From: Candidatus Veblenbacteria bacterium | GTDB lineage: Bacteria > Patescibacteriota > Patescibacteriia > Veblenbacterales > UBA10138 | NCBI GenBank assembly: GCA_037439965.1 | Contig: JBBIVB010000001.1 | Span: 31,895 to 95,894, forward strand | DNA: 64,000 bases | Direction of reading: 5' to 3' | Shown here: positions 1 to 64,000 of the stretch, in pieces | Layout of the letters: each line of letters starts with the position of its first letter | How positions within the stretch are numbered: the first letter of the stretch is position 1 | Notes under the pieces: generated by a model | Databases searched by the model: none | The model's input: the letters and a program-made list of their open reading frames with translations, nothing else | What the model was told of the DNA's origin: nothing | Program-made: the position numbers and the translations under genes

Positions 1-317
1 TTGGTAAATTTATTCGTTCCTGGAGTCTTGATGAACTTCCTCAATTTTTTAATGTACTCTTAGGGCAAATGAGTTTAGTAGGCCCAAGGCCTCACGAACC
101 GCAAGAGGTGGCAAAATATCAAACTAATCATAAAAAAGTACTAAGCATTAAGCCCGGTATTACTGGATTGGCTCAAATTTCTGGTCGTTCTAGTTTAAGT
201 TTTATTGATGAGGTACGCCTGGATAGCTTTTATATAGAGAACTGGTCTTTATTTTATGATTTATTTATCTTGCTTAAAACAATAGTAGTAATTTTTCAAA
301 GGAAATATGCAGCATGA
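1..317 (+). CDS. Bacterial sugar transferase (polyprenyl-phosphate hexose-1-phosphate transferase, WbaP/PglC-like), C-terminal part; 5' end lies outside the window
   Basis: Frame 3 from position 3 translates KFIRSWSLDELPQFFNVLLGQMSLVGPRPH..., the canonical C-terminal catalytic motif of the bacterial sugar transferase family. The reading frame is open to the window edge. Confidence 0.8.
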   Translation, partial: GKFIRSWSLDELPQFFNVLLGQMSLVGPRPHEPQEVAKYQTNHKKVLSIKPGITGLAQISGRSSLSFIDEVRLDSFYIENWSLFYDLFILLKTIVVIFQRKYAA

Positions 318-1414
318 ATAAAAATTTATCTATTGCTTTAGCTCATGATCATTTAAACCAGTTTGGCGGCGCTGAACAGGTTTTAGCACAATTGCATAAA
401 TTATTTCCCCGAGCTCCTGTTTATACCGTGATGTTTGATGCAAAAGTAGTAGGTAAGGGGTTTGCTAATTGGGATATCCGTACTTCTTTTTTGCAAAGAG
501 TGCCAGCTGTTACCAGATGGTTTAAATGGTATCTAACTTTTATTCCGGCGGCGGTAGAGCACTTAGATTTATCTAACTATAATTTAGTTATTAGTTCCTG
601 TTCTGCTTTAATTAAAGGTTTGGTGTTAAAACCAGATGCTACCCATATTTGTTATTGCCATACACCTACCAGATACCTTTGGAGCGATACCCATCAATAT
701 ACAGAGGATTTAGAGCAGCCGAAAATCATTAAAAAAATCTTGCCAATGATTTTAACTAAACTACGACAATGGGATCAATTAGCAGCGCAAAGAGTTGATT
801 ATTTTATTGCTAATTCTGAATTTGTAGCGCGTCGTATAAATAAATACTATCATCGGCAGGCTGAAGTGATTTATCCGCCGGTTAATTTAGCTAACTTCAA
901 ACCTAGCTCTAAAATAGAAGATTATTATCTAGTAGTATCAAGGTTACGACCTTATAAACGGGTAGATCTAGCTATTAAAGCATTTAATAAATTAGGTATT
1001 CCATTAAAAATAATTGGTACAGGTCAACAATATCAAACCTTAAAAAAAATAGCTAAAGGTAATATAGAATTCTTAGGCCAAGTATCAGAAGCAGAAAAAG
1101 CGCATTATCTAAGTCATGCTCGAGCTTTAATTTTTCCACAAGAAGAAGATTTTGGTATTACAGCGGTAGAATCTTTAGCCTCTGGCAGACCAGTTATAGC
1201 TTATGCTGCTGGAGGCGTTTTAGAGATTTTAAAAGATGGTATTAGTGGCAAATTTTTTACTGAACAAACCTGGCAAGCTTTAGCCGACACTGTAATTAGA
1301 TTTAAGCCAGAAAATTTTGAGACAGACCGAATACTGTCTGAATCGTTAAAATTTGATAGTAAGGTTTTCTCTGATAAATTAAACACTTTTATCAATAAAG
1401 TTACAGCTAAATGA
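314..1414 (+). CDS. Glycosyltransferase family 4 (GT-B, retaining)
   Basis: C-terminal EEDFGITAVESLASGRPVIAYAAGG motif typical of GT4 enzymes. ATGA overlap with the next gene suggests translational coupling. Confidence 0.75.
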   Translation: MNKNLSIALAHDHLNQFGGAEQVLAQLHKLFPRAPVYTVMFDAKVVGKGFANWDIRTSFLQRVPAVTRWFKWYLTFIPAAVEHLDLSNYNLVISSCSALIKGLVLKPDATHICYCHTPTRYLWSDTHQYTEDLEQPKIIKKILPMILTKLRQWDQLAAQRVDYFIANSEFVARRINKYYHRQAEVIYPPVNLANFKPSSKIEDYYLVVSRLRPYKRVDLAIKAFNKLGIPLKIIGTGQQYQTLKKIAKGNIEFLGQVSEAEKAHYLSHARALIFPQEEDFGITAVESLASGRPVIAYAAGGVLEILKDGISGKFFTEQTWQALADTVIRFKPENFETDRILSESLKFDSKVFSDKLNTFINKVTAK

Positions 1415-2559
1415 AGTTAGGAGTTGATATTAGATGTTTACAAGACCGCCATTGGACCGGTGTAGCTTTGTATACCAGAAATATTTTAAAACAATTTACG
1501 GTCATACTAGGACAAGATTTAGAAATTGGCTTATTTGCCAATGCTTTAAAGCTTACTTGGGGTGGTAAAGTTGATGATTTAGGTTTAATAGCTTGCTCGC
1601 ATTTGCCCAATAGCTTGTTAAATTCTTTATGGCAAGTTAATTTAGGCCCCGCATTAGACACTATTTTAACAAAACATAATTTTAAACCACGAATCGTCTG
1701 GCTGCCTAATTTACATTTTTTCAAATTATCCCCACAGGTTATCAAGGCGGTTACTATTCACGATTTATCTTTTATCCATTTTCCACAATTTTTTTCCTGG
1801 AAAAAACGAGTTTGGTATCTAAATTACATTACTAAACAGGTTAGGTATGGCTTAAAAGATTTTTCTTTAATCTTGACAATATCACAACACACTGCTGATG
1901 ATTTTAGTAACCTACGTCCAGATTTAGCTAAAAGGGTGGTAGCAATTAAGCTTGGAGTAAACAAAGAATTTTTTATTTCTCAAAACCCAACACAAATACA
2001 AGCAGTTAAAGCTAAATTTAATCTACCAGATAATTATTTATTAACCGTAGGCACATTAGAGCCCAGAAAAAATCATTTATTGTTACTTAAAGTATTTGAA
2101 GAATTATGCCGGCAGGACAACTCTTTATCTTTGGTTATAGCTGGTGTTCGCGGTTGGCAATGGAAACCTATTATAAATTTCTGGCAAAAAATGGTATACA
2201 AAGACAAAGTGCATTTTATAGGCTATGTGGCGCACAGCGATAAGGCCGCTTTGTATGCCGGAGCGCAGCTGTTTCTTTATCCTTCTTTTTATGAAGGTTT
2301 TGGTTTTCCTCCACTTGAAGCTATGGCGTGCGGCGTTCCCACCTTAGTTTCCTCAGTGAGTTCGTTACCAGAAGTGGTACAAGATGGTGCAGTTCTTCTT
2401 GATCCTTGGATTCCAGATGAATGGTTGTATACTATAAGATATATCTTGGATAATAAAGACTACGCTAGTAAATTAGCTAAACGCGGCCAAGATGTAGCCC
2501 GGGGTTACAGTTGGGCTGATACAGCCAATAAAATTTTAACTGAATTCAATAAATTATGA
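1411..2559 (+). CDS. Glycosyltransferase family 4
   Basis: FYEGFGFPPLEAMACGVPTLVSSVSSLPEVV motif (E-x7-E region of GT4). ATGA overlaps with both neighbouring genes. Confidence 0.75.
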   Translation: MKLGVDIRCLQDRHWTGVALYTRNILKQFTVILGQDLEIGLFANALKLTWGGKVDDLGLIACSHLPNSLLNSLWQVNLGPALDTILTKHNFKPRIVWLPNLHFFKLSPQVIKAVTIHDLSFIHFPQFFSWKKRVWYLNYITKQVRYGLKDFSLILTISQHTADDFSNLRPDLAKRVVAIKLGVNKEFFISQNPTQIQAVKAKFNLPDNYLLTVGTLEPRKNHLLLLKVFEELCRQDNSLSLVIAGVRGWQWKPIINFWQKMVYKDKVHFIGYVAHSDKAALYAGAQLFLYPSFYEGFGFPPLEAMACGVPTLVSSVSSLPEVVQDGAVLLDPWIPDEWLYTIRYILDNKDYASKLAKRGQDVARGYSWADTANKILTEFNKL

Positions 2560-3656
2560 AAATAGCTTTTGATGCTAGATTATTTGGTATAAGGCATAGG
2601 GGTATCGGCATGTATACCGAGAATCTATTAATTACTTTAAAAGAGAAGGATCAAACTAATAATTATTATATTCTAGGAGGAGAGAATGCTAATTACCTAG
2701 CGTCAGCTAATTGGCAATTAATTAAAGCTGATTGTAGAGTTTATAGTTGTCGGGAGCAAATATTAATACCTAAGTTAATAAATAAATTAAAGCCAGATTT
2801 AGTTCATTATCCGCATTTTAATGTACCGCTTTGTAGTCAGCGACCGTTTATAGTTACAGTGCATGATTTAATACTTCATCAATTTCCTAATGAACGGGCT
2901 TCTACTTTACCTAAGTGGCTATATTGTTTTAAATTAGCTATCTATCATCTGGTAGTAAAGCGCGCGCTTACTAAAGCTCTAGCTATTATTACTGTTAGCC
3001 AGAGTGTTAAAGAGGATATTATTAAGTATTATCCACAAGTAGCTTCTAAGATTAAGGTAATTTATGAAGCTCCGGCTTTATTACCTAAAGATATACCTAA
3101 AGATCGAAAGGAACGTTTAATTAAAGAGGATTATTGGCTTTATGTTGGTGCTGCTTATCCTCATAAAAACTTAAGTTTATTGCTAAGAGCTTTTACTAAA
3201 GCCAAAAAGGGTAATAGGCAATTGGTATTGGTTGGTAGACAAGATTATTTTTATCAACAGTTAAAATTATTAGCTAAAAAAGAAAAGTTAACCAAAGGAG
3301 TTATATTTTGGGGTGAAGTCAGTCAAGTTAGTCTAGCTAATTTATATGCTAACGCGGCAGGTTACTTAAGCCCTTCTTTAGCAGAAGGATTTGATTTAAG
3401 TGCTTTGCAAGCAGCTTTTTTTCATAAGCCTATTTTAGCCAGTAATATAAAAGTTCATCAAGAAATCCTTAAAGAGGCCGCGATATTTTTTGAACCACAA
3501 AACTTAGAAGACTTAACTTGCAAATTAGAGCAATTTTATCAATCACCTCCAAAATTTAATTATCAAAAACTTGAGCAAGACTTAGCAGCTAGTTTTAATT
3601 GGCAAAAAACAGCCCAAGAAACTTTGTGTTTATACCAAAACTTGAAATTGTTATAA
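2556..3656 (+). CDS. Glycosyltransferase family 4-like
   Basis: LAEGFDLSALQAAFFHKPILASN motif, N-terminal GT4-like fold, same operon frame as the preceding GTs. Confidence 0.65.
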   Translation: MKIAFDARLFGIRHRGIGMYTENLLITLKEKDQTNNYYILGGENANYLASANWQLIKADCRVYSCREQILIPKLINKLKPDLVHYPHFNVPLCSQRPFIVTVHDLILHQFPNERASTLPKWLYCFKLAIYHLVVKRALTKALAIITVSQSVKEDIIKYYPQVASKIKVIYEAPALLPKDIPKDRKERLIKEDYWLYVGAAYPHKNLSLLLRAFTKAKKGNRQLVLVGRQDYFYQQLKLLAKKEKLTKGVIFWGEVSQVSLANLYANAAGYLSPSLAEGFDLSALQAAFFHKPILASNIKVHQEILKEAAIFFEPQNLEDLTCKLEQFYQSPPKFNYQKLEQDLAASFNWQKTAQETLCLYQNLKLL

Positions 3657-3674
3657 GATAACCTTAAAATTAAA

Positions 3675-6215
3675 TTGATGACTAAAGCTAAAATAGAAAT
3701 TAATCCCAAACCAAAAGCCGGCAACCAATCAAAAACTTGGCAATTCAAATTAAACAGCAAAAAAAAGCTTTTGGCTGTAGAAGGTTTTAGTAATGTAATT
3801 TCCCGTCATGTAATTAATTTGCGTCAACCTAAAGTTAGTAAAACACCGCAATCATCAGAAACTACAGCTTCTTGCCTTACTGCTACTTTTAATAAACAGA
3901 CTATAAAGTTTACTAAGGCAGATGTTAAACCGGTTAACTTTTTAAATGCCCAAAGTAGCTTATGGTATGTACCGTGGGTAAAATTAGAAAAGAAATTTCC
4001 TTTGCTTAGAGGTTTAACTATTCTTTTTTTAGCTGAGGTAGTTTATTGGTTTATTTATCACTGCTTAAAGTTTTTTGTTATTATCAGCTGGAAGTTATAT
4101 TTACAAACCAGCCACATTGTTAAAAGTATTTTAGAGGATTTAGCTTATTTTTTTGAATTATTAAGTTGCTCTTTAAAATTTTTAATTACACCCTGGTCTG
4201 CTTTGAAACCACGGCCTCAAAAGATTAATACTCATTTTATAGTGCCGCAACTTAAACAAATTACTGTTTTTATATTTATTCTATTTTTAATATTAGCGCC
4301 ACTTAAAATTTTATCTTTATGGAGATCACTTACCAGTGTCAAAGGATATTTAACCTCCTATGCTAACGCGGCTTTAGGAACTTTTACTAGCGCTAGTGAA
4401 AATTTATTTTCCGGAGAATACCTTAAAGCCCGCGAAAATTTTATAACGGCGGCTAAATATGTTAATGAGGCGGTTACCAATTTAGATAAAGCGACTGAAG
4501 AAATAGGTGTGCTATTAAACAATCCTTTAATTTTAGGGGCCAAGCTTAATTCCACAGAAAAATTATTAGCTGCTGCTAAAGAATTAAGTGAGGTAGGAAT
4601 TATTTTTAGCCATACTTTTGATGTTTTATCAGAAGCATCAAACAAACAATTAAATGATATAGAATTAGCTAATAAGACCTTAGTTTTAAAACAAGCTTTA
4701 TTAGATACCCAACTAAAAATATCGCAAAGTTACTTATTATTGCAAGAAGTTAATCCTAAAGAATTCCCTAGTGACTTAGCTCAGCAAGTTACTGAACTTA
4801 AATTATTATTAGCTGATTTACAGAAATTTATCCGTAATTTTTCAGCTGTACCAGAACTGATTAGTGTCTTAGTTCCTCCAGTAGGTCAAAAAACCTACTT
4901 ATTAGTATTTCAAAATTATTCAGAATTAAGACCTAGCGGCGGATTTATTGGCAGCTTAGCTTTTATTTATTTACAAGATGGTAAAATCACTAAGATTCAG
5001 ATTCCTGGCGGAGGACCTTATGATTTACAAGGACAGTTGCCGTATAAACTTATACCCCCAAAACCCTTGACTCTAATTAATCCACTTTGGCAATTACAGG
5101 ACAGTAATTGGTATTTCGATTTTCCTAAATCAGCACAAAATATCGCTTGGTTTGTTGAACAAAGTTGGCAAATTAAATTAGATGGGGTAATCAGCCTTAA
5201 CCCCGATGTAATAATTGAATTGTTAAAATTCACCGGCCCTATTGAGTTTACTAAATATAATAAGATAATTACTGCCGAAAATTTTATTCGCGAAACACAA
5301 GAAGCGGTAGATTTAGAATATGAAAAAACCCAAAATAGACCTAAAAAATTTATTGCTGATTTAGCGCCTCTCATCTTAGATCGTTTGCTTAAAAATAATT
5401 CAAAAAATATTTTTACTATTTATCAAACACTAAGCGAGATGTTAAAGAAAAAAAGTATTCAGCTTTATGTTACCGATACAACTGCAGAACAATTAATTAC
5501 CGATTTAGGCTGGGATGGGAGAGTGGCTCAATACGGCGGTGATTATTTAGCTATCGTACGTACTAACATTGGCGGCGGCAAAACTGATTTAGTCATAGAA
5601 GAAAAAGTTAACCATCAACTAACCATTAATCCAGATGGCCGATTAATAGCCACAATTAATTTTACCAGACATCATTTAGGCGATCCTTTTGATATATTTT
5701 ATCAGCGGCAAAATGTTTCCTGGCTTAAATTTTATGTACCCCAGAATAGTATTTTATTAGAAGCTAAAGGCTTTGATACTATAGAGGCCAATCGTTTTAA
5801 AACTGTGCCAGCAGAAGCTTTTGAGCACAATCTTTTTTCTGACGATCAAATAATAGAGCAGGTTAATAATTCTTCTACCACCATCGGGCAAGAATATGGC
5901 AAAACTTATTTTGCTAACTGGTTAACTTTAAAACCTGGCGAAAGTAAAACTGTTACGCTTACTTATCAACTACCATTTACTTTAGCAGACTTAACAGATG
6001 ATAATAAATTTTATAATTATCAAATATTTTTTCAAAGACAATCAGGAGTGAAGCCTCTATCTTTTACTACTACTGTTAATAAACCAGTTGATTTAATAGT
6101 TAAATGGCAAGAAGCATCTGGAAATTTACAGGTAATGGGAAAGCCGTTTCACTGGCAGGGTGATTGGCAAACCGATAGCTATTATGCTCTATTATTAGAG
6201 AAAATTAAGGAGTGA
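3675..6215 (+). CDS. Large membrane-anchored DUF4012-like protein of unknown function
   Basis: 846 aa ORF with hydrophobic helices near residues 110-220. Central ELRPSGGFIGSLAFIYLQDG segment matches the conserved RPxGGFIGS core I recall for DUF4012 proteins, which often sit in cell-wall polysaccharide clusters. Confidence 0.5.
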   Translation: MMTKAKIEINPKPKAGNQSKTWQFKLNSKKKLLAVEGFSNVISRHVINLRQPKVSKTPQSSETTASCLTATFNKQTIKFTKADVKPVNFLNAQSSLWYVPWVKLEKKFPLLRGLTILFLAEVVYWFIYHCLKFFVIISWKLYLQTSHIVKSILEDLAYFFELLSCSLKFLITPWSALKPRPQKINTHFIVPQLKQITVFIFILFLILAPLKILSLWRSLTSVKGYLTSYANAALGTFTSASENLFSGEYLKARENFITAAKYVNEAVTNLDKATEEIGVLLNNPLILGAKLNSTEKLLAAAKELSEVGIIFSHTFDVLSEASNKQLNDIELANKTLVLKQALLDTQLKISQSYLLLQEVNPKEFPSDLAQQVTELKLLLADLQKFIRNFSAVPELISVLVPPVGQKTYLLVFQNYSELRPSGGFIGSLAFIYLQDGKITKIQIPGGGPYDLQGQLPYKLIPPKPLTLINPLWQLQDSNWYFDFPKSAQNIAWFVEQSWQIKLDGVISLNPDVIIELLKFTGPIEFTKYNKIITAENFIRETQEAVDLEYEKTQNRPKKFIADLAPLILDRLLKNNSKNIFTIYQTLSEMLKKKSIQLYVTDTTAEQLITDLGWDGRVAQYGGDYLAIVRTNIGGGKTDLVIEEKVNHQLTINPDGRLIATINFTRHHLGDPFDIFYQRQNVSWLKFYVPQNSILLEAKGFDTIEANRFKTVPAEAFEHNLFSDDQIIEQVNNSSTTIGQEYGKTYFANWLTLKPGESKTVTLTYQLPFTLADLTDDNKFYNYQIFFQRQSGVKPLSFTTTVNKPVDLIVKWQEASGNLQVMGKPFHWQGDWQTDSYYALLLEKIKE

Positions 6216-6269
6216 AGTAATAAAGTCTTGACAAAACGTTACTTTGGGTGTAGTCTAATAAGTTGTCAT

Positions 6270-6428
6270 ATATTGTCAAAAGATAAATGGAGGAATTTGG
6301 GAATGTACGGGAAGCCTGTACGATTAAAATCAACATAGATTTAAATTGTACTCTTCACTAGTTTGAACACCACTTTAATTAGGTCACTTCAAGCCTTTCT
6401 CAAACCTCCAGTTATCTTTTGACAATTT
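6270..6428. repeat. Pair of 24-bp inverted repeats (22/24 match) flanking a 111-bp core, in the murJ upstream region
   Basis: 6270-6293 atattgtcaaaagataaatggagg; the reverse complement of 6405-6428 is aaattgtcaaaagataactggagg. Confidence 0.55.
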
Positions 6429-6493
6429 TTATTAGTCAAAACCCCACCCGGCTATCAAACTAACGGGTACTCCAATGCTCTTTATTTCATAAT

Positions 6494-6513
6494 TTTCCTG
6501 TAAATACAGGAAA
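6494..6513. promoter_or_regulatory. Perfect 20-bp palindrome TTTCCTGTA-aa-TACAGGAAA, candidate operator
   Basis: 9-bp arms are exact reverse complements. Located about 160 bp upstream of the murJ start. Confidence 0.3.
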
Positions 6514-6550
6514 CTCGTCTAATTTATTTTAGGCGAACAACTCTCTTCTC

Positions 6551-6571
6551 AATTCTATTAAAAATAGAATT
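6551..6571. promoter_or_regulatory. Perfect 21-bp palindrome AATTCTATT-aaa-AATAGAATT, candidate operator or hairpin
   Basis: 9-bp arms are exact reverse complements. About 100 bp upstream of the murJ start. Confidence 0.3.
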
Positions 6572-6671
6572 AAAGAATGAAGTAATTAGTATTAAGAGTT
6601 CTTCTGTTAATTGGTAGCCAGGTGTGGTTTTGTATTCATTTTTTAAGAAAAAACGCTATAATTAATTTGTT

Positions 6672-8261
6672 ATGGATACAGCAACTGTACCATCGGTACC
6701 TAAATTTAGTGTTAGCACTAATGCATTAATTATTGGTTTCTTTTCTGTAGTTTCCAGAATTTTAGGGCTGTTGCGCGATCGTTTATTAGCTTCGCATTTT
6801 GGTGCTGGCGATGTATTGGATGCTTACTATGCTGCTTTTAAGCTACCTGATTTTATTTTTAATATATTTATTTTAGGGGCTTTGTCGTCTGCTTTTATTC
6901 CGGTATTTATTGAAGCCAGAAAACATCAAGGGGAAAGCATGGCTTGGCAAATAACCAATACTGTTTTGAACTTTCTTTTGTTGGTAATGTCTATTTTATG
7001 TTTGCTGAGTATCATCTTTGCTCCGCTATTTGTACCGGTCTTAACACCTGGATTTAGTCTAGCCAAACAAGCCCTAACTATTAATTTAACGCGTTTAATG
7101 ATGGTGGCCATAATTTTTTTGGCAGTAAGTAATTTATTTGGCGCCGTACTTAACTCCTATAAAAGATTTATTGCCTATGGCTTAGCTCCTGTGCTATACA
7201 ATATTGGCATTATCTTGGGTTTATTTATCTTGGTGCCGTTTTTTGGGCCATCTGGCTTAGCTGGTGGTGTATTATTAGGTGCTATACTTCATACTGCCTG
7301 TCAATTACCAACTATACGCCGTTTAGGTTGGCGTTGGGGTCTTAAATTTTTTCTGGCTGACTATTATTTCCAAAAAATCATTCGTTTAATGATTCCTCGC
7401 ACCTTAGGACTTGCTGTTTACTCTATTAATCAACTAGTGATTACTTATTTTGCTTCACTTTTGGCTAGTGGTAGTCTAGCTGCCTTTGTTTTAGCTACCA
7501 ACTTACAAAGTTTTCCTATTAATGTTTTTGGTGTGTCATTGGCCATAGCAGTTTTTCCTATCTTTAGTGAGTCCTTTGCTAATAACAAAAAACAAGAATT
7601 AATAGAACATTTAGCTAATTCTCTTAAAAGGGTATTGTTTTTCACTATACCTTTAAGCGTACTATTTTTAGTACTAAGAGCCCAAGTAGTTAGAATAATT
7701 TTAGGCAGTGGCAATTTTGATTGGGGAGATACTATTAACACCGCTAATGTTTTTGCCTTCCTCTCATTATCTTTAGTAGCAGAAAGTTTATTACCTCTTA
7801 TAGCTCGCGCCTTTTACGCTCAACACGATACTAAAACTCCAGTCATGGTTAGTATCTTAAGTGTCTTTTTAAATTTAACCTTGGCAACCTTTTTAATTAA
7901 GCCTTTGGGTATCTCCGGACTAGCTATAGCTTATGTTTCTTCTACCATCATCAACTTTTTAATCTTAACTTATTTATTAAGTAAACGTTTAAGCTATATG
8001 AATGCTAAAAGTATTGTTAATTCAGGCTGGCAGATGTTACAAGCCAGCTTGTTAGCGGGGATGGTCTGTTATGGTATTTTACATTTACTAGCACCCTTGG
8101 TAGATATGCATTCCTTTGCGGGGATTTTTATTCAAGGCGTATCAGCTGGTTTGGCCGGTTTATTAACCTATCTGTTTGTGGCTCATAAACTAAAAATTCA
8201 GGAGGTGTGTTTTGTTAAAAAATATCTTAATCTAATTTTAGCTAAATTAAAATTAGCTTGA
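6672..8261 (+). CDS. murJ: MurJ/MviN family lipid II flippase (MOP superfamily)
   Basis: N-terminal ILGLLRDRLLASHFGAGDVLDAYYAAFKLPDFIFNIF is the hallmark MurJ signature. The protein is about 14-TM and 529 aa. Confidence 0.8.
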   Translation: MDTATVPSVPKFSVSTNALIIGFFSVVSRILGLLRDRLLASHFGAGDVLDAYYAAFKLPDFIFNIFILGALSSAFIPVFIEARKHQGESMAWQITNTVLNFLLLVMSILCLLSIIFAPLFVPVLTPGFSLAKQALTINLTRLMMVAIIFLAVSNLFGAVLNSYKRFIAYGLAPVLYNIGIILGLFILVPFFGPSGLAGGVLLGAILHTACQLPTIRRLGWRWGLKFFLADYYFQKIIRLMIPRTLGLAVYSINQLVITYFASLLASGSLAAFVLATNLQSFPINVFGVSLAIAVFPIFSESFANNKKQELIEHLANSLKRVLFFTIPLSVLFLVLRAQVVRIILGSGNFDWGDTINTANVFAFLSLSLVAESLLPLIARAFYAQHDTKTPVMVSILSVFLNLTLATFLIKPLGISGLAIAYVSSTIINFLILTYLLSKRLSYMNAKSIVNSGWQMLQASLLAGMVCYGILHLLAPLVDMHSFAGIFIQGVSAGLAGLLTYLFVAHKLKIQEVCFVKKYLNLILAKLKLA

Positions 8262-8271
8262 TATTTTATTT

Positions 8272-10077
8272 ATGGATTCATCTTTAATTCGTAACTTTTG
8301 CATTATTGCACATATTGATCATGGTAAATCAACTTTAGCTGATAGATTTTTAGAATTAACTGAAACAGTGGCTAAACGAGAAATGAAGGAACAGGTTTTA
8401 GACCAAATGGATATAGAAAGGGAACGGGGGATTACTATTAAATTAACGCCGGTATTAATGAAATGGCAAAATTATTATTTAAATTTAATAGATACCCCAG
8501 GTCATGTTGATTTTAATTATGAGGTTTCTCGCTCGCTTGCTTGTGTTGAAGGGGCTATACTCTTAGTCGACGCTACACAAGGCATTCAAGCACAAACTTT
8601 AGCTAATTTGCATTTAGCACAAAACGCTGGTTTGGTAATTATTCCAGTGATTAACAAAATTGATTTACCTAATGCTCAAATAGAACAAACTGCCGAAGAA
8701 ATAGCTAATTTATTAAATATAAATAAATCAACTATTCATCAAATATCAGCTAAAACCGGCACTGGGGTTAAAGAATTGTTAAATAGTATTATTAAGCTGG
8801 TACCACCACCAAAATCAATTAATAATCAGTTTGCGGCTTTGATCTTTGACTCGCATTATGATGAATGGCGCGGGGTTGTAGCCTCTGTTAGAATTATGTC
8901 TGGTAGTATTAAAGCTGGTGATAAATATTGGCTAACAGGCAGTAAAATTACCGGTGAAGTATTGGAAGTAGGAATCTATAATCCTAAAAGCCAATCAGTA
9001 AAAGAACTAACCAGCGGTCAGATAGGCTATTTAGTTACTGGAGTAAAAAAAATTGAATTAGTGCGAGTGGGTGATACAGTAGCAAAAGAACAAGGGCAGA
9101 GAGTTTTAGCTGGTTATCAAGAGCCAAAACCAATGGTTTTTGCTGGTTTTTATCCTGCTGGCAGGGGAGAGAGTAAAAATTTACGAGATAGTTTAACTAA
9201 ATTAAAACTCAATGATGCTAGCCTAATTTTTGAACCTGAAAATTCTCAAGCATTAGGTTTTGGTTTTAGAGTTGGTTTTTTAGGCTTACTACATTTAGAA
9301 ATCACCAAGGAGCGGCTAAAGCGAGAATTCGCTATACAGCCAGTAATTACCTCGCCTTCTGTGGCTTACCAAATAGAACTGAATGATAACCAACGTATAA
9401 CAGTTAAAGGTGCGGCTGAATTACCGCCTGAATATAAAATTAAAAAAATATACGAGCCATATGTCATTATGGAAATTATCTGCCCGCAAATATATTTAGG
9501 CAATGTGATGACGTTAGTGCAAGAATATCGTGGTGTTTGGCAAAATACTAACTACCTATCTGCTGGAGTTAATAAAAAATCCGACCGCGCTATCTTAAAA
9601 TATTACGCTCCGTTATCTACTTTGTTATTAGATTTTTATGACCAGTTAAAAAGCGTTAGCCAAGGTTATGCCTCGTTAAATTATGAATTTTTAGAATACC
9701 GTCCTTGCTGTATTAAAAAATTAGATATTCTTATTGCCGACGAAATAGTTGAATCACTAGCTACGTTAGTTTATGAAGATGAGGCTTATTTCAGAGCGCG
9801 AGCCATAGTTACCAAATTAAAAGAAATAATCCCCAGACAAATGTTTGAAGTAAAGATTCAAGCTAGCCTAGGGGGCAAAATAATAGCTGCTGAAAGATTA
9901 TCTGCTATGCGTAAAGATGTATTAAAACGCGCTTCTTCTGGCGGTGACGTAACGCGTAAAATAAAATTATTGCAAAAACAAAAAAGAGGCAAAAAGCGAA
10001 TGCGGGAACAAGGCCACGTCACTATTCCCCAAGAGGCTTATCTTAGTTTATTAACCAAACAAATTAAAACTGAATAG
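8272..10077 (+). CDS. lepA: Translation elongation factor 4 (LepA)
   Basis: IRNFCIIAHIDHGKSTLADRFLELT G1 motif, DTPGHVDF G3 motif, 601 aa with a LepA C-terminal domain. Confidence 0.9.
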   Translation: MDSSLIRNFCIIAHIDHGKSTLADRFLELTETVAKREMKEQVLDQMDIERERGITIKLTPVLMKWQNYYLNLIDTPGHVDFNYEVSRSLACVEGAILLVDATQGIQAQTLANLHLAQNAGLVIIPVINKIDLPNAQIEQTAEEIANLLNINKSTIHQISAKTGTGVKELLNSIIKLVPPPKSINNQFAALIFDSHYDEWRGVVASVRIMSGSIKAGDKYWLTGSKITGEVLEVGIYNPKSQSVKELTSGQIGYLVTGVKKIELVRVGDTVAKEQGQRVLAGYQEPKPMVFAGFYPAGRGESKNLRDSLTKLKLNDASLIFEPENSQALGFGFRVGFLGLLHLEITKERLKREFAIQPVITSPSVAYQIELNDNQRITVKGAAELPPEYKIKKIYEPYVIMEIICPQIYLGNVMTLVQEYRGVWQNTNYLSAGVNKKSDRAILKYYAPLSTLLLDFYDQLKSVSQGYASLNYEFLEYRPCCIKKLDILIADEIVESLATLVYEDEAYFRARAIVTKLKEIIPRQMFEVKIQASLGGKIIAAERLSAMRKDVLKRASSGGDVTRKIKLLQKQKRGKKRMREQGHVTIPQEAYLSLLTKQIKTE

Positions 10078-10247
10078 CTGGGGCAATCGTTAAAATAACC
10101 ATTGTCAAAGCTACGATGATTGATAAAATTATCCAGAATCTTCTTATGGTTTTGGAGCGCATAATATAAGAATATCTTTTTTATAATAAAAAGAAAAGAG
10201 TTAAATTATATTTTAAGAAATAGTGTTAATATGTTATAATTTAATCT

Positions 10248-10628
10248 ATGGAAAAACAGCGCTGGTGGAGCCTATTAACCTCAAATTTATTTATATTAAT
10301 AGCGCTGACGGCGGTGCTTATTATAGCCATAGCGTTAGTTAAAAGCTTCATTCGTCGCCAAGAGTTAGCTCAAGAAATAGCTAAGATTAAAAATGACATT
10401 TCTGTTTACCGAACTAAACAAGAGGAACTGTCTAATTTAATTACTTATTTACAAAGCAGTGAATTTAAAGAAAAAGAAGCTAGGTTAAAATTTAATTTAA
10501 AAAAGCCAAATGAGCATGTAGTAGTACTGCCAAACGATGAGCAAAATAAAAAAATCGTCAACGAACCAACTACCTCAGCTAACCTAGCTAATTGGCAAAA
10601 ATGGTGGAATTATTTTTTTAACAAATAA
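10248..10628 (+). CDS. Septum formation initiator family protein (FtsB/DivIC-like)
   Basis: Single N-terminal TM helix, then a coiled coil, then the KEKEARLKFNLKKPNEHVVVL motif typical of FtsB/DivIC. An extended -10 (TGtTATAAT) lies 11 nt upstream of the ATG, with no obvious SD. Confidence 0.5.
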   Translation: MEKQRWWSLLTSNLFILIALTAVLIIAIALVKSFIRRQELAQEIAKIKNDISVYRTKQEELSNLITYLQSSEFKEKEARLKFNLKKPNEHVVVLPNDEQNKKIVNEPTTSANLANWQKWWNYFFNK

Positions 10629-10657
10629 CAATATTTTAACAAATAACAATATAAAAT

Positions 10658-11791
10658 ATGACATCTAAAACTACGCCTAACAGTAAAAAAATTCTACAGG
10701 AATTAAATCAATATACCGAGCAAAAAGAAACCTCTCATGATATTGAACGCTTTGTTAAAGAAGAACCTATTAAAAAAGTTGTTAAACCAAAATTCTGGGA
10801 CGGTAAAATAAAAAAATTAGCTGAGACTATAAAATCAGCAACTACTGATAAAACTAATGATAAATCTACTAGCAACGCTACTAAACACAAAATCCATTAT
10901 ACTAAATATTTAACTTATGCTTTGGTAATAGTGGTATTGCTATTTATTGTTTACAGTTGTTTATTCTTACTATTTAGAATAGATAGACAATATCCTAAAA
11001 GTTCGCAGTTTAATGTTTTGCCTATTGGTTTAGTAGATGGTGAGATGGTGTGGTTTAATGATTTAAATCAAGACGTTAGAACACTTTTGGCTTTTTATCA
11101 AAAAAATTATGACAACGGCACTTTAACTCAAATACCCCCTCAAGCTGAAATAGAAAAAGCGGTTTGGGAAAGAATAGTCAGTGAAATAACTATTAAACAT
11201 TTTGCTCAGCATAATAATATAGCAGTCACCCCTGTTGAAATTACTAATGAAGTAGAAAATATCATTAGGGAGTTCGGTAGCCGAGGAGAGTTAGAAAATT
11301 TTATTAAAAAGAATTATATTTGGAATCTTAATCAATTTGAGAAAAAAATTATTGCTCCATATCTATTACGTAATAAGGTAATTTTATGGTTTGAACAGAA
11401 AGAATCTGTTAAAACTTCAGTGACACAACTAGCTGAACAAATTTACCAGGATATAATTGCTAACAAAATAACTTTTAGTGAAGCTAATGATAAATATTCA
11501 AAAGATTCAGCTGCCAAATCAAGAGGTGGTAGTTTGGGAACATTTACGTGGGGAACAATGGTGCCGGAGTTTGAACAAGCCTTAAAACAACTAAAAGTAG
11601 GGGAGATTAGTAAACCGGTGCAAACTGAATTTGACTGGCATATTATCCGCCGAGATCCATTGCCAGCTGAAGAAACAGACACCACTAAAGTAGCGGCCAG
11701 TCATATTTTAATTACTGCTTTTGATTTCGATGAATGGCTAAAAACTGAACGTGGCAAAAATAATGTCGTCCTTTGGCTACGTATACCTTAA
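10658..11791 (+). CDS. Membrane-anchored PpiC-type (parvulin) peptidyl-prolyl cis-trans isomerase, PrsA/SurA-like
   Basis: TM helix near residues 85-105. C-terminal SKDSAAKSRGGSLGTFTWGTMVPEFEQA...WHIIRR matches the parvulin rotamase domain. Confidence 0.6.
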   Translation: MTSKTTPNSKKILQELNQYTEQKETSHDIERFVKEEPIKKVVKPKFWDGKIKKLAETIKSATTDKTNDKSTSNATKHKIHYTKYLTYALVIVVLLFIVYSCLFLLFRIDRQYPKSSQFNVLPIGLVDGEMVWFNDLNQDVRTLLAFYQKNYDNGTLTQIPPQAEIEKAVWERIVSEITIKHFAQHNNIAVTPVEITNEVENIIREFGSRGELENFIKKNYIWNLNQFEKKIIAPYLLRNKVILWFEQKESVKTSVTQLAEQIYQDIIANKITFSEANDKYSKDSAAKSRGGSLGTFTWGTMVPEFEQALKQLKVGEISKPVQTEFDWHIIRRDPLPAEETDTTKVAASHILITAFDFDEWLKTERGKNNVVLWLRIP

Positions 11792-11821
11792 AATTATGGA
11801 CTTATATAATCAACTTTAATC

Positions 11822-11895
11822 TGGAGCCCCCTGCCAGAATCGAACTGACGTATGTGGTTTACGATACCACTGTTCTGCCACTGAACTAAGGGGGC
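11822..11895 (-). tRNA. tRNA-Thr (anticodon CGT), CCA encoded
   Basis: The reverse complement folds as a cloverleaf: acceptor GCCCCCT/AGGGGGC, anticodon stem GTGGT/ACCAC with loop ATCGTAA, T-arm GTTCGATTC, 3' UCCA. Confidence 0.8.
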
Positions 11896-12003
11896 TATTA
11901 ATGATATCAGCCTTAGTTTGATTTGCTCTTCGGGCGAAAGAAGTGGAATATTAAGTTCAAAGACTGGACACTTCTTACTTAGCCGTTCCCTTTAAGAAGT
12001 AGA

Positions 12004-12077
12004 TGGAGCGGGTAACGGGACTCGAACCCGTCTATCAACCTTGGGAAGGTCGCGTAATACCCCTATACTATACCCGC
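12004..12077 (-). tRNA. tRNA-Gly (anticodon CCC), CCA encoded
   Basis: The reverse complement has acceptor GCGGGTA/TACCCGC, U8-A9, anticodon stem CGACC/GGTTG with loop TTCCCAA, T-arm GGTTCGAGTCC, discriminator U plus CCA. Confidence 0.8.
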
Positions 12078-12202
12078 CTGTGTCTACTTTACTGGATGGA
12101 AGAAGCGAACATACTAACTAATTATACTAATTTCCTTCCCCTAAAAAATAAACCAGTCTAACAGGATTATAATCAATAAATCATAAATAAGCAATACTAA
12201 AA

Positions 12203-12889
12203 ATGCCTTTGATCGACTTTAGGAATGTAAGTAAAATATACCTAGGCAACCTAGAGGTTGTTAAGGGTGTTAATTTATCTATTGAAGATGGTGAGTTTGT
12301 TTCTATTGTTGGCCAATCTGGGGCTGGTAAAACTACTTTAATTCGTATGTTGATTGTTGAGGAAAAAGTAAGCCGGGGTCGTATTGTAGTAGGGGATTGG
12401 GATATTACTCATATTAAAAATCGGGAAATTCCTATTTTACGCAAACAAATCGGCGTAGTATTTCAAGATTTTAAATTATTGCAGCGCAAAACCGTTAGCG
12501 AAAACGTAGCCTTTGCTTTAGAGGTTTCAGGAGTGAAAACTAATAAAATAAAAGCCTTAGTGCCACAATTATTACATATTGTAGGTTTAGAGGATAAAGC
12601 TTCACGTTGGCCTAAAGAGCTGTCGGGCGGCGAACAGCAACGGGTCGCTATAGCACGCGCTTTAGCTCACCGCCCTAAAATTTTAGTAGCTGATGAACCA
12701 ACCGGCGATCTTGATTCTATTAACACCAAAGAAATTATAGTCCTTTTGCAAAAAATCAACGAATTTGGCACCACTGTTATTTTAGTAACCCACAATAAAG
12801 AGGTGGTTAATATGCTAAAAAAACGAGTGGTTACTATGGATCATGGAGAAATTATCTCCGACCAAGAGCGTGGTCGTTATCTTATTTAA
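12203..12889 (+). CDS. ftsE: Cell division ATP-binding protein FtsE
   Basis: 228 aa ABC ATPase with Walker A GQSGAGKTT, LSGGEQQRVAIARAL signature, and FtsE-typical size and N-terminus. Confidence 0.85.
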   Translation: MPLIDFRNVSKIYLGNLEVVKGVNLSIEDGEFVSIVGQSGAGKTTLIRMLIVEEKVSRGRIVVGDWDITHIKNREIPILRKQIGVVFQDFKLLQRKTVSENVAFALEVSGVKTNKIKALVPQLLHIVGLEDKASRWPKELSGGEQQRVAIARALAHRPKILVADEPTGDLDSINTKEIIVLLQKINEFGTTVILVTHNKEVVNMLKKRVVTMDHGEIISDQERGRYLI

Positions 12890-12892
12890 TTT

Positions 12893-13810
12893 ATGTTATT
12901 ATTATCTTTTTATCGCATTTTAAAATTCGGACTGCAAAATTTTGTCCGTAATTTTTGGTTGTCCTTAGTAACTATCACTATTATTACTTTAAGTTTGTTG
13001 TCGGTTAGTATTTTAGGATTGATAACAATTATCTCACAAAAAGCGCTGGATAACTTAGAGCAAAAAATAGATATTGGCGTATATTTAAAACCAAAATTAA
13101 CCGAAAGGCAAATTTTAGATTTAAAAAGCGAAGTAGAATCATTGCCCGGTGTTAAAGCTGTAGCTTATATTACAGCTGATGAAGCTTTGCAAAAATTTAA
13201 AGAAAAATACCAAAACAATGAACAAATAGGGGAGGCGCTGATACTTTTAGGTGTAAATCCTTTGGGTGCCAGTTTGCGCATTAAAGCCTTTTCTGATAAA
13301 GATTACCAAACTGTGCTAGATACTTTAGAAAACGAACGCTACCAAGATTTAATCCAAGAAGCTAGATTTGAGGATTATCGCCAAGTGATTAGTGGCCTTA
13401 ATGAACTAACCTTAAAGGTTAAACGTGCAGGGATATTTACTAGTTTGATTTTCTTGATTATTGCACTATTAGTTGTCTTTAACACCATTCGTATTAATAT
13501 TTATACCCAACGCGAAGAAATTGAAATAAAACGCTTAGTAGGCGCTACTAATGCTTTTATTCGCGGCCCCTTTACTATAGAGAGTATTTTGTATGCTTTA
13601 CTTGCCACTCTTTTAACCGCGTTGATTTTCTGTATTTCCTTGCGCTGGATAGACCCTTATGTCAGTACACTTTTTAACGGTTCTGACTTTAGCCTAACAA
13701 CTTATTTTCAACAATATGGCTTAATATTTTTCGGCACGCAGTTTTTAAGCGCCACTATTTTAAATATCCTAGCTTCTTATGTTGCTATGCGGCGGTATTT
13801 AAAAGTATAG
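12893..13810 (+). CDS. ftsX: Cell division permease FtsX
   Basis: Directly downstream of ftsE, 305 aa, four TM segments with a large periplasmic loop, and the KRLVGATNAFIRGPF motif. Confidence 0.75.
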   Translation: MLLLSFYRILKFGLQNFVRNFWLSLVTITIITLSLLSVSILGLITIISQKALDNLEQKIDIGVYLKPKLTERQILDLKSEVESLPGVKAVAYITADEALQKFKEKYQNNEQIGEALILLGVNPLGASLRIKAFSDKDYQTVLDTLENERYQDLIQEARFEDYRQVISGLNELTLKVKRAGIFTSLIFLIIALLVVFNTIRINIYTQREEIEIKRLVGATNAFIRGPFTIESILYALLATLLTALIFCISLRWIDPYVSTLFNGSDFSLTTYFQQYGLIFFGTQFLSATILNILASYVAMRRYLKV

Positions 13811-14038
13811 GTAAATCTTTATAAATAAAATTCCCAGGCTGATTATAAACCAGGAAATTTTGATTTTCATTTTATTTCAAAAAAGCTACATAACAAAGGA
13901 TAATCAAAACTACGGTTATAATTATTATCATCTTAAACTCCTAATTGTTAATTTTTCGATTTTTATTATTTTTAAAATATTATGATATCTTACTTACTAG
14001 AGTCAAGTTAAACTTTTTGTTATTATTTATTTAGCCAC

Positions 14039-14067
14039 CTTGACGTGAAGTCTAAATTAAATTATCA
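14039..14067 (+). promoter_or_regulatory. Sigma70-like promoter for tRNA-Gln (TTGACG-17-TATCAT)
   Basis: -35 TTGACG at 14039-14044, a 17-nt spacer, and -10 TATCAT at 14062-14067, placed 17 nt before the tRNA 5' end. Confidence 0.35.
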
Positions 14068-14084
14068 TAAGCACGTTATTTTGG

Positions 14085-14158
14085 TGGGGGATCGTCTAAA
14101 GGTAGGACACCACCCTTTGGAGGTGGGTATCGTGGTTCGAGTCCACGTCCCCCAGCCA
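14085..14158 (+). tRNA. tRNA-Gln (anticodon TTG), CCA encoded
   Basis: Acceptor UGGGGGA/UCCCCCA with a U1:A72 pair and G73 discriminator (known GlnRS identity elements). Anticodon stem CCACC/GGTGG with loop CTTTGGA, T-arm GGTTCGAGTCC, 3' GCCA. Confidence 0.8.
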
Positions 14159-14170
14159 ATTAGTAAAGTT

Positions 14171-14260
14171 TCGATTTTTCGCCTCGCCCGAATGTTTCGC
14201 ATTTTGCGGGATCAGAAATCAGCGTCCGGATTTTCGCGGAAAAAAGTTCGGATTTTGTTC
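14171..14260 (+). repeat. Array of four direct repeats of a 13-14 nt motif (TCG-N-ATTTT-SCGS) immediately 3' of tRNA-Gln
   Basis: tcgatttttcgcc (14171), tcgcattttgcgg (14197), ccggattttcgcgg (14226) and ttcggattttgttc (14247), spaced 22-29 bp apart. Confidence 0.5.
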
Positions 14261-14292
14261 AAGAGACACAGCCTTTTACTGTCTAGGGCTAT

Positions 14293-14509
14293 AATAAAAG
14301 ATAAGGAGGAAAAAATTTTAGTTTGCCGCAACAAGGGCAAGGATTATTATTTTTTCCATGGCGGTCATATAGAATTTGGTGAATCCTCAAAGCAAGCTTT
14401 ACAACGCGAACTTAGGGAGGAGTTGGGTTTAACTGCGGATAGCTTTACCTTTTTTATCAAACACAGGTTCGCGAAATTACTACTAAAAGTTTGGAAATCT
14501 GATATATAA
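14293..14509 (+). pseudogene. Nudix hydrolase remnant (Nudix box only)
   Basis: Translates KILVCRNKGKDYYFFHGGHIEFGESSKQALQRELREELGL, the GX5EX7REUXEEXGU Nudix box. No in-frame canonical start follows the AGGAGG upstream. Only about 27 aa follow the box. The annotated upstream ORF portion overlaps tRNA-Gln. Confidence 0.45.
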
Positions 14510-14748
14510 TAAATAAAAAATATGACAGAAAATAATGAAACTAAACCAAAATGTTGCCGATGTGACCAAATATGGTAAATTCTACCAAAAATATTTTCAT
14601 CTGCTTTAAAGCGCTGGTAATCTCAAGTGTTACATACTAACCATTATTTTATTAATTTATATTTTATTAATTTAGTTTATTACTATAATGTAGCTTATTT
14701 TAAATTAAGCAAGGTTGATTTTTGTATAGGGAGACGTAAAATAGGGGT

Positions 14749-15006
14749 ATGAACGAGACCGAAATTTCCAAAGAAATAGAATCCATCAAGGAGCGTAATA
14801 GAAAAGTGGAGTTAGATAAAGCTTGGGAATTATCATGGACTAGACGGTTGTTAATTCTTATTGGCACCTATATTCTGGCAGGAGTATGGCTTGAGATAAT
14901 TAAAGCTAATAATCCGTGGCAAAATGCCTTTGTACCAACATTTGGGTATTTATTATCAACCTTTACTATACCAATTGTTAAAAAGTGGTGGGTAAAAAAT
15001 AGATAG
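14749..15006 (+). CDS. Small hypothetical membrane protein (two predicted TM helices)
   Basis: 85 aa ORF with a charged N-terminus followed by two hydrophobic stretches. No family recognised. Confidence 0.4.
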   Translation: MNETEISKEIESIKERNRKVELDKAWELSWTRRLLILIGTYILAGVWLEIIKANNPWQNAFVPTFGYLLSTFTIPIVKKWWVKNR

Positions 15007-15237
15007 AATTATTTTTACTAAAAGCGGATAGAGGAACCCGCCAAAGGCGAATATTTCGGGGCGCAACGTGCCAAGCAGTGCATATATTTTATGTACTAAT
15101 TTTAACTTGACTTTTATTTATAATGATATAAAGTTATGATAGCTGAAATAAACAAAAAATCGTAAATTTGGCTAAAAACCTAGTTTTTTGTACTTTAATA
15201 ATTCATTAAAACCTTAACAAACTCCTTGGAGGATATA

Positions 15238-16704
15238 ATGAAAAATATATTCTTTGTAATTGTTTTGCTGTTTTTATTAAACTCGCTGGTCCTAGCCCAA
15301 GATCCGGCTGTTAATTACATTCAGGCCTTTCCGGAAAAAAGTATGGTAAAAACAGGACAGGAATTTGATGTACTGGTTCGTATTAATACCGGTAAGCTAT
15401 CTGTATATTCCGCCAGCTTTATCCTGGATTATGGCGATACTTATAATCTGGATGTCGTCAGTGTTTCAGGGGGCGATTTCCTGGGCAGTGATACATTATT
15501 TGCAGCTATTATCAAAGAAGCAAACAGTGATGTTCATATTTCTATCTCTCAAAAAGGTGAGGCTTCAGGTAATGTTGGCATCGGCACTTTGGCTATAGTA
15601 AGATTCCGCGCCAATAACGCCGCTAATATGGATATACGAACAGTTAATCTTTATTGCTTTGAGTTAGACATACGTGATCCCAATACTAAAGTTCTTAATA
15701 TTAGTAATACTTCTAGCCAACTGACTATTGCCGAGACTTTTGTCTGGCCAGGTGATGCTGACAACAACGGTATGGTTAACGAAGCAGATATTCTGCAAAT
15801 TGGTTTGCATTTTAACCAAACCGGTAATGCACGACCTAATGCTAGTTTTGATTGGAAAGCTCAACCAATGTCGTTTTGGAATGATACTACAGCGATGTAT
15901 GTTGACGCTACAGGGGACGGCAGAATCAAAATAAATGATATGCCAGCAATAGGATTTAATTACGGATTAACACACTTTAGTATAATGCCTATAACTTCCC
16001 CTTTGATACTACTAGACAAAATCGCGGCGGATAACAAGCTTTATGCTATTGCTAATCGTGTTGGTAATGAGGTTACCGTTTCAGTAATTGCTAAGGCGGC
16101 GCAAGATTTATTCGGCATCTCCTTTAAGATATTTTATAATCCTGCTGAGCTTTCCTTTATTGACGCTTATAATGGCGAATATATGCCCGGCGGTATCTTT
16201 TTTAAACATGTGGACACTAATCAAGGTTTACTAGCTTCTGCCGTAACTTTGACCAGAGGTGAAGATGGGGTAACAGATACTAAAAGCGTAATGATAGCGC
16301 GATTTAATATGCTAGACAATGATCTGAACTTACATTTCCAGGATGTTGTAGCGTATAACACTGCGGGTAATCGTATAGAATTTGAAGTTACTGATTTATC
16401 CGAAGTATTGGGGGTAAAAGATGAGATAGCGCCGACTGAATATTCATTGGCACAAAATTATCCCAATCCGTTTAATCCCACTACAACAATCAGGTATACA
16501 TTACCACGGGCTTCAACAGTAACGTTGATCATCTATAATGTTCTTGGTCAGAAAGTAATTTCTTTGGTAAATAGCCACCAAAATCCTGGAACTTACACAG
16601 TTCCGGTTAATGCTTCAGAACTATCTGATGGTATATATTTCTATACTTTGAGTGCCGGAGCCGGAACATTCACACAAACAAAAACAATGATGTTGGTTAA
16701 GTAA
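15238..16704 (+). CDS. Secreted cohesin/dockerin-like protein with a type IX secretion system C-terminal sorting domain (Por_Secre_tail-type CTD)
   Basis: GGAGG RBS 6 nt upstream of the ATG at 15238. Signal peptide MKNIFFVIVLLFLLNSLVLAQDP. Dockerin-like DADNNGMVNEADIL and DATGDGRIKINDM repeats. C-terminus LAQNYPNPFNPTTTIRYTLP...LIIYNVLGQKV...SDGIYFYTL matches the T9SS CTD consensus. Codon usage is visibly richer in CTG/CCG/GGC/GCC than in flanking genes. Confidence 0.7.
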   Translation: MKNIFFVIVLLFLLNSLVLAQDPAVNYIQAFPEKSMVKTGQEFDVLVRINTGKLSVYSASFILDYGDTYNLDVVSVSGGDFLGSDTLFAAIIKEANSDVHISISQKGEASGNVGIGTLAIVRFRANNAANMDIRTVNLYCFELDIRDPNTKVLNISNTSSQLTIAETFVWPGDADNNGMVNEADILQIGLHFNQTGNARPNASFDWKAQPMSFWNDTTAMYVDATGDGRIKINDMPAIGFNYGLTHFSIMPITSPLILLDKIAADNKLYAIANRVGNEVTVSVIAKAAQDLFGISFKIFYNPAELSFIDAYNGEYMPGGIFFKHVDTNQGLLASAVTLTRGEDGVTDTKSVMIARFNMLDNDLNLHFQDVVAYNTAGNRIEFEVTDLSEVLGVKDEIAPTEYSLAQNYPNPFNPTTTIRYTLPRASTVTLIIYNVLGQKVISLVNSHQNPGTYTVPVNASELSDGIYFYTLSAGAGTFTQTKTMMLVK

Positions 16705-16728
16705 CAAGTGCTTAACATAAATTTCAGG

Positions 16729-16771
16729 CACCTTAATACAATTCTAATACAATTGTATTAGGGTGTTTTTG
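16729..16771 (+). terminator. Intrinsic terminator (15-bp stem, 7-nt loop, TTTTTG) after the T9SS-CTD gene
   Basis: CACCTTAATACAATT-ctaatac-AATTGTATTAGGGTG followed by TTTTTG. Confidence 0.55.
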
Positions 16772-16839
16772 TAAACTTTAAGTAGTTTCCTTCGTTTAAT
16801 TAATTGACTTAAATTACAAAAAACTATATAATTATCTCT

Positions 16840-17790
16840 ATGCTAAAATTTAATAAAACAATTATTATAGTTATCGTGTTAATAGTTGGTATCAGTTTAG
16901 CTGATTATTTTATTTTTAACAGCAAAATCGCTGAATGGGAAAAAAAATTAAACCAAAGTATTAAAGAAAACCAAACTCTGGCTAATCAAATAGCTTCATT
17001 AACCGAAGCTTATAATAAACTACTAGCTACCTCTACGCAAACTACTAACACTAATAACACTAATAAAGTTAATAAAGAAAAAACACAGGAGCAGCTTTTA
17101 ACCGAAGCTGTTAGTAAAGTGGCACCGGCAGTAGTTTCTATTGTTATTACCAAAGATGTACCACAACTTGAAGTAGTATATATTAATCCTTTTGGTGATG
17201 ACCCATTTTTTAAAGATTTTAATATCCGTGTGCCGCAATATAGACAAAAAGGCACTGCTGAGCAAAAAGTAGGAGCTGGCACTGGTTTTATTGTTAAATC
17301 TTCTGGCTATATTATTACCAATCGCCATGTGGTTAATGATCAAAATGCGCACTATACTGTACTGTTAACTGACGGCAGCCAAAAATCAGCTCAAGTTATA
17401 TATCGTGATAATGATCTTGATTTAGCTATTTTAAAAATTGAGGGCAATAATTATTCTACTGTGACTTTTGGCAATTCCGACACCTTAAAACTTGGTCAGT
17501 CAGTTTTTGCTATAGGCAACGCATTGGGAGAATATAACAACTCGGTTTCGGTAGGTATTATTTCTGGTTTAAATCGTGACATTACTGCTTTTGGTGGCAG
17601 TAAATCAGAAAAATTACAAGGAGTTATTCAAACTGATGCTGCTATAAACCCTGGAAATTCTGGCGGACCATTAGTTAATTTAAACAGTGAAGTGATTGGT
17701 ATTAATGTGGCTATGGCTTCAGGAGAAAACATTGGTTTTGCTATTCCGATTAATGCTGTTAAAGCCATTATTAACTCTCAAATAAAATAA
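16840..17790 (+). CDS. Trypsin-like serine protease, S1C (HtrA/DegP-like) catalytic domain without PDZ, membrane anchored
   Basis: N-terminal TM helix, catalytic triad contexts ITNRHVV, DLDLAILKI and GNSGGPL, 316 aa. Confidence 0.75.
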   Translation: MLKFNKTIIIVIVLIVGISLADYFIFNSKIAEWEKKLNQSIKENQTLANQIASLTEAYNKLLATSTQTTNTNNTNKVNKEKTQEQLLTEAVSKVAPAVVSIVITKDVPQLEVVYINPFGDDPFFKDFNIRVPQYRQKGTAEQKVGAGTGFIVKSSGYIITNRHVVNDQNAHYTVLLTDGSQKSAQVIYRDNDLDLAILKIEGNNYSTVTFGNSDTLKLGQSVFAIGNALGEYNNSVSVGIISGLNRDITAFGGSKSEKLQGVIQTDAAINPGNSGGPLVNLNSEVIGINVAMASGENIGFAIPINAVKAIINSQIK

Positions 17791-18136
17791 CCATCTAAAG
17801 CACCTTGTATAAAAACTCCGCTGGAGATTATTACCCAGGGAGTGAATATTTGATTATAATTTTTCATTAATTTAATAAACCAGCACAAAACAATTATTAT
17901 CAGATAAAACACATACCAAAAGCAAGCACAAAAATTCTTAGCAATCAAGTCGTGTAATAATACTGGCTGAATAAATAGTATTTCAAATAATAAATTACCA
18001 AGTCAAATTAAAAGGTAAGCTGCCAAAGCCAAATCAACAATTCATTAATTTTTATTATTTTTCCTTATTCATTGTTTGTTTTATAATTAATTTTGTTTAG
18101 CTATCTTTAGTAATTAATATTTATCTAGTCAAAAAA

Positions 18137-18296
18137 ATGGCCTATAAGATTTTTAAATTAATATTAGCTATTGTGTTATGTGAACTAGCGGTGGTTGTTG
18201 GTTCATTTTTTTACTAACCTTAATATTGCAAGTTGGTATGCTGAATTAATTAAACCAAGTTTTAATCCGCCTAATTGGTATTTGACATTATCTTAA
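18137..18296 (+). pseudogene. TspO/MBR (tryptophan-rich sensory protein) N-terminal remnant, frameshifted and truncated
   Basis: Frame a gives MAYKIFKLILAIVLCELAVVVGSFFY-stop. The next frame gives NLNIASWYAELIKPSFNPPNWYLTLS-stop. The WY..L.KPSFNPPNW motif is the conserved TspO N-terminal signature and the remaining ~100 aa are absent. Confidence 0.5.
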
Positions 18297-18355
18297 TCTT
18301 ACTTGGATAAATTTTATTGCAGTGCTTAATTTTGTTATTTGGTAAATAAATTAAT

Positions 18356-18628
18356 ATGAAAAAAAATTTTTATCTGGCGGCTTTTACTTTTTTAGGTTTC
18401 TTGTGTCAGTTTTTAATCCATGCCGTTCTCGAAATTTGGTATATTAAATTATTACTTTTGGATTTTAACCGTTATGGTTTTGGCTGGTCTTGGACTACCT
18501 GGTACCATATTCACGCAACAGCTACTTGGGTTTTAATAATTTTAGGATTAGTGCTAGGCTACGTTCTGGGAAAATATGGATGGGGTAAAGTTTATGAAAG
18601 CAGCCGGAAAAATAATTTTAGCAAATAA
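18356..18628 (+). CDS. Hypothetical small membrane protein
   Basis: 90 aa ORF with two hydrophobic helices. It overlaps the 5' end of the following GT2 ORF in another frame, and it may be non-coding. Confidence 0.3.
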   Translation: MKKNFYLAAFTFLGFLCQFLIHAVLEIWYIKLLLLDFNRYGFGWSWTTWYHIHATATWVLIILGLVLGYVLGKYGWGKVYESSRKNNFSK

Positions 18629-20123
18629 AATGGTATTTCTTAGTAAAAAAATAATTTACCGTTTATGGGAAATGCTACCTGGGTTTTTAACTTGGGCAAC
18701 TCTCTTAGGGTGTGTGGTTATTTCTATAGTTCGCCCGATGTGGGCTATTTATTTTATTATTATTTTTGATTTGTATTGGCTATGGCGGGTGATATACTTA
18801 GCAATTTATATTTTAATCTCCTGGCATAAATACCGCAGGGATGTAAAAATTAACTGGTTTTTGGAAGCAAAAAAACTGCCGCGCTTTAATGAAATCTATC
18901 ATATAGTTTTCTTACCTACCTATAAAGAACCAATAGAAGTAATTAGATTATCTTTAAAATCATTAGCTCATAATAACTATCCTTTAACCAGAATGATAGT
19001 TGTCTTAGGTGGAGAAGCAAGAGATAAGGAAAAATTTCAAGTTACTGCCGAGACATTAAAGCAAGAATTTGCTGGAACTTTTTATAAATTTTTAGTAACC
19101 CTACACCCCGACGATATAGTGGGGGAGTTAGCTGGTAAGGGTTCTAATATCCATTGGATGGGATTACGTGCCAAAGAATTAATAGACCAATTACAAATTC
19201 CTTATTCTAATATTATTGTCTCCACTTTTGATGTAGATACCTGTGTATCTCATCACTACTTCTCCTATTTAACCTATAAATATCTAACTCATCCACATCC
19301 AGAACGTTCAAGTTTTCAACCGGTAGCTATTTATAATAATAATATTTGGGAATCATACTCTTTGAATAGAATTATTGCTTATTCCACCACCTTCTGGTTA
19401 TTTTCTGATATGGCCCGCTTAGACCGACTTTGTACTTTTTCCTCGCATTCTATGTCTTGGCGGACTTTAGTTGAGGTGGGTTTTTGGCAAAATGATGTGG
19501 TGTCGGAGGATTCGCGTATTTTCTGGCAATGCTTTACTCATTATCATGGCAACTACTCAGTAACGCCACTTTTTTTACCAGTGTCTATGGATACTGTTTA
19601 TACAGGCAAATTATGGAGCACGATGGTAAATCAATATAAACAACAGCGACGCTGGGCTTATGGTGCAGAAAATATACCCTATGTAGCAATACACTTTTGT
19701 TATGATAAACAAATACCGCTGGGTAAAAAATTAAAGCAGTTTTTTAATTTAGTGGAGGGTTATTATTCCTGGGCTACCGCGCCAATTATTATTTTCCTGC
19801 TCGGACGCTTACCTTTATATTTCTTAAGTGGAGAAGAAGAACAAAGTTTAATAGCCCATAATGCCCCAATTATTCTTAACTGGTTGATGATTTTAGCTAT
19901 GATTGGTTTGCTTTTAAGTGCTATTTTGTCAGTGATTTTACTACCACCCAAGCCTCAACATCACCCAAATTTAAAATATGTGGTAATGATTTTGCAGTGG
20001 CTATTATTCCCTATAGCTATGTTATTTTTTAGTGCCTTGCCGGCTATTGATGCCCAAACTAGATTACTTTTAGGAAAATATATGGGCTTTTGGGTAACGG
20101 CTAAACAGCGGAGTAAAACTTAA
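18576..20123 (+). CDS. Processive family-2 glycosyltransferase (cellulose/chitin/hyaluronan synthase-like), integral membrane
   Basis: N- and C-terminal TM bundles flank a cytoplasmic GT-A domain. QQRRW (QxxRW) processivity motif at NQYKQQRRWAYGAENI. An alternative in-frame start ATG at 18630 follows the stop of the upstream small ORF. Confidence 0.65.
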   Translation: MDGVKFMKAAGKIILANKMVFLSKKIIYRLWEMLPGFLTWATLLGCVVISIVRPMWAIYFIIIFDLYWLWRVIYLAIYILISWHKYRRDVKINWFLEAKKLPRFNEIYHIVFLPTYKEPIEVIRLSLKSLAHNNYPLTRMIVVLGGEARDKEKFQVTAETLKQEFAGTFYKFLVTLHPDDIVGELAGKGSNIHWMGLRAKELIDQLQIPYSNIIVSTFDVDTCVSHHYFSYLTYKYLTHPHPERSSFQPVAIYNNNIWESYSLNRIIAYSTTFWLFSDMARLDRLCTFSSHSMSWRTLVEVGFWQNDVVSEDSRIFWQCFTHYHGNYSVTPLFLPVSMDTVYTGKLWSTMVNQYKQQRRWAYGAENIPYVAIHFCYDKQIPLGKKLKQFFNLVEGYYSWATAPIIIFLLGRLPLYFLSGEEEQSLIAHNAPIILNWLMILAMIGLLLSAILSVILLPPKPQHHPNLKYVVMILQWLLFPIAMLFFSALPAIDAQTRLLLGKYMGFWVTAKQRSKT

Positions 20124-20471
20124 TTTAATCTTGACCTAAAAACCACCAAATTAGTTAAACAGATTTTTTTAAGATATTATCGCTTCTTCTTCATTAACTA
20201 GGCGCGGCTGAAAATAATCTTCAATAATTACAGGTATCAATCGTAGTTCGGCGATGCTGATTTCTTTGCTTTTAACCAAAGTTACTCTTTCAACATTAAA
20301 CCTTCGCGTGTCTCCTGGCTATACATGTGGTAGCTAACTGCTTTTTTAATACCACTGGCGTCAAGACTATATCAACCGACTGTTCAAGCCACAAAAACAG
20401 CAGCAAGAAAAACGGCATTACTGAATAAATTATGAGTAAAATAAAAATCAACCAAAGATAACGTAATATAA

Positions 20472-21404
20472 TTAACCAAGCTTACTACTAATAAAATTTT
20501 TGTGGCCTAAAATAAAATTCTGAGCTGATAACGCTTTACCGCCAGCTAATTGTAATTCTTTAATTTCCAATGCCATATCTTGAGCATCGACTAATAATTT
20601 ACCATTTTGATAACGAACCAATCCGGTTGAGACGGCTGGTTCCTGACTTAATGAAATTTTTGATAATTTAACACGCTTTTTTTGCCAAAAAGTATAAATA
20701 CCAGGCCATGAAACATACGCCCGCCATTGGTTATAAATTGTTTGTGCGTTTTGCTGCCAATTAATCTGCCCGTCTTCGCGTTTAATAATTTTACAAAAAG
20801 TAGCTTGGGTGTGGTCTTGGGGTAATAATTTAATTTCTTGGTTTAAATACTTAGGTAGATTTTCAACGAGCAATCTGGCAGCCGCTTTGGCTGATTTAAT
20901 TTCTAATTCATTTATTGTTTCGTCCAACGTTAGATTAATTTTAGTTTGGGCAATAATCGGACCATGATCAACTTCATTATCTAACTTGATTAAAGTTACA
21001 CCGCTTAGCTTCTCGCCAGCTAATAATACTGCTTGCAGAGGAGATGGGCCTCGCCATTTTGGTAAAAGCGAAGGATGAACATTAATAATGCCTTGGACAA
21101 ATAAAGAAATAATAGGAGAAGGAATAATTTTACCAAAAGACGCCAAAATCGCTAATTTACAGTTAGTTTGGGTTAATTTTTCTAAAATCGTTTGATTTTT
21201 AAAACTAGTAACTTCTAAATATGCCAAATTATGCTGCTGACAAAAAAGAATAAGTGAGCTTGGTTGGAGAATTTGTTTACGGCCAGAGGGTTTGGTTTGA
21301 GGGACAACGACTAACTTGGGCTGGAAACTTTGACAAACCAATTCTTCTAAAACTACTTGGGAGAAACTACTGGAACCAAAAAAAACATAATCAAAATTTG
21401 CCAT
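20472..21404 (-). CDS. fmt: Methionyl-tRNA formyltransferase
   Basis: 310 aa, N-terminal formyltransferase domain with HPSLLPKWRGPSPLQ and SGVTLIKLDNEVDHGPII motifs. Overlaps def in the usual def-fmt arrangement. Confidence 0.85.
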   Translation of the reverse strand: MANFDYVFFGSSSFSQVVLEELVCQSFQPKLVVVPQTKPSGRKQILQPSSLILFCQQHNLAYLEVTSFKNQTILEKLTQTNCKLAILASFGKIIPSPIISLFVQGIINVHPSLLPKWRGPSPLQAVLLAGEKLSGVTLIKLDNEVDHGPIIAQTKINLTLDETINELEIKSAKAAARLLVENLPKYLNQEIKLLPQDHTQATFCKIIKREDGQINWQQNAQTIYNQWRAYVSWPGIYTFWQKKRVKLSKISLSQEPAVSTGLVRYQNGKLLVDAQDMALEIKELQLAGGKALSAQNFILGHKNFISSKLG

Positions 21405-21912
21405 ATTGACTCAATAAGTCTTGACCGCTGGTTATCTTACTTACTTTATCGGTAAATAAAATACCATTTAAGTGGTCTACTTCATGCTGATAAACTCTAG
21501 CTAGTAAACCAGTTAATCGTTCTGTAATAGTTTTACCAAATTCATCTTGATAATGTGCCGTTACTGAATTAGGTCTTTTGACGATGCCAAATACTCCTGG
21601 TACTGATAAACACCCTTCTTCTATTTTTACCTTACGCCAAGATTTGTTTAATAATTGAGGATTAAAAAATACCCTCGGGCCTTGACTAGTATTAATAACT
21701 ATTAATTTAATACTAAAACCAACCTGCGGCGCGGCTAAACCAATGCCGTCGTGAATCATCATCGCCTTACACATCTCTGGCACTAATTTAACCATCTCTT
21801 GAGTTAAAGGAAAAGTTATCATCTCGGTTTTTTGGCGTAATATCTTATTAGGAACTGTTATAATTTTTAACATATCTAATTTAAGATAAAATAAACCTTG
21901 GCTCTCTGTCAA
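21391..21912 (-). CDS. def: Peptide deformylase
   Basis: GIGLAAPQVG, EGCLSVPG and HEVDHLNG metal-binding motifs. Confidence 0.85.
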   Translation of the reverse strand: MTESQGLFYLKLDMLKIITVPNKILRQKTEMITFPLTQEMVKLVPEMCKAMMIHDGIGLAAPQVGFSIKLIVINTSQGPRVFFNPQLLNKSWRKVKIEEGCLSVPGVFGIVKRPNSVTAHYQDEFGKTITERLTGLLARVYQHEVDHLNGILFTDKVSKITSGQDLLSQYGKF

Positions 21913-23737
21913 TAATTAACTGACGAGGTAGGAAAGGCCACAAACTTTCTATTTTAAATTTTTTAGGACACTTTAATAACAAATGATAAATATACTGTCC
22001 GTGTTCTATTATTCTGCTATCCGCATAAATAGGGGAGAGGACCAACTCACTGGATAAAACTTTAATTAACTGCTGGCGAAGTTTGATGATTGCCTGACGA
22101 GCTTTCAGCTGATTTTTATTTTTAACCGACAAACGCACTAATTGACTAAACGGCGGCCAATAATATAACTGCCGATAAGACAAAAGATAACGATAAAACT
22201 GATTATTGTTAGTTAAATATTTAAGCACGGGCGATTCAGGAAAATTAGTTTCTAATAACACACTAACACTATCAGACTCGCTTAATATTTTACGCAAAAT
22301 AGCCCCAGCGGTTTCTTCAGCTCTAAATTCTGGTGATAATAAATTTTGGTCAAAGGAAGTAATTACTAATAATGCAAAATCAGCTACTTTAGCATAATCC
22401 CAAATCAAAGAGGTACTAATTACTATCTGAGCAGATTTAATCTCTTTGACGGTAATTTTTGTTTTTGTATTATAATCCACTCGACAAATATGAACGTCGG
22501 GATACCGCTGTCGACAAGCATGCTCTATTTCTTGACTACCAACACCTAAAAACTTCCATTGCACATTTTGACACTTAGGGCAACGAGCTGGTAATTCACT
22601 AATAGTTTGACAATTGTGACAAGCTAGCTTTCTTTTATCATGATGCCAAGATAAGGGTTTTAAACATTTTTGACACCGGGGTATATATTTACAATCACGA
22701 CAAAAAACAGCAGTAGATGAACCTAAACGGTTATGCCAAATTAACACTTTTTGTTTACTCTCTAAACTAGCAGTAATTTGTTCCCATGAACTTAAAGCTA
22801 ATTGTTTGCTAACTGTAGGATTAGCCGAGATATCAACTATGGTAAGCCGCCCACTAAACAATAAACCTAGGTTTTGCAATTGCCATTCTTTATTCATTAA
22901 ATAATAATCTTCGGCTCTAGGCGCTGGCGTAACCTGTGCTAGGGAACAACCATAAATTTGTTTAAGCCAACGCGCTACTTCTATACTATTGTAACGAGGA
23001 TTTTGGTCATACTGTTTATAATTTTCATCATCACCATAATCTATAATTACACCACCTAAATTTAACCAGGGTAAAAACAATGCTGATCTGGTGCCGATAA
23101 TTATTTTAGCCTCGCCGGTAAATACTTTTTGCCAAGTTATTCTTTTAGCTGAAGTTTTTAATTCAGAATGCCAGCCAACTATTTGATTAGCTTGGAATAA
23201 TTTATTCTGCCAATCTAAAATTAATTTAATATTAGGCACTAATAATAAAACTTGCTGTTGCCGCCCTATTACTTTATTTATTGCTGCTTGGATAAATTTT
23301 TCTGCCTCTAGTCTTTGCCCATAAGTAATCAACAAAGGTTTTGACGTAGGTAGAGCTTTTTTTATTTTTTGTTGAGGCCTTATTATCACGTGCTCTTTGG
23401 TGGTTACTGGAAATGGTATAAATAATTGACTAGCAGTACTCATAGATACGGCGTAATAGTGAGCCAGTCTAGCTAATAATTTAAGTTGTCCAGAACTTAA
23501 AAACTTAGGCCATTTAATTGTTTGAATATCTTTTAGAGGATAGTTAGGCTTACTGGATTCAAAACCTAAAATTAAACCTAAGGTTTTTTGCTGGCGAAAA
23601 TTAACTTGCACTAAATCTCCAGCTGCTACTTGTCTTATTAGTTTAATTGGAACTTGATAAGAAAAAAAATCTTTATCACGGGGTAGACGGCCAAATAAAG
23701 CTACTCGAGCAACTTTTTTATAATGAGCAGTGTTCAT
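21881..23737 (-). CDS. priA: Primosomal protein N' (PriA) homolog with degenerate helicase ATPase motifs
   Basis: PriA-type Cys4-Cys4 zinc-binding region CRDCKYIPRCQKCLKPLSWHHDKRKLACHNCQ...CPKCQ, with overall PriA architecture. The Walker A position reads TYGQRLEAEKF (no GKT). The DEEH position reads DYGDD. Confidence 0.75.
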   Translation of the reverse strand: MNTAHYKKVARVALFGRLPRDKDFFSYQVPIKLIRQVAAGDLVQVNFRQQKTLGLILGFESSKPNYPLKDIQTIKWPKFLSSGQLKLLARLAHYYAVSMSTASQLFIPFPVTTKEHVIIRPQQKIKKALPTSKPLLITYGQRLEAEKFIQAAINKVIGRQQQVLLLVPNIKLILDWQNKLFQANQIVGWHSELKTSAKRITWQKVFTGEAKIIIGTRSALFLPWLNLGGVIIDYGDDENYKQYDQNPRYNSIEVARWLKQIYGCSLAQVTPAPRAEDYYLMNKEWQLQNLGLLFSGRLTIVDISANPTVSKQLALSSWEQITASLESKQKVLIWHNRLGSSTAVFCRDCKYIPRCQKCLKPLSWHHDKRKLACHNCQTISELPARCPKCQNVQWKFLGVGSQEIEHACRQRYPDVHICRVDYNTKTKITVKEIKSAQIVISTSLIWDYAKVADFALLVITSFDQNLLSPEFRAEETAGAILRKILSESDSVSVLLETNFPESPVLKYLTNNNQFYRYLLSYRQLYYWPPFSQLVRLSVKNKNQLKARQAIIKLRQQLIKVLSSELVLSPIYADSRIIEHGQYIYHLLLKCPKKFKIESLWPFLPRQLIIDREPRFILS

Positions 23738-23740
23738 AAT

Positions 23741-24505
23741 CTACCAGGTAACACTAGTGATTAATTGATGAATTAAACCGTCGTCTTCGTCAGCTAGAAT
23801 TAAAGTTTTAACTTGCGTGTCAAGTAAAATATACATCAAAGATAAGGGTAAAAGACAATTTTCTTGCACCGCTTGACGTAATTTATTATCTAACTCCAAT
23901 AAACGCGAATAATTCGCAGTTTTTAAAATTTTTCTTAAATTAGTAATATAAATTTTATAATCACCTTGTTCTTTTTGGGGAATGTGGGCGGGGATACCAG
24001 CAGCTAGAACTACTATCTTTTCAGGGCGCGAACTAAAAAAATCCTGCATAATTTTTCCTATATGCAATAAATCGTCCATCGGTAACAGGGGCGATAAATT
24101 TATCGGCGCTACTAAGCAATCAATTTGACTATAAAATAAAGGAATAGCAATATCGGTTGGTAATTCAGGGACGGTTCTTAAGGGTACGCTGATTTTCTTT
24201 TCTAAAAACTCTTTTAAAGAATGAATAAAGCCGGTTGCCCCTGAAAATTTTTTATGAGTTACTAAATCTCCTACGGTATGGAAATTTGCTAGATAATCAG
24301 ATTGTTGCCAAAACCACAACGGGATATTATCCCACGTATTGCTTTGGGTAATAATTACTACCACTTCAGGACGGTGTTTTCTTATAATCCTGGCTAATTT
24401 AGCCAAAGCATGGCTAGTAATAGTTAGCTTACTACGAAATTTAGATTTAATACCCGGCAGAAAATATGGTGTGTTGGTAATAAAACCAGCAGCTACGATT
24501 GGCAT
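23741..24505 (-). CDS. Hypothetical protein, possibly LigB/DODA-type (class III extradiol dioxygenase-like) fold with non-conserved catalytic histidines
   Basis: 254 aa. The N-terminal pattern MPIVAAGFITNTPYF...PEVVVIITQSNTWDN parallels the HGSP and SAHW strands of YgiD/LigB-type proteins, but His is replaced by Asn/Thr. This is a low-confidence recollection. Confidence 0.3.
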   Translation of the reverse strand: MPIVAAGFITNTPYFLPGIKSKFRSKLTITSHALAKLARIIRKHRPEVVVIITQSNTWDNIPLWFWQQSDYLANFHTVGDLVTHKKFSGATGFIHSLKEFLEKKISVPLRTVPELPTDIAIPLFYSQIDCLVAPINLSPLLPMDDLLHIGKIMQDFFSSRPEKIVVLAAGIPAHIPQKEQGDYKIYITNLRKILKTANYSRLLELDNKLRQAVQENCLLPLSLMYILLDTQVKTLILADEDDGLIHQLITSVTW

Positions 24506-24507
24506 AT

Positions 24508-25920
24508 TTAAAATGGTTCTCCTATAGCTTCTCCTAATTCATGTGCATTAATGGCTCCATCTGTAGTAACAATAATATTTTTACTCTCATAACCCAATTC
24601 TTGGAAAGCATCCTCGGTTAAAATTGGACGACGTTTACTATTAGAAATTACATAGACTGTGGGATTGGTCTGAGAACGAACTAGGTCACCATCTTTAAAC
24701 AATAGCGGATCACCAGTTGGAAATTTCTCTAACTCTTGAGTGGTCATCTTTTTAGTTACTTTGCGTGAACCAAAGTTAGCTTTAAGTATTTCTCGTGAAA
24801 AAATGGGGTGTTTAATATTATCCTGCACCCAATAAACACCACCTGATTTCTTATCTTGAATTAATTGACCTAAAGGATATATGGACTCTTCGGTAATTGG
24901 TTGACCTTCTTTATACGCCGCTAAATCTTCCCAAGAAACATTAATAATTTCTTCGGGATTAATACCTATTTGCTTTAAAGCTTTTTTAGAAGCAAAGCCG
25001 CGAATTATACCATTAGGCATTAGGATGTAAACTGTGCCACTCGGTGATTTTAAGAAAGAGTAAACCGTAAACTTAATAGGACTACCCTCAGGATATTTTT
25101 GTAATTCTCTCAAACTTACAGTTAATACACGATCAAAATTTGGATAGTAAGATAAATAAACAGCACGCGAACTAAACTTATGACGTTCACCATCTTTAAT
25201 TAACCAAACTTCACGTTTACCTTCTACATTTAATAAACTACCATCTGGATAGATACGAGAAAAATATTTATTCCAAAGATACCACAATAACTCATTACCT
25301 TCTAGATGTGGAGTATAAGTATAAAGAATAGCAGTAGCTTTATTAGCTGGAACAACAGTTTTGCCGTCTACCCGCTTGGCTATCCCTGGGCCAAAACCAA
25401 AAGGGGTTTTGCCGGTAGAGATTAATGCTGGTAAATATTTTTCTCTAATAATTTTAGCTGCCCAAATAACTTGATTAAAAAATCCTTTATATTTAAGCAA
25501 TAAAGGATCATCCATACTGCAAGTATCACATAAAGCGTACCCTGTCGCCCAATCAAATCTTTTATCAGTTGTATTATTACTTTCAATTAAACCTTGTTCT
25601 TTTTGTAGCAAAACTAAAAGATATTTAGGATTGATTTGATAAGTTTGAGAAGCGTAATAGATTATTTTTAAGGCTGACCAATTAGTAATGGGGTCGGTAT
25701 AAGAAAGTAGAGGGCTATTTTTATCTTGCAAAAATTTTTCTATTTGTTCCAAAGTCAAAGATTGATAATCTAAAATATCCTGATCCAATAAAATATAGGT
25801 CGGATCAAATTTAGATTGAGCTATGGCTGATATAGGCCAACTTAGTATGGAAAGTAACAACCAAAGGGCATTAATTTTTGTTACAATTTTTGTTTGTATC
25901 ATATTCAAATTATACAACAA
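24508..25920 (-). CDS. Secreted or membrane-anchored protein with four C-terminal ~47-aa tandem repeats; N-terminal region possibly lysozyme-like
   Basis: N-terminal hydrophobic helix. Repeats begin EVWLIKDGERHKF, GTVYILMPNGIIRGF, GGVYWVQDNIKHPIF and PTVYVISNSKRRPIL. The LLVLLQKEQGL segment is reminiscent of muramidase catalytic Glu context (weak). Confidence 0.4.
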   Translation of the reverse strand: MLYNLNMIQTKIVTKINALWLLLSILSWPISAIAQSKFDPTYILLDQDILDYQSLTLEQIEKFLQDKNSPLLSYTDPITNWSALKIIYYASQTYQINPKYLLVLLQKEQGLIESNNTTDKRFDWATGYALCDTCSMDDPLLLKYKGFFNQVIWAAKIIREKYLPALISTGKTPFGFGPGIAKRVDGKTVVPANKATAILYTYTPHLEGNELLWYLWNKYFSRIYPDGSLLNVEGKREVWLIKDGERHKFSSRAVYLSYYPNFDRVLTVSLRELQKYPEGSPIKFTVYSFLKSPSGTVYILMPNGIIRGFASKKALKQIGINPEEIINVSWEDLAAYKEGQPITEESIYPLGQLIQDKKSGGVYWVQDNIKHPIFSREILKANFGSRKVTKKMTTQELEKFPTGDPLLFKDGDLVRSQTNPTVYVISNSKRRPILTEDAFQELGYESKNIIVTTDGAINAHELGEAIGEPF

Positions 25921-25991
25921 ATAAATAATTTACACAATAAAACTCTGGATTAGAGAAAAGGTTAATAAAATGGTATAATAAATTAACTACT

Positions 25992-26513
25992 ATGAGATTA
26001 TTTTTTGGCTGCTTTTTACCTCCGCCAATAATAGCTGATTTAACCAAATTATATCAGGAACTAGGAACTATTAAGGCTAAATTGGTGGAGCCACATAATC
26101 TGCATCTTAATTTAGTATTTATAGGAGAAGTTAAAGAGAGCGATTTAGCAAAGGTGATAAAAATAGGGGAGTTAGCAGCCAGTCAAAACCATATTTTAAA
26201 AATTAAATTAGCAGGCTATGATTTAATACCAAATAAGCAAAAACCACGGGTACTGGCTATTAAAACTAAGGCAGACCAAGAGTTTAATTTACTGCAAAAA
26301 TGTCTTAGCCAAAACCTAGCCATTTTAGGCTATATTACTAATATCAAACCAGCCCATTTAACCCTAGCTAGATTAAAATCTGCTATTATAAATCCTTTAC
26401 CTGACTTTAATCCATTTTTTGCTAATATTAGCAAATTTTCTTTAATTAAAAGCCAACTTACATTCTCTGGCCCTATTTATACCCCATTACAATCATTTAA
26501 ATTGGCTTCCTGA
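25992..26513 (+). CDS. 2H phosphoesterase family protein (LigT/ThpR-like 2'-5' RNA ligase)
   Basis: 173 aa with two H-x-[T/N]-x motifs (HLNLVF and AHLTLARL) spaced as in LigT. Confidence 0.45.
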   Translation: MRLFFGCFLPPPIIADLTKLYQELGTIKAKLVEPHNLHLNLVFIGEVKESDLAKVIKIGELAASQNHILKIKLAGYDLIPNKQKPRVLAIKTKADQEFNLLQKCLSQNLAILGYITNIKPAHLTLARLKSAIINPLPDFNPFFANISKFSLIKSQLTFSGPIYTPLQSFKLAS

Positions 26514-26593
26514 GTATTGTTCTGGTTTGTGTTATATTTATTTTTTGTTTATTAGGTACCTAAATTAGACTTTTTAAAACTTGGAATCTACTT

Positions 26594-28024
26594 ATGAGCA
26601 TTAGAGTAAGATTTGCACCATCACCCACAGGCGAACTCCATATTGGTGGAGCGAGAACTGCTTTATATAATTATCTGGTAGCTAAAAAAGCGGGTGGACA
26701 ATTTATTTTACGTTTAGAAGATACCGACCAAGAAAGATACATTAAAGGTAGCGAACAAAGACTTCTAGACGATTTATTGTGGCTTGGATTATCTTGGGAT
26801 GAAGGACCTGATATTGGTGGATATCATGGACCATATATTCAATCACAACGCTTAAAAATATACCAAGAACATGCTCAAAAATTACTAGCCAGCGGCGAAG
26901 CTTATTATTGTTTTTGTTCTGAAGACAGATTGCAAACTTTACGGAAGGAACAAACGGCCTCGGGACAACCTACTAAATATGATCGCCATTGTCTTAGTTT
27001 AAATAAAGAACAAATTAAAAATAAAATTAAAGAGGCTGGTAAATATGTTATACGACTAAAGATTCCCGATGGTTTCACTCAATTTACTGATTCCATACAT
27101 GGTCAAATAAAAGTTGATAATCAAACTATTGATGATCAAATATTAATAAAATCTGATGGTTATCCAACTTATCATTTAGCCTGTGTAGTAGACGACCATT
27201 TAATGGAAATAACTAATGTGATTAGGGGGGAAGAGTGGCTACCTTCTACACCCAAACATGTTTTACTATATCAAGCTTTTGGTTGGACCCCGCCCACTTG
27301 GACACATTTACCCAATGTTTTAAATACACAACGTGTTAAATTATCTAAACGTAAAGATGGAGAGACTGTTTGGTTATCAACCTATAGGCGACAAGGTTAT
27401 TTACCAGCAGCTTTAATTAACTTTTTGGCGCTACTTGGTTGGCATCCTCATGATAATCGTGAATTATTTACCCTGGCAGAGTTAGTAAAAGAATTTGATT
27501 TAGCCAGAGTACAAAAAGCTGGAGCAATTTTTGATTTGGATAAATTGTATTGGTTTAACGCTCAATATATTAAAAAGATGGAAATAACAACTTTGGATAA
27601 ATTATTAAAAGATTTTTATCCCCAAACAAAATTTAATACCTTACCCTTAACTCAAATTTTACAAACACGTTTGACTACTTTAGCCGAAGTTAAAACTATT
27701 GCTGAATTTTTTTTTGTAGATCAAGTAAGTTTAACTAAAAATAAATTAATACCAAAAGATAGCTTCCTAGAAGATACAATTAAAGCTCTGGGATTGAGTA
27801 AAGAAAAGCTTAGTAAATTAACTCACTGGGAAATATCGGCTTTGCAAAACTGTTTAACTAATCTAATAGCAGAATATAATTTTACTCGTCGGCAAGTTTT
27901 GTGGCCCATTAGAGTAGCTTTAACTGGTCAAGAGAAATCACCTGATGTTTTTGATGTTTTGTGGGCCTTGGGTAAAGAAAGAAGTTTGGTTAGGATTGAG
28001 CGTGCTTTGAGTTTATTAACTTAA
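26594..28024 (+). CDS. gltX: Glutamyl-tRNA synthetase
   Basis: IRVRFAPSPTGELHIGGARTALYNYL (HIGH motif) and KLSKRK (KMSKS-type), 476 aa. Confidence 0.9.
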   Translation: MSIRVRFAPSPTGELHIGGARTALYNYLVAKKAGGQFILRLEDTDQERYIKGSEQRLLDDLLWLGLSWDEGPDIGGYHGPYIQSQRLKIYQEHAQKLLASGEAYYCFCSEDRLQTLRKEQTASGQPTKYDRHCLSLNKEQIKNKIKEAGKYVIRLKIPDGFTQFTDSIHGQIKVDNQTIDDQILIKSDGYPTYHLACVVDDHLMEITNVIRGEEWLPSTPKHVLLYQAFGWTPPTWTHLPNVLNTQRVKLSKRKDGETVWLSTYRRQGYLPAALINFLALLGWHPHDNRELFTLAELVKEFDLARVQKAGAIFDLDKLYWFNAQYIKKMEITTLDKLLKDFYPQTKFNTLPLTQILQTRLTTLAEVKTIAEFFFVDQVSLTKNKLIPKDSFLEDTIKALGLSKEKLSKLTHWEISALQNCLTNLIAEYNFTRRQVLWPIRVALTGQEKSPDVFDVLWALGKERSLVRIERALSLLT

Positions 28025-28028
28025 AATT

Positions 28029-29228
28029 ATGCACTCTGATTGGAAAATATTGCTTATAGTCTTAAGTCTCTCTTTTTTAATTGGAGGGTGGGGGATAGCC
28101 GCTACTCCAATAGAAGAACTGAACAATAAAATTCAGCAAGAAAAACAAAAACTAGAAGAAACGCAAAAGAAAATTGAGGAATATCAGCAACAGATTGCCG
28201 TCAAACAAGCTGAAGTTAATTCTCTAAAAAAACAGTTAAATGTCTTGGATGATAAAATCTCCCAAGCTGAACTTGATTTAAAAGCTAACGAGCTCAATCT
28301 TAATACTATTAGTTTAGAAATTCAAAGTATCACTTTAGAAATCAAAAATAAGGATGCTCAAATCAATGTGACTAAAGATAAAATAGCTGAAGTTTTACGT
28401 CAGTTATATTTAGCTGACCAAAAAAATTTATTAGAAATTCTCCTGCTCCATGAAAGATTAGGAGACTTTTTTGACCAGTTAAATTATTTGCAGGAATTAC
28501 AAAATACTTTGCAATCTAATGTAGATTATTTACAAAAATTAAAAGTTGAATTAGAAAATCAACAGCAGAATTTATCTAATAAAAAAATAAAATTATTGGA
28601 TATTAAAAAATCATTGGAGATTTCCCAATCTCTATTAACCGCTACTAAGGAGGAAAAAACTTATTTAATTCAACAAACCAAACAATCAGAAAATCGCTAT
28701 CAATTATTATTAGCTCAAGCTATCTCTGAACAAGAATCTGCTAATCTTGATATTCAACGAATGGAATCAGAATTAAGACAAAAAATAGCTAATGAAAAAG
28801 AATATACTCAATTATCCGATGCTAATTTTATTTGGCCCATTAATCCAGCTTTGGGTATCACCGCTTATTTTCATGATCCAGATTATCCTTTTAGAAAATA
28901 CTTTGAACATCCAGCTATAGATATCAGGGCTAAACAAGGTACACCAATTAAAGCTGCTGCTTCGGGTTACGTAGGAAGAGCTAAAGATGCAGGCTATGGT
29001 TATAGTTATATTATGTTAATTCATGGCAATAATTTTTCTACTGTTTACGGTCATGTTTCAAAAATAAATGTTTCCGAAGGAGATTTTGTAACCAAAGGAC
29101 AAATTATTGGTTTAAGTGGTGGGTTACCCGGCACTCCTGGCGCGGGCAGATTAACCACTGGAGCTCATTTACACTTTGAATTACGTTATAATGGTTTGCC
29201 TATTGACCCTTTGGAATATCTACCATAA
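28029..29228 (+). CDS. M23 family metallopeptidase with long N-terminal coiled coil (EnvC-like murein hydrolase/activator)
   Basis: Signal/TM, then about 230 aa of heptad-rich coiled coil, then a LytM domain with HPAIDIRAKQGTPI...GHVS...GAHLHFELRYNG. Confidence 0.75.
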   Translation: MHSDWKILLIVLSLSFLIGGWGIAATPIEELNNKIQQEKQKLEETQKKIEEYQQQIAVKQAEVNSLKKQLNVLDDKISQAELDLKANELNLNTISLEIQSITLEIKNKDAQINVTKDKIAEVLRQLYLADQKNLLEILLLHERLGDFFDQLNYLQELQNTLQSNVDYLQKLKVELENQQQNLSNKKIKLLDIKKSLEISQSLLTATKEEKTYLIQQTKQSENRYQLLLAQAISEQESANLDIQRMESELRQKIANEKEYTQLSDANFIWPINPALGITAYFHDPDYPFRKYFEHPAIDIRAKQGTPIKAAASGYVGRAKDAGYGYSYIMLIHGNNFSTVYGHVSKINVSEGDFVTKGQIIGLSGGLPGTPGAGRLTTGAHLHFELRYNGLPIDPLEYLP

Positions 29229-29778
29229 TAGGGGAGATGTAATGTAAGATAATAACGCGGATTGTTAAAACAGCGATAAAAAGTATATTAATTTATTATC
29301 AGACAAAAAATAATTTAGCATATTTTTGCTATCAAACTGTCCTAAAAATATACCTCTTTGATAAAATGGGAGAGGTTTAAAATTTGAATAATCTTTAATA
29401 TTAAGCGTCGCACAATAAATCTTATACGAAGCATAAGATATGCTATAGTAATCTAAAACTATAAAAGAGTGAAATGCTAGAATTCAGCACATTATTTTTA
29501 TCTTTAGCCTTCTTTTTCAAGAGTTCACGGCGTTTTATATCGTTTCCATAATTAAAAGTAAATACTTAAAAATTATACCTAGCTAGTATTATTATCCAAG
29601 ACCTACTATTAAGCGAAGTTAACTATTATTAGATGATTCATCTTTTGATGATTCGTTTTTGCTTTTATCATATATTGTTGTTGGTTTTATCTTAATAAAA
29701 ATTGATTCATATCGATTTGATCAAATTAATAAAATTTAGTTAATTATATTTAATTTTCAGTTAAGTGTCGTAAAATAT

Positions 29779-30630
29779 TTATTTGAGCTTAATATATGCT
29801 TTGCCAAATCTAACATCAATATAATCAATCTTGTTTCTATCATCTTTATATTTCTGCTCTATAATCTGCTTTAATAAATTAGCTTGTTCATAAACATCAG
29901 TAACGCTAGAAATATAAACCAGCCACCCCTCACTTGTTTTAATATACAAAGTAGGCCAATCTGCTTCTTTAATATCTACATATTCTATACCTCCCGGAAT
30001 TTTTAATTGCTCCCAGTCAAATAAAAATTTTTCCAAAAAATCAATTATTTGTTTAGATGTTACCTGACTGCCAACATTAACAACTTCTATACTACTCTTA
30101 AACAAAGGTAAATCTGGTTCTTGGGTTCTATCAGCAATACTATCTATCACCACTCCCCTCTTATCTAATAGATATAACCCGCTTCCTGCCTGCCAAACAG
30201 CTATTACCGGATTTTCTTTTACCTGCACTCGCAACACACCAGGCCAAGAGCGGAAGAAATTAATTTCTGAAACATACATTTTTTGGGCAATATACTCTTG
30301 GCATGCTTTATGGCTAAAAACTAGTAAATTATTTTGCGGTAGAATATAAAATTTAGGCTGGGCTATACATTCCCACACTAATTGCTCAATTCTATTATTA
30401 ATCAAGCGTGAACTAGTAGCTGAAAGAATTACATTGCGTATTTTAAATAATGGCGAATAAAGTAATAAAGCAATAATTATTAGTAGAGATAATAAAATTG
30501 CTCGCTTAAACCAAACAGTTTTTGGATTAGCTTGTGACACATTATAACTTCTAGCTAATTCAAAGGAAGTGACCGGTAAACGATAAGTTTTTTTAGCAAA
30601 CCGTTTATTAATAATTCTCCGACGTGCCAT
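29779..30630 (-). CDS. ftsQ: Cell division protein FtsQ/DivIB-like (POTRA-containing)
   Basis: Basic N-terminus, one TM helix, a POTRA-like beta-alpha region, and a position immediately downstream of ddl as in dcw clusters. Confidence 0.55.
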   Translation of the reverse strand: MARRRIINKRFAKKTYRLPVTSFELARSYNVSQANPKTVWFKRAILLSLLIIIALLLYSPLFKIRNVILSATSSRLINNRIEQLVWECIAQPKFYILPQNNLLVFSHKACQEYIAQKMYVSEINFFRSWPGVLRVQVKENPVIAVWQAGSGLYLLDKRGVVIDSIADRTQEPDLPLFKSSIEVVNVGSQVTSKQIIDFLEKFLFDWEQLKIPGGIEYVDIKEADWPTLYIKTSEGWLVYISSVTDVYEQANLLKQIIEQKYKDDRNKIDYIDVRFGKAYIKLK

Positions 30631-30633
30631 ATA

Positions 30634-31767
30634 TTATTTATACCATTTCTCTTTTGGTTGATAAGAAGTATGCAGCTTAGATTTCTCCTGAAATCTTTCT
30701 AAAGCTAATTTAATTAATACCTCTAGTAATTTAGAGTAAGGTAATCCTGAGGCTTGCCATAATTTTGGATACATACTAATAGAAGTAAAACCAGGAATGG
30801 TATTAACTTCATTAATATAAATCCGCCAAGGATTTTTTTGCACCAAAAAATCAACTCGCGCCATACCAGATAAATCAAGTGCTTTAAATGCTTGTACCGC
30901 TAATTGGCGTACGCGTAACATTATTTTTTTAGGTAAAGGCGCAGGAATTATAGTTTTAGATTTACCATCAACATATTTAGCATCATAATCATAAAATTCT
31001 CCCGACGGCATTATTTGACCAGCGATTGATGCTTTAGGTTTATCATTACCTAAAACAGCGCATTCTATCTCCATCGCTCGCTCAATACTTTTTTCTATAA
31101 TTAGCCGTCGATCATATTTAAAAGCTAATCTAATAGCAGGTTTTAATTGTTTTTTATTATAAACCTTGCTAATTCCGACCGAAGATCCTAAATTCGCCGG
31201 TTTAACAAAACAAGGAAAATTAATTATTTTCAATACTTTACTTATTATTTTTTTATTGTTTTTATCAAGTGTCGTAAAATATATAAATTTGGGAGTAGGA
31301 ATTTGACAAGCGTTAAAAATTTCTTTTTGAATAATTTTATCCATTCCTACTACCGAACCTAAAACTCCAGTACCGACATAAGGAATACTGGCTAATTCCA
31401 ATAACCCCTGCACTGTACCATCTTCACCAAAAGTTCCATGGAGTACAGAAAAAATAACATCTACTTTACTATTAATTTGGCTGAGTGATTTTAATGTCCT
31501 GGCTCCCCTCTTCCAAGGTTCAGGAACTAAAAAACCACGCAAGTTTTTGGTAATAACTTTTCCATTTTTTAAGTAATCTAAAGATTTGCTGCCAATTATC
31601 CATTCACCAGATTTGGCAACGCCTATAGGCACTACCTGATATTTTTTCCTATCTAAATTTTTTATAACCGATGCCGCCGACACTAACGAAACCTCATGTT
31701 CTACCGACCGTCCGCCAAATAAAACTCCAACTCTTAATTTTCTTTTAGACATAAAAACTTTTACCAA
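30634..31767 (-). CDS. ddl: D-alanine--D-alanine ligase
   Basis: [24 protein letters not shown]-terminus and an ATP-grasp domain, 377 aa. Confidence 0.85.
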
Positions 31768-32009
31768 TTTATTGTATCAAGCTAATTGTTTATTGACAAT
31801 CTTAATTATTTCGTATTAACCTAGCACTAATTGTATAGAGAAAATTCAAAAAAAATAAAAATCAAGTAGTTTAATAATGGAAAAATTTAAAAAATAGTTC
31901 ATTGGTTGATCATTATAATTGGTCCACTTCTCAAATTAATTAAATAAGATGATAAAATTAATATAAAAGAACCATCTTTGTAAGAGATTGTTCTTGTTTA
32001 TAAAAATTA

Positions 32010-33164
32010 TTACACTAGTACTCTCGGTAACTTCGGATTAATTCTGGTGACCACTTCATAATTAATCGTGCCAATTTTTTTGGCTATTTCATCAGCAGTA
32101 ATTTCCTCATTACCTTGTTTCCCAATCAATACCACTTCATCTCCTACTTTTACTTTCTTAACTGCTGTTACATCTATCATAGAAATATTCATACAAATTC
32201 TGCCGATAATAGGGCAACGCTGACCGTGAATTAATACCACACCTTTGTTAGATAATTTTCTATCATATCCTTCCCAATAGCCGACTGGGATGGTTGCCAT
32301 CATGGTTGCTCTTTTGGTTATAAAAGTTCTGGCGTAACCAACTGGTATGCCTTTTGGCAAATTTTGAATTTCTATAATTTTAGTTTTCCAAGTTAAAACC
32401 GGCTTAAGTACAAACCCTGGATGTACTTTTTTTACTAATTGTCGATTCTCTGCTGATGGCCATAAACCATATAAACCAATGCCTAAGCGTGCTAAATTTA
32501 AGTGTGATTTAGGAACACTAGTTATAGCAGCAGTACAAGCAATGTGTTGAATAATATTAGATGGAATATCAGTTTGATTAGTTTTAATAAATCTTTTAAA
32601 ATTAACCAGCTGTTTTTTTAAAAAAGTTTTATCCTGATCTTCGGCAGTAGCAAAATGCGAGACAATACCTTCTAGCTTTAAACATGACGATTTAACTATC
32701 TGCTGCAACAAATCTTTAGCTTGTTTAGGAAAAAGCCCTAATCTGGCCATACCAGTTTCCAGCTTGAGATGTACTAAAGCTGGGCTTCCTGCTATTCTAG
32801 AAGCCTTTTCTAAGGCCTTAATTTGCCCTATTTCATAGACCATAAACGATATATGGCTCTTGATAGCTTTAGCTAAAATAGACGCATTATAGGGCAAATA
32901 ATGGCTTAATATTAAAATTGGTAATTTTTTGGCTAATCTTCGCAATTTTAATGCCTCTTCTAAATAAGCCACTCCCAACCAATCAATTTTGCTAGATTCT
33001 TCACATATTTTGGCCACTAATTCCATACCATGACCATAGGCGTTGGATTTAATAACAGCCATTAATTTTGTTTTTTTAGATAACAAACGACAGTGAGTGT
33101 TAATATTATATAGCAACGCTCTTTTGGAAATTTCCAACCAAGAATAAATGGCAAATGTCTGCAT
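32010..33164 (-). CDS. alr: Alanine racemase
   Basis: PLP-binding AVIKSNAYGHGMELVA motif, 384 aa. Confidence 0.85.
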   Translation of the reverse strand: MQTFAIYSWLEISKRALLYNINTHCRLLSKKTKLMAVIKSNAYGHGMELVAKICEESSKIDWLGVAYLEEALKLRRLAKKLPILILSHYLPYNASILAKAIKSHISFMVYEIGQIKALEKASRIAGSPALVHLKLETGMARLGLFPKQAKDLLQQIVKSSCLKLEGIVSHFATAEDQDKTFLKKQLVNFKRFIKTNQTDIPSNIIQHIACTAAITSVPKSHLNLARLGIGLYGLWPSAENRQLVKKVHPGFVLKPVLTWKTKIIEIQNLPKGIPVGYARTFITKRATMMATIPVGYWEGYDRKLSNKGVVLIHGQRCPIIGRICMNISMIDVTAVKKVKVGDEVVLIGKQGNEEITADEIAKKIGTINYEVVTRINPKLPRVLV

Positions 33165-33167
33165 GTT

Positions 33168-34403
33168 TTAAGCCTTTCCAATTATTACCTTCTTACCATT
33201 CATATAAGGCTGCAGCACTTCGGGAATTTTAATTGTACCATCAGCTTGCTGATAATTTTCTAAAATTGCCAGTATAGTACGACCCATAGCAAACGCCGTT
33301 CCATTTAACATATGCACCAATTCATTTTTACCACTAATAGTTCTATATTTTATATTCAAACGACGGGACTGAAAATCAGTGGTGGTAGAACAAGAATGAG
33401 TCTCACGATATTTACCCTCACTCGGTATCCAGGTTTCAATATCATATTTTCTAGCTGCTGGATCGCCCAAATCTGCTGTACACATTTTAATTACTTGATA
33501 AGGTAATTTTAATCCTTGCATTAATTTTTCCTCTAAACTTAATATCAACTCGTGTTCTTCATCGGACCTATCTGATGTGCTATATATAACCATTTCTAAT
33601 TTATCAAATTGATGTACTCGTAAAATACCTTTGGTATCTTTACCATAAGAACCAGCTTCACGCCTAAAACAAGTAGAAAAAGCTACATAACGAAGGGGTA
33701 AATCTTCTTCACGGAACACTTCGTTCATATGCATCGGACCCACTGATTGTTCAGCAGTGCCAACAAAATACTGCTTATCTTTTTCTAAATAGTAAGTTTC
33801 ATCCTCGCCACCATGCTCTAAATATCCCATAGCACGCATCGATTTTTCATTAATAATAACTGGGGGTAATACTGGTATAAAACCGTTTTTTACTAAAAAA
33901 TCAAAACCATATTTTAACAATGCAAGCTGTAATAATACAGCATCATTTTTTAAATAACCAAAACGCGAACCAGAAACTTTAGCCGCTCGCTCAATATCAA
34001 TTAAATCATGAAGTTTAGCAAGTTCCATATAACTCCTGGGTTTAAAATCAAACTTTGGTAGTTTGCCAACTTGTCTTAAAACTTCATTGTCTGATTCATC
34101 TTTACCAATTTTAACATCAGGCTTTGGCATGTTAGGAATTTCTAAAACCAAAGTTTCCAGTTTTTCAGCTACTGACTTTAATTCATTTTCTTTAGACTTT
34201 AATTCTTCTTTTTGTTTCCGAGCCATTTCCCTATCCTCGCTCTTTTGGTGCCGACCTTGGCGTAAAGAATCCACTTCGGTTTGCAAAGCCCGACGTTTCT
34301 CATCTAATTCTAAAATAGCTTTAATGTCAACTTTACGGCCCTTGTCCCTAGCGCCTTTTTCTACTTCTTTAGGATTTTCACGAATTAATTTTATGTCGAT
34401 CAT
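33168..34403 (-). CDS. serS: Seryl-tRNA synthetase
   Basis: N-terminal coiled-coil arm (MIDIKLIRENPKEV...), class II motifs, 411 aa. Confidence 0.9.
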   Translation of the reverse strand: MIDIKLIRENPKEVEKGARDKGRKVDIKAILELDEKRRALQTEVDSLRQGRHQKSEDREMARKQKEELKSKENELKSVAEKLETLVLEIPNMPKPDVKIGKDESDNEVLRQVGKLPKFDFKPRSYMELAKLHDLIDIERAAKVSGSRFGYLKNDAVLLQLALLKYGFDFLVKNGFIPVLPPVIINEKSMRAMGYLEHGGEDETYYLEKDKQYFVGTAEQSVGPMHMNEVFREEDLPLRYVAFSTCFRREAGSYGKDTKGILRVHQFDKLEMVIYSTSDRSDEEHELILSLEEKLMQGLKLPYQVIKMCTADLGDPAARKYDIETWIPSEGKYRETHSCSTTTDFQSRRLNIKYRTISGKNELVHMLNGTAFAMGRTILAILENYQQADGTIKIPEVLQPYMNGKKVIIGKA

Positions 34404-34406
34404 AAA

Positions 34407-34826
34407 TTAACGATGCTGAAAAAACTTAATTATATTGATAATTTCTTTAATTAATAACAAAATTGCCAAAATTAAAAATATAAATAGTCCCCATGATTCT
34501 CCAGTATGTGCAAATCTCTTAAAAAGAAAATAAGAATATTCATCAAAAATAATTACTGTCAATATATAAACGATACTTCCATAAAAAAATATGTGATCAA
34601 TTAAGTATATCTGTTTATTTGAATTATTATCCAACAATTTATACAGCCCAAAAAGTTTAAATGACAAAATTGATATCAGACCAACAAATAGGGGGGCTAA
34701 AAGAAGAGGATAAAGAATTGCATCCAAACCTACTTCATTTTTAGATTCAATAAAAATTCTAATAAAGACTACGACTAATAAACAATAAAGTATGCTATAA
34801 ATAACAAGTTTAAATCTGCGCCACAT
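34407..34826 (-). CDS. Hypothetical integral membrane protein
   Basis: 139 aa, four hydrophobic helices, no family recognised. Confidence 0.35.
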   Translation of the reverse strand: MWRRFKLVIYSILYCLLVVVFIRIFIESKNEVGLDAILYPLLLAPLFVGLISILSFKLFGLYKLLDNNSNKQIYLIDHIFFYGSIVYILTVIIFDEYSYFLFKRFAHTGESWGLFIFLILAILLLIKEIINIIKFFQHR

Positions 34827-35442
34827 ATTTCTCTAATTTCTTAAGATAAGGTTCAAGTTTTATTATAGCGTTTTTACGGTGATTTAGGTAGTCATCATAA
34901 TTTTTTGTGTCTTTTTGTACTTCCGCTGCTACCTTGCCTAATTTAGGTAAATAAAAAATAGAGCGAAAAGGAAATCTGGGGATTAAAATATCGCTAGGTT
35001 TTAGAGTTATAAAACCATCAACAGAAAATTTGGCGATATGTAACTCGTCAGGCGAAATCATCAAGGCCACTGCCGCGGTCATATGAGCGGTTCTCTTTTC
35101 TTCCGGCACGCCTTCCAACCGCCTTAAAGCCTCGTTAATCAACTCCTGATCAGTCGCTTCTGGTTTATCTGGACCAAAGATGCGCCTAGAATAAACTCCC
35201 GGCCAACCATTTAAAACATCAATTTCTAAACCTCCATCATCAGCCAAAACTGGAAGACTAATAAGTTTAGCATAATGACGCACTTTTAATTCAGCATTTT
35301 CTTCAAAAGTTTTACCAGTTTCTTCTATGGATGGTAAATTTAAATCGGCTAAAGATAATAATTCTAAATTATATCGCGCTAAAATTCTTTTAAAATCATT
35401 GAACTTCGCTTGGTTTCTAGTGGCAATTAGCAATTTATTCAT
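34810..35442 (-). CDS. rdgB: Non-canonical purine NTP pyrophosphatase (RdgB/Ham1 family)
   Basis: LLIATRNQAKFNDFKRIL N-terminus and Ham1 fold motifs, 210 aa. Confidence 0.8.
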   Translation of the reverse strand: MNKLLIATRNQAKFNDFKRILARYNLELLSLADLNLPSIEETGKTFEENAELKVRHYAKLISLPVLADDGGLEIDVLNGWPGVYSRRIFGPDKPEATDQELINEALRRLEGVPEEKRTAHMTAAVALMISPDELHIAKFSVDGFITLKPSDILIPRFPFRSIFYLPKLGKVAAEVQKDTKNYDDYLNHRKNAIIKLEPYLKKLEKYVAQI

Positions 35443-35500
35443 ATAATATTAACTATTCCACCCTTCGTACGAATTAGGCCAAGATCTATATGTATATATT

Positions 35501-36055
35501 CTATAGTCCTAAGCTAAGGGCAATTTCCTGCATCGCTTTAAGTTCTATCTCTATTAATTGATCAAGAGTTAATCCAATCATTTCTTCGCATTTGGAAATA
35601 ATTTCCCTATTTACTCCGGCGGCAAAAGATTTATCTTTAAATTTCTTTTTAACTGACGATGTTTTAACACTGGCTAATTTTTTATCCGGCTGTACAAAAG
35701 CACAAGCCACTATCAAGCCAGTTAATTCTTCCGCGCACCACAGGGCTTTTTCTAAAAGGGTTTTTGGCTCTATTCCGTGCATATGATTATGCACCCTCAC
35801 CGCCTCTACAATTTCAGGTTGAAAACCAGCTTGTTTTAGCCATTCCGCGCCAATTAATGAATGTTGCTCTGGTGTGGATTCTGTTTGTTCCCAATCAATA
35901 TCATGCACCAAGCCGGTTATTCCCCACACTTCTTCATCTTCACCAAAATGCCGCGCCAGTGCAGCCATAATCGCTTCTGACGCCAAAAGATGCTTCAAAG
36001 TAAAATCTTTGTGTACTTTTTCTTGAACTAATTTCCAAGCTTCCTCGCGGGTCAT
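35501..36055 (-). CDS. HD-domain phosphohydrolase
   Basis: H...HD motif (GLVHDID) plus downstream His/Asp ligands, 184 aa. Confidence 0.65.
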   Translation of the reverse strand: MTREEAWKLVQEKVHKDFTLKHLLASEAIMAALARHFGEDEEVWGITGLVHDIDWEQTESTPEQHSLIGAEWLKQAGFQPEIVEAVRVHNHMHGIEPKTLLEKALWCAEELTGLIVACAFVQPDKKLASVKTSSVKKKFKDKSFAAGVNREIISKCEEMIGLTLDQLIEIELKAMQEIALSLGL

Positions 36056-36441
36056 ACTATATTTTTCTTTGGCTGGACGCGTTTAGTTATCAAAATAATC
36101 AAATACGCAATAAGGGCAGCTAATAATAAATCAATCGATGCTGATTGGAAATCATATTTAGTTGTATTTTCACTACTTAATCTAGATTTTGTTAAATAAG
36201 TAAGTGGAAACCTATAAGTATAATTTTCTTGAAAAAATGGTTCTATTGATTGGTAAGATAATAAATTTGAAGAATCTATACTTGGCTCTACATAATAAAA
36301 ACGTATACCTATAAATTCCACTTCATAACCAGGCGACGAACAATACTGAGTATTAAAACAACCCTCTCCAGTTCTAATACCACCAAAAATAATTAATAAA
36401 ACAACAAAACTAATAATATATACGACTAAATTCTTTTTCAT
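36052..36441 (-). CDS. Hypothetical protein with N-terminal signal/TM and C-terminal TM
   Basis: 129 aa ORF, no family recognised. Lies between two diverged copies of the HD gene 5' segment. Confidence 0.3.
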   Translation of the reverse strand: MKKNLVVYIISFVVLLIIFGGIRTGEGCFNTQYCSSPGYEVEFIGIRFYYVEPSIDSSNLLSYQSIEPFFQENYTYRFPLTYLTKSRLSSENTTKYDFQSASIDLLLAALIAYLIILITKRVQPKKNIV

Positions 36442-36467
36442 ATAATAAAATTAATTTTTAAAATTTT

Positions 36468-36550
36468 TCAAAGTAAAATCTCTATGTACTTTTTCCTGAA
36501 CCAATTGTCAAACCTGATCGCGAGTCATGGTGTATTTTCTTCGAATTGTG
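36468..36550 (-). repeat. Diverged (~80% identity) duplicate of the 5' end plus upstream of the HD-domain gene; second copy at 35994-36075
   Basis: 35994-36075 (...caaagtaaaatctttgtgtactttttcttgaact...cgcgggtcat) aligns with 36468-36550 (...caaagtaaaatctctatgtactttttcctgaacc...cgcgagtcat). The copy encodes MTRDQV-stop QLVQEKVHRDFTL versus the authentic MTREEAWKLVQEKVHKDFTL. Confidence 0.55.
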
Positions 36551-36916
36551 TCTGAATATAATCCATGAAATAAATAATGAAAGTAATGCTACTACTATTA
36601 GATTGCCCAGCGTTCCTAAAACAGAAAAAGGTTGCCCTAATTCATACTGACCACCTGTTACACTAGGCGCAATAATGATGGTGTGCGTGATATAACCAAA
36701 AGGTATTCCGTAAATATAGTGATCTTCACTACCACCAGCTCCCAAACAGGCCAAACTATTTTCTGGGTAGCTGTGCGTTGGAACAGATGATTTAATATCT
36801 TTAAACAAAGGAAATCCTACAAACGAAAGTTGATAATTAATATATTGAAAACCTTCTTTAATACAATCCGTATCAATACTAGTTTTTCTATATTGCCAGA
36901 ATGAAACTGATAACAA
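36482..36916 (-). CDS. Hypothetical secreted/membrane protein
   Basis: 144 aa ORF. A likely ATG start (ATGAGTATAAAAAAG) sits out of frame across a poly-A run, suggesting a frameshift or a non-ATG start. The C-terminus reads through the duplicated HD fragment. Confidence 0.3.
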   Translation of the reverse strand: MLSVSFWQYRKTSIDTDCIKEGFQYINYQLSFVGFPLFKDIKSSVPTHSYPENSLACLGAGGSEDHYIYGIPFGYITHTIIIAPSVTGGQYELGQPFSVLGTLGNLIVVALLSLFISWIIFRHNSKKIHHDSRSGLTIGSGKST

Positions 36917-36965
36917 AAATAAAATTATTGTCGAATATACAAAAACTTTTTTATACTCATAAAGA

Positions 36966-38450
36966 CTAAGATTTAATCTTCATTGGTGGGAAGAGGACAG
37001 TTTCCCTTACTGGTTTATCCATAATAAAAGCAAATAATCTTTCACTAAAACCAAAACCAGCGGCCGGTGGCATACCATATTCTAGCGCCGTGATAAAGTC
37101 TTCATCCAACATTTGTGCTTCACTATCCCCTGCTTCTCGCAATTTAGCCTGCTCTTCAAAACGCGCCCTCTGATCAGCCGGATCATTAAGCTCTGAAAAA
37201 CCATTGCCTAACTCAGAGCCTGCCACAATAATCTGCATTCTTTGCACACGTTCAGGATTTTTTGAATCACGTTTAGCCAAAGGCGAAACCTCTACTGGAT
37301 GATTTATTAAAAACAACGGTCCCTGCACTTTTGGCCTAACTAATTTTTTCCAATATAAATCAATTAAACGCCCTAAACCAAAACCAGGCTCATAACGCAC
37401 ATTGTGCTTATCTAAGAGCTTTTTAAGCTCAGTAAGTTTAATAGTTGATAATTCCACCTTTGTAATCTCCTTTATAAGTTCAAAATAATCTTTTTTAGGC
37501 CACTTACCACTCCAATCAATGGTTTTACCTTGGTAGATAGTTTTAAGTCCACCAGTAATTTTTTTGACAATCTCCTGATACATCTTTTGGCAAAAATCCA
37601 TTAGCATATTATAATCAGTATAAGCCCAATAAAATTCACACATATCATAATCCTGTAAGTGTTCAGTATCTATTCCTTCATTACGGAAAACCTTGCCGAT
37701 TTCAAAAATCTTTTCAAAACCGCCAACTAATAATTTTTTTAACGGCAACTCTAAAGAAATGCGTAAATAAAAATCCTGATTTAATTTATCATGATGAGTC
37801 CGAAATGGATTAGCGTCAGCGCCACCAGCTACAGCCTCTAAAGCAGGAGTATCTACTTCCATAAACCCTGCTTTGGTTAAAAATTCTCGTACGCTTTGCC
37901 AAAATAAAGATTTTTTTACAAATAATTCGCGTACCTCGGGATTCATTATTAAATCCAAATAACGTTGACGTAATCTAGTTTCCACATCTTTAAGCCCGTG
38001 ATATTTTTCTGGTAAAGGATGTAAGGCTTTAGCTAATAACTCAATTTGCGAACATAATAAGGTAAGCTCACCTCTTTTGGTTTTAACTAAAATACCAGTT
38101 ACGCCAATAATATCGCCTATATCCAAAAGGTTAGCTAATTGCCAAACTTTATTTTCACAGCTATTCTCGGTAAAAGCAATTTGCATTTTACCAGATTGAT
38201 CTTGAATATGCGCAAAAATTAATTTGCCATGTGCACGCAAAGTCATTAAACGGCCAGCAGTTGATAATTCCTTGCCAGAAATTTTTATATCATCAGTTAA
38301 CTCTGGTAACTTTCCGCCAGAAGCTTTGGCTAATAAATCGGTAATATTAAATTCTTTATTAAAATCAGCTGGATAGCTAGGGCCTAATTTTTTAGCCTGG
38401 GCAAATTTATCCTGCCTACTTTTAATTTCTTCCTGTTCTCTTAAACCCAT
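36966..38450 (-). CDS. lysS: Lysyl-tRNA synthetase (class II)
   Basis: N-terminal OB-fold anticodon-binding domain and class II motifs (FRNEG..., GLGIDR-type), 494 aa. Confidence 0.9.
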   Translation of the reverse strand: MGLREQEEIKSRQDKFAQAKKLGPSYPADFNKEFNITDLLAKASGGKLPELTDDIKISGKELSTAGRLMTLRAHGKLIFAHIQDQSGKMQIAFTENSCENKVWQLANLLDIGDIIGVTGILVKTKRGELTLLCSQIELLAKALHPLPEKYHGLKDVETRLRQRYLDLIMNPEVRELFVKKSLFWQSVREFLTKAGFMEVDTPALEAVAGGADANPFRTHHDKLNQDFYLRISLELPLKKLLVGGFEKIFEIGKVFRNEGIDTEHLQDYDMCEFYWAYTDYNMLMDFCQKMYQEIVKKITGGLKTIYQGKTIDWSGKWPKKDYFELIKEITKVELSTIKLTELKKLLDKHNVRYEPGFGLGRLIDLYWKKLVRPKVQGPLFLINHPVEVSPLAKRDSKNPERVQRMQIIVAGSELGNGFSELNDPADQRARFEEQAKLREAGDSEAQMLDEDFITALEYGMPPAAGFGFSERLFAFIMDKPVRETVLFPPMKIKS

Positions 38451-38490
38451 AATACCTTTATTTTATGAAATTATGAGTAAAAAGACAACT

Positions 38491-38520
38491 AAAAACCCAA
38501 GGTGCTGTCCGTGGGTTTTA
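38491..38520 (-). terminator. Bidirectional intrinsic terminator after greA
   Basis: AAAAACCCAAGG-tgctgt-CCGTGGGTTTT hairpin flanked by A- and T-runs. Confidence 0.5.
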
Positions 38521-38522
38521 AA

Positions 38523-38990
38523 TTACTTAACTGCTACAATTTTATATCTAACTATACCCTTTGGCACCTGCACCTCTATATTCTCCCCTACTTTATGACC
38601 AATAAACGCTTGGCCTAAAGGCGATTCATTAGAAATACTACCATTAGCAGGATTAGCTTCACTAGAACCAACAATAGTAAAGGTTTGTTGTTTTTTCTTA
38701 TCTTCCTCAAATACTGTAACTTGAGAGCCAATTTTAATATAACCGTCGGTCTTTGAATTATCAATCAGTTCCGCATTTTTCAAAATATTCTCAATTTCTA
38801 TAATACGTCCTTCATTAAATGCCTGAACGTTTTTAGCCTCAGCATACTCCGCATTCTCAGATAAATCCCCTAGCTCTTTAGCATCTTGAATACGGGCAGC
38901 AATATCTTTACGAGCTTGCTTTAATCGGGCCAATTCCTGTTTAAGCTTAGCCAATCCTTCAGCTGTAATATATGTTTGATCTTGTGACAT
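38523..38990 (-). CDS. greA: Transcription elongation factor GreA
   Basis: MSQDQTYITAEGLAKLKQELARLK N-terminal coiled coil and a C-terminal FKBP-like domain. The ORF-track start 39005 adds 5 residues and is probably not used. Confidence 0.85.
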   Translation of the reverse strand: MSQDQTYITAEGLAKLKQELARLKQARKDIAARIQDAKELGDLSENAEYAEAKNVQAFNEGRIIEIENILKNAELIDNSKTDGYIKIGSQVTVFEEDKKKQQTFTIVGSSEANPANGSISNESPLGQAFIGHKVGENIEVQVPKGIVRYKIVAVK

Positions 38991-39187
38991 AAAATCCTCT
39001 AACAAATTTAATAAAAGCTCCCGGCATTAGGGTGGTATAGATAAAAGGCTACTACCTCTTAGTAAAAATGTCAAGGGGATATGTGGGGTTAAACGCGGGA
39101 ATTAAATAGAATCATAGCATCATCCCTCATCCCCTACCCGCCGTAATTCCGATAAAACGGGATAAGGGGGGTTAAGAGAATTTTGGT

Positions 39188-41098
39188 TTATAGTCGATTT
39201 TGGGCATACCAGGAAAAGATTTCCCTAGCTATGGGTACTGCTACTGTGCTACTATCTCCACCGTCTTCTATTAAAACCACTACTACTATAGATGGATCAT
39301 TATATGGTGCAAAACCAACAAACCAAGAATGTGGTGGCTTGCCAGCAGAAGTTTGGGCAGTACCTGTTTTACCGCCAACTTGAATAGGTAAATCACCCAG
39401 CAACCTAGCACTACCCGAAGTAATTGTTTGCCGCATCGCTTTAACTACTATACTGAGATTTTCCTCACTAATAGGAACGGTTTTAATAATTTCTGGTTCA
39501 ATTAAATTTGTTTGCTCACCTTCTACCAGCGCTTTAACTAAATGCGGTTTGAATAATAAACCACCATTAACTAAAGCACTATAAGCCACGCCAAGTTGTA
39601 AAGGGGTGGTTAAAAAATTACCTTGGCCAATGGATAAGTTATAAGTATCGCCCAAATACCACCGCTCGCCAATAATTTTTTCTTTCCAAGCTTCATCTGG
39701 CACTAAACCAGAGGCTTCACCTGCTAAATCAACACCGGTTTTGCTACCAAAATTAAAAGATTTTAAATATTTGGCAATTTTAGTTACTCCCAAACCTGAT
39801 TTATCTTCATAACCGCCACCTATTATATAAAAAAAGGTATTAACGGATTCAGCAATAGCTTTAAAAAGATCAGTTACCCCGTGACCGCCAGCCTTCCAAT
39901 CAGCAAAAAACCTATTTCCCGCCCAAATGCCGCCCGTGGATACAACTGTAGTTTTAGTAGTAATAATACCTTCGTTTAAAGCAGCGGCTGCTAACACTGG
40001 CTTAATAGTAGAACCCGAAGGATATTCTCCGCTAATTGCCCTATTAAATAACGGCTTATTTTGATCTGTTAACAACTTTACTGATTCTTTGGAATGACCT
40101 GGCGAAAAAACTTGGGGATCAAACAAAGGTGCTGAAACTAAAGATAATATTTCTCCGGTTTTAGGATTTAACACTAAAGCCGCTCCTTTACTTTTGCCAT
40201 AATTTTTTATTTGTCTAACTAAACTTTGAGCGACTTTTATTTGTAAATCGCTATCAATAGTTAAAATTAATCTTTTGCCTTCTTGTGGGTCGATTTGAGC
40301 AAAAACTTTTCTAGACTTACCTAAATTATCTACTTCTATCTCACGTTTACCTGGCTTACCTCTTAATTCATCTTCATACCAAGCTTCAATACCTAATCTA
40401 CCTATATAATCAGTTAACAAATAATCTTTGGTGGTTTGCTTATATTCTGCCAAAGTTAAAGGACTCATATAGCCTAAGATGTGCCCGGCATAAGTGCCTA
40501 ATAAATAATTACGACGGGTAGAAATGGTTATATTTACTCCTGGCCACTTAGCTTGTCTGCTAATTAACTGTAAAGCTAAATCGTGAGAAATATTTTCCTC
40601 TAAAACCAAAGGTTGATACGAACGCCAATCTATATCATTTAGCAAAGACTGATTGGTTAAAGTAGGTAAAAAACTTTTAAGCTGTTCCCATTGCTGCAAT
40701 CTAGCTGATTCAGTTTTTGGCCAATCAGCTGGAGTCATAGTTACAATATATTGAGGAACGTTTTCTACCAACTCTTTGCCATTACGGTCGGTAATTATTC
40801 CCCTCTGTGCCGGCAAGGTTTCTAATCTTATTCTATTACCTTCAGCAATAAAACGATATTCTTCGCCTTTTATCACCTGCAGCCATAAAACTCTAAAGTA
40901 TAATAAAGAATAAACTACTATTACTACCCACAAAAAAACTGCTGTTACTCGTAGTTCAATAACTCGCCGTAAACTACCCAACTCTTTTGAGGGAATACCA
41001 GTGCCCTCATATAATCTATCAGAAAAACCAGGCAAAGCACGATCGTTAATTTCGCCGCCTTTTACTTGAATAGTAAAAGGATTTTTATCTCGTAACAT
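39188..41098 (-). CDS. mrdA: Penicillin-binding protein 2 (elongasome D,D-transpeptidase)
   Basis: N-terminal TM, PBP dimerisation domain, transpeptidase motifs (STIKP-like SGSTIKP, SxN, KTGT as KTGTAQ). Positioned after mreBCD. Confidence 0.75.
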   Translation of the reverse strand: MLRDKNPFTIQVKGGEINDRALPGFSDRLYEGTGIPSKELGSLRRVIELRVTAVFLWVVIVVYSLLYFRVLWLQVIKGEEYRFIAEGNRIRLETLPAQRGIITDRNGKELVENVPQYIVTMTPADWPKTESARLQQWEQLKSFLPTLTNQSLLNDIDWRSYQPLVLEENISHDLALQLISRQAKWPGVNITISTRRNYLLGTYAGHILGYMSPLTLAEYKQTTKDYLLTDYIGRLGIEAWYEDELRGKPGKREIEVDNLGKSRKVFAQIDPQEGKRLILTIDSDLQIKVAQSLVRQIKNYGKSKGAALVLNPKTGEILSLVSAPLFDPQVFSPGHSKESVKLLTDQNKPLFNRAISGEYPSGSTIKPVLAAAALNEGIITTKTTVVSTGGIWAGNRFFADWKAGGHGVTDLFKAIAESVNTFFYIIGGGYEDKSGLGVTKIAKYLKSFNFGSKTGVDLAGEASGLVPDEAWKEKIIGERWYLGDTYNLSIGQGNFLTTPLQLGVAYSALVNGGLLFKPHLVKALVEGEQTNLIEPEIIKTVPISEENLSIVVKAMRQTITSGSARLLGDLPIQVGGKTGTAQTSAGKPPHSWFVGFAPYNDPSIVVVVLIEDGGDSSTVAVPIAREIFSWYAQNRL

Positions 41099-41594
41099 TG
41101 TTAAGATAAAAAAATTTATTAATTAACCAATAACTTGGAGCAAAAACCGTCAAAGTAATTAAATAAGTTAAGATAAAATTTAATAAATAATCTAATAAAT
41201 ATAACCAATGCGGATACATAACCTGATCACCCAGATAATATGGCAGCCAAGCTAAACACCAATGAATTAAAAAATAACCAATTAACCAAAAACTTAAACC
41301 AAATATCTTAGCGCCAAAGGTTAAAAGTGTTAAACGCTTAATCACTACTTTTGACCAAATAAAATGAACTAATAATAAAGTTAATAAATTAATAGGTAAA
41401 GATAAAGAATAAATTAAATCCATCACTACTGCCTGTAAATAAATAACGACTAAACCGACAGGTTTGTTGTATAAAAAATAAACTACCACCCCTAAAGCTA
41501 AAAACAAAGCTAGGTTATACGACACCAAACTATTGATAAAACCTTGTAAAGCTAAGCTAAAAACTACTAGTAATAAGGCAAAAATAATTTTCAT
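41085..41594 (-). CDS. mreD: Rod shape-determining protein MreD (putative)
   Basis: 169 aa polytopic membrane protein directly between mreC and mrdA. Confidence 0.45.
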   Translation of the reverse strand: MKIIFALLLVVFSLALQGFINSLVSYNLALFLALGVVVYFLYNKPVGLVVIYLQAVVMDLIYSLSLPINLLTLLLVHFIWSKVVIKRLTLLTFGAKIFGLSFWLIGYFLIHWCLAWLPYYLGDQVMYPHWLYLLDYLLNFILTYLITLTVFAPSYWLINKFFYLNNVTR

Positions 41595-42350
41595 TTACTT
41601 TATCACTACTTGTAAAATTCCTAACTTATTTAAATCAAGAGGAGAAACTACTACTGCTTCCTGAAATAAATCCCCTTCATGATACTCCACCGCCGCAATA
41701 CTGCCCAAAACTATTCCGCGGGGTATTAATTCATCTAAACCGCTAGTTATTACTAACTGGCCAGTTTTAACCTCTTCATTACTTGGTAATAATTTAATTT
41801 TAGTAGCTAAATTAAATTCGCCTTCTGCTAGACCACGAGTAGTTTGATTATTTAAAATTTCTACCGTAGTAGAAAATAATGGGGAGTTAACCAAAATCAT
41901 CTCGGCTACCTGAGGCTGAACTTTAACCACTACTCCAACCAACGTGCCGCCTGATAATACAGGGTAACCTAATTTAATATTACTAGTGCTACCCCTGTTT
42001 AATAAAAATGAAATACCTGTTTCGTCTTGCCTTTTACCAATGATTTCTACTCCCACTGTGGTAAATTCCTGACGAGGTAATAAAGATAATTCGCGCCGCA
42101 GTTGTTCATTTTCTAATCTTAATCTTTTTAATTCTGCCTGGCTTACTACTTCTATATTAGCCGCTTCACTATCCCCCACTCCAGTTTGTTTTAAATCCAA
42201 ACCTGTTTGATAGCCATAATAAACAGGAACAGAAGTATAAAAACTTAAACTACTTAAAATATTCTGCCACCAACTAGTGCGCCAGATAATTAGCCCTGCG
42301 ATAATTGCTAGAAAAATGGCAAGGGGGATTATATATTTGCGAAACCACAT
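41595..42350 (-). CDS. mreC: Rod shape-determining protein MreC
   Basis: N-terminal TM, coiled coil (LKRLRLENEQLRRELSLL), C-terminal beta domain, 251 aa. Confidence 0.65.
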   Translation of the reverse strand: MWFRKYIIPLAIFLAIIAGLIIWRTSWWQNILSSLSFYTSVPVYYGYQTGLDLKQTGVGDSEAANIEVVSQAELKRLRLENEQLRRELSLLPRQEFTTVGVEIIGKRQDETGISFLLNRGSTSNIKLGYPVLSGGTLVGVVVKVQPQVAEMILVNSPLFSTTVEILNNQTTRGLAEGEFNLATKIKLLPSNEEVKTGQLVITSGLDELIPRGIVLGSIAAVEYHEGDLFQEAVVVSPLDLNKLGILQVVIK

Positions 42351-42357
42351 AAAACTA

Positions 42358-43410
42358 TTACCTTATCTCGGTTGATTCCCGCGGCGGCAATAATAAATCT
42401 TTGGTGTGTTCCAAATCTTCTAAAATTATCCCTGCACCCCTGACTACACAAGTTAAAGGATCATCAGTTACTTGCACTGGAATAAACAATTCCGCTGATA
42501 TCAACTTATCTAAGCCTTTTAGCAACGAACCGCCGCCCACCATAATAATTCCACGCTGGTATATATCGGCTGCTAATTCTGGAGGGGTTTGCTCAATAGT
42601 AGACCTAATATTTTCAATAATTAACTTAATAATCTTAAGTAAAGCTTCTCTGATTTCTGTTTCACTTACCATAACCTCTCGCGGTAAACCAGTAATTAAA
42701 TGACGTCCGCGGACATTTATATTTAAAGGTTTGCTTTGTGGTATAGCTGAACCAATTTTTATTTTAACTTCCTCAGCAGTCTTTTCACCAACCAATAAAT
42801 TAAAATTTTCTCGTAAATAATGAATGATGCTATCGGTTAACTCATCACCAGCGACGCGTAAAGATTGCGAAGTAACCACTCCGCCTAAGGAAATTACCGC
42901 AATTTCTGTAGTACCACCGCCAATATCAACCAACATATTACCACTAGGGTCCCTAACAGGTAATCTAGCACCCAAAGCTGCAGCCATTGGCTCCTCTACC
43001 AATAAAACTTCCCTGGCGCCAGCTGATAACGCCGCGTCTTCTACTGCTTTACGTTCTACTTCAGTTACATCTAATGGAATACCAATAACTACTCTTGGCC
43101 TAGCTGCTAATCTAAAACCTTCTTTGTGCACGCGGTCAATAAAATATTTAAGCATTTTTTCTGTTACTTCAAAATCAGAAATAACACCATCTACTAGGGG
43201 TCTGGTAGCAATAATATGCGGCGGGGTTTTACCTAACATTTTTCTAGCTTCTTCTCCTACAGCTAAAATTTGATCCGAACGAGTATTCACCGCCACGATT
43301 GATGGCTCATTAATAATAATTCCCCTATCCTTCACATAAACCAGCGTATTAGCCGTGCCTAAATCTATAGCCATATCACGACTAAAGGCGGCAAATAACT
43401 TCTTTAGCAT
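42358..43410 (-). CDS. mreB: Rod shape-determining actin homolog MreB
   Basis: IDLGTANTLVYVKDRGIIINEPSIVAV phosphate-1 motif, 350 aa, full actin-fold motifs. Confidence 0.9.
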   Translation of the reverse strand: MLKKLFAAFSRDMAIDLGTANTLVYVKDRGIIINEPSIVAVNTRSDQILAVGEEARKMLGKTPPHIIATRPLVDGVISDFEVTEKMLKYFIDRVHKEGFRLAARPRVVIGIPLDVTEVERKAVEDAALSAGAREVLLVEEPMAAALGARLPVRDPSGNMLVDIGGGTTEIAVISLGGVVTSQSLRVAGDELTDSIIHYLRENFNLLVGEKTAEEVKIKIGSAIPQSKPLNINVRGRHLITGLPREVMVSETEIREALLKIIKLIIENIRSTIEQTPPELAADIYQRGIIMVGGGSLLKGLDKLISAELFIPVQVTDDPLTCVVRGAGIILEDLEHTKDLLLPPRESTEIR

Positions 43411-43443
43411 ACGCCTAAAGTTTAACTCTTTTTAATTTTTTGT

Positions 43444-44697
43444 CTAGACCTTGCGCTGAATAATAATTTTATTCAGCAACTCTTTAAGAGTAACGATTTT
43501 AATTTCATCGGTAGCGCGATTCTTTAATTCCACTTTATCTTTGGTTTTTTCACTCACCACTGCACGTAAAGGCAAACCAATTAGATCAGCATCATTAAAT
43601 TTTAAACCAGCCGATTCATCACGGTCGTCATACAATACCTCTATGCCTTGCTTTAATAAAGATTGATATAATTTATCAGCCGCGGTTTTAATTTTTTTAT
43701 CCTGACCTAAAACCAACAAGTGTACTAAATATGGCGCCACACTAGCAGGCCAAATAATTCCTTTATCATCATGGTTTACTTCTACAATAGTTCCCATTAC
43801 TCGCCCCGGACCAATACCATATGACGCCATCACTACTGGATGTTTTTTTCCAGACTCATCAGTATAAAATAAACTTAAAGCTTCGGAAAATTTAGTTCCC
43901 AGTTTGAAAATATTTCCTACTTCCACACTTTTACCATAATGCAAAATTCCTTTATGACAAATTGAGCAGGTTTTGTCTTCTTGACCTTTGGCTAATTCGG
44001 CATTTTGGGCAAAATTACAGTTATCACAATAAATTATAGCGTCCTCACCGGCTTCAGTTAAAACCTGAAATTCGTGGCTATATTTCTTGGTAAAAGCACC
44101 ACCCGAAGCCTCCACAACCAAAGCTTTTAAACCACATCTAGCAAATATTTTAAGATAAGCAACCTTAACTACTTCATAATATTTATCTAAATCATCTTCA
44201 GAGGCGTGAAAACTATATAAATCTTTCATTACAAACTCGCGTGTTCTAATAATACCTGATTTAGCCCGCGGCTCGTTTCTGAATTTTGTTTGCAATTGAT
44301 AAACGTACTTGGGTAAATCACGATATGAGGAAATAAAACGCTTGGCTATCCGAGTTATTGGCTCCTCGTGTGTCCACGCTAAACCAACAGCAGTACCCGT
44401 CTTCTCATTAAACTTATACATTATTTCCTCTGGTGTTACCCAACGATTAGTTGCTTCCCAAAGCTCCCTCGGCTGCAGCGAAGTCATTTCCATTTCTTGT
44501 CCGCCAATAGCATCCATTTCTTCCCGAATAATCTGCTCAATCTTTTTAAAAACGCGCCAACCCAAAGGAAGATAACTATAGGCACCCGCCATTTGTTTAT
44601 CAACAAACCCGGCTTTAATTAAAAGTTGCGCATTAATCGCCTGTTCATCAGCTGGTACGGTTTTAGAAGTTTTAGTAAATAATTCAGATTGTCGCAT
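43444..44697 (-). CDS. proS: Prolyl-tRNA synthetase, short form lacking the INS editing domain
   Basis: MRQSELFTKTSKTVPADEQAINAQLLIKAGF... N-terminus is near-canonical ProRS. Class II motifs are present. The 417 aa length is far shorter than the ~570 aa bacterial-type ProRS. Confidence 0.8.
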   Translation of the reverse strand: MRQSELFTKTSKTVPADEQAINAQLLIKAGFVDKQMAGAYSYLPLGWRVFKKIEQIIREEMDAIGGQEMEMTSLQPRELWEATNRWVTPEEIMYKFNEKTGTAVGLAWTHEEPITRIAKRFISSYRDLPKYVYQLQTKFRNEPRAKSGIIRTREFVMKDLYSFHASEDDLDKYYEVVKVAYLKIFARCGLKALVVEASGGAFTKKYSHEFQVLTEAGEDAIIYCDNCNFAQNAELAKGQEDKTCSICHKGILHYGKSVEVGNIFKLGTKFSEALSLFYTDESGKKHPVVMASYGIGPGRVMGTIVEVNHDDKGIIWPASVAPYLVHLLVLGQDKKIKTAADKLYQSLLKQGIEVLYDDRDESAGLKFNDADLIGLPLRAVVSEKTKDKVELKNRATDEIKIVTLKELLNKIIIQRKV

Positions 44698-44720
44698 AAC
44701 TAAAGGATAACAAATTTTAA

Positions 44721-45206
44721 TTAAGAAACAAGAACCTGACGCTGTCCTTTATATTCGCTATAAATTAAATAAACGATAACTATATCAATCATGGTAAAAA
44801 TGGCTAGCCATACGGAATGTGTATGATAATCTCTAAAAAGCTGATAAATAATAAACAAAGTCATTACAGTACAAGCCATAGGATACGACCATTTTTTATT
44901 TCTCCGTAAGCCACTTACTAAAACTACTTTCACTAAACTATAACTAATCAAATATAAAGCAATAAATATTTTAGTATCAATAGATAGATGATTAGCAAAA
45001 TCAACTAGAGCATTAGCAATTATATCATCAGGATCTTCAATTAATTCATATCTAGTAAAAAAATTAAATACTTTAATTATGCTGCCGGTACTAATAAATA
45101 GAACGACTAAACCACCCAAGAATCCTAAAATACCATCAATGCCTTTAATTAATAAACCCACGCGAAATAATTTGTGTTTGTCTAATATAATTTTTAAATC
45201 TACCAT
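44721..45206 (-). CDS. Hypothetical integral membrane protein
   Basis: 161 aa, four predicted TM helices. Confidence 0.35.
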   Translation of the reverse strand: MVDLKIILDKHKLFRVGLLIKGIDGILGFLGGLVVLFISTGSIIKVFNFFTRYELIEDPDDIIANALVDFANHLSIDTKIFIALYLISYSLVKVVLVSGLRRNKKWSYPMACTVMTLFIIYQLFRDYHTHSVWLAIFTMIDIVIVYLIYSEYKGQRQVLVS

Positions 45207-45209
45207 AGT

Positions 45210-46058
45210 TTATAAAGTTGTAATTGGTCTAAATTGAGTAATATAAAATTTACCAGCACTATAAGCCCATTCAATATCTTGCGGAGATTTATAGTGTTTT
45301 TCTATACTAAGGCATATTTTAGCTAACTCCAGAATTTGCTTACCAGTTAACTTTTGCTTACCAATTTTATCTTTAATAATATTTTTCCAAACATTACCTC
45401 CCTGTACCATGCCTTCTAAATAACGCGATAAGCCATAGCACGCCTTTATAATCATTTGATTTTTATCTTTAGTAACTGGGTAATAGTAAAAGCAATACCA
45501 GCGATTTCTGACTGCATCATAGCCTGCACTACCACGGCCACGGAAACTTTAGCTTTATGTAATTTTTTCTCATGAAGATAGAAAATAGCGCGCGGCGTAA
45601 ATAATGAGGACCAACAATCCTTTACTCTTTTAAGCAAAGTTTTTAATTGGTGTTTAAATAGGTTTCTAACTCCCCTACCCATGAGGCTTGTGAGTAATCC
45701 TCTGCTGTAACACTAGAGCGAACAGCAATCAATTTTACTTTGAGTTTTTTAAATTCTGTTAAAATTATTTTTTGTAAATCTTTTGGCATTTTAGCTTTAT
45801 TTATCATATCCCGAATAACTCGTGAAACTCGTTCTATTGTACTTACTTCATCATATTTTACATTTTTTAGTTAAGCCTCAATATCTACTTCCAAATCAGT
45901 TTCGTGAAAAATCTGTTAAAAGCCGATGTCAATATTACAAACCCCGGCGGCACGGGAATACCAGCTTGAGTCATCTCTCCTAAACTCGCCCGTTTACCAC
46001 CAGCTAAATGAACATCTTTTTTGGAAATTTTAGTAAAAGCTAAAATATGTGTTTCCAT
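45210..46058 (-). pseudogene. Pyruvate phosphate dikinase / PEP synthase N-terminal (PPDK_N, ATP-grasp) domain gene, disrupted by an in-frame stop and two or more frameshifts
   Basis: Minus-strand pieces in different frames are: METHILAFTKISKKDVHLAGGKRASLGEMTQAGIPVPPGFVILTSAFNRF...-stop; EVDIEA-stop-LKN...LIAVRSSVTAEDYSQASWVGELETYLNTN-stop; ...CWSSLFTPRAIFY...VAVVVQAMMQSEIAGIAFT; and ...QDIEWAYSAGKFYITQFRPITTL-stop. Confidence 0.6.
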
Positions 46059-46511
46059 ACATCAAAAGTTTACCAAAGCCTCTTACTCTTGACAAATTTA
46101 CTAAAATTAACGGTTAAAGTGAAAAAATCGTAAATTATAATTAAAATCAATCAAAAAAGCCAATAAAATGTCAAGGAGTTAAAAGTGAAGACTTTAATAT
46201 ACTGGAAACACTTGTAAAAACCTGGCTAACGCTCTGTACAATTATGAGTTCATTAGGTATTATCGCAATCGTTTATGAGATCATCGCGGAAATCGACGAC
46301 AACCAGCTATTCTAAAATTGAAAAAATGTTCGCACTAATGAAAGATGGAGAAACCGGCCTCGTTGTTGGCCACTCTACTTTTGGACCATAAAGACACATC
46401 ACATCTTTACTATTAGTACCTTTGAACAAAGACATCATAAAAGCATCAAAAAGCCGTTCTAACCAAGGTTCCCAATAATAACTCAGACTTTCTTTTTTAT
46501 TTGATTTTTAT

Positions 46512-47339
46512 TCATATCTTCTTAATTATACCTTTATTGGCGTCAACTTCTACCATATCTCTATCTTTTAATACCTCTAAGATACTTTTGATTCCAACAA
46601 TACAAGGCGTCCGCAACTCTCGTGCCACGATGGCAGTGTGACAAATTACCCCTCTATCTTCTGTTACATACAATAGCCGCCGCATTTTTCATGGCTGGTA
46701 CTAGTGCAGGAAAGGTAGTATGAGAAACCATAATATCTCCCTGTTTCATTTTAGGAATATCTCTTCGGGCATATTAATAATCCTAACTAGACCTTTAGCT
46801 AATCCTGGGCAAGCACAGGTACCACTTAAATTACTAATTTTAATCTTTAGCTCCCGCTCAAATTTTTGTTTACCTATAAATTTTTTAGCCTCCTTACTAA
46901 CCAATACCCTTTGTTTACCATTACTAAAATATACCACACTAAATTTCATCCGTTCGTTAGCTAACCGGGAAAAATCTTTCCCTTTAAGAACTAACGGCAA
47001 TTCTTTAGGTAATAAATATTTTGTTTACAATAATGACAATCCAGCACGTCTGCTAATTTCCGCTAAAATAAAATCTAACACAAAACAACCGTGAAAATAG
47101 CAATCTTTACGAAAACCTTTAATCCATATGATATCAGCCATTATATCAAACAGATGCTTTTCCTTATTTGATAATTTAAGTTCTTTGATGATTTTTCTGC
47201 GGACACGAGCAACTTTATTCATTTTGATACGCATTTTCTTTAATTCGGCATCCGGATTAACATCCTCATGCAATAAGCCACGCCAAACCTCTAGATAATA
47301 ATCAAAAGTATAAGCCGGACCCAAATAAGTGTAAGGCAC
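46512..47339 (-). pseudogene. PEP-utilizing enzyme (rifampin phosphotransferase / PEP synthase-like) C-terminal mobile-domain gene remnant, multiple frameshifts; the decayed region may extend to about 48027
   Basis: Fragments LSGTCACPGLAKGLVRIINMPEEI, MKQGDIMVSHTTFPALVPAMKNAAAIV and (next frame) TEDRGVICHTAIVARELRTPCIVGIKSILEVLKDRDMVEVDANKGIIKKI-stop together reconstruct a PEP-utilizing mobile domain (GxxxPG...TE.GG..sH.AIvARE..P.vVG). The ORF track shows only short ORFs here. Confidence 0.55.
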
Positions 47340-48027
47340 CCAACACCACTTTTGATAATGGTTGTATAACCGTTTTTTTATGCTAACCGATAACGAGGGA
47401 AATTGTTTTAATAATTCAGAAGTTGTATTACTAATAAACCAATATTTAACTTTTTTATTTTTTCTTAATACTCTTAAAATTCTAAATGATTCGATTTCTT
47501 CCTACTGTACTAATGACTGTCGCTCGGGTGTGATGAGTAAACTAAAAGTAGACGCTAAATCAATATTATCAGTTGGCGTTATTTTTTTCTCTAATAATTT
47601 CATTTGGCTTAAATATTGATGACGAAATAGCTGATTATGCCATGCTAAAAGTTTTTTATTAGATAAGTTTCAGTTTTTACTTACGATTTTTTTTGACAAA
47701 GGCAAAATATTTTTTATTTAAATCAATTGCATCGTGATGAATTTTATCTATCTTGTTTGGATTATTTATTACCACGTATAAAGTATTTTAATAATTGACC
47801 TTAATTCATCTTTGATAAAATAAGAGCCAGTATTATCCAAATTCTCTATAATCCACAAACAACTTTTTAATACCTTTTTGACTATAAATTTTATCTTGCA
47901 AGTCATAAATACCATGCTGTGATTCAGATATGATATTTAAACCTACCCGCTTAATTTCAAAATTTTTCCGCCAAATTAATTTCATAACTTTTTAGTTGGT
48001 TTAATACACCAAACCAACCTTTATATC

Positions 48028-49140
48028 TTAAAACCTCCATAACTTACTAACCGCCCCCAAAATGGAATTGCCAAATTTAAGTAAATCTTGATAAGTAATT
48101 AAAACTATCAGCAGTATTAAAAACACAAAGCCAATTTGATGCACCATAGCCTCTATTTTTTCATTATTAGGTTTACGTCTAATTTTCTCAATAATTACAA
48201 ATAATAATCGCCCACCATCTAAAGCTGGAAAAGGCAGAATATTAATAATGGCTAAATTTACTGATAGCAGTGCGGCGAACTGTAAAACATAAATCCAACC
48301 TAAATCAACTACTTGCCCGGTTAATACCGCGATACCCACCGGACCCACTACCTCAACTCCAGCTTGATGAGTAACTATTAAATTTCTAATTATCATTACA
48401 AAACCATTGACTATTTCATAAAGCAATATGCCAGTAGATTTAACCCCCATCCATAAAGATTGATACCAAGGATAAGAAATAATACCTGTTTCCACCAAAG
48501 AAACACCCATTACTGCACTATTACCAGACTGCTCCAAAATTTTAGGCGTTACTGTTACTTTTACAGTTTCGTTTCCCCGCGATAACTTTACCTCCATAGG
48601 AATATCTTTATGCCCTGCAATAAAATCCTGCATTACCTGTAAACTCATAAAATCATAGTCATTTATAGTAACCACGACATCGCCTGGTTTAATACCAGCC
48701 TCATGTGCCGGTGAATTAGGCAAAACGCTAAAAATCTGAATCTTCACATCTCTGGCATCTTTAATATTAGTTTCGTCTACTATAGTCGGTAAACCAGAAA
48801 CAAAACCAATAGACAATAAAATAAAGCACAAAACAACATTCATCACTACACCGGCTAATAAAATTATAGAGCGCTGCCAAGGTTTTTTAGCGGCAAAACT
48901 ATCGGGGTCGCGATTCTCACCAGATTCACCTTTTAACTTAACAAACCCGCCTAAAGGTAACCAATTTAAAGAATAACGCGTGCCGCTTTTCCTTAGCGTG
49001 CTTAGCAAGCGGGGTGGAAAACCAAAACCAAATTCCTCCACCTTAACGCCTAAAATTTTAGCCGAGACAAAATGACCAAGTTCGTGAGCTAACACTAACA
49101 AGGCAAGGATAGCAACAAAAACGATGATGGTAGTAAGCAT
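48028..49140 (-). CDS. rseP: Site-2 protease RseP (M50 zinc metalloprotease with PDZ domain)
   Basis: HELGHFVSAKILGV HExxH motif in TM1, a central PDZ domain, LDGG motif, 370 aa. Confidence 0.8.
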   Translation of the reverse strand: MLTTIIVFVAILALLVLAHELGHFVSAKILGVKVEEFGFGFPPRLLSTLRKSGTRYSLNWLPLGGFVKLKGESGENRDPDSFAAKKPWQRSIILLAGVVMNVVLCFILLSIGFVSGLPTIVDETNIKDARDVKIQIFSVLPNSPAHEAGIKPGDVVVTINDYDFMSLQVMQDFIAGHKDIPMEVKLSRGNETVKVTVTPKILEQSGNSAVMGVSLVETGIISYPWYQSLWMGVKSTGILLYEIVNGFVMIIRNLIVTHQAGVEVVGPVGIAVLTGQVVDLGWIYVLQFAALLSVNLAIINILPFPALDGGRLLFVIIEKIRRKPNNEKIEAMVHQIGFVFLILLIVLITYQDLLKFGNSILGAVSKLWRF

Positions 49141-49209
49141 AGTTTCTGGATCCTAGTTTATAGTTCATAGTTCTTTTTTACTAGGAACTAATGGCTAGGA
49201 ACTAATAAA

Positions 49210-49764
49210 TTAAATGGTCATAATTTCTTTTTCTTTCGTCTCCCCTAATTTCTTAATCTGTTCGTTAAAATTATCTACTATTTTCTGCAATTCTTTTTGT
49301 GCACTAAATAACTGGTCTTCGGAGATTTCGCCGTCCTTTTCCTGATTTTTTAAATTTTTATTTATATCTTCCCTAATGTTTCTAATCTGCACTCTAGCTT
49401 TTTCCAAAATACCGTTCATTAATTTAATCAATTCTTTTCTGCGCTCTTCGGTTAATTGGGGTAAATTGACCCTGATTACCTGACCATCTACTTGAGGTGA
49501 TAAATCAAGCGAAGAGGTGGTGATGGCATTGGCTATATCTTTAATAATATTTTTATCCCAGGGTTGAATTAAAATCTGCCTAATTTCCGGGGTGGTAATA
49601 GAAGCCAATTCAATTAACTTAGTTTTAGTATCGTAAGCTTCTACTAAAATATTTTCCACTAAGCTAGGGCTAGCTCGACCGGTACGTAAAGCACCTAATT
49701 CTATCTTTAAATGCTCAATAGTCTTATTAAAACGTTCTTGATCAATACTAGGTATTTGACTCAT
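49210..49764 (-). CDS. frr: Ribosome recycling factor
   Basis: 184 aa with the typical RRF three-helix bundle sequence and conserved C-terminal EKEIMT-type end. Confidence 0.9.
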   Translation of the reverse strand: MSQIPSIDQERFNKTIEHLKIELGALRTGRASPSLVENILVEAYDTKTKLIELASITTPEIRQILIQPWDKNIIKDIANAITTSSLDLSPQVDGQVIRVNLPQLTEERRKELIKLMNGILEKARVQIRNIREDINKNLKNQEKDGEISEDQLFSAQKELQKIVDNFNEQIKKLGETKEKEIMTI

Positions 49765-49775
49765 AAATTTTAAAA

Positions 49776-50804
49776 TTACTTACTTACTCCTAAATACATA
49801 ACACGGGGGTCTTCTGGTTTTATTATCAAAGCGGTAGCAGATTTTTTAGAAGGGATAAACCGCGTAATCCAGGTTTGCCCTGCATCGTTAGAGTAATAAA
49901 TTAGATAACTAATAGCATAAAATATTTCTTTATTGTTTTGGGGGTTAATAGCTAGAGTATTAATTCCTACGGCACTAGGTGGGGTTACTAAATTCATTAA
50001 AGACCAGGTTTTACCACCATCAGTAGTCTTAAACATACCTACTTGCGTAACATAAATAAAACTATCAGTCTCCCCTGGTATAAAACTAAATTGCCTAAAA
50101 ACTCCTGGCCTGCTATTAACTTTTTTGATATTAGGTAATAAATCTTCCCAACTCTGTCCTCTATCAATACTGCGCCATAAAGCTTTGCTGGGCATAGCTA
50201 CGTATAACACACCTGATTTATTTTGAAAAATTCTGGTTACCTCCTTTTCAAAACGAAAAACAGCTTGCCAGCTAATACCTGCATCTAAACTTTTCAGCAT
50301 TGTTCCCTTACTAGTAGTAACATAAACAATATTCGGCGAGTCGATGTCTAAAATAACATCATTTAAACGAGTTTCTGGGGTGGCCTCGGTATAAAGAATT
50401 TGCCAATTCTCTCCTCCGTCTTCAGTTTTAAGTAAACGATTGCTGGCTGCTATATACACTACATCTTTTTTAAATGGATGCAAAGCTACGCTATTAATAG
50501 GCCCTTTATAATATTGCCGCCAATTTTCTCCTTCATCGGAAGTTACATAAAGGCCCGCACCTGCTGAAAAGAGATAGATTGTTTTACTATCCAAAGGTGA
50601 AAAAACTAAACGATGTACATTAACGTTATCTATAGTTATATCTTTATTCTTCGATTTTGCCACAAACGCTTTGTGTTGCCAAGTAATACCTGCGTCTTCA
50701 GAACGAAACACTCCGCCGTCAGAAGGGGTTTTGCTTGCATTAAAGCCGTAACTACAACCAAATAAAACTAATACTAAAGGAATTAAAAACCATATTTTTT
50801 TCAT
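49776..50804 (-). CDS. Lipoprotein with seven BNR (Sxx-D-x-G-x-[TS]-W) repeats, Ycf48/sialidase-like beta-propeller
   Basis: Lipobox LFGC. Repeats SEDAGITWQ, TSDEGENWR, TEDGGENWQ, SLDAGISWQ, SIDRGQSWE, TTDGGKTWS, SNDAGQTWI. Confidence 0.55.
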   Translation of the reverse strand: MKKIWFLIPLVLVLFGCSYGFNASKTPSDGGVFRSEDAGITWQHKAFVAKSKNKDITIDNVNVHRLVFSPLDSKTIYLFSAGAGLYVTSDEGENWRQYYKGPINSVALHPFKKDVVYIAASNRLLKTEDGGENWQILYTEATPETRLNDVILDIDSPNIVYVTTSKGTMLKSLDAGISWQAVFRFEKEVTRIFQNKSGVLYVAMPSKALWRSIDRGQSWEDLLPNIKKVNSRPGVFRQFSFIPGETDSFIYVTQVGMFKTTDGGKTWSLMNLVTPPSAVGINTLAINPQNNKEIFYAISYLIYYSNDAGQTWITRFIPSKKSATALIIKPEDPRVMYLGVSK

Positions 50805-50812
50805 AGGTAATT

Positions 50813-51751
50813 TTAGGATAAATTAATGAATAACCATTCAAAAGTTAATTTAATATTGCTATTAGCTTTGATTTTTTTAATTGCTTCATTTAATAATTTA
50901 ATTATTCTAACTAAATCAGATTCAGTGGTAAATGCTAGTAAACCCTTAAAATCTTCATATAAAGCGTAATACCTTATACGTTCAGATAAACCATACTTAT
51001 ATAATATCAAATCTCGTGCTACTTCCAAAAATACTCCTAATAAACCAAGTGCCTCATCTTGGGATAAAGATTCAAGGTTAATCTTAACCATGGCGCCTGA
51101 TGAAGCTTGTTTTCTTAAGATAACTAGAAATTCCCGAGCTTTCACTAACCTTCCCTGCCACTGCTCTTTGTTTTGCCAAACATCATAAGCCTGCCCTGGT
51201 ATTCCTTGGGCTAAATGTACCAATTCTTCAACTTGCGAAGCAGGAATTTTTAAATTTTTAAGCCATTGCTGCAAATCAACTGTTGACACAGGACCTAAAT
51301 TTATTAATTGACAGCGGGAAATTATAGTGGGTAATAAATTTTTGGCATGTTCGGTAATCAACAATATAACTCCTTTACCTAGAGGTTCCTCTAAAGTTTT
51401 AAGCAAGGCATTAGAAGCCTCCTCATTCATTCTTTCTGCTTCTTTAATTACCACTATCCGATAATTTTTATTCCAAGAATCAAGATGTAAAAAATCTATG
51501 GCTTGTCTAATTTGATCAATAAGAATTTCTTTTTTATCTTCTAGTCTAGCAAGCCAAAGTACATCTGACAATGATTTGTAATTAGTATCAGGGGGAAGAT
51601 TATTAAGCTGCTGAATAAAAAATTTAACCAAAGTGGTTTTACCTACACCCCTAGGCCCAGTAAACAAATAGGCATGTGCTAATTTCTTTTGTTCCACTAT
51701 TTGCTGCAAATACTTTTTAGCTAAATTGTGGCCAATAACTTGCTCTGACAT
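50813..51751 (-). CDS. holB: DNA polymerase III delta' subunit (clamp loader)
   Basis: AAA+ module with YLFTGPRGVGKTT Walker A variant and SRC-like motif, 312 aa. Confidence 0.65.
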   Translation of the reverse strand: MSEQVIGHNLAKKYLQQIVEQKKLAHAYLFTGPRGVGKTTLVKFFIQQLNNLPPDTNYKSLSDVLWLARLEDKKEILIDQIRQAIDFLHLDSWNKNYRIVVIKEAERMNEEASNALLKTLEEPLGKGVILLITEHAKNLLPTIISRCQLINLGPVSTVDLQQWLKNLKIPASQVEELVHLAQGIPGQAYDVWQNKEQWQGRLVKAREFLVILRKQASSGAMVKINLESLSQDEALGLLGVFLEVARDLILYKYGLSERIRYYALYEDFKGLLAFTTESDLVRIIKLLNEAIKKIKANSNIKLTFEWLFINLS

Positions 51752-51843
51752 AGTTTTAATATTGTTTCAGATTAGATCATGAAACAGGTTCAGAATGACA
51801 AACAATAAAGTCTTGGGGGTCTTAATTTTCTAGCTTCTATATT

Positions 51844-52935
51844 CTAACTTCCAGCTTCTAATCTTTCCAATACCTGCCAAGTAATGAAAGCTGTTTTATC
51901 CCAACCAAATTTCCGTAACCTTTCCTTACCCAAAGAAACTAATCTATTTCGTAAATCATTATCATTAATTATAATTTGCATCGCTCGCAGCCAAGCAGTT
52001 TCGTCATGTGAAGACACTAAAATTCCTGCCTCACCAACCACTTCAGGTAAAGCTCCTGCTTGAGCAGCTACTACAGGCACCCCAATTTTCCAAGCATCTA
52101 ATACTGGCAAACCAAATCCTTCTAAATTACTAGGAAATAATAATGCCTTAGCGCTAGCTAAATATTTGGCTAACTGTTGTTCTTCTAACCAACCAAGAAA
52201 TTTAACTTTATTGGTTAGTTGCAACTGTTTTAATTTTTTAAGCAAGCTCTCCCCTCCTCGTCCTAGAGAACCAACTAAATATAGCTTTATCTCATTAGTT
52301 CTATTTTGTTTGACAAAATTAGCATAAGCTTCAAATAACATACTTAAATTCTTTTTAGTTTCAACTCTGCCAATAACTAAAAAATAATCCTCGTTGATCT
52401 TTTGTTCTTGAGTTTCTGATAAAGTAGGGCCCAGAGGTGAAATGAAAATTTTATTTAGAGTAAAGGGATAATATTTTTCTAAATTATCTTTAGTATATTG
52501 AGATACAGTTAAAATAGCCCGAGCTTTATAAGCCGCCCACCAAGTAGTAAGCCGTAAATACCAGCGACTTTTAATACTATAAGATTCTGGAGAAAATTTC
52601 CAACTAACATCATGAATGGTAACTACTGAAGATATTTTAACAAAAAAAGGTAAAATATGGGAAGGAATAAAAAGTATATCTGGTTTATCTTGGTTCACTT
52701 GCCAAGCCAAACGTAATTGGCTCCATAAAAACTTTGGCGGCCATTTTAATATTTTAACTTGCCAATTATTTGGTAATTTTCCTAAGATGTCACCAATATC
52801 GCGACGAGAATACAACATCACCCCAACTTCGGCTGGAATAACTTTTATTAATTCTCTTATTAAACAATAACTATAATACTCTACACCGGTTTTGGCATAA
52901 GGTTCCAATCGCGAAGCATCAATAGCTAATTTCAT
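51844..52935 (-). CDS. Glycosyltransferase family 4
   Basis: FPSNLEGFGLPVLDAWKIGVPVVAAQAGALPEVVGEAGILV motif. Confidence 0.7.
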   Translation of the reverse strand: MKLAIDASRLEPYAKTGVEYYSYCLIRELIKVIPAEVGVMLYSRRDIGDILGKLPNNWQVKILKWPPKFLWSQLRLAWQVNQDKPDILFIPSHILPFFVKISSVVTIHDVSWKFSPESYSIKSRWYLRLTTWWAAYKARAILTVSQYTKDNLEKYYPFTLNKIFISPLGPTLSETQEQKINEDYFLVIGRVETKKNLSMLFEAYANFVKQNRTNEIKLYLVGSLGRGGESLLKKLKQLQLTNKVKFLGWLEEQQLAKYLASAKALLFPSNLEGFGLPVLDAWKIGVPVVAAQAGALPEVVGEAGILVSSHDETAWLRAMQIIINDNDLRNRLVSLGKERLRKFGWDKTAFITWQVLERLEAGS

Positions 52936-52937
52936 AA

Positions 52938-53945
52938 TTAACGCACGGATAAAATACTGCGTTTATATGATTCCAAATTATCCAAAGCAATGGCCGTACC
53001 TTTAGCCACACACAACATCGGTTCATCAGCAACATAAGCCGCCACTCCGGTTGCTTGACTAAACAATTTATCAATATTTCTTAATTGTGAAGTACCACCA
53101 GCTAATATCATACCCTTATCTATAACATCAGCTGACAATTCAGGTGGAGTTACTTGTAACACTGATTTTAATGCTTGAATAATACCCTCCAATTGACTTT
53201 GAATAGCATCAGTAATATCATCAGAAGTGATGGTGATAATTTTAGGTAAACCAGTTACCAAATCACGTCCTTTAACCTCCATGACTAACTTATCATCCAT
53301 ATACATAGCTGAACCAATTTTAATTTTTGCCTCCTCAGCCGTGCGTTCGCCAATTGCTAAGCCGTACTTTTTCTTAATAAAATCCATAATAGCGTAATCA
53401 ATCCTAGTACCGCCGATTCTAACTGAAGTATTAGCCACAATACCGCCTAGGGAAATTACCGCCACTTCGCTGGTACCACCGCCCATATCAACAATCATAT
53501 GGCCGGAAGCCGAACCAATTGGTATATTAGCGCCAATAGCTGCGGCAATCGGTTCTTTAATAATGTAAGCAGCTTTGGCTCCAGCCGCAATAGTAGCATC
53601 AATAACCGCGCGACGTTCAGTAGAAGTAATACCAGCCGGCACCGCGATCATCACCTCGGGTTTAAATATTCTTAAACCACCTAAAGCCTTGCTAATAAAA
53701 TAACGTAACATTGCTTCGGTGGTACGGTAATCAGCAATTACACCTTCTTTTAGTGGTCTAGAGGCTATAATCGTATCGGGCGTACGTCCTAACATCTCCC
53801 TGGCCTCATCACCTACTGCCAAAATTTTGTTATCCGCCACTGAAATAGCCACCACTGATGGCTCATTAATAACAATACCCCTGCCTGGTAAATGCACTAA
53901 AGTATAGGTCGTTCCTAAATCAATACCAATTTTTTTATTAAACAT
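52938..53945 (-). CDS. Second MreB-family actin homolog (MreB/Mbl-like paralog)
   Basis: IGIDLGTTYTLVHLPGRGIVINEPSVVAI phosphate-1 and GGGTSEVAVISLGG phosphate-2 motifs, 335 aa. Clearly homologous to, but diverged from, the mreB at 42358-43410. Confidence 0.8.
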   Translation of the reverse strand: MFNKKIGIDLGTTYTLVHLPGRGIVINEPSVVAISVADNKILAVGDEAREMLGRTPDTIIASRPLKEGVIADYRTTEAMLRYFISKALGGLRIFKPEVMIAVPAGITSTERRAVIDATIAAGAKAAYIIKEPIAAAIGANIPIGSASGHMIVDMGGGTSEVAVISLGGIVANTSVRIGGTRIDYAIMDFIKKKYGLAIGERTAEEAKIKIGSAMYMDDKLVMEVKGRDLVTGLPKIITITSDDITDAIQSQLEGIIQALKSVLQVTPPELSADVIDKGMILAGGTSQLRNIDKLFSQATGVAAYVADEPMLCVAKGTAIALDNLESYKRSILSVR

Positions 53946-53967
53946 AATCCCTTATATACGCGCGTTT

Positions 53968-53996
53968 ACTTTAACTAAAAAAACGCTTCACGTCAA
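53968..53996 (-). promoter_or_regulatory. Candidate promoter for the MreB paralog (TTGACG-17-TAAAGT on minus strand)
   Basis: The reverse complement of 53991-53996 is TTGACG; a 17-nt spacer follows; the reverse complement of 53968-53973 is TAAAGT. Confidence 0.3.
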
Positions 53997-54494
53997 CGCG
54001 CTTAAAATAAATAACAATAAAATTAGCGTAGTTTATTGAATTATAAAAATTGCCTGCCAAATAATTATCTATAATTTTTCTGCTATGAAAAATACGTTAC
54101 TAGGTAAATTTTTTAAATTAAACCACCGCCACTCCACTATCTTTTCTGACTCACAGGCCTTTAGTTCTCCATAAAAAGTTACACAATAAACCATGAGCGT
54201 TAGTGGTCATACATTACTTAAAGAAAATACTCGAACTATTTTAGCTACCAACGTTGTTTCCTCCTGAAATTCTCTTATTGCCGCCTGTTTAGAAGTTTCA
54301 CTAAAACGAATTTTGCCCATTTAAACCTAATAAAATTTTACTATCTTTTAAGACCATATTTTGGTAAACTATATAAATAGGCATATCCAGATGATACTCA
54401 AAAAGATAGAATGACATCTCCACGCATTAAAACTTTAAAATGTCTCGGTATAATCTCTAATTTAGCTTTATCTTTCCTCATAGAATCAAGTTGA

Positions 54495-55325
54495 TTATTT
54501 TTCTTCACTCGCCGGATGAGGCACTTGCAAACCCCATTTGTGGAAATATTTAAGCCAAGAGGTAATATGAATCCAAGTAGTTTTATTAAATAATCCCCAA
54601 AACGAGGCGCCGGCTGATTGACGTTGATGATAATGCACCATCGCAACATCAGCCACATAATAAACCTGCCAATCTTTTTGCCAAAAGCGCCGACACCAAT
54701 CAGTATCCTCTACATATAAAAAGTAACGTTCATCTAAAAATCCCACTTGCTCCAAGGCTTCTCGTCTGATAATCAAACAAGCGCCTAAAAGCCAATCCAC
54801 AGGACGATTGTCTTTATGGTCCCAATCTAACATTAAATAACGAGTTAAAGCTTTTTGAGCACGCGGCAAATAGCCTAAAGGTGTACGCCGAAAAATCGGC
54901 ATCCAGAAACGCGGAAAAGTATAAGCCGAAATTTGCACCGTACCGTCAGGATTAATTAATTTAGGTGCGGCAATGCCTACTTTAGGATGAGTATCCATAA
55001 AATCAATTAATTTATCTAAAGTATCTGGCATCACTGCTACATCAGGATTTAAAATCATCACATAATCACCTTGAGCTCTTTTTAATCCAAGATTATTACC
55101 AGCGGCATAACCACGATTTTCTTTTGCTACTAAAGTTATGACTTGCGGCCAATTGTTTTTAACTATTTCCAAACAATTATCATGTGAATTATTATCCACC
55201 ACAATAATTTCTAAAGGCACTTTACTAGGATTATTCAACACACCTTTAACACACTGCTTAACCAAACCAGCATTTTTATAATTTAAAATAATTAATGATA
55301 ATTTAGGCTTGTTCATAAAAACCAT
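54495..55325 (-). CDS. Glycosyltransferase family 2
   Basis: LSLIILNYKNAGLVKQCV...IIVVDNNSHD...ENRGYAAGNNLG GT-A motifs (DxD region), 276 aa. Confidence 0.7.
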   Translation of the reverse strand: MVFMNKPKLSLIILNYKNAGLVKQCVKGVLNNPSKVPLEIIVVDNNSHDNCLEIVKNNWPQVITLVAKENRGYAAGNNLGLKRAQGDYVMILNPDVAVMPDTLDKLIDFMDTHPKVGIAAPKLINPDGTVQISAYTFPRFWMPIFRRTPLGYLPRAQKALTRYLMLDWDHKDNRPVDWLLGACLIIRREALEQVGFLDERYFLYVEDTDWCRRFWQKDWQVYYVADVAMVHYHQRQSAGASFWGLFNKTTWIHITSWLKYFHKWGLQVPHPASEEK

Positions 55326-56395
55326 TTTCTAATTTCTTTACTAGTTATAATGCGTTGACTTTTACTTTGGCGTCGACGAGATAAAGTTTTAGGTGCGAGT
55401 TTAAAAAATTGGCCAAGAGATTTTATTAGCACGATTGGTTCAAATAGCAAACGATAAATAAATTTTTTGAATTCATACCATAAAATATATGGTAAATGCC
55501 TTATAAAATTATTAAGGTAATCATTTTTTAATAAAGTTAGCCAGTGATTGCGGCAAGAATAAACTCGCAAAAATGAAGGCCATTTGCGGCGACTTTGCCA
55601 AATAGATTTAAAACCATCACGTGGTGATAAGCTTCTATCATGCCAAGCTACGCCGCTGGTTACTAACCACGATTCCCAACCAGCCAACCGCAGACGCCAA
55701 GCTAAATCTACATCTTCTTTATAACTAACAAAACTTTCATCTAAAACCTCACCGTTCACACTAACTGATTCTAAAGCCAAGCGCCGATATAATGGCGCTG
55801 CACCATCTACACCAAAAACCTCTATCGCTTCTTTAAATTCATCTTGATTTACCTCGCCTTCCCGAAAGCGATAAACATAGCGACTTTTTTTAATAGCTAA
55901 TCCACCGCTATCAATAATGGCTTGCTTAAATTGGGGGGGCATAATTAAATGTTCATTAATATTTTCTCGCCAGCGAAAAATTTTACCTTGCACCGCGCCT
56001 ACTTGCGGCGAGGCTTCTAGACACTCTTTGAGTCGGAATAAATAATCATGATGTAAAACCACATCTTGATTTAAAAACATTACATAATCACTATTAGTCC
56101 ACTGCAATGCCTGATTATGCGCCCTACCAAAACCTAAATTTTTATTATTGCGCACTATCCTAGCATGCCTAGAAAGCGTTGGGTGTAAATATAAAAATTC
56201 GTCAATAATTTTACGTGAGTTATCTATTGAGGCGTTATCTATAATTAAGAGAAAAAAATCACGCTCTGTTTGGTTAATTAACCCAGTTAAACAATAGGGT
56301 AAATATATTTCCCCATTATAAACAATTAGGTGTACAGAAATTTTATAATCCGATTTATTGTTCATTACTTCCATTATGATAAAGATACAAACCAA
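55313..56395 (-). CDS. Glycosyltransferase family 2
   Basis: SVHLIVYNGEIYLPYCLTGL...LIIDNASIDNS...KNLGFGRAHNQAL motifs, 360 aa. Confidence 0.65.
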   Translation of the reverse strand: MVCIFIIMEVMNNKSDYKISVHLIVYNGEIYLPYCLTGLINQTERDFFLLIIDNASIDNSRKIIDEFLYLHPTLSRHARIVRNNKNLGFGRAHNQALQWTNSDYVMFLNQDVVLHHDYLFRLKECLEASPQVGAVQGKIFRWRENINEHLIMPPQFKQAIIDSGGLAIKKSRYVYRFREGEVNQDEFKEAIEVFGVDGAAPLYRRLALESVSVNGEVLDESFVSYKEDVDLAWRLRLAGWESWLVTSGVAWHDRSLSPRDGFKSIWQSRRKWPSFLRVYSCRNHWLTLLKNDYLNNFIRHLPYILWYEFKKFIYRLLFEPIVLIKSLGQFFKLAPKTLSRRRQSKSQRIITSKEIRKWFL

Positions 56396-57869
56396 TTACT
56401 AGCCAAGCACCAATTCCTAAAGGATGATTTAAATAAGGTGTGGTAATGTTAGTTATAGCTAAAGAGAACAAACACATTAATCCTAATAATAAAATTGGTG
56501 AGATATTTTTAAGTTGTCTTAAATTTTTTATTGCCAATTTAAAGAAAAAATATAAGTAAACCGTTAAAGCTAATAAACCAAACTTTAACCACATATCTAA
56601 ATAACCCCATTCAAAAGCATAAGTAGTATACCAAGATTGACCTACGATTGATTGGCTTACTATCATCGGATCAGTAGTAAGATAAGTAACGGTGGTACCA
56701 AAACCACTACCAAGCAACGCGTGCGGTGCAATTTTTTGCCACAATGGCGCTAAAAGCTGCAAACGAGCAATGCCAGCTGCTTCTCCTATACTTCCCGTTA
56801 AACGATCTATTAAAATATTTTGTCCAATATACGCTATGGGGCGAGGTAAAGGAAATTGTGCTACACCAAAATATAAACCTATAGCTATTGCGATTAAAAA
56901 TAAATTTACTAAAACACCTTTAATTAATCTTATAAAATTATGCCTAGATCTAGATAATAATAACCAGAGTAAAGCTACTAGCCAGGCCACTACAAATCCT
57001 AGCCAAAAACTGCGCGACAAACTAATAACCAAAGCTAATAGTTGAAAAATAATAAACAAACACAAATTTGTTTTAGTTTTTAAAAAAGTGGTAATTGATA
57101 AATTATCTTTAATAAAAATAAAGCAAATATATAGCAAACCTAATAAAGAGGATAGTAAAACAAAAATCTGCGATTGCGAAAATATTCTAAAAAACGGCCC
57201 ATAAAAATAACTAATTTCTCCAAATCCCGTATCTCTAAACCAATGATATAAAGGGCTAAGATCTAAAGAAGTAAAGTGGCTATAAAAGTAAAAAAAGATA
57301 ATAGTTTTGAAAGCTAAATAGCTAAGCGTTGGCCACAATACTAGCTTTAATTTATGCCAAAACTCCGACCAGCAAAGTAAAAGTGGCAAAAAGATAGCTA
57401 AATAAAAATAAGCATTTAAATCTAAAAACCAATCAGCAAAATTATTGTGCCAAAACCCTAAAATTGCAGCCCAAAGTATAGCCAAAATTGACAAAAGCCA
57501 AGCGTAAAATAATTTATGGTGTCGTAAATTTTGCCGCCAAGTTAAACCTGCCTCGGGTGATAATAACTTAATTACAAATACTGCCATTAGAATAAGAAAC
57601 CAAGCTATACGGATAGATATTTGTCCGCCATTCAAAGTTAAAAAGAATAAATAACCTTTAGAACCTAAGATTAATTCGGTAAAAAATACTACTAAGGCCA
57701 AAGGTAAGGAATTAAAACTTAAAATTAAAAATCCTGTCACTAATATTATAAAAATTACATTCCCTAATAATTGGTTTTGGAACGCCAGTAAAGATAATAA
57801 ATCGACTACTAAAAAAATCAAAGCAAACCACAAATATTTTTCTAATATTGTTTTGTTTCCAAATGCCAT
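56355..57869 (-). CDS. Polytopic membrane protein, O-antigen ligase/polymerase (Wzy)-like
   Basis: 504 aa with more than 10 TM helices and a larger external loop near the C-terminal third. Sits in a GT/flippase cluster. Confidence 0.4.
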   Translation of the reverse strand: MAFGNKTILEKYLWFALIFLVVDLLSLLAFQNQLLGNVIFIILVTGFLILSFNSLPLALVVFFTELILGSKGYLFFLTLNGGQISIRIAWFLILMAVFVIKLLSPEAGLTWRQNLRHHKLFYAWLLSILAILWAAILGFWHNNFADWFLDLNAYFYLAIFLPLLLCWSEFWHKLKLVLWPTLSYLAFKTIIFFYFYSHFTSLDLSPLYHWFRDTGFGEISYFYGPFFRIFSQSQIFVLLSSLLGLLYICFIFIKDNLSITTFLKTKTNLCLFIIFQLLALVISLSRSFWLGFVVAWLVALLWLLLSRSRHNFIRLIKGVLVNLFLIAIAIGLYFGVAQFPLPRPIAYIGQNILIDRLTGSIGEAAGIARLQLLAPLWQKIAPHALLGSGFGTTVTYLTTDPMIVSQSIVGQSWYTTYAFEWGYLDMWLKFGLLALTVYLYFFFKLAIKNLRQLKNISPILLLGLMCLFSLAITNITTPYLNHPLGIGAWLVIGLYLYHNGSNEQ

Positions 57870-58708
57870 AATTTAGAAATTAAATCTAAAATCCAAGCTT
57901 GCGTCAAGGCTACTAAACAACAAATTTTAATAATTAACCAAGTTAAAATAGAGTGGTGTTTGCGGAAAAAATAACTTACACTGTGGTTAAAAATCAGTTG
58001 ACGTTTAGTATGGCTTAACTGTCTAAAACTAGCTCCGGCTATATGGGTAGCAGTAACCTCTGGTACATACCAAATTTCCCAGTCAGTATCTTGAGCTCTT
58101 TTACAGTAATCTACTTCTTCAAACCATAAGAAGAAATTTTCATCCATCACACCAATATCTTTTATTAATTTACGATTGATAAAAAAATAAGCACCACTCA
58201 CCTGCTCTACTATTTGTATCTTTTCATAATCAAAATCCTGAGCAAGATAATTATTTAACAATCGTGGTAACAAATAACCTAACTTTAACAAAACTACAAC
58301 TTGCGAAAATAAAGTAGGCTGACGCCTAACTGATTTTTGAATACTGCCATTACTATTAAATAGCCTGCCGCCTACTATACCAGCTTTTTGGTGTTCTTTA
58401 AAAAATAAAATCGCCAGTTTCAAAGCACCTGGTTTTACTTCGGTATCAGGATTTAATAATAAAATAATCTCTTGAGTAGAGCGAATGATCCCTTGATTAA
58501 CTGCAGCAGCAAAACCAAAATTAATTTCCTTGGCTAATAAAATTACTTGGGGAAATTCTTGCCTTACTATCTGAGGGCTTCCATCTGCCGAATTATTATC
58601 CACTACTATAATTTCTTGCACCTCTTCGGCTAATAAAGATTTAAGACATAATCTTAATTTATCTTTTACATTCCAAGAAACTATGATAACTGAAATTGGT
58701 AACGCCAT
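57842..58708 (-). CDS. Glycosyltransferase family 2
   Basis: ISVIIVSWNVKDKLRLCLKSL...IIVVDNNSADGS GT-A motifs, 288 aa. Confidence 0.7.
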   Translation of the reverse strand: MALPISVIIVSWNVKDKLRLCLKSLLAEEVQEIIVVDNNSADGSPQIVRQEFPQVILLAKEINFGFAAAVNQGIIRSTQEIILLLNPDTEVKPGALKLAILFFKEHQKAGIVGGRLFNSNGSIQKSVRRQPTLFSQVVVLLKLGYLLPRLLNNYLAQDFDYEKIQIVEQVSGAYFFINRKLIKDIGVMDENFFLWFEEVDYCKRAQDTDWEIWYVPEVTATHIAGASFRQLSHTKRQLIFNHSVSYFFRKHHSILTWLIIKICCLVALTQAWILDLISKLWHLETKQY

Positions 58709-58712
58709 AAAA

Positions 58713-59966
58713 TTACAACTTAGCTAATATTTTATCCATCATAAAAGCTAAACGACTTTGCCAGCTTTGCTCACGAGCAAATTCTCTCCTTTGAAGTCTT
58801 AACTGCTCATTGTCCTGTGCCAACTCTTCAATTATTGCCTGATTAAATTTTTCTGCCGTATCAGCTATTTTAATCAAATTGCCCAATTTATCCGTACCAG
58901 CTGTGGGTGTAGTGACAACCGGTTTACCTAACGCCAAATATTCAAAAATTTTAAGCAAACTAGTGTATTTACCAAAATCATTAACTAAATGAGGCACTAT
59001 TGCCAAATCAAACTGATTGATATAAGAAGGAACTTCCTCGTAATGCTTTCGCCCTAAAAAATAAATATTATTATAAGCTCTTAATTTATCTTTTACCTGC
59101 TGTCTAAAATTGGCCCATACCGGACCTACCAGCACTATTGATTTTTTAGGATTTTCCCGAGCCAAATAAGCTATTAAATCCAAATCAATTCTATCCTGTT
59201 GGATAATACCCACATAACCAATAATCGGACGAGGCAGAGTAGCAATATCGCGATTAACTAATTTTGGTATTTGAGCAAACTCCTCCCAGCGCACGCCGTT
59301 AGGTAAGTAATAAATGTCCTGTCCACGCCCAAAAAATTTAACCAACTCTTCAGCAGTAGTAAAGATTAAATCGGCGTTCTTGGCAATATATTTATAATTA
59401 TTTTTTAAGCGTTCTTTAATTTTCTGATAAGCTGAATGCTCTAACCAATTATCCACTGCGTCAAAAACCTTAACACGTGCTGGTAAAATATCTAAATACT
59501 TGGTAAAAGTAGGCAGGTAAGACCAAATGATAATATTTTTCAAATTAAGTTTCTTAATCTGTCGGCGTAACTCAGCCATCATTAAATTTTCGCTAAAATA
59601 AGAAAGATAACTAGATAAAACAAATAATTTATAACTGACTTCTTGGGCAGAACCTGTAGTTTTAAAAATTGTTTTATTAATTTCCCAATTACTGATGGCA
59701 GTTACACGAGTATGTGGACACCAATGCATTAACTTACCTTGTGGTCCGCGCAAGATATTTTGTACTAATACTTTTACTGCTCTTTTTAAGGTAAAAGGCA
59801 GATAATCAATAGACACTATTTTACGAACATTGGGGTGATTTAATAAACCATGCAAAATATGGCTGTTACGATTAACAAAGCCGGACTGCCATTCGCTGTA
59901 GGCTGACATATTAAACATCACTATATCCACCTTGGCCGCTGTTTTTTTTGCATCAACACTAATCAT
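58713..59966 (-). CDS. Glycosyltransferase, GT-B fold (GT4-like)
   Basis: C-terminal ...LGRKHYEEVPSYINQFDLAIVPH...GKPVVTTPTAG resembles a GT4 nucleotide-sugar binding region. The family assignment is uncertain. Confidence 0.45.
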   Translation of the reverse strand: MISVDAKKTAAKVDIVMFNMSAYSEWQSGFVNRNSHILHGLLNHPNVRKIVSIDYLPFTLKRAVKVLVQNILRGPQGKLMHWCPHTRVTAISNWEINKTIFKTTGSAQEVSYKLFVLSSYLSYFSENLMMAELRRQIKKLNLKNIIIWSYLPTFTKYLDILPARVKVFDAVDNWLEHSAYQKIKERLKNNYKYIAKNADLIFTTAEELVKFFGRGQDIYYLPNGVRWEEFAQIPKLVNRDIATLPRPIIGYVGIIQQDRIDLDLIAYLARENPKKSIVLVGPVWANFRQQVKDKLRAYNNIYFLGRKHYEEVPSYINQFDLAIVPHLVNDFGKYTSLLKIFEYLALGKPVVTTPTAGTDKLGNLIKIADTAEKFNQAIIEELAQDNEQLRLQRREFAREQSWQSRLAFMMDKILAKL

Positions 59967-59971
59967 ATATT

Positions 59972-61051
59972 TTAACGAATGGTAAAGATAACCGATGTTT
60001 GGTCTTGAAGATTTAAATAATAATTAAAACGTTGCTGACTTTTGCTAGCTAACTCCTGCCTTAAATTATCATTACTTAAAAGCCTTTGTAAAACATTCAC
60101 TAATTCAAGGTGGGTATCAGCATATAATCCAGCTTCACCTACTGCCTCAGGTACGCCACCTACCCTACTTGCTACCACTGGTTTGCCAAAACCCATAGCT
60201 TCTAAATACACCATACCAAAACCTTCTATATCTATTTGATTATTAAGGGGTGTTAGCACAAAGCAATCACATAAATTATACCAAGATACTAATTCTTCCT
60301 GAGATACTCTGCCTGTCATAATAACAGGCAGATTTATTTGTTTAGCTTGTTGTTCTAATTTATCATATTCTGGACCTTCGCCCACTATCACATAAACCCA
60401 ACTATGATCAGATTTAGCAACTTCGGCCAAAGCTTCTAATACCCTAGCAATTCCTTTTCTGGCAACTAACCGCGAAACTGTTAAAATTACTCGCCGCTGT
60501 TTTAAATTATATTTTTTTACCAAAGCACCTTGGATAGCAGTGGTGGATTTAGCTGGTTCTAAACATAAAGGATATAAACAATTAATTTTATTTTTAGCCA
60601 AATTAAAATCAGCTAATAAACTAATAGTAAACTGACTATTGGCTACCACTTTGGAAGCCTTTGTTAAAATTTTACCAGCCAACCATTTTTTCCACCTAGA
60701 CACTTTAGCTAACTGAACATCTAAACCATGAACTGAAACTATATATGGCACTTTAATAAAATAATTTAACAACCAAACGGCGGTACCTATTGGCAATAAA
60801 TTACCAACTAAAACTCCTTGAGCTTTGGCTATTTTTAAATATTTTGGTATTAACCATAATAAAGGCAACCATTTAGGCCAAATAACAGAGCTATAAAAAT
60901 TTTTCCGATAAATGCCGTGCTCCTCTGAACCTGGTACACAAGTTAATACAGCTAAATGCGGTTGCAAATGTTGTACCAAGCGAGCATAATAATTAGCCAC
61001 CCCTCCAGTATGAGGCAAATAATCAACTGTTACTAATAATAAACGTTCCAT
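59972..61051 (-). CDS. Glycosyltransferase family 4
   Basis: EGFGMVYLEAMGFGKPVVASRVGGVPEAVGEAGLY motif. Confidence 0.7.
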   Translation of the reverse strand: MERLLLVTVDYLPHTGGVANYYARLVQHLQPHLAVLTCVPGSEEHGIYRKNFYSSVIWPKWLPLLWLIPKYLKIAKAQGVLVGNLLPIGTAVWLLNYFIKVPYIVSVHGLDVQLAKVSRWKKWLAGKILTKASKVVANSQFTISLLADFNLAKNKINCLYPLCLEPAKSTTAIQGALVKKYNLKQRRVILTVSRLVARKGIARVLEALAEVAKSDHSWVYVIVGEGPEYDKLEQQAKQINLPVIMTGRVSQEELVSWYNLCDCFVLTPLNNQIDIEGFGMVYLEAMGFGKPVVASRVGGVPEAVGEAGLYADTHLELVNVLQRLLSNDNLRQELASKSQQRFNYYLNLQDQTSVIFTIR

Positions 61052-61054
61052 AAG

Positions 61055-62503
61055 TTAAATTTGTTGGCGTTTAAAAACTATTTTTAAAAAATCAGATAAC
61101 TCGCGGAGCGCCAACGCGCGCAACAACAAAATAGCTAAAGCATAAACTACTGCACCTATTATCACTAATAAAAAAAGATTAACTAAGGGTAATAAAATAT
61201 AAATAACTAATGACATAATCACTGCTGCCAAAAAAATCTTACCGGTTGCCCAACCTATCGCCCCAAAATCAACCTTTATCAAACTAGGTACCACTACCAA
61301 ACCCAATAGGAAATATATTATTGAACTAGCTAGAGAACTGATAGCCGCGCCCACTGCGCCATATTTGGGTATTAAAATAAAATTCATAATAATACTAACT
61401 ATCACAGTGATGGCTAAATTACTAGTGTTACGACGCTGCTTGTTACCTGCGCTTAATAGCGAGCCGACGGGAAAAGTCAAAAATAAGAAAATTAAACTTA
61501 ACATTAATATCTGCAATGGCAAAATAGAATGACCATATTTTGGATAAATAATAGGAATTACCGAGGGCGCTAAGACTATTATCCCAGTAGCCAAAGGAAA
61601 AGAAATTAAATTTAAATAGTGAATAGATTTAGCAAAGGTTTTATATAATAGCTCCTGGGAAGAAACAAAAAAGGCACTAAAACCAGCTAAAAGTGAAGCG
61701 GCGAAGGCTGAAGGAATAAATTGAAAAGCAAAAGTAATTTTATAAGCCACACTATAAAAACCAACTTCCCTATCACCTGCTAACAGAGACAATAAGACGG
61801 TATCTAAATAACTATAAATTCTTGTCAGGATTAAAGTCAAACCAAAAGGCCAGGCTAAAATTAATAAATATTTAATAACATCTTTATCAAATTTTGGCCA
61901 TAAATTAATTTCATATTTAACTTTTAATTTATACCAAGAATAAATCAAATTAACCAAACCGCCAATAATTAAGGCTAGTATCAGCCACCTTAAATCACGG
62001 CTTAATTGGAGAATAGTAAAACCAGACAAAGCTACTACTATTTGAAACAAAACCGTCCCCAAGCTTTCCCACAATAAATTTTGAAAAGCACGAATTAAAG
62101 AATAAGCCGAGAACACTAAAGAATCTAAAACCGTCATTATTGAAGCAATATAAACCAATTGTCTAGTTAATAAAGGATAATTTAATAAATTAATCAATAA
62201 AAATATCAAACCCACAGCTACTAATAAAGCTATTATTTTAAAACCGATTACATTTTGCCAATAACTTTGGGCTTTAAATTTATCTTTAGATACTTCAGTG
62301 ATTAAGACATATCCCAAACCCACATCAATCAATACTGAAAAAATAGCAGTAAAAGATAAGGTAAAAACATATTTACCAATATCTTCTGGTAAAAATATTC
62401 TAGCTAAATAAGTAAAATATAAAAACGAAATTACTTTTTGAGTAATCAATGCTAAGACAAAATATGTGGTATTGCGGGCAAGTACTCGCGGCTCTAAATA
62501 CAT
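61055..62503 (-). CDS. Wzx-like polysaccharide flippase (MOP superfamily)
   Basis: 482 aa with 12-14 predicted TM helices. Located at the head of the minus-strand GT cluster. Confidence 0.6.
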   Translation of the reverse strand: MYLEPRVLARNTTYFVLALITQKVISFLYFTYLARIFLPEDIGKYVFTLSFTAIFSVLIDVGLGYVLITEVSKDKFKAQSYWQNVIGFKIIALLVAVGLIFLLINLLNYPLLTRQLVYIASIMTVLDSLVFSAYSLIRAFQNLLWESLGTVLFQIVVALSGFTILQLSRDLRWLILALIIGGLVNLIYSWYKLKVKYEINLWPKFDKDVIKYLLILAWPFGLTLILTRIYSYLDTVLLSLLAGDREVGFYSVAYKITFAFQFIPSAFAASLLAGFSAFFVSSQELLYKTFAKSIHYLNLISFPLATGIIVLAPSVIPIIYPKYGHSILPLQILMLSLIFLFLTFPVGSLLSAGNKQRRNTSNLAITVIVSIIMNFILIPKYGAVGAAISSLASSIIYFLLGLVVVPSLIKVDFGAIGWATGKIFLAAVIMSLVIYILLPLVNLFLLVIIGAVVYALAILLLRALALRELSDFLKIVFKRQQI

Positions 62504-62935
62504 AATAATATTATATTTAAAAAAAAATATTTAATCAATAAAAAGAGTTGATTCTAGATTTTCTAAAACCAACCCTTATTGTTTTTATTTTATTGAATAC
62601 AAACGAGCCCAGGACCACGCCAGAATTTAAGCTCTAGAATATAATACCATTTCTGGTAATTTATATTTTCCAATAATAAATAATTTCTCAGTGTGCGTTC
62701 GGTATAATTTGGTACATGAAGATTATATTCTACTTTGTTTTTCATGATAATTCCAAAAAATCTATATTTGTTTTATTTTATCAAAAAATAACAAGAAAAG
62801 ATATACTTATTCCCAAAAATAGCCAGCTTGATTACTTTAGAAAATTTTCCAAAAAAATATAAGAACAATAATTGTAAATTTATAATGACAATTTTTGTAT
62901 TTAGTAACATTTTAACAATTTACAAGTTTTTAATC

Positions 62936-62962
62936 AAAACCCCGAGGTAAACTCGGAGTTTT
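62936..62962 (-). terminator. Intrinsic terminator downstream of rplM-rpsI
   Basis: AAAACCCCGAG-gtaaa-CTCGGAGTTTT. In minus sense the stem is followed by TTTTGATT. Confidence 0.5.
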
Positions 62963-63071
62963 GAAATGAATTATCTCTTTTACCATCCTCTTTCGACAAA
63001 ACTACGGAAGGATTTAACAGAAAAACTAAAACGCTTCTATCTATACAACAGGATAAGATACTAAAAGTATT

Positions 63072-63602
63072 TTATCGTTTCTGCCACTGCGGGGCACGAC
63101 GAGCACGTTTTAAACCTGGTTTTTTCCTTTCTTTTACTCTAGCATCTCTAGTTAAAAATCCCAAAGGCTTTAATATCTTCCTTAAAGACGGATCCATTAA
63201 TATTAAAGCTCTAGCAATGCCATGCCTCACGGCTTCAGCTTGACCTGATTTGCCACCACCTGCAACCTTAACACTAACTTTAACCCCACTTTCCAAACCG
63301 CTTGCTTGTAAAGGCTGGCGAACAATAAATTGGTGTTCAAAAATAGGAAAATATTGATTAAAAGGTATATTATTAATTATTATTTCACCAGTTCCGGAAT
63401 TTAAGCGAACCCTCGCTACTGCTTCTTTACGTCGACCAACTGCTACAAAATAACCAACTTGTTTAGATTTTTTAGTTTGTTCTAGTTTAATACTCTCTGA
63501 TTTGTTGATTACTGCTACCACCGGCGTTTTACTTTTTGTCTTGCGAGTTAATTTAGCCGGCTTTTTAGCTGATGATTTTTTAGTTGCTTCTTTATTAACC
63601 AT
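63072..63602 (-). CDS. rpsI: 30S ribosomal protein S9 with ~45-aa lysine-rich N-terminal extension
   Basis: GYFVAVGRRKEAVARVRL...GGGKSGQAEAVRHGIARAL...RDARVKERKKPGLKRARRAPQWQKR is canonical S9. 176 aa versus ~130 typical. Confidence 0.9.
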   Translation of the reverse strand: MVNKEATKKSSAKKPAKLTRKTKSKTPVVAVINKSESIKLEQTKKSKQVGYFVAVGRRKEAVARVRLNSGTGEIIINNIPFNQYFPIFEHQFIVRQPLQASGLESGVKVSVKVAGGGKSGQAEAVRHGIARALILMDPSLRKILKPLGFLTRDARVKERKKPGLKRARRAPQWQKR

Positions 63603-63605
63603 ATA

Positions 63606-63974
63606 TTATTTACTACTGCGATAAATTTCTAAATTTTTTATCATTTTAGCGGCTAAACGATTCTTAGGTAACATATGTCTAACAACTTTTCTAAATAATC
63701 TAACAGGATTTTTAATAAATTCTCTTTCTAAAGTAGTAATTTTTAGACCACCAGGATAACCGGAAAAATGATAATATTTTTTATTTCGGAATTTAGTTCC
63801 AGTAAAAATTAATCTATCGATATTCTCGACTTTAACTTTTATCTGTGGTAAAATATTTGGTTGAAAAAATACACTACTCTTACCGCGCAACACCGCTGCT
63901 ACCTCAGAAGCTAAACGACCAAAAACCTTACCATCAGCATCAAAAGTTACTACTATTTGTTTTCCTTTAATCAT
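63606..63974 (-). CDS. rplM: 50S ribosomal protein L13
   Basis: GRLASEVAAVLRGK and HMLPKNRL motifs. Immediately upstream of rpsI as in the conserved rplM-rpsI operon. Confidence 0.85.
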   Translation of the reverse strand: MIKGKQIVVTFDADGKVFGRLASEVAAVLRGKSSVFFQPNILPQIKVKVENIDRLIFTGTKFRNKKYYHFSGYPGGLKITTLEREFIKNPVRLFRKVVRHMLPKNRLAAKMIKNLEIYRSSK

Positions 63975-64000
63975 ATTATTTATACTAACTCAATTAAGAC

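Follow-up and report, generated by a model that had tools for sequence, protein, structure and literature searches.

An uncatalogued two-domain RNA with a predicted promoter of its own upstream of murJ in a clade of ultra-small Patescibacteria

What is encoded in the 456 bp between a DUF4012 gene, which ends in TGA at 6213-6215, and the ATG of murJ (6672) in a genome of Candidatus Veblenbacteria? The question is of some general interest, as the Patescibacteria (CPR) represent a substantial part of the diversity of bacteria; their tiny genomes contain hardly any non-coding DNA, and their regulatory or structural RNAs have scarcely been explored. The DNA analysed in this study, referred to as the window, is a stretch of 64,000 nucleotides, and all coordinates are positions within it.

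An initial annotation of the intergenic region (6216-6671) had pointed to several symmetric elements and a short ORF, all of which we located again where they had been placed. The 24-bp inverted repeat, described as matching at 22 of 24 positions over 6270-6293 and 6405-6428, has arms that lie 111 nt apart and are complementary at 21 of 22 positions (P1 in Table 1). The ORF (GGAGG, 9 nt, then ATG) comprises 11 codons, MYGKPVRLKST, at 6303-6338. Both palindromes are exact and have 9-bp arms, i.e. TTTCCTGTA-aa-TACAGGAAA (20 bp) and AATTCTATT-aaa-AATAGAATT (21 bp). Two elements had gone unmentioned: a second long inverted repeat, complementary at 19 of 22 positions (the D2 basal helix), and a third hairpin (H2). 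We show below that these repeats and palindromes correspond to helices in a structured RNA composed of two domains (D1 and D2), situated upstream of murJ.

The folding of the region is far beyond chance. Its + strand reaches a minimum free energy of -139 kcal/mol (z = -10.35), which was matched by none of 100 dinucleotide shuffles; for the - strand the z value was -5.95. With one and the same script, 25 other 456-nt segments of the 64 kb gave z = -0.12 +/- 0.98 (minimum -2.3) and the target -11.2, and no other intergenic stretch within the window came close to the latter value. The structure belongs to the + strand, on which a covariance model of D1 built from homologues (R1) scores 125 bits, versus 27.6 bits on the - strand; the occurrence of G-U pairs in the D1 alignment also counts in favour of this orientation.

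Table 1. Predicted RNA elements and flanking signals between the DUF4012 gene and murJ (positions in the window)
Feature	Position	Strand	Comparative support
-35 box of the putative RNA promoter, TTGACA	6228-6233	+	conserved across 18 distinct loci
-10 box of the putative RNA promoter, TAGTCT, 17 nt after the -35 box; start predicted from sequence at ~6262	6251-6256	+	
D1, conserved three-way-junction RNA core	6272-6426	+	score of model R1; 18-sequence alignment A6
P1, 5' strand of the closing helix, ending in invariant UGGAGG (left inverted repeat of the initial annotation)	6272-6293	+	
P1, 3' strand, starting with invariant CCUCCA (right inverted repeat), followed by U5 (6426-6430)	6405-6426	+	
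P2, 5' strand, GGGAA (GAGAA in most relatives); its last base starts the AUG of the non-conserved 11-codon ORF	6299-6303	+	
P2, 3' strand, UUUCU (UUCUC in most relatives)	6396-6400	+	pairs with 6299-6303
P3 arm: lower stem, GUACG/UGUAC stem, variable apical hairpin	6309-6356	+	
P4 arm, GyUUGrAyACCA ... GGUCnCUUCAAGC	6361-6394	+	sequence almost invariant
D2, long rod: ~22-bp basal helix (6437-6458/6611-6632) and apical multi-hairpin junction	6437-6632	+	
H1 hairpin (20-bp palindrome)	6494-6513	+	hairpin with differing sequence in L081, L083, L086 and L089
H2 hairpin, CGUCUAA...UUAGGCG	6516-6535	+	compensated in L081 (CGUCAAA...UUUGACG); hairpin in other D2 relatives
Unpaired pyrimidine-rich motif AACAACUCUCUUCUC	6536-6550	+	AACUCUCU(U/C)C common to all five D2 copies
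H3 hairpin (21-bp palindrome)	6551-6571	+	hairpin with other sequences in relatives
U-rich tract UUUUGUAUUCAUUUUUU after the D2 basal helix; predicted RNA 3' end	6629-6646	+	
TATAAT, 9 nt before the murJ ATG; putative -10 box of a leaderless-type murJ promoter, flanking the RNA and outside it	6657-6662	+	

D1 is closed by the helix P1 of ~21 bp, whose length is 20-24 bp in most of the 18 D1 copies that we collected. In the alignment of these copies (A6), 94.9% of cells are paired and RNAalifold recorded double changes at 25 of 46 pairs. None of 500 shuffles reached the observed value, and slid controls were paired at only 36-55%. Compensatory changes affect 14 of 20 pairs in P1 and 8 of 11 in the P3 helices (lower stem and GUACG/UGUAC), the apical part of P3 being variable in length, while P2 has 3 covarying pairs out of 5, with 100% of cells paired. 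The 10 pairs of P4 are likewise 100% paired, and the changes observed there are restricted to G-U/G-C/A-U swaps; since double changes are absent, the structure of this arm is plausible, though unproven by covariation. The most conserved nucleotides of D1 lie inside helices (top of P1, P2 and P4), not in the junctions. A search for pseudoknots or tertiary pairs, based on pairwise complementarity over the unpaired columns of A6, yielded nothing convincing.

How widespread is this structure? We found D1 in 18 distinct loci of Patescibacteria, in 17 of which the conserved structure lies directly upstream of an orthologous murJ gene and on the same strand, even where the upstream neighbour is no longer DUF4012. 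In forms possessing only D1, the distance to the murJ ATG is 12-75 nt, and D1 is retained across syntenic loci even at MurJ identities of only 45-78%. Three of the 18 loci were found by the covariance model only: R1 detects D1 at 117-139 bits in L111 (Kerfeldbacteria), L112 (Veblenbacteria) and L113, all outside its training set. A pattern scan of metagenomes returned 19 loci, of which 13 were true (8 of them new distinct sequences) and 6 (L093-L096, L098 and L110) were chance matches in GC-rich coding DNA. A MurJ-profile search of genome contigs, whose peptide patterns proved too general, revealed no D1 among the matches listed (32-51% relatives). The distribution of D1 is limited to one CPR clade. 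In L086 an ORF is inserted between the RNA and murJ, and in L116 between a D1-like and a D2-like element; the ORFs found beside the RNA in L086, L116 and L115 are mutually unrelated and contain no informative Pfam domain.

D2 has the same architecture in the single-sequence folds of all five loci that carry it, and its basal helix covaries. As modelled, it is a clade-specific rod in which a CU-rich stretch is left unpaired among three small hairpins. A GGCUAC/GUAGCC core is common to D2 and the RNA of L116, and a similar unpaired sequence, AAAyCUCUCUCCUC, is present in the D2-like RNAs of L116, L115 and L001. Pairing of the CU motif with the 5' region of murJ was no better than that of controls (fraction of controls at least as good, 0.14-0.97).

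These comparisons bear directly on the interpretations that had been put forward for the region. The long inverted repeats around a core of ~110 bp do resemble the termini of a miniature inverted-repeat transposable element (MITE), and a miniature mobile element had been among the readings suggested; one or even two such elements, with the 24-bp repeats as termini, could be imagined. Against this, blastn and model R1 revealed no second copy of the element in the 64-kb window, the element occupies the same orthologous position in at least 18 distinct genomes, substitutions in its arms between genomes are compensatory and preserve RNA pairing, so that the supposed terminal repeats covary as an RNA helix, no target-site duplication was found beside 6272-6426, and a conserved promoter lies upstream. 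A MITE is thus highly improbable and this reading is effectively refuted. Hardly better is the case for the palindromes as DNA operators for a dimeric regulator, or for the 11-codon ORF as the leader peptide of an attenuator. Two exact palindromes with 9-bp arms and the presence of GGAGG-N9-ATG in 16 of 18 D1 copies do speak for it, but the palindrome sequences (H1, H3) vary between orthologues (they differ in L081, L083, L086 and L089) and only the hairpin potential is kept. The ORF has a frameshift in the closest relative (L081), shrinks to 2 codons in L091, L102, L106 and L108, exceeds 35 codons in others, has AUA in place of AUG in L103 and L105, and shows no conserved residues. Moreover, Shine-Dalgarno sequences are not used in this genome, and the GGAGG is engaged in the closing helix, where its pairing partner is CCUCC. 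The comparative data effectively refute both the operators and the leader peptide, to which we assign a very low probability. What has held of the earlier proposals is the structured RNA itself, which is conserved, covarying and encoded on the + strand; regulation of murJ-lepA is a candidate role for it.

Does the RNA belong to a known family? Rfam 15 gave no match in the window at gathering thresholds, in the region at E <= 10, or in eight homologous loci. The Rfam scan produced noise at 10-20 bits (MIR1435, rteR, Phe_leader, ARRPOF) and trivial AsrC matches inside lepA. The models of 6S, SRP, RNase P and tmRNA did not match even at E <= 10, and none of the known riboswitches, raiA, OLE, ROOL or GOLLD gave an Rfam 15 match near the gathering score. 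ARAGORN identified no tRNA or tmRNA and Tandem Repeats Finder no tandem repeats in the region, and literature searches turned up nothing relevant on murJ/mviN-associated RNA motifs or structured RNAs of CPR bacteria. Several resemblances noticed by eye, i.e. to RNase P CR-I (GGAGGAA...), SRP helix 8 (ACCA/GGUC), 5S rRNA (three-way junction), T-boxes (UGG/ACCA), the sarcin-ricin loop (GUACGA) and retron msr-msd (flanking repeats; no RT gene is present), were supported neither by covariance models nor by the covariation pattern.

A promoter composed of TTGACA (TTGACT in one locus), a spacer of 16 or 17 nt and TAnnnT precedes the RNA in 18 of 18 distinct loci. Promoter-like matches occur in AT-rich DNA at chance frequency (80 found versus 80.4 expected), and therefore only conservation counts as evidence for a promoter. 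Judged from sequence, the RNA thus seems to possess a promoter of its own, as expected of a small-RNA gene. Roughly 14 of the 18 loci have a U tract after the last closing helix; it is absent in L102 and missing or weak in L112 also. A simple terminator scanner called no terminator in region 6216-6671, because at the D2 U tract the "loop" is the whole domain. The putative terminator is indeed unusual, in that the helix closes a domain of 110-150 nt and not a small hairpin.

Downstream of the U tract, a separate promoter of leaderless type seems to serve murJ. TATAAT or TATACT is situated 7-13 nt before the murJ ATG in 11 of 18 loci, the window included; the box takes the form AAAAnCGyTATAAT in the D2-bearing relatives, and TATACT or TATAAT in 7 loci with D1 only. 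In the window this box has no good -35 partner. Other first genes in the window carry TATAAT 6-7 nt before their ATG, and among the genes examined within the window there is none with a Shine-Dalgarno sequence. A clear terminator of the RNA, and after it TTGCGA-17-TATAAT, TGCTAAAAT or TGGTATAAT, is seen in L116, L115 and L002, which encode D2-like or D1-like RNAs. In L102, L112, L113, L092 and L106 no promoter was seen between the RNA and murJ, and the RNA would have to form the 5' portion of the transcript that carries murJ; in L113 the murJ ATG lies 12 nt after a U8 tract.

Our best explanation, to which we give about an even chance of being correct, is that the 456-bp region constitutes a gene for a structured noncoding RNA of ~380 nt, independently transcribed, ended by a terminator and lying outside Rfam. 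Transcription of the + strand would begin at ~6262 from the sigma-70-type promoter TTGACA-17-TAGTCT. The 5' and 3' ends of D1 are clamped by the ~21-bp helix, capped by the invariant UGGAGG/CCUCCA block, and transcription would mostly stop at the U tract after the last closing helix, yielding a stable free RNA with both ends protected by pairing. murJ would be expressed from its own TATAAT as a leaderless or near-leaderless mRNA, as other operons in this Shine-Dalgarno-free genome appear to be. The RNA would most likely be a stable small RNA, bound by protein or acting in trans, with the sequence-invariant helices of D1 as a recognition surface and the CU-rich loop of D2 as a single-stranded binding site. 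Read-through past the U tract may add murJ-lepA transcripts, and therefore some cis effect on murJ, maybe ancestral, is possible. An independent, terminator-ended RNA is favoured because the genome lacks Shine-Dalgarno sequences and a conserved TATAAT lies 9 nt before the murJ ATG; its separability from murJ by an inserted ORF (L086; L116) and the lack of conserved coding potential also count for it. What counts against it is the constant position of D1: in 17 of 18 loci murJ is the gene directly downstream, also where a different gene lies on the other side, a pattern typical of cis-regulatory elements.

The same observation sustains a serious rival, namely that murJ-lepA is controlled in cis by the RNA as its 5' leader or attenuator, the strong upstream promoter being that of the operon; it is serious because some relatives have no visible second promoter, and we regard it as possible, if on balance unlikely. 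A ligand or protein would stabilise the D1 junction and join the strands of the closing helix, and the helix with its U tract would terminate transcription before murJ, in riboswitch-like or protein-mediated attenuation. The RNA does share with riboswitches a covarying sense-strand structure directly upstream of a consistent gene family; a complex, covarying three-way junction with a terminator-like element after it is how transcriptional riboswitches are usually built, and a consensus TTGACA before the gene of a low-abundance membrane protein would be sensible if transcription were heavily attenuated. On the other hand, no mutually exclusive (antiterminator) pairing was found, single-sequence and consensus folds giving one architecture, and we recognised no expression platform (terminator/antiterminator or sequestration of a ribosome-binding site), the closing helix itself preceding the U tract. 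This helix, at 20-24 bp, should form with or without ligand, conservation peaks in helices rather than in junctions, unlike in most aptamers, and there is no known candidate ligand. The -10 box at leaderless distance from murJ in 11 of 18 loci, the terminator-plus-promoter arrangements in L002, L116 and L115, and the ORFs inserted in L086 and L116 also argue against a leader. It is improbable that D1 senses a cell-envelope precursor (e.g. a lipid II-related or nucleotide-sugar metabolite), as a new class of riboswitch or as a protein-responsive attenuator, and gates murJ-lepA transcription. Transcription from the consensus promoter into the lipid II flippase operon would then be gated with the two-turn closing helix as terminator stem; we know of no described riboswitch in which such a helix is its own terminator stem. 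If true, this design would operate in bacteria whose operons are otherwise mostly expressed as leaderless mRNAs.

Quite improbable in our view, and compatible with either of the two main explanations rather than exclusive of them, is that the closing helices are RNase III processing stems, like those around rRNAs. The ~110-nt core of D1 (and the D2 core) would be released from a longer DUF4012-RNA-murJ transcript, and this cleavage would also set where the murJ mRNA begins. The element would serve chiefly to insulate two operons from each other or as a processing site between them. The length of P1, about two helical turns in most copies despite free variation of its sequence, the ~22 bp of the D2 basal helix and the retention of RNase III in CPR genomes (PMC12641178) are consistent with this idea, which also accounts for loci without a U tract (e.g. 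L102). It leaves unexplained the conserved dedicated promoter and the sequence-invariant inner core.

Whichever explanation applies, the predicted signals and structure mark this as an uncatalogued two-domain RNA, with a putative promoter of its own, found in a clade of ultra-small Patescibacteria. An RNA of 150-380 nt that combines a consensus promoter with strong covariation and nearly invariant helices, and that is kept beside the lipid II flippase gene despite only ~50% identity of MurJ, very likely has an important role. As a free RNA it would point to a novel ribonucleoprotein or trans-regulator in these organisms; as a leader it would represent the first RNA-level control described for murJ. 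Either way, model R1 and alignment A6 provide annotators with a new family, and with a caution: where an intergenic region of a CPR genome is long and "symmetric", it may be an RNA gene.

Among known systems, orphan large structured RNAs beside one gene family, such as the raiA motif RNA, are comparable in being complex, covarying multi-stem RNAs of 150-400 nt, consistently located upstream of one gene family, with a terminator-like end that makes cis and trans action hard to tell apart and with no known ligand or partner. The RNA described here differs in its host clade and its neighbour, in having its own ~21-bp closing helix as putative terminator, and in lacking sequence or covariance-model similarity to them (Rfam 15). 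It shares with transcriptional riboswitches and protein-dependent attenuators the same-strand position before a consistent gene, the covarying three-way-junction core and the U tract after a helix; unlike them, it shows no alternative fold, its conserved bases are mostly in helices, a putative second promoter stands at leaderless distance in most loci, and the genome has no Shine-Dalgarno sequence to sequester. The consensus promoter, the ends clamped in a helix of ~2 turns, the size of D1 alone (150-200 nt) and its single copy in the DNA examined recall 6S, 4.5S/SRP and Y RNAs, but D1 has neither the large central bubble of 6S RNA nor the GNRA-capped helix 8 and loops of SRP RNA, and it is confined to one CPR clade, unlike stable housekeeping RNAs. 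Trans-acting small RNAs of the RsaE/RoxS type carry C/U-rich unpaired seeds. They are not homologous to the RNA described here, the CU motif gave no distinctive pairing with the murJ 5' region, and the purine-rich Shine-Dalgarno sites at which such seeds are usually directed are missing from the host genome; what D2 and the D2-like RNAs have in common with them is an unpaired CU-rich stretch (AACUCUCUUCUC/AAAUCUCUCUCCUC) atop a long stem, together with a putative promoter and a U-tract end.

The 456-bp gap between the DUF4012 gene and murJ holds a conserved, covarying plus-strand RNA structure together with a conserved promoter-like element. This RNA is non-coding, present as a single copy in the DNA examined and absent from Rfam. 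The surrounding segment (GC content ~33%) belongs to a low-GC Patescibacteria/CPR genome, and murJ, the gene for the lipid II flippase, is followed on the plus strand by lepA, divIC and a SurA-like gene. The long inverted repeat described in the initial annotation was recovered (arms 6272-6293 and 6405-6426, 21/22 complementary), as were the GGAGG-N9-ATG motif with its 11-codon ORF (6303-6338) and two palindromes with arms of 9 bp each (6494-6513 and 6551-6571); a second long inverted repeat, not listed there, was found at 6437-6458 and 6611-6632. Folding of the plus strand of 6216-6671 yielded -139 kcal/mol (z = -10.35), as against z = -5.95 for the minus strand and -0.12 +/- 0.98 for 25 control windows of equal length (456 nt) taken elsewhere in the 64 kb. 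No other intergenic stretch of the window folds comparably. Since these controls and the other intergenic stretches are far weaker, the region is exceptional within its own genome. Moderately low values (z ~-4) occur elsewhere only in the intergenic stretches 16705-16839 (+) and 47790-48027 (-), both candidates for terminators or small structured elements.

Coordinates of the features discussed (window positions unless a locus is named)
Feature	Position	Strand	Basis or remark
DUF4012 gene	3675-6215	+	left flank of gap
Intergenic gap, 456 bp	6216-6671		between DUF4012 gene and murJ
Putative RNA promoter, -35-type box	6228-6233	+	pattern conserved in 18/18 loci
Putative RNA promoter, -10-type box	6251-6256	+	pattern conserved in 18/18 loci
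D1 conserved core	6272-6426	+	comparative folds, covariation, covariance model
D2 long rod	6437-6632	+	single-sequence folds, covarying basal helix
murJ TATAAT box	6657-6662	+	9 nt before ATG; AAAAnCGyTATAAT conserved in D2-bearing relatives
murJ	6672-8261	+	right flank of gap
tRNA-Thr(CGU)	11822-11895	-	Rfam/ARAGORN
tRNA-Gly(CCC)	12004-12077	-	Rfam/ARAGORN
tRNA-Gln(UUG)	14085-14158	+	Rfam/ARAGORN
D2-like RNA, locus L116	~2290-2415		upstream of murJ
D2-like RNA, locus L115	~2115-2270		upstream of murJ
D2-like RNA, locus L001	~2705-2845		upstream of murJ

Syntenic loci were gathered via MurJ homologues, and the spacer upstream of murJ retains nucleotide-level conservation where MurJ identity is as low as 50-58%. 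A metagenome scan for its best-conserved block (GGTCNNTTCAAGCCTT...CCTCCA) yielded 13 true loci (eight of them new distinct sequences) and six chance matches. The same architecture of domain 1 (D1), a three-way junction, emerged from 15 independent single-sequence folds. Its ~21-bp closing helix P1, identical with the 24-bp repeat of the initial annotation, is capped by invariant UGGAGG/CCUCCA and in most D1 copies measures 20-24 bp, roughly two helical turns; the domain further comprises a 5-bp helix P2 (GAGAA/UUCUC) and two arms: P3, which is variable, and P4, whose sequence (GCUUGGAUACCA...UGGUCnCUUCAAGC) hardly changes. RNAalifold predicted 46 D1 pairs, 25 of which show compensatory changes. 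Covariation statistics were taken from a model-based alignment of 18 sequences: paired cells amounted to 94.9%, pairing fell to 36-55% when partners were slid by 1-3 columns, and none of 500 column shuffles matched the observed covariation, which is seen in P1, P2 and P3. The structure of P4 is only plausible, because its changes are limited to G-U/G-C/A-U swaps. The D1 covariance model (R1) scored 125 bits on the plus strand of the window vs 27.6 bits on the minus strand, and 117-139 bits in three loci outside its training set that were newly found with it, L111 (Kerfeldbacteria), L112 (Veblenbacteria) and L113. Between DUF4012 and the RNA promoter, L111 also carries a GC-rich, hairpin-rich stretch (2488-2740) that includes GCTTGGATAC, the same words as the P4 5' strand; this stretch might represent a degenerate duplicate or a further RNA.

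Domain 2 (D2) is restricted to the window and four relatives. Its basal helix (~22 bp) covaries. Of the three small hairpins at its apical junction, two correspond to the annotated palindromes, which persist as hairpins in the D2 relatives despite differing sequences. Unpaired AACUCUCUUCUC between the hairpins is conserved, and the exposed CU-rich stretch of D2 looks like a candidate single-strand binding site. A 19-nt direct repeat (17/19; AATTAAGGAGTGAAGTAAT at 6203-6221, AATTAAAGAATGAAGTAAT at 6568-6586) has one copy where the DUF4012 ORF ends and the other inside D2, and may be due to chance in AT-rich DNA.

Distant relatives lacking a clear D1 still bear highly structured RNA at the same site. 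The RNA of L002 (2718-2885, z ~-10), undetected by R1, is structurally analogous but has a different three-way core; it has the promoter TTGACA-17-TATAGT and a D1-like closing helix of 14+7 bp ending in CUGGGGG/CCUCCAG. Downstream of it lie, in this order, a canonical terminator hairpin distinct from that helix and the murJ promoter TGGTATAAT. The shorter RNAs of L116, L115 and L001 resemble D2 alone: all three are closed by the helix AAGCUG.../...CAGCUUUUU, leave an AAAyCUCUCUCCUC loop unpaired and have a TTGACA-type promoter. GGCUAC/GUAGCC of D2 recurs in L116, and a clear murJ promoter lies 3' of the RNA in L116 and L115. One gene further upstream in L116, a weak D1-like match (1454-1609, 33.7 bits) precedes a 157-aa membrane-protein-like ORF having a Shine-Dalgarno sequence; the two modules can therefore be separated. 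Among the 80 more distant murJ loci listed, D1 was found in none and the CU motif in L001 only, and the 79-bp DUF4012-murJ gap of L114 holds no such RNA. Given this distribution, D1 and D2 behave as separable modules, usually just upstream of murJ and restricted to a single Patescibacteria clade. In L001 (~2575-2605), immediately 5' of the RNA promoter, a sequence resembling a tRNA 3' half (GGTTCGAACCCC...CCACCA), at which Rfam listed no tRNA, may represent either a fragment or a tRNA with an intron. Intron-containing tRNAs have been reported for Patescibacteria.

Single promoter-like matches occur at chance level in AT-rich DNA; therefore only their conservation carries weight, and it is from sequence that we infer the promoters and RNA ends at 6216-6671. 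The pattern TTGACA (TTGACT once)-16/17 nt-TAnnnT lies a few to ~30 nt 5' of P1 in all 18 D1-bearing loci. In most loci a U tract comes directly after P1 (D1-only relatives) or after the D2 basal helix (D1+D2 forms). TATAAT/TATACT stands 7-13 nt 5' of the murJ ATG in 11 of the 18 loci, several of which have a TTGAAT-like -35 box overlapping with the U tract. Shine-Dalgarno sequences are missing from all genes of the window; TATAAT precedes the ATG by 6-7 nt at first genes 10248, 16840, 29779 (-) and 61055 (-), and TATAAT or TGnTATAAT by 6-12 nt at several operon-first genes (also e.g. 25992). Taken together, this suggests that leaderless mRNAs are the norm in this genome, and the murJ TATAAT box fits this pattern. 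A minus-strand match (6279-6252, TTGACA-16-TAGACT) is probably a by-product of symmetry, arising from the palindromic P1 arm and the plus-strand -10 region.

Among the interpretations put forward in the initial annotation, that of a structured RNA is upheld by the common fold, the compensatory pairs and the strand preference. The others fail: the 11-codon ORF varies in frame, length and start codon, unlike a leader peptide; the palindromes lack the sequence conservation of operator sites; and a MITE is rejected on the single copy in the DNA examined, at an orthologous position, the covarying arms and the absence of a target-site duplication. No known family in Rfam matched the region or its homologues, and neither Rfam nor ARAGORN identified it as 6S, SRP, RNase P, tmRNA or a known riboswitch; their only matches in the 64 kb are three tRNAs. 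Literature searches found no earlier description of an RNA adjoining murJ. Weak, opposite-strand Rfam matches to AsrC (antisense of rseC mRNA) within lepA of L102, L105, L106, L115 and L116 reflect lepA sequence conservation, not an RNA gene.

As to function, we see an even chance that this is a stable, abundant, protein-bound or trans-acting RNA. Transcription would start at its own promoter and mostly stop where the U tract follows the final closing helix, giving a stable product clamped at both ends (~380 nt here, ~150-170 nt in D1-only relatives), while a separate, (near-)leaderless mRNA would serve for murJ. The main rival, which we consider less likely, is that the RNA attenuates murJ-lepA in cis. 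In 17 of 18 loci D1 sits next to murJ, also after a change of upstream neighbour. Five loci show no second promoter; among them, L113 has its murJ ATG 12 nt 3' of a U8 tract, and a U tract is missing from L102. In these loci the RNA has to form the 5' portion of the murJ mRNA. Against this, no alternative (antiterminator) fold was found, the D1 closing helix is too stable for an obvious switch, and inserted ORFs can separate the RNA from murJ (L086, L116). Its riboswitch-like form, in which a cell-envelope metabolite would be the signal and the closing helix the terminator, appears improbable. The two-turn helices may also serve as RNase III processing stems, which would be compatible with either a free RNA or an attenuator; CPR genomes retain RNase III (PMC12641178).

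The RNA upstream of murJ thus represents a new family, either an orphan structured ncRNA or a leader. The consensus promoter, the roughly two-turn helix that closes the RNA end to end and the sequence-invariant helices speak more for an abundant RNA, bound by protein or acting in trans, than for a metabolite switch.

Follow-up and report, generated by a model that had tools for sequence, protein, structure and literature searches.

A four-copy motif cluster downstream of a Patescibacteria tRNA-Gln gene is probably the remnant of a widespread element end

The 3′ end of the tRNA-Gln gene in this contig is followed by four short motifs within 90 bp, and the question they raise is whether they form an array of equivalent sites or owe their likeness to some other history. 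Copy 1 (tcgatttttcgcc, 14171 to 14183) reads GTTTCGATTTT from 14168 in the register GTTTCG-ATTTT, copy 2 (tcgcattttgcgg, 14197 to 14209) reads GTTTCGCATTTT from 14194, copy 3 (ccggattttcgcgg, 14226 to 14239) reads GTCCGGATTTT from 14224, and copy 4 (ttcggattttgttc, 14247 to 14260) reads GTTCGGATTTT from 14246. A first-pass annotation had reported the four copies, and all are where it placed them and are clustered beyond chance; four nonoverlapping 11-mer copies with at most 2 mismatches arose in 1 of 2,000 dinucleotide shuffles of the motif region (96 nt), and in 13 to 18 of 2,000 at looser settings. The pattern GTYY?CGS?ATTTT matches six times in the window, by which we mean the whole 64-kb stretch of DNA that was analyzed (both strands, 128 kb), with four of the six in the motif region, and four copies are reached by 4 of 1,332 overlapping 96-bp stretches tested in the window, the other three of which are A/T low-complexity sequence. 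The spacing is uneven, however (26, 30, and 22 nt), and the copies also differ by an indel. The window is AT rich (34% GC), but the motif region is not an otherwise AT-rich spacer, as had been described; it is a GC-richer patch (41 to 47%) with spacers of 17 to 24% GC on either side. The observation is real but over-read, and the four motifs are not equivalent sites.

The locus is organized with a SurA-like gene, tRNA-Thr and tRNA-Gly (both on the minus strand), ftsE and ftsX (12893 to 13810), and a 275-nt spacer upstream of tRNA-Gln, and with the motif region, a NUDIX open reading frame (ORF), an 85-aa membrane ORF, a cohesin protein, a trypsin-like protease, a glycosyltransferase, fmt, def, and priA downstream. 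The tRNA-Gln(UUG) gene (14085 to 14158, plus strand) is intact with an encoded CCA (ARAGORN; Rfam tRNA, 58.6 bits), and it is preceded by a promoter-like site on the same strand (14040 to 14068; TTGACG, 17 nt, TATCAT) that has the same layout by eye in relatives. The trailer and junction, AATTAGTAAAGTTTCGAT (14159 to 14176, plus strand), hold the start of copy 1 (14168 to 14178). Rfam searches of the motif region report the tRNA only, with no further tRNA-like match at an E value of <10, and no REP-like family of GC-rich hairpins is present inside the window. The NUDIX ORF (14255 to 14509, plus strand) is truncated, with 84 aa from a TTG codon at 14255 and a Pfam PF00293 match spanning positions 8 to 66 of the 134-position HMM.

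Sequence similarity indicates that the motif cluster probably descends from a ∼190-nt GC-rich element common in Patescibacteria, of which it would be a single copy of the outer ∼100 nt, altered by partial deletion and by mutation. An nhmmer profile built from seven intact copies of the element has a single match in the window, at 14177 to 14272 (HMM positions 91 to 181 of ∼190; E = 9.9e-10), and blastn aligns 14211 to 14272 with locus L018 (62 nt, 90% identity, E = 4e-19) and the window with locus L003 (70 nt, E = 4e-8). The outer region of the element, ...ATCAnAAnTCAGCGTCCGGATTTTCnnnnAAAAAAGTTCGGATTTnGT...ACACnGCC, is present in the window copy in both the L018 match and the profile match, and reading frame 2 of the window gives QRPDFRGKKFGFCSRDTA across copies 3 and 4, exactly as in translations of ORFs called on the element. 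The relic (14177 to 14279, plus strand) corresponds to the outer half of the element in the "right-end" orientation with its outer terminus towards 14279, a boundary placed by eye from the comparison of ACACAGCCTTTTAC with ACACCGCCAAGTTTTAC of locus L027. The window copy lacks the invariant core hairpin that characterizes intact copies, of which just a degenerate 3′-arm-like stretch (ATTTTTCGCCTCGCCCGA) is left, as well as an inverted partner (there is one profile match only in the 64 kb) and an HTH homologue (tblastn of the window), and it is thus a solitary relic and not an intact member. A Logan contig identical to the window (L001) ends at window position 14257, inside copy 4, and assemblies also break inside the element at L016 and L026, as is expected because the element is a repeat.

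Patescibacteria (CPR), among which FtsX homologues place the window, are ultrasmall bacteria that are mostly represented by metagenomes, and the element is dispersed across many of their lineages. Intact copies have an invariant core with a 13-bp stem and a 23-nt C-rich loop (GGGCGGGCAAAAA-TTCCTTCCCCCCAACCCCCTTCC-TTTTTGCCCGCCC), together with an inner hairpin of varying sequence and often a small variable hairpin too. A gene caller had placed a 58-aa ORF across the copy in L015, and its translation was therefore used as the bait in a search for the spread of the element; this search returned at least 77 clusters of spurious small "hypothetical proteins," all containing KRGRAKIPSPQPPSFLPARA, which corresponds to the invariant hairpin, and carrying the lineage labels Yanofsky-, Nomura-, Azam-, Harrison-, Gribaldo-, and Berkelbacteria. 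Several of these spurious ORFs read ...QRPDFRGKKFGFCS..., as in frame 2 of the window, and many continue ...QRPDFRGKKFGF(C/R)S..., with QRPDFRGKKFGF present in at least eight unrelated ones. An intact copy has no blastn match in plasmid and phage collections. The element also has no match in IMG/VR, which was scanned for the tRNA body, the two conserved boxes, and the invariant core, with no hit to any of them. A description of the element family was not found in the literature searched.

At all four loci where both ends are visible, the element is present in inverted pairs with copies of 105 to 195 nt, the left copy being on the minus strand and the right copy on the plus strand. These are L025 (1080 to 1184 and 3025 to 3132), L026 (6065 to 6245 and 8028 to 8208, identical at 180 of 181 nt and extending to the contig end), L027 (568 to 762 and 4013 to 4202; 195 nt), and L028 (111 to 242 and 3521 to 3648). 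Between the paired copies are, in order, the conserved box GCCCTTGCCCCAGCCCTCCCGTGCGCGGGCAAC, an AT-rich promoter region with GTAGTAT/ATACTAC-type inverted repeats, a gene coding for an XRE-type HTH protein of ∼68 aa, and cargo that differs from cassette to cassette. One cassette carries genes for a Zn-ribbon protein, Mrr, and a 430-aa protein; others code for a 961-aa protein, for 317-aa and 154-aa proteins, or for a secreted 436-aa protein, and the cargo at L003 includes methylase and EVE-domain genes. The HTH protein is the only homologous protein between cassettes, and no transposase or integrase is encoded in any cassette examined.

We infer that the pairs are the ends of a nonautonomous mobile or recombining cassette that would be moved or flipped in trans. 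At L025 the unit starts right after a tRNA-Arg(GCG) gene, the last 20 nt of which are repeated beyond the right copy (positions 1036 and 3319), and such direct repeats are the mark that site-specific integration at a tRNA gene leaves in the sequence. The trans-acting agent may be the small serine recombinase coded outside one end in L027 (PF00239 N-terminal domain, E = 1.7e-15), the gene for which starts ∼225 nt beyond the left repeat and is directed away from that repeat. A recombinase fragment with 66% identity to it (E = 2.7e-17) is present in L015, preceded by a weak match to the outer part of the element. A recombinase beside the element is thus seen at one locus and as one fragment, and tblastn with the L027 recombinase finds no match in the 64-kb window. 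No target-site duplication is recognizable at the four pairs, and no empty site, autonomous copy, or family transposase or integrase was found. PMC13552941, concerned with serine recombinases and defense, offers general context only.

The individual motifs can be placed on this element with an alignment of the window and family copies (alignment A3). Copy 1 would derive from ATTTTTCGCCTCGCCCGAAT (14174 to 14193, plus strand), the T-run and 3′ arm of the main hairpin, with A3 aligning ATTTTTCGCCTCGCCCGAATG to the T-run plus the arm CTTTTTGCCCGCCCGAGCG. Copy 2 would derive from a small hairpin, GTTTCGCATTTTGCGGGA (14194 to 14211, plus strand), at the position that the variable hairpin occupies in other copies (TCCGCCAGTTGGCGGA in L003); here A3 aligns TTTCGCATTTTGCGGG with the L003 hairpin TCCGCCAGTTGGCGG. 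Copies 3 and 4 belong together in a subterminal unit, GTCCGGATTTT-CGCGGAAAAAA-GTTCGGATTTTG (14224 to 14257, plus strand), which is nearly identical in L018 (GTCCGGATTTTCGCGGAAAAAAGTTCGGATTTTG almost matching GTCCGGATTTTCACGGAAAAAAGTTCGGATTTTG), and they are the subterminal repeats of one element subfamily, with two GTYCGGATTTT units ∼22 nt apart. The four-repeat appearance is, on this alignment, that of three successive hairpin remnants, each with a CG-rich half-stem beside a T-run, and it arises because of deletion and mutation towards A/T in the window copy and not from a designed array. Family homologues elsewhere have between zero and two motif instances each, so the four-copy pattern is peculiar to the decayed window copy and not a conserved array.

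The copy 3/4 unit itself may be a pair of candidate protein-binding direct repeats or a candidate hairpin; L003 keeps its pairing with changed bases (CCGG/UCGG versus CAGA/UCUG, by eye). The single copy of this unit in L015 had suggested that copies 3 and 4 arose by a lineage-specific 22-bp duplication, but both arms are present in L018 and L003, and the single copy in L015 is therefore a deletion. Two other candidates were dropped. The tRNA-Gln fragments of relatives had suggested that the motifs are decayed T-loops (GGTTCGAnTCC) of such fragments, but real homologues were found and no tRNA-like match is present at an E value of <10. A universally conserved subterminal RNA hairpin is not supported, as it is missing in subfamily b.

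Comparison with relatives shows how the relic is situated. The order of ftsX and tRNA-Gln is kept, and in the nearest relative, L002 (79% FtsX identity), DNA homology reaches window position 14163, 5 nt past the tRNA and thus including the first 5 nt of the trailer, and returns at 17805 (L002 position 5234) and at 18346 in the glycosyltransferase gene. This gap makes 14164 to 17804 specific to the window, a variable segment of 3.6 kb that contains the relic, the NUDIX fragment, the 85-aa membrane ORF, the cohesin protein with a T9SS-type sorting tail, and the trypsin-like protease; L002 has 186 nt in its place, and its sequence after the tRNA is unrelated to that of the window. Relatives L009, L013, L014, L015, and L017 have a repeat or fragment of the tRNA-Gln 3′ end, and, on these comparisons, this lineage has a hot spot in the tRNA-Gln 3′ flank. 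When metagenomes were scanned with the tRNA-Gln 3′ end and its trailer, the only matches were two unrelated loci.

The more distant L015 and L016 (64% FtsX identity) share the whole junction, which follows a 3′ fragment of tRNA-Gln. Their sequence reads CCAATTTGTAAAGTTTCGGTTTCCCGCCTCGC after this fragment, then a 17-bp hairpin with a 23-nt C-rich loop, and then ...ATCAAAAGTCAGCGTTCGGATTTTGTTCAAGACGGACAG, thus matching both ends of the window region, with one copy only of the copy 3/4 unit. This hairpin is also present in L003, 2.8 kb from its tRNA-Gln, where it precedes ATCAGAAATCAGCGTCAGAATTTTCGCACACAAAAATCTGAGG.... In L015, methyltransferase and cupin genes lie between the relic and an intact 140-aa NUDIX gene (7831 to 8253), to which the window ORF is related by BLASTP (57% identity, E = 4e-27); this homology begins at residue 9, nucleotide 14279, exactly at the relic end.

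These arrangements suggest a history in which a cassette once stood beside tRNA-Gln in the window lineage. A first deletion would have reached from the tRNA trailer halfway into the end repeat, and a second, from the outer terminus, would have removed the start of the neighboring NUDIX gene. Because the relic end coincides with the start of NUDIX homology, and L015 has methyltransferase and cupin genes between the two, the window would have lost these genes together with the NUDIX start, and it appears to have done so by a deletion beginning at the element end; the C-terminal half of the NUDIX gene is also absent. The outer terminus of the relic is towards the downstream islet and its inner side towards the tRNA, so the islet genes would lie outside the former cassette, and with this orientation the relic cannot be a boundary of the islet.

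Some observations weigh against the relic reading. The assignment of the window copy depends on ∼100 nt of similarity, and in L003 the outer end continues directly into the C-terminal portion of a DNA methylase. The tRNA-to-relic junction is common to L015 despite the 64% FtsX identity, unlike what would be seen for a neutral old relic, and its retention suggests selection (for example, as a tRNA-Gln terminator), cotransfer with the 3′ part of the tRNA, or gene conversion by intact copies at other genomic sites.

The first of these touches on a present-day role that is compatible with an origin as a relic, namely that the region has been exapted as the transcription stop and 3′-processing region of tRNA-Gln, which we regard as possible but doubtful. 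Hairpins at 14183 to 14210 and 14224 to 14253, followed by UUUUGUU, would release the tRNA-Gln transcript. A terminator consensus scan matches 14224 to 14253 plus the T-run TTTTGTTC, the 11-bp hairpin there has a predicted energy of -12.3 kcal/mol in the window and in L018, and no other such structure lies between tRNA-Gln and the ORF that follows. L015 also keeps the junction and outer part despite deep divergence, with a different stem (CCGAGCG/CGUUCGG, -12.7 kcal/mol) ahead of the same AUUUUG. Nonetheless, the stem is mostly A-U and G-U with only three G-C pairs, the folding z-scores are modest (-1.1 for the whole region and -1.7 for the local hairpin), the closest relative L002 has unrelated sequence after its tRNA, and the copy 3/4 hairpin is weak or absent in the element's other subfamily. 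As in Rho-independent terminators, a hairpin and UUUUGUU are directly downstream of a gene, but the A-U/G-U-rich stem appears to be inherited from a mobile-element end and is not kept in the other subfamily. The surviving stretch may now have no role other than as the hairpin and U-tract stop for the tRNA-Gln transcript.

In an unlikely alternative, the ∼190-nt element would be the gene of a structured RNA or a regulatory RNA acting in cis, and the window would hold a pseudogene of it. The element is a GC-rich island within AT-rich genomes, its 23-nt loop is invariant, and RNAalifold reports, in addition to the invariant main stem, an inner hairpin whose pairing survives sequence change (arms GCCAAC/GTTGGC, GCCAGC/GCTGGC, GCCAGT/ACTGGC, and ATTTCGC/GCGAAAT), with three predicted pairs changed on both sides. 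The main stem never varies, however, and so yields no covariation support, Rfam finds no match in intact copies even at an E value of <10 (barring chance miRNA matches), and the presence of the element in both orientations around the same cassette is better fitted by DNA ends or single-stranded DNA hairpins.

The first-pass annotation had proposed instead that the motifs are four integrase or excisionase arm-type sites, or iterons, at the attachment site of a tRNA-Gln island, and this now seems very improbable. The cluster does abut the tRNA 3′ end at the edge of the 3.6-kb variable segment, the tRNA-Gln fragments in relatives indicate that site-specific integration happens here, and copies 3 and 4, as conserved direct repeats two helical turns apart, could be candidates for recombinase binding. 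But copies 1 and 2 are not kept as motif copies in any homologue, so that only copies 3 and 4 match a conserved feature of the parent element; the spacing is uneven; and no motif cluster is present in the tRNA-Gln downstream flanks of any relative examined (at least nine). Pfam scans of the islet ORFs identify NUDIX, cohesin with a T9SS-type tail, trypsin-like protease, and glycosyltransferase, with no integrase, excisionase, or replication-initiator gene, and a second match to the 25-nt tRNA-Gln 3′ end (at most 3 mismatches), as a putative attR, is absent from the 64-kb window. The orientation of the relic also leaves the islet outside the element. Homology mapping thus largely refutes the arm-site proposal at the level of sequence, and iterons fare no better, as the motifs share an 11-nt core with mismatches and an indel, are spaced at irregular intervals, and are accompanied by no Rep gene in the window. 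A further suggestion, that the motifs are a regulatory array for the downstream islet, finds no support; such a cluster is absent downstream of tRNA-Gln in all relatives examined. What stands of the earlier account is the idea of a former integrated element, insofar as the region is probably a mobile-element leftover at a tRNA 3′ end; that its motifs are integrase sites of that element does not.

It is also very improbable that the region is decayed coding sequence, either from the motif-X region of a DNA methylase, as in L003, or from the 5′ end of the NUDIX gene. In L003 a Pfam N6_N4_Mtase match (HMM positions 158 to 217, from nt ∼5431) shares its frame with the homologous stretch and overlaps part of it, and no stop codon interrupts the NUDIX frame across the region, with TTG 14255 as a potential start; but the indels in the family and the motif spacings are not multiples of three, copies lie between genes in both orientations, NUDIX homology is present only from 14279, and the Pfam match in L003 begins at a ragged edge of the alignment. 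Chance likeness of short CG/T-run strings is the least probable reading of all, for although the motif was defined post hoc, after the data were seen, and the looser shuffles yield four copies more often, the shuffles at k = 11, the standing of this cluster as the sole non-low-complexity case in the window, and the independent homology to elements in other genomes argue against it, and that homology already explains the sequence.

If the cluster is the relic of a cassette end, several known systems invite comparison. MIC231 of Bacillus cereus is a mobile insertion cassette built from IS231 ends. Like mobile insertion cassettes and MITEs, the Patescibacteria cassettes have passenger genes between terminal inverted repeats with no transposase inside, and solitary or decayed ends are left in genomes, with assemblies breaking inside them (the term "mobile insertion cassette" is used in PMC6199540 and PMC6542083). 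They are unlike them in the length of their ends (∼105 to 195 nt), in the invariant hairpin core that the ends contain, and in the XRE HTH gene of every cassette, with one cassette also flanked by a direct repeat of a tRNA 3′ end. Nor is a parental IS or transposase known for them, and target-site duplications were not found here.

Invertible segments with an adjacent small serine invertase, including the G segment of Mu (Gin), and those of P1 (Cin) and Salmonella (Hin), use crossover sites of 26 to 34 bp. The cassettes resemble these in having inverted repeats around genes, near-identical repeats within a genome (180/181 in L026), and, in L027, a recombinase just outside one repeat and transcribed away from it. 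They differ in the length of the repeats (∼190 nt and not 26 to 34 bp) and in having their own internal promoter within the cassette, both orientations were not observed here, and the recombinase is confined to one locus and the L015 fragment. The tRNA 3′ location, the 20-mer repeat in L025, and the tRNA-Gln fragments of relatives are shared with tRNA-targeting integrative elements (those with lambda-type tyrosine integrases, and integrase-less elements mobilizable in cis), but no integrase is present in the window or the cassettes, the window has no tRNA repeat, and the motifs are not conserved arm sites. The pdif modules of Acinetobacter plasmids are flanked by 28-bp XerC/D sites; they are likewise recombinase-less gene modules between inverted recombination sites, which in their case spread among replicons, but no dif-like sequence was recognized here.

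For the locus itself, the outcome is deflationary: the "array" is probably the debris of one mobile-element end, and a regulatory or integrase-binding explanation is unnecessary. The ∼190-nt end repeat is nonetheless easily recognized and highly conserved, marks cassettes of XRE and cargo genes across many Patescibacteria lineages, and explains some assembly breaks as well as spurious "hypothetical protein" calls (the ORF clusters noted above). It provides a handle for cataloguing the traffic of accessory and defense genes in these streamlined, mostly uncultured bacteria. The cassette family appears to be undescribed, its mobility is deduced from sequence, and it may move by a trans-acting serine recombinase, by inversion, or by tRNA-directed integration. 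We tentatively propose, with somewhat less than even confidence, a phylum-wide family of cassettes in which ∼190-nt inverted repeats with an invariant hairpin enclose an XRE gene and interchangeable, partly restriction-type cargo, with no transposase of their own. A small serine recombinase acting in trans would move, excise, or invert these cassettes, with a preference for sites beside tRNA genes. If true, accessory and defense genes would have a new vehicle in organisms about whose mobile elements almost nothing is known.

The intact tRNA-Gln in several relatives' loci is adjoined by broken tRNA-Gln-like pieces, and these are interrupted by GC-rich hairpin inserts. The pieces lie at 6219-6431 in L015 (equivalent to 6567-6782 in L016), 5126-5665 in L017, 2388-2586 in L003, 6057-6212 in L013, 1095-1230 in L014, and 562-665 in L009. 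The layout of L015, L016, and L017 resembles a tRNA nested inside another tRNA: the acceptor, D arm, and anticodon-stem 5' strand make up a 5' piece upstream of the intact tRNA-Gln, and the T arm, acceptor, and CCA make up a 3' piece downstream of it. The insert in the D-loop region is conserved between L015 and L017, and in L015 the short linkers on either side of the inner tRNA are mutually complementary. These pieces could be integration scars or could reflect an unusual precursor architecture. L017 also codes for a GIY-YIG nuclease ORF (5259-5504; PF01541, E=6e-11) positioned after the upstream tRNA-Gln 5' pieces and before the intact tRNA-Gln, an arrangement that recalls the homing-endonuclease genes of tRNA clusters. 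In the window, the tRNA-Gln and its promoter are flanked by a 22-nt direct repeat (13943-13964, AATTGTTAATTTTTCGATTTTT, and 14158-14179, AATTAGTAAAGTTTCGATTTTT; 82% identical), the arms of which have in common the exact 11-mer TTTCGATTTTT, and this repeat may be a chance product of AT-rich DNA.

Copies of the GC-rich end-repeat element adjoin a split gene and small serine recombinase genes. In L003, an N6_N4 DNA methylase is present in two parts (3193-3633 and 5431-6000) separated by EVE-domain and other ORFs; the N-terminal part (HMM positions 1-86) is inside the cassette, and the C-terminal part (HMM positions 158-217) starts exactly where the element copy has its outer end. Small serine recombinase genes with a Resolvase N-terminal domain are located just beyond the outer terminus of the element copy in L027 (1-342, minus strand) and L015 (2003-2308, plus strand), and their products are candidates for the enzyme acting on the element repeats.

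Contigs break inside the element in three independent assemblies, at window position 14257 (Logan SRR11582156), at the end of L016 (6806; Logan SRR26275509), and at the end of L026 (8208; GCA_003487225.1), as expected for a sequence repeated in one genome or community. Databases list no fewer than 77 "hypothetical proteins" (44 to 102 aa; clusters P0121 to P0197) that are translations of the non-coding element; these have the peptide KIPSPQPPSFLPARA in common and are probably annotation artefacts. Several of the MAGs behind L002, L003, L007, L008, and L010 have the public record title "uncultured Gammaproteobacteria bacterium," which looks wrong, because at least L002 and L003, the closer of these MAGs, belong with the Patescibacteria by their gene content and FtsX relatives.

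The variable segment of the window, defined relative to L002, contains the following two ORFs. A NUDIX ORF (14255-14509) is very likely a pseudogene, as it codes for 84 aa, compared with 140 aa in L015, covers no more of the domain than its N-terminal half, and has a makeshift TTG start within the fourth copy of the repeated motif beside tRNA-Gln. The second (15226-16704) codes for a protein that combines a cohesin domain with a C-terminal sorting domain of the Por/T9SS type (PF18962, E=2e-10). Such secretion tails are usually associated with Bacteroidota, and this Patescibacteria genome may have acquired the gene horizontally.

Follow-up and report, generated by a model that had tools for sequence, protein, structure and literature searches.

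[quoted passage not shown] What, then, is the place of such a domain in a member of the Patescibacteria, a phylum described as lacking an outer membrane (PMC12102498)? The question is raised by a single gene on a contig of which we analyzed a stretch of 64 kb (hereafter, the window). A sequence-only reading had interpreted its product as a T9SS cargo protein with cohesin- and dockerin-like segments, either recently acquired from a Bacteroidota/FCB-group donor or introduced by a chimeric assembly, with a CTD that was probably non-functional or repurposed. Its remark that the genome shows no sign of an outer membrane agrees with the above description. Its premise that T9SS components are missing from the window is likewise upheld: a scan of ~46 window ORFs against Pfam recovered neither T9SS machinery such as PorK/L/M/N, SprA/Sov, PorV and PorU nor outer-membrane biogenesis genes. 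For the host as a whole the absence of both is a matter of what is known of the phylum, the inspected part of the genome being the 64 kb.

Architecture of the protein

The site has a single long ORF, listed as 15226..16704 from a TTG. The true start is almost certainly the ATG at 15238 rather than this TTG, since GGAGG lies 7-11 nt upstream of the ATG and an identical protein in the database (P0001) is 488 aa long. The stop codon ends at 16704; the earlier span of 15238-16771 had correctly placed the long ORF and overshot the end of the coding sequence, taking in a terminator hairpin. The gene and its immediate signals are as follows:

15238..16704, + strand: coding sequence of a 488-aa ‘cargo-less cassette’ protein, identical to P0001 (ORF listing, domains)
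15238..15297, + strand: predicted Sec-type signal peptide, MKNIFFVIVLLFLLNSLVLA followed by QDP (inspection and orthologue alignment)
15307..15735, + strand: cohesin module 1, ~residues 24-166 (Pfam Cohesin, pLDDT ~88, Foldseek)
15736..15987, + strand: dockerin-like module, ~residues 167-250, with the Ca-loop motifs DADNNGMVNEAD and DATGDGRIKIND (Dockerin_1, PDB matches)
16024..16392, + strand: cohesin module 2, ~residues 263-385, a paralogue of module 1 (HMM cross-match, PDB profiles, pLDDT ~75)
16447..16701, + strand: T9SS type A CTD, residues 404-488 (HMMs, model, Foldseek)
16726..16768, + strand: intrinsic-terminator-like hairpin followed by TTTTTG, directly after the stop codon (inverted repeat I6, folding at -25 kcal/mol)
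15180..15210, no strand: left arm of a ~31-nt imperfect inverted repeat bracketing the gene
16795..16826, no strand: right arm of the same ~31-nt repeat, overlapping a promoter-like site of the next gene

The order of elements in the protein is, accordingly, signal peptide, cohesin, dockerin-like module, cohesin and T9SS type A CTD. As to the promoter-like sites, a scan of the window returned no more of them than were found in shuffled sequence.

The signal peptide was called by eye from the sequence and the alignment rather than with a predictor; the structure model places a helix at residues 2-16, and an A-Q-(D/E)-P junction is kept in all orthologues. Maturation is predicted to leave Gln at the N-terminus, in keeping with the Q-rule of Bacteroidetes (PMC5837995). 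Since the signal peptide contains no Cys, the protein is not a lipoprotein, and a search of it for a lipobox or a membrane anchor found neither.

The HMM evidence for the cohesins is above threshold, with PF00963 matching in two stretches at 36.8 bits (cut-off 24.1). In Foldseek searches module 1 retrieved cohesins at E = 5e-15 with TM-scores of up to 0.81 normalised to the target, single cohesins falling between 0.6 and 0.81 on the same normalisation. It shares its fold with the cohesins of clostridial cellulosomes, the ScaA cohesin dyad being matched at E = 5e-15, and, at the TM of 0.81 just given, with the Archaeoglobus fulgidus cohesin, which is non-cellulosomal. Module 2 matched scaffoldin cohesins in a PDB profile search, and the two modules match each other’s HMMs. 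The two cohesin-like segments proposed from the sequence are thus both present, but they flank the dockerin-like segment, one upstream and one downstream, rather than both preceding it.

This middle module, like dockerins, has paired EF-hand-like Ca loops: the two loop strings quoted in the sequence-only reading occur at residues 173-186 and 223-234, and the pattern D-x-[DT]-x-[ND]-G-x(5)-D is fitted at residues 173-184 and 223-234, where model confidence is <40. Its best PDB sequence matches are dockerins (E = 4e-4). In the target Dockerin_1 (PF00404) scores 15.5 bits, below its cut-off of 22.9, whereas the homologous modules of relatives score 24-57 bits, above it; the dockerin assignment therefore holds at threshold for the relatives and not for the target itself. 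The segment is modelled poorly (pLDDT <40), and conservation across the family is highest here. A further difference from usual dockerins lies in the spacing of the loops, whose starts are 50 residues apart as against the ~22-residue repeats of type I dockerins, with a conserved Trp-rich insert between them that, at ~50 residues, is much longer than theirs.

A cellulosome or cellulosome-like system was considered and rejected: no other cohesin or dockerin ORF was found in the window or in the orthologue neighborhoods, and no carbohydrate-active enzyme is attached to the protein. Unlike a cellulosome, the target joins cohesins and a dockerin-like module in one polypeptide and has neither dockerin-bearing enzymes nor a scaffoldin nearby, nor any link to carbohydrate-active enzymes. 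Cohesin and dockerin modules outside cellulosomes have been surveyed (Peer et al. 2009, as cited in PMC8542988).

The identification of the C-terminal ~85 residues as a T9SS CTD is borne out by both standard models, Por_Secre_tail (PF18962; 41.1 bits, cut-off 27) and TIGR04183 (43.1 bits, cut-off 23), and the domain scores 124 bits with an HMM made by aligning 108 CTDs from other proteins; the type B model CHU_C reaches 20.3 bits, under its cut-off of 27. The domain occupies the extreme C-terminus up to the last residues, opposite the N-terminal signal peptide, and bears the motifs QNYPNPFNP, Gly437 in the β3-β4 loop, GIYFY and a terminal KTMMLVK. The type A fold is a compact 3+4 Ig-like β-sandwich of strands β1-β7 (PMC11285876), and an AlphaFold2 model of the CTD alone is a seven-strand β-sandwich with a pLDDT of 90. 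Among its top Foldseek matches are the CTDs of RemA (8gl6_D) and mirolase (8qb1) and PorZ (5m11), at TM 0.53-0.65; these matches have weak E-values (1e-3 to 5e-2), and generic Ig domains reach similar scores, so that Foldseek on the CTD alone does not tell T9SS CTDs from generic Ig-like domains. In the model Gly437 falls in the gap separating strands 29-36 and 42-51. Every one of 40 CTDs and all 11 family members have this glycine, and the C-terminal K...K residues are nearly invariant; in P. gingivalis, the glycine of the β3-β4 loop and the C-terminal motif are required for secretion (PMC11285876). The region also matches solved FlgD chains (profile E = 2e-5) and, weakly, the FlgD Ig-like domain of Pfam (PF13860). 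However, the latter match is sub-threshold and weaker than that to Por_Secre_tail, there is no flagellar context, and QNYPNPFNP with the C-terminal K-x-x-x-x-K are signatures of T9SS CTDs.

With type A cargo of the Bacteroidota/FCB group, such as RgpB, RemA and mirolase, the target hence shares a Sec signal peptide, a C-terminal CTD of similar length, its predicted seven-strand Ig-like sandwich, the β3-β4 glycine and the C-terminal motif. It differs in its Patescibacterial host and in having no N-terminal cargo domain. Export by SprA/Sov, cleavage by PorU and attachment to A-LPS are not expected here, because the phylum is regarded as being without an outer membrane and there is no T9SS gene in the 64 kb. 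The CTD is 55-64% identical to the CTDs of unrelated proteins and 49-52% to those of its own orthologues; such closeness to the general CTD consensus would be odd for a merely structural domain.

A widespread cassette and its Patescibacterial clade

The four modules, cohesin-dockerin-cohesin-CTD, are one conserved C-terminal cassette that hundreds of surface proteins from uncultured bacteria share. Metagenomes yielded 461 cassette relatives, and with E ≤ 1e-30 as the limit the protein clusters number 674 or more. The CTD is present in 148 of 152 cassette proteins examined, the median distance from the end of the cassette body to the C-terminus being 106 residues. Their N-terminal cargo is varied (LamG/CBM, BNR, BACON, VWA, CARDB, FG-GAP and CHAP), and the loci of cargo-bearing members carry two to five CTD ORFs or outer-membrane genes. 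In these proteins (P0011 and those of loci L090-L168) the four homologous modules have the same order and spacing as in the target and the VWPGD...DA-GDG signature of the dockerin-like module is invariant, the bodies being 27-34% identical to that of the target. The cargo-bearing proteins range from 500 to 3,600 aa; in the Patescibacteria the cassette stands by itself, and these copies constitute a separate clade. CTD-bearing cohesin/dockerin proteins of a cellulosome-like kind have been reported from Cloacimonadota and inferred to form surface assemblies (PMC8542988). We found no description of the cassette as a unit in the searchable literature, and a literature search for T9SS in Patescibacteria, CPR, Saccharibacteria or Parcubacteria yielded nothing relevant.

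The Patescibacterial clade comprises the target and four other proteins (P0002-P0005), on five contigs, which are 42-55% identical to the target; all proteins outside it are at most 34% identical. The Patescibacterial copies are monophyletic in a neighbour-joining tree. The ORFs of the orthologue contigs score 664, 1832, 583, 177 and 1600 bits against a pool of Patescibacterial proteins as opposed to 81, 58, 170, 0 and 76 against a second pool. The family is patchily distributed: 80 LepA loci of Patescibacteria included none with a cassette gene. A search with an alignment stripped of the CTD returned the five close members and a few matches limited to the dockerin region; it missed proteins belonging to its own query alignment and is uninformative on distant relatives. 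A scan of viral contigs for the cassette body found no sign of phage carriage. We also followed a potential ‘Rosetta stone’ linkage: loci L083 and L089 each have a VWA gene upstream of their orthologue, and P0011 combines the cassette with a VWA domain in one protein. This lead was dropped because the VWA domains have no specific similarity.

All four modules, the CTD included, are under purifying selection. Between lineages, identity is 62% in the dockerin-like module, 50% in the CTD and 42% and 35% in the cohesins, compared with 12-21% in the linkers, which places the CTD second in conservation among the domains of the Patescibacterial orthologues. For one pair of orthologues (L081 and L083) dN/dS is 0.106 overall, 0.043 in the dockerin-like module and 0.158 in the CTD. 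A CTD with a dN/dS of 0.16, 50% identity and an intact β3-β4 glycine and C-terminal motif speaks against the suggestion that it is non-functional, and the data favor the alternative that the same reading had held in reserve, a repurposed domain. A recent, direct acquisition from Bacteroidota fares no better: the nearest homologues form a Patescibacteria-only clade at 42-55% identity rather than belonging to Bacteroidota/FCB (best other body ≤34%), gene GC follows host GC, and the orthologues, too, are mildly atypical in codon use.

The locus and the integrity of the contig

The contig belongs to the Patescibacteria (CPR), and the cassette gene is a genuine and resident part of it. Window ORFs sum to 10,980 bits against the Patescibacteria pool as opposed to 1,749 against the other pool, and the nearest LepA relatives come from Kerfeld-, Magasanik-, Uhr- and Kuenenbacteria-type MAGs. 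The gene is flanked by MurJ-LepA-DivIC-PpiC-FtsEX-tRNA-Gln to the left and by orf90-GT2-Fmt-PriA to the right, both of them collinear with L001, the closest relative. In the locus of the closest orthologue (L086) orf90 also directly follows the cassette gene, at a divergence equal to that of the cassette protein itself. These observations contradict the proposal of a chimeric contig. Relative to L001 the window has a variable segment, which holds the cassette gene along with other features and is arranged as follows:

14085-14158: tRNA-Gln, left border of the segment
14159..18355, no strand: segment variable relative to L001, from the tRNA-Gln 3′ end to orf90 (~620 bp in its place in L001)
14261-14509: truncated NUDIX remnant, inside the segment
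14749-15006: orf85, inside the segment
16840-17790: HtrA-like protease, inside the segment
18356-18628: orf90, right border of the segment

L001 has no cassette gene, and homology to it breaks exactly at the 3′ end of the tRNA-Gln. A tRNA-associated genomic island was considered for this segment and rejected, there being neither an integrase nor a downstream repeat of the tRNA-Gln 3′ end. The 31-nt inverted repeat listed above brackets exactly the cassette gene and its terminator and is unique within the 64 kb; no inverted repeats were found around the orthologues, and the motif is absent from all fetched loci.

The contrast in codon choice that the sequence-only reading had noted stands for some codons: CTG makes up 21% in the gene against 3% in the background, TTA 23% against 60% and CCG 28% against 15%. 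For GGC (27% against 24%) and GCC (22% against 17%) there is hardly any difference. Among the 54 window genes the cassette gene nevertheless has the most atypical synonymous codon use (z = -2.9); the z-scores of the orthologues, each measured within its own genome, range from -0.2 to -1.3. Its GC content of 38.7% is slightly over the window mean of 35%; throughout the clade gene GC tracks that of the host, and the orthologues show the same slight excess.

Origin, function and rival explanations

We give a probability of about 0.6 to the reading that the gene is a resident cassette acquired long ago, encoding a Sec-exported, Ca-dependent scaffold or adhesin in which the CTD has been repurposed. 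An ultimate origin in CTD-rich, diderm-type (FCB-like) bacteria is likely and the transfer likely old, its direction being read from the abundance of the cassette and a midpoint-rooted neighbour-joining tree. On this reading the ancestor of the clade would have acquired the cassette from a T9SS-bearing bacterium of the FCB type, after which it would have been inherited, lost in some lineages (as in L001) and possibly exchanged within the Patescibacteria. Export would be through Sec; once extracellular, the protein may bind copies of itself or other cohesin/dockerin proteins by means of its two cohesins and its Ca-dependent dockerin-like module, and it is because of this presumed binding that we propose an extracellular scaffold or adhesin, a function suggested by domain identities alone. 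As there would be no outer membrane to cross, the CTD could not direct export by a T9SS here and would have been kept as a working binding or structural module.

The circumstances of the gene’s arrival admit other accounts. Its codon use, its absence from L001 with the abrupt break at the tRNA-Gln, the unique repeat around it and the truncated NUDIX gene beside it are what one might expect of a recent transfer from a Bacteroidota/FCB donor with the CTD as a non-functional leftover. Yet the nearest homologues are Patescibacterial and the best other body is at most 34% identical; linkage to orf90 is common to L086; GC is just 3-4 points over that of the host, an excess seen in the orthologues as well; no integrase or att repeat was found; and the CTD retains its motifs and a dN/dS of 0.16. 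We consider this account largely refuted, and quite improbable. The z-score of -2.9, the absence from L001 and the unique inverted repeat lend some weight to a lateral replacement of comparatively recent date, with another Patescibacterium as the probable source. In this version the family is old and the present copy replaced its predecessor or re-entered the locus from a somewhat GC-richer Patescibacterium, travelling as a small cassette bounded by the 31-nt repeats. The exact fit of the repeat to gene and terminator, the less atypical codon use of the orthologues and the patchy distribution across the 80 LepA loci agree with it; against this, no orthologous locus and none of the fetched loci has the repeat, no transposase is nearby, no relatives occur on viral contigs, and the orf90 linkage with L086 fits vertical descent. 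We deem such an exchange rather unlikely. An artefact of assembly or binning, by which a fragment of a T9SS-bearing organism became joined to a Patescibacterial contig, is scarcely credible. Beyond the codon use, which is the only feature of the gene itself in its favor, a related cassette protein carries the label of a Lokiarchaeota MAG, and mis-binning does therefore occur in this family. But the gene is interior to a contig of 96.7 kb with collinear Patescibacterial genes on both sides, composition is smooth over both junctions, orthologues occur on five other Patescibacteria-like contigs, and an unrelated CTD protein resides on the 876-kb Patescibacterial contig CAYVOI010000001.1. P0066 is such a second CTD protein in a Patescibacterial genome, and its body has no homologue at all.

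A different kind of rival concerns function: the secreted cassette might mimic the surface of a T9SS-bearing host of the FCB type, which would display many proteins ending in the cassette, and plug into it, tethering a putative epibiont, either through cohesin-dockerin pairing with the host’s cassette proteins or through a CTD that is bound by surface-exposed PorV or processed by PorU. The protein consists of only the module found at the anchored end of surface proteins in other bacteria; its CTD is near the general consensus, with T9SS-recognition motifs under purifying selection in a lineage expected to be without the system; Patescibacteria are widely considered obligate epibionts (PMC12102498); and in two lineages the gene adjoins type IV pilus-like clusters. 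The pilus link is weak, however, and absent from the window, and CTDs can be incompatible even between two species of Bacteroidota (PMC11285876). We hold host-surface mimicry to be unlikely, and regard as a long shot the conjecture that an epibiont secretes a cargo-less cassette, T9SS tail included, as a plug for the cohesin-dockerin network of its host or for PorV/PorU. If true, the plug would be the first T9SS sorting signal used from outside as a ligand for host attachment.

A canonical CTD is here held under purifying selection in a phylum regarded as being without an outer membrane. The label ‘T9SS sorting domain-containing protein’ is therefore not evidence for a T9SS, and an activity of the domain other than export is implied. 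The stripped-down Patescibacterial form also provides a compact candidate for surface assembly or host attachment in ultra-small bacteria.

Architecture and wider distribution of the cassette

A single long ORF occupies 15226..16704 (+), and its functional start is most probably the ATG at 15238, since a GGAGG motif lies 7-11 nt 5' of it and an identical database protein, P0001, is 488 aa long. The sequence-only reading had placed here a cargo protein of type IX secretion (T9SS) with cohesin- and dockerin-like parts. This observation is real, as the product contains Por_Secre_tail (Pfam, 41.1 bits vs a cut-off of 27), TIGR04183 (NCBIfam, 43.1 bits vs 23) and, in two stretches, Cohesin (Pfam, 36.8 bits vs 24.1). 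The end coordinate of 16771 in that reading probably stems from a strong hairpin with a T-run (~16726-16768) 3' of the stop codon. The best Foldseek matches of the protein are cohesins (ScaA cohesin dyad, E = 5e-15), with single cohesins matching at TM up to 0.81, normalised to target; each beta-module also matches the HMM of the other, and the two cohesins are therefore paralogues. Dockerin_1 (Pfam) reaches 15.5 bits, under its cut-off of 22.9; the homologous module in relatives exceeds this threshold (24-57 bits), and the best PDB sequence matches of the segment are dockerins (E = 4e-4). Its two EF-hand-like loops (residues 173-184 and 223-234) start 50 residues apart, a non-canonical spacing. 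The full-length AlphaFold2 model has a mean pLDDT of 66.6, being confident for cohesin 1, fair for cohesin 2 and the C-terminal domain (CTD), and poor (<40) for the dockerin-like segment. The architecture comprises a signal peptide, a cohesin, a dockerin-like module, a second cohesin and a type A CTD; neither a membrane anchor nor a lipobox was found in the protein. The predicted first mature residue is Gln (A|Q-D/E-P) in every Patescibacterial orthologue (loci L081, L082, L083 and L086; window 15298-15306, residues Q21-D-P), a pattern like the Bacteroidetes 'Q-rule', by which glutaminyl cyclase cyclises N-terminal Gln (PMC5837995).

A metagenome scan with the CTD-less body recovered 461 relatives, and an exhaustive profile search for the cassette 674 clusters at E <= 1e-30 and 5,882 at E <= 1e-10. 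In nearly all of 80 fetched loci, some on contigs >2 Mb and often with 2-5 CTD ORFs, the cohesin-dockerin-cohesin-CTD unit forms the C-terminal end of 500-3,668-aa proteins. The CTD is present in 148 of the 152 proteins examined, with a median of 106 residues from the end of the body to the C-terminus. The N-terminal cargo domains are diverse (LamG/CBM4_9, Sortilin-BNR, BACON, VWA, CARDB/MG2, FG-GAP, CHAP), and genes for TolC-like, OMP beta-barrel and CsgG proteins occur among the neighborhoods. This spread, the frequency of the CTD, the varied cargo and the outer-membrane-type contexts identify the cassette as a generic unit, its parts tightly coupled, of T9SS-type cargo proteins; published work on Cloacimonadota came to a similar inference (PMC8542988). 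The Patescibacterial form differs from these widespread proteins in consisting of the cassette alone, without any cargo, and no description of T9SS-type CTDs in Patescibacteria was found in the searchable literature.

Host, locus and ancestry

The nearest LepA relatives of the window all come from Patescibacteria MAGs, with 85% identity to the closest relative's locus, L001, which is without the cassette gene. The window encodes a series of envelope and division proteins (MurJ, DivIC, FtsEX, FtsQ, Ddl, Alr, PBP2, MreBCD and an M23 peptidase), along with aminoacyl-tRNA synthetases, a DUF4012 protein and two glycosyltransferase-rich clusters; no outer-membrane or T9SS genes were found in the 64 kb. 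Patescibacteria are described as being without an outer membrane (PMC12102498). The domain identities and the paradox raised by the sequence-only reading stand, but its explanations, namely a chimeric contig, a recent transfer from Bacteroidota or a dead CTD, do not.

The contig is no chimera, as gene order on either flank agrees with that of L001 (MurJ-LepA-DivIC-PpiC-FtsE-FtsX-tRNA-Gln at one side, orf90-GT2-Fmt-orf173-PriA at the other), and composition is smooth across both junctions. Between the flanks, the window has 4.2 kb, holding a NUDIX remnant, orf85, the cassette gene and an HtrA-like protease gene, at a place where L001 has ~620 bp; homology to L001 ends exactly at the tRNA-Gln 3' end. 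The truncated NUDIX hydrolase remnant directly after the tRNA (14261-14509 (+)) spans positions 8-66 of the 134 in the Pfam profile; a mechanical ORF over it (14045-14509) overlaps the tRNA gene.

The close family comprises four other proteins among 5.8 billion (P0002-P0005, 42-55% identical), located on five contigs, L081, L082, L083, L086 and L089, those of L083 and L089 being the same protein. Compared with two pools of equal size, ORFs of these contigs score far higher against the 1.1-Mb Patescibacteria pool than against the one of other loci, and control loci from the latter show the reverse preference. Further, a XerC-S15-NYN block of L081 recurs in a Patescibacterial MAG, and a CtpA-L9-PyrG block of L082 in Kuenenbacteria loci. 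In a neighbour-joining tree built on cassette bodies the Patescibacterial copies are monophyletic, all bodies outside the family are <=34% identical to the target, and the GC of the gene follows that of its host (gene vs genome: 39% vs 35%, 41% vs 34%, 52% vs 49%). In L086, which carries the closest orthologue, an orf90 homologue lies just downstream of the cassette gene, as in the window. Together these lines of evidence place the family in Patescibacteria and argue against a recent Bacteroidota donor. As orf90 diverges between the window and L086 (52%) to the same degree as the cassette protein (53-55%), they favor an old residence at this locus with later loss in L001. Lateral exchange within Patescibacteria nevertheless stays open: among 54 genes, synonymous codon use departs furthest from the norm in the window copy (z = -2.9; orthologues in their own loci are milder at -1.3, -1.2 and -0.2), the gene is missing from all 80 LepA-anchored Patescibacterial loci, and an imperfect inverted repeat of ~31 nt brackets the gene and its terminator:

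15180-15210, left arm
16795-16826, right arm

The repeat scores 40 vs 18.7 +/- 3.2 in shuffles, and its 18-nt core has just two sites in 64 kb, both bracketing (0.21 expected by chance); it was not found in orthologous loci. A TIR-like scar, a shared operator or mere chance could each account for it. The right arm and the promoter-like site of the HtrA-like gene overlap.

Two Patescibacterial lineages have the cassette gene next to type IV pilus/T2SS-like clusters (T2SSE, T2SSF, prepilin-like, PilM):

L083, 4346-9731
L089, 3540-8604
L082, 12322-21446

A VWA protein gene directly precedes it in L083 and L089; neither neighborhood was found at the window or L081 gene.

The CTD and a proposed role

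The CTD-only model, from an alignment of 40 CTDs, has a pLDDT of 90 and seven strands, which is the 3+4 sandwich known from T9SS CTDs (PMC11285876). Its Foldseek matches include the solved CTDs of RemA, mirolase and PorZ at weak E-values, with generic Ig-like domains scoring about as well. It retains the invariant Gly of the beta3-beta4 loop and the C-terminal motif, both shown by experiment to matter for T9SS function (PMC11285876). Identity among the Patescibacterial lineages is 62% for the dockerin-like module, 50% for the CTD, 42% and 35% for the cohesins and 12-21% for linkers. Between L081 and L083, dN/dS is 0.106 over the whole protein; the dockerin-like module has 0.043, the cohesins about 0.10-0.12 and the CTD 0.158. 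The window CTD is 55-64% identical to CTDs of unrelated proteins vs 49-52% to those of its own orthologues; it is being kept near the family consensus. These patterns of conservation argue that the CTD is not a relic.

Given the observed architecture, host, clade and selection, we propose that the protein is exported via Sec, and that its dockerin-like module and two cohesins might mediate Ca-dependent self- or hetero-assembly outside the cell, making it a likely extracellular scaffold or adhesin. The CTD would have no use for outer-membrane translocation in this host and probably persists as a module with a binding or structural function. That the protein instead imitates the surface-anchor cassette of a T9SS-bearing host and engages that host seems to us improbable.

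Other features of the window and related genomes

P0066, a second, unrelated CTD-bearing protein of a Patescibacterial genome (L084 10001-11728; 876-kb contig CAYVOI010000001.1), has 575 aa with an Ig-like HYDIN/ASH-type domain and Por_Secre_tail at 40 bits; its body has zero homologues among 5.8 billion proteins. Its gene adjoins one for a 2,175-aa SpvB/TcdB/RHS toxin-like product (L084 2054-8581). Many clearly Patescibacteria-like MAG records (L001, L003, L005, L010 and others) carry the title 'uncultured Gammaproteobacteria bacterium', which seems to be a placeholder, and the Lokiarchaeota label of the related cassette protein P0010 probably reflects mis-binning.

Within the window, a 342-aa Sortilin/BNR/PSII_BNR repeat protein without a CTD is encoded at 49776-50804 (-); this domain type is often the cargo of CTD proteins elsewhere (several homologue matches; L092). 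Short ORF fragments in series with PEP-utilising enzyme (PpsA/PPDK-like) motifs at 45210-47340 (-), in a stretch of ~2.8 kb without a long ORF, look like a fragmented pseudogene. Two MreB paralogues (42358-43410 (-) and 52938-53945 (-)) are accompanied by MreC, a PBP2-type transpeptidase and an M50 protease, a rich cell-shape set for a reduced genome. Finally, cumulative GC skew peaks at ~19000-29000, where genes turn from mostly + to mostly -; this peak and the convergent transcription suggest that a replication terminus lies a few kb away from the cassette gene.

Follow-up and report, generated by a model that had tools for sequence, protein, structure and literature searches.

Introduction

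The K230R variant of E. coli PriA (priA300) lacks ATPase, helicase and translocase activity, and it still assembles primosomes and supports PriA-PriB restart (PMC5778457). The PriA-PriC pathway, by contrast, does not work with a helicase-dead PriA, which means that E. coli still needs the motor under some circumstances. [quoted passage not shown] Two DNA-contacting elements of the E. coli protein are relevant here: the pocket for the DNA 3' end, in which Asp17 has a described role (PMC4129139, PMC5175346), and the aromatic-rich loop (ARL), which contacts the lagging-strand template and for which both role and crosslinks have been reported (PMC5175346).

Here we analyze a priA gene in a 64-kb stretch of a Patescibacteria genome (the window), which the original prediction had proposed to encode an ATPase-dead, scaffold-only PriA variant. 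Our analysis supports this proposal, the scaffold function being the part that we infer. Other genes share the degenerate state with the window gene, and the concept itself has been published before.

Results

The window encodes a PriA family member at the ancestral locus

The 618-residue open reading frame begins with ATG, ends with TAA and encodes a protein that passes the equivalog cutoff of the PriA/primosomal protein N' model TIGR00595 (264.2 bits versus 230.35). Searches with phmmer matched it to Klebsiella PriA (4nl4; E = 1.5e-45) and to E. coli PriA (E about 1e-45). An AlphaFold2 (AF2) model was obtained with high confidence (pLDDT 93.3, pTM 0.93), and the best nine PDB matches found with Foldseek were all PriA structures. 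Fork-bound E. coli PriA, 8fak_H, ranked first (TMq 0.86, E = 1.6e-45), in agreement with the two-lobe SF2 helicase-core fold of solved PriAs, and 6dcr, a PriA with a deletion of the winged-helix (WH) domain, ranked second. These results confirm that the product is a member of the PriA family with the N-terminal DNA-binding region originally assigned to it (Table 1), and the TIGR00595 score and Foldseek matches rule out assignment to another family. The NCBI and Logan records, which are independent assemblies, encode an identical protein.

Table 1. Coordinates of the window priA gene, its domains and motifs, and the two genes downstream.
Feature	Position (nt)	Strand	Basis
priA ortholog, 618 aa, predicted ATPase-dead (pseudohelicase)	21881..23737	-	ORF, TIGR00595, phmmer, AF2, Foldseek
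3' DNA-binding domain (3'BD), residues about 5-108	23414..23725	-	PF17764, 50 bits vs GA 22.7
F25-S26-Y27 pocket, equivalent to E. coli F16-D17-Y18	23657-23665	-	alignment
Short low-confidence linker, residues 109-134	23336..23413	-	pLDDT 67-70, coil in AF2 model
RecA-like lobe 1 of the former helicase core, residues about 135-300	22838..23335	-	model secondary structure and PriA structural match
Former Walker A / motif I: YGQRLEAE (139-146) under GxTGSGKT	23300..23323	-	MAFFT alignment with canonical PriAs
GTRSALFLP element (motif Ib/Ic region), retained	23069..23095	-	column statistics
Former Walker B / motif II: DYGD (233-236) under DEEH, Asp alone kept	23030..23041	-	HMMER vs 4nl4, MAFFT, column statistics
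Aromatic-rich loop (ARL) KQYDQNPRY, retained, equivalent to E. coli K328-Y335	22991..23017	-	alignment, column statistics
RecA-like lobe 2, residues about 301-500	22238..22837	-	alignment blocks, column statistics
Motif IV NRLG, retained	22721-22732	-	alignment, column statistics
Cys-rich region (CRR), four CxxC pairs, predicted two zinc ions	22571..22702	-	column conservation
Motif V lost: STSLIWDY (TSLIWDY under TQMxxKG)	22394-22417	-	alignment, column statistics
PEFRAEE, retained	22313-22333	-	alignment, column statistics
Motif VI lost: KILSESDS in place of QxxGRxGR	22268-22291	-	alignment, column statistics
PriA C-terminal domain (CTD), residues about 501-618	21884..22237	-	PF18074, model
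def (peptide deformylase), 8 nt downstream of priA	21391..21873	-	160-aa gene with PF01327 on identical Logan contig
fmt (methionyl-tRNA formyltransferase), overlaps def end	20472..21404	-	ORF

The gene lies beside def and fmt, as first described, in the minus-strand order priA, def, fmt. The def gene is syntenic in all related loci gathered (L001-L011) and fmt in at least L001-L010. Canonical Patescibacteria priA genes occupy the same gltX/LigT...priA...def-fmt neighborhood (P0027 and P0055, the former with one gene inserted between priA and def-fmt), and the canonical priA of L014 is followed by the same Formyl_trans pair. Since the window gene holds the position of canonical Patescibacteria priA, we regard it as the ortholog rather than a paralog. 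Two further tightly packed, co-oriented genes precede priA, both of which are absent from canonical priA loci. The one encoding 254 residues gave a sub-threshold LigB match (E = 0.0076) and no PDB match, the one encoding 470 residues matched no family, and no link to PriA could be established for either as a partner. A scan of the 64-kb window for DnaB, a helicase loader, PriB, DnaT, DnaD, SSB or a second PriA found none of these; the only replication gene found encodes a holB-like clamp-loader subunit. The window also contains a PPDK-like pseudogene, which is broken into at least four fragments, unlike the intact priA.

The ATP site is erased

The original prediction had located LITYGQRLEAEKF at the position of Walker A, at nt 23294-23329, and IIDYGDD at that of the DEEH box, at nt 23030-23047. 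Both sequences were recovered, with spans that differ by no more than one codon: nt 23294-23332 (residues 136-148) for the former and nt 23027-23047 (residues 231-237) for the latter. MAFFT alignment with canonical PriAs bears out the proposed degeneration of both Walker motifs and reveals a broader loss, in which other ATP motifs are gone too. In motif I the catalytic Lys and the Thr are replaced by A145 and E146, the Q motif is deleted and its block is gapped throughout the target subclade, TPQ of motif Ia reads LIL, and SAT of motif III reads VTP. The protein has no GK[TS] tripeptide, as had been noted, nor an intact GxGKT or DExH motif elsewhere, a finding that had been named as grounds for rejecting the proposal. 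PF00271 had no match on the 618-residue protein. The alignments thus confirm, at the level of sequence, that all nucleotide-binding motifs are gone, namely Q, I, II, III, V, VI and the TPQ of Ia.

The nucleotide pocket of the predicted structure, which had been suggested for inspection, agrees with the alignment. Only two coil residues connect beta1 to alpha1 in the AF2 model, versus a six-residue P-loop (GPTASG) in the model of a canonical control from Patescibacteria, P0027; the P-loop is therefore collapsed in the prediction. The Q-motif helix is also missing from the target model, while P0027 has a helix there (residues 135-149). When 133 degenerate and 107 canonical sequences were compared column by column, the columns that had lost conservation were exactly the ATP motifs, and the residues replacing these motifs were themselves not conserved. 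About 50 columns are highly conserved in the degenerate set. Since every element that binds or hydrolyzes ATP is lost, translocation and unwinding should be impossible; the protein is predicted from its sequence and model neither to hydrolyze ATP nor to unwind duplex DNA.

DNA-contact elements are retained and the PriA architecture appears to be kept

In the pocket for the DNA 3' end, the Tyr is present in all 133 degenerate members and the column of E. coli D17 holds Asp, Ser or Thr in 130 of them; Ser or Thr at this column is frequent in canonical PriAs as well. The linker that follows the 3'BD sits where E. coli PriA carries its WH domain and canonical PriAs the Q-motif helix. The WH domain is found in E. 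coli and Klebsiella PriA and is not universal; it is absent from the window protein, just as a full WH is missing from the short PriAs of the canonical type. Lobe 1 matches the DEAD Pfam family weakly (17.8 bits, under the GA of 26) and contains two conserved elements. In the GTRSALFLP element, which is conserved in canonical PriAs too, G215, R217, F221 and P223 reach 94%, 83%, 84% and 89%, respectively, among the 133 degenerate members. In the ARL, the residues matching E. coli K328, Q329, R334 and Y335 are kept, with K241 at 90%, R248 at 94% and P247 invariant in A1.

Within lobe 2 lies the Cys-rich zinc-binding insert, whose presence had been recognized at the outset. Its eight cysteines (C346, C349, C355, C358, C373, C376, C386 and C389) are 99-100% conserved in degenerate and canonical groups alike, and the four CxxC pairs occur in every syntenic locus; the Zn_ribbon_PriA Pfam match is sub-threshold (16.2 versus 26). 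The CTD scores slightly below the gathering threshold of PF18074 (26.2 versus 26.9 bits), is confidently folded in the model and superposes on PriA structures, and its R522, P528 and P529 are invariant. The column of Arg697, which binds the SSB tail, is variable, gappy and poorly aligned in the degenerate clade, and one known PriA interaction may thus be lost. Taking conservation of the 3'BD pocket, ARL, GTRSALF element, motif IV and CRR as proxies, we infer that binding to ssDNA and forks has been retained.

The degenerate state is widespread and under purifying selection

A survey of relatives for the same substitutions, as had been advised, revealed that the degenerate state is shared. It occurs with an intact ORF in 11 of 11 syntenic metagenome-assembled loci from GTDB, which were gathered with a seven-sequence subclade alignment and so cover the target's own subclade. 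Of 139 additional representative clusters, 106 have it too. Among the best 150 representative clusters at 50% identity, at least 120 are degenerate. This sharing among syntenic relatives and clusters is incompatible with chance or a sequencing artefact, and the motif loss is clade-wide in Patescibacteria. Well over a hundred lineages of these tiny, uncultured Patescibacteria share the degenerate state, which is old and has been stably maintained in a large clade. It appears to have originated there repeatedly, with two or more independent losses suggested by a rough tree.

Purifying selection acts on the gene, which is no pseudogene. For L008/L010, a close and reliable pair, dN/dS of priA was 0.12-0.15 at a dS of about 0.45, with 0.085 for def. 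Between the window and L001, priA gave 0.17, inside the 0.06-0.28 of the neighboring genes; most pairs at about 63% identity are saturated (NG86 dS 1.0-3.1) and their values are indicative only.

Discussion

A probable pseudohelicase scaffold

We consider it probable that the PriA ortholog of this genome has become a pseudohelicase, a scaffold for fork recognition and helicase recruitment that works without a motor. The PriA architecture appears to be kept, with a 3'BD, two RecA-like lobes, a zinc-binding CRR and a CTD, and lacks a WH as other short PriAs do. Most likely, the part of the PriA job that does not depend on the motor would still be done. Abandoned forks would be recognized by the scaffold PriA, the surface of the helicase core (GTRSALF, ARL and motif IV) and the CRR would hold on to both the parental duplex and the template of the lagging strand, and the bound protein would serve as a platform from which DnaB, the replicative helicase, is recruited, with or without the help of a loader. 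D. radiodurans PriA and E. coli priA300 are the precedents.

The conserved fork-binding surface also bears on the possibility that the PriA fold is a chassis for a new function, in which the protein would be an ATP-independent binder of DNA structures acting outside restart, for example in repair, recombination control or regulation. PriA diverges faster than its housekeeping neighbors (about 40% identity versus 50-65% for most of them in L002-L004), which fits relaxed constraint and would allow its role to have changed; conservation is also lacking at the column of the SSB-tail-binding Arg697, and the window encodes no primosome partner. A few positions are also specific to the clade, but column statistics identified just four, and weakly so (P14, P19, D348 and P604), which points to neither a novel active site nor a novel interface. 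Moreover, the elements kept are exactly those with which canonical PriA recognizes forks, the gene remains at the ancestral priA locus, and the sole experimentally studied case, that of D. radiodurans, retains DnaB binding. We therefore regard a new function as rather unlikely. Position at the locus likewise argues against a spare paralog, an accessory or regulatory partner of a canonical, ATP-hydrolyzing PriA encoded elsewhere in the genome. The window covers 64 kb of that genome, and both canonical and degenerate PriAs occur within Patescibacteria, but it is the degenerate gene that holds the canonical gltX-LigT...priA-def-fmt position, and priA is usually single-copy. Counting weakly in the same direction, the list of homologs has no canonical match on a contig equal in length to the large ones that carry degenerate copies (984,181 bp for P0019, 469,265 bp for P0004). 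We judge a spare paralog very improbable.

The same low probability attaches to an NTPase or translocase that still works through a non-canonical nucleotide site. Biochemical reports describe an additional nucleotide site of E. coli PriA, weaker and not yet placed in a structure (reviewed in PMC5778457), and D233 of motif II is kept, as is E235 in most clade members. The window protein, however, is missing E235, and the P-loop, the Walker B Glu and His, motifs III and V and both motif VI arginines are gone, with replacement residues that are not conserved and a predicted P-loop that is collapsed; in E. coli, the single K230R change abolishes activity. Least credible of all is a decaying gene heading for loss, or an assembly artefact. 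Reduced genomes lose repair functions and priA evolves relatively fast, but its dN/dS of 0.12-0.17, full-length intact ORFs in more than 100 clusters at 50% identity, the roughly 50 highly conserved columns with near-invariant cysteines, the confident fold prediction and the identical protein in NCBI and Logan assemblies all speak against it, and a true pseudogene in the same window, the PPDK-like one, looks quite different. Column conservation and dN/dS together effectively refute decay, pseudogenization or a sequencing artefact.

Implications

A pseudohelicase scaffold extends what is known and adds no new principle, since the concept has already been established experimentally. In open-access papers and on bioRxiv, searches for PriA in Patescibacteria (CPR) or for a degenerate PriA Walker A returned nothing beyond the Deinococcus paper. 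The broader proposal, that the PriA motor has been lost recurrently and stably across a large part of Patescibacteria, with at least two losses and well over 100 diverged lineages, and is no mere peculiarity of Deinococcus, stands for us at about even chances. If it holds, a major bacterial branch relies for replication restart on a PriA whose role is structural alone, DnaB is possibly passed directly to the fork without PriB/DnaT or DnaD/DnaB/DnaI-type intermediaries, and the PriA helicase, long thought conserved across bacteria, is dispensable in nature wherever both genome and lifestyle are reduced.

The clade of the window gene is another natural experiment beside Deinococcus, apparently on a far larger scale, in which purifying selection maintains PriA after complete erasure of its ATP site, probably more than once. 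It offers comparative support for fork recognition and scaffolding as the indispensable core of PriA and for the motor as an accessory, and its conservation pattern sorts residues for ATP turnover, which are lost, from those for scaffolding, which are kept (the 3'BD pocket, ARL, motif IV, zinc-binding region, PEFRAxE and the C-terminal R...PPF). It also serves as a warning for annotation, as the product name "replication restart helicase PriA" is misleading for degenerate genes.

Comparison with known systems

Canonical PriAs of Patescibacteria (P0027, P0055, P0031 and P0073; about 650-730 residues) resemble the window protein in having no full WH, in their 3'BD and CRR and apparently their CTD, in their gltX/LigT...priA...def-fmt setting and in an AF2 model of equal confidence. 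They differ in that the Q motif, GxxxSGKT, DEE[HQ], SAT, TQMxxKG and QxxGRxGR are intact and, for P0027, in a normal six-residue P-loop in the model. The WH-deleted E. coli PriA 6dcr is also without a WH and consists, as the window protein apparently does, of a 3'BD, a helicase core, a CRR and a CTD, but it was engineered from an active helicase. The E. coli K230R (priA300) and K230A/D mutants are dead as ATPase, helicase and translocase, as the window protein is predicted to be, and still assemble primosomes and support PriA-PriB restart, which shows that the scaffold role of PriA is separable from the motor. Unlike the window PriA, each was made by changing one residue of an enzyme that is intact in all other respects, and they depend on PriB and DnaT, neither of which was found in the 64-kb window.

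D. radiodurans PriA is also a natural PriA ortholog that is read as a motor-less restart scaffold. As in pseudohelicases of the Deinococcus type (class as in PMC4504706), the catalytic residues of motifs I and II are lost non-conservatively in the window ortholog. The Deinococcus case is backed by biochemistry, whereas the window PriA is known from sequence and a model. In Deinococcus-Thermus the motifs are still recognizable (GKT to GRT; PMC4504706), while in the window clade the P-loop and motifs Q, III, V and VI are erased. Since the window clade lies within the canonical PriAs of Patescibacteria, its loss was most likely independent of that in Deinococcus, as compared through the description given in that paper. 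The window PriA and its relatives thus add to a known kind of pseudohelicase a further case, one that is both larger and more extreme.

Identity of the protein and loss of the ATP-site motifs

In its fold, domain composition, HMM score and genomic position, the 618-aa protein, referred to as the target herein, belongs to the PriA family. As originally predicted, it matched the PriA family (TIGR00595, 264.2 bits versus a curated cutoff of 230.35), and the proposed N-terminal DNA-binding region was recovered as the 3' DNA-binding domain (3'BD; PF17764, 50 bits). The PriA_C match fell just short of threshold (26.2 vs 26.9 bits), the PriA zinc-ribbon matches were sub-threshold, and alignment of the target to PriA chains from Klebsiella and E. 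coli gave E ~1e-45. An AlphaFold2 model of the target, built on a 65-sequence alignment, had a pLDDT of 93.3 and a pTM of 0.93. Its nine top PDB matches were all PriA, led by fork-bound E. coli PriA (8fak_H; TM 0.86) and followed by a winged-helix-deletion PriA (6dcr). As residues 109–134 form only a short, low-confidence linker in the model, the winged-helix domain is predicted to be absent, as it is from short canonical PriAs, those that carry the helicase motifs. Since the enzymatic motifs of the family failed in the target, we do not call it a helicase.

The two peptides originally proposed as degenerate Walker A and Walker B motifs lie within one codon of their predicted positions. YGQRLEAE aligned under GxTGSGKT, with the Lys and Thr replaced by A145 and E146, DYGD aligned under DEEH, and GK[TS], already reported as absent, was found nowhere in the protein. 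Degeneration reaches well past these two motifs: motif Q is deleted, and LIL replaces TPQ in motif Ia, VTP replaces SAT in motif III, TSLIWDY replaces TQMxxKG in motif V and KILSESDS replaces QxxGRxGR in motif VI. As a structural control, the canonical Patescibacteria PriA P0027 was folded likewise (pLDDT 93.5). In the P0027 model, a Q-motif helix (135–149) precedes β1 (155–159), which is followed by the six-residue coil GPTASG, and α1 begins at the Walker lysine. In the target model the Q-motif helix is absent, and β1 (135–139) is joined by only two coil residues to α1, which starts at R142. This two-residue turn in place of a six-residue coil suggests that the phosphate-binding loop is physically gone, beyond mutation.

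Coordinates of the gene, its motif peptides and other features of the window
Feature	Position (nt)	Strand	Remarks
priA	21881..23737	-	ORF, 618 aa, ATG start, TAA stop
def	21391..21873	-	starts 8 nt past priA
fmt	20472..21404	-	overlaps end of def
LITYGQRLEAEKF	23294-23332		residues 136-148
IIDYGDD	23027-23047		residues 231-237
254-aa ORF	23741-24505	-	ends 3 nt before priA start
470-aa ORF	24508-25920	-	hydrophobic N-terminus
492-aa protein	15226-16704	+	cohesin and Por_Secre_tail domains
MreB/Mbl paralog	42358-43410	-	474 bits; adjoins mreC and PBP2-type transpeptidase
MreB/Mbl paralog	52938-53945	-	427 bits
PPDK_N-type gene	45210-46058	-	at least 4 ORF fragments
57-aa ORF	46512-46685	-	PEP-utilizers mobile domain

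Distribution among relatives

Among the best 120 homologs, the nearest ~24 had neither Walker A nor motif VI, and DExH was also missing from nearly all of these; the rest had Walker A, with one exception motif VI too, and mostly DEEH. A search of 1.84 billion representative proteins with a profile built from 20 degenerate members (PriAs without these motifs) gave best 150 matches that stand for 150 different clusters at 50% identity, every one with a score of more than 537 bits. At least 106 of the 139 new clusters among them lacked all three motifs, 19 were partial and 14 canonical, counts that are not prevalence estimates since the profile was clade-specific and the groups were set by regular expressions. 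The target's subclade yielded 11 GTDB Patescibacteria loci, and in every one of them priA was degenerate with its four CxxC pairs intact. In a crude neighbour-joining tree from one alignment, the main degenerate clade was nested in the canonical Patescibacteria PriA radiation. A second, partly degenerate pair (P0034 and P0036), which has lost Walker A (IAGGEKIE) and motif VI and kept DEEQ, branched beside the canonical Parcubacteria-type P0055, P0073 and P0031. This tree suggests at least two independent losses of the motor, that of P0034 and P0036 perhaps being the more recent.

Selection and gene context

Decay of the gene is effectively ruled out by its low dN/dS and conserved columns. In the closest available pair of degenerate loci (L008 and L010; 91% identity, dS 0.42–0.47), priA had a dN/dS of 0.12–0.15 versus 0.085 for the adjacent def; between the window and the syntenic locus L001 the value was 0.17, inside the neighbours' range of 0.06–0.28, at a dS of ~1.7 that is near saturation. 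When column conservation was compared between 133 degenerate and 107 canonical sequences, it was lost at exactly Q (121), I (139–147), the TPQ of Ia (172–173), the Glu and His of II (234 and 236), III (269–272), V (443–448) and VI (483–491). Conservation was kept in the 3'BD (Y27, G40, G54, Y95), lobe 1 (P168, G215, R217, A219, F221, P223, D233, K241, R248, P273), motif IV and the Cys-rich region (N336, R337, G339, G398, G400), lobe 2 (D421, G441, T442, D463, E475, Q496, T497) and the C-terminal domain (R522, P528, P529, D610, P613). All eight cysteines of the proposed zinc-binding insert were kept (99–100%). Selection on the gene is purifying, and with just four weakly clade-specific conserved positions across the 133 degenerate sequences, a new active site is not indicated. 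A second priA might, though improbably, lie elsewhere in the genome, beyond the 64 kb, with the target as its paralog; the large contigs carrying degenerate copies gave no canonical match in the homolog list, which argues weakly against this. The degenerate loci L001–L009 share the conserved order gltX, LigT-like, 470-aa ORF, 254-aa ORF, priA, def, fmt, GT2, and the arrangement of the last genes implies transcription from priA through def to fmt. Since canonical Patescibacteria priA genes occupy the same context (gltX...LigT...priA, one inserted gene and def-fmt for P0027; LigT adjoining priA for P0055), the degenerate gene sits at the ancestral priA position.

The 254-aa ORF, syntenic with priA in L001–L009, is fast-evolving (24–35% identity in L002–L009 versus 50–65% for its neighbours) and is missing at L014 and L015, where priA is canonical; its sole match was a sub-threshold one to the LigB superfamily (E = 0.0076, 15.8 bits), with none in the PDB by sequence. 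The 470-aa ORF, which matched no Pfam family, is an uncharacterised, strongly constrained Patescibacteria protein, and few genes around it are as well conserved (identity of 80% to L001 and of 42–63% across L002–L009, dN/dS ~0.08).

Probable decay in the same window is seen, for contrast, in the PPDK_N-type gene, where four consecutive short ORFs match successive profile positions (2–38, 71–129, 129–189 and 253–311); the 57-aa ORF lies upstream and separate. This fragmented PEP-utilising enzyme has the appearance of a true pseudogene, or else of several frameshift errors in succession. No Rfam matches were found in the ORF-poor stretch at 45.2–48.0 kb.

The window (G+C ~34%) carries ordinary housekeeping genes: murJ, lepA, ftsE/X, ddl, alr, greA, mreB/C, frr and rpsI, and those for several aminoacyl-tRNA synthetases, a holB-like subunit, a PBP2-type transpeptidase and many glycosyltransferases. 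Its two MreB/Mbl paralogs are full-length and less than 11 kb apart. The Por_Secre_tail domain, a type IX secretion C-terminal sorting signal, is unexpected in a Patescibacteria genome, since such signals are most familiar from Bacteroidota. At ~20000–30000 the GC skew changes together with gene orientation, from positive skew and mostly + strand genes (1–20 kb) to a skew of −0.15 to −0.24 and nearly all − strand genes (30–64 kb), a convergent pattern that may reflect a replication terminus or simply coding-strand bias. A protein identical to the target (P0001) is recorded in NCBI and in the Logan assembly of run SRR11582156. Named relatives were all MAGs of Patescibacteria or of the Parcubacteria group, among them Ca. 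Kerfeldbacteria, Ca. Magasanikbacteria and Ca. Parcubacteria. The MAG records of some GTDB contigs with the syntenic block, L001, L002, L008 and L009 among them, read 'uncultured Gammaproteobacteria bacterium', probably a default or wrong label as their gene content and order match Patescibacteria loci.

A putative scaffold and its relation to Deinococcus PriA

The retained elements are those with which canonical PriA reads the structure of a fork. Among them, the F-[D/S/T]-Y pocket matches F16-D17-Y18 of E. coli PriA, in which D17 is required for 3'-end recognition (PMC4129139, PMC5175346); its Tyr is kept in 133/133 degenerate members and D/S/T in 130/133. In the aromatic-rich loop KQYDQNPRY, K241, Q242, R248 and Y249 correspond to E. 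coli K328, Q329, R334 and Y335, and the E. coli loop crosslinks to the lagging-strand template (PMC5175346). GTRSALF, motif IV and the zinc-binding region are likewise kept. Conservation of the SSB-tail Arg697 column was not demonstrable in degenerate members, and the 64-kb window encodes nothing relevant as a candidate Patescibacteria PriA partner.

The original prediction of a scaffold-only variant is strengthened by the purifying selection, the retained PriA fold and the erased ATP site; the scaffold role itself we infer from sequence and by analogy. Such a role is plausible given two precedents: the K230R mutant of E. coli PriA, devoid of ATPase, helicase and translocase activity, still supports the assembly of primosomes and the PriA-PriB pathway (PMC5778457), and the PriA of D. 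radiodurans, a pseudohelicase found in nature, retains fork binding and direct DnaB binding (PMC4504706).

A leading review names Deinococcus as the sole exception to PriA helicase conservation (PMC5778457), and our search of open-access papers and bioRxiv found no literature linking PriA to Patescibacteria or CPR. On sequence and model, the target is predicted to belong to the PriA pseudohelicase class defined in Deinococcus. The Patescibacteria case, solid and somewhat surprising to specialists, extends this established concept and creates no new one. It differs in lineage, being nested among canonical Patescibacteria PriAs, and in apparent scale, with at least 106 degenerate clusters among the 139 new best matches of a clade-specific profile. 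It also differs in extent: Deinococcus PriA is described as having its Lys replaced by Arg (K→R) in a motif that can still be recognised (PMC4504706), whereas every nucleotide-site motif of the target is erased.
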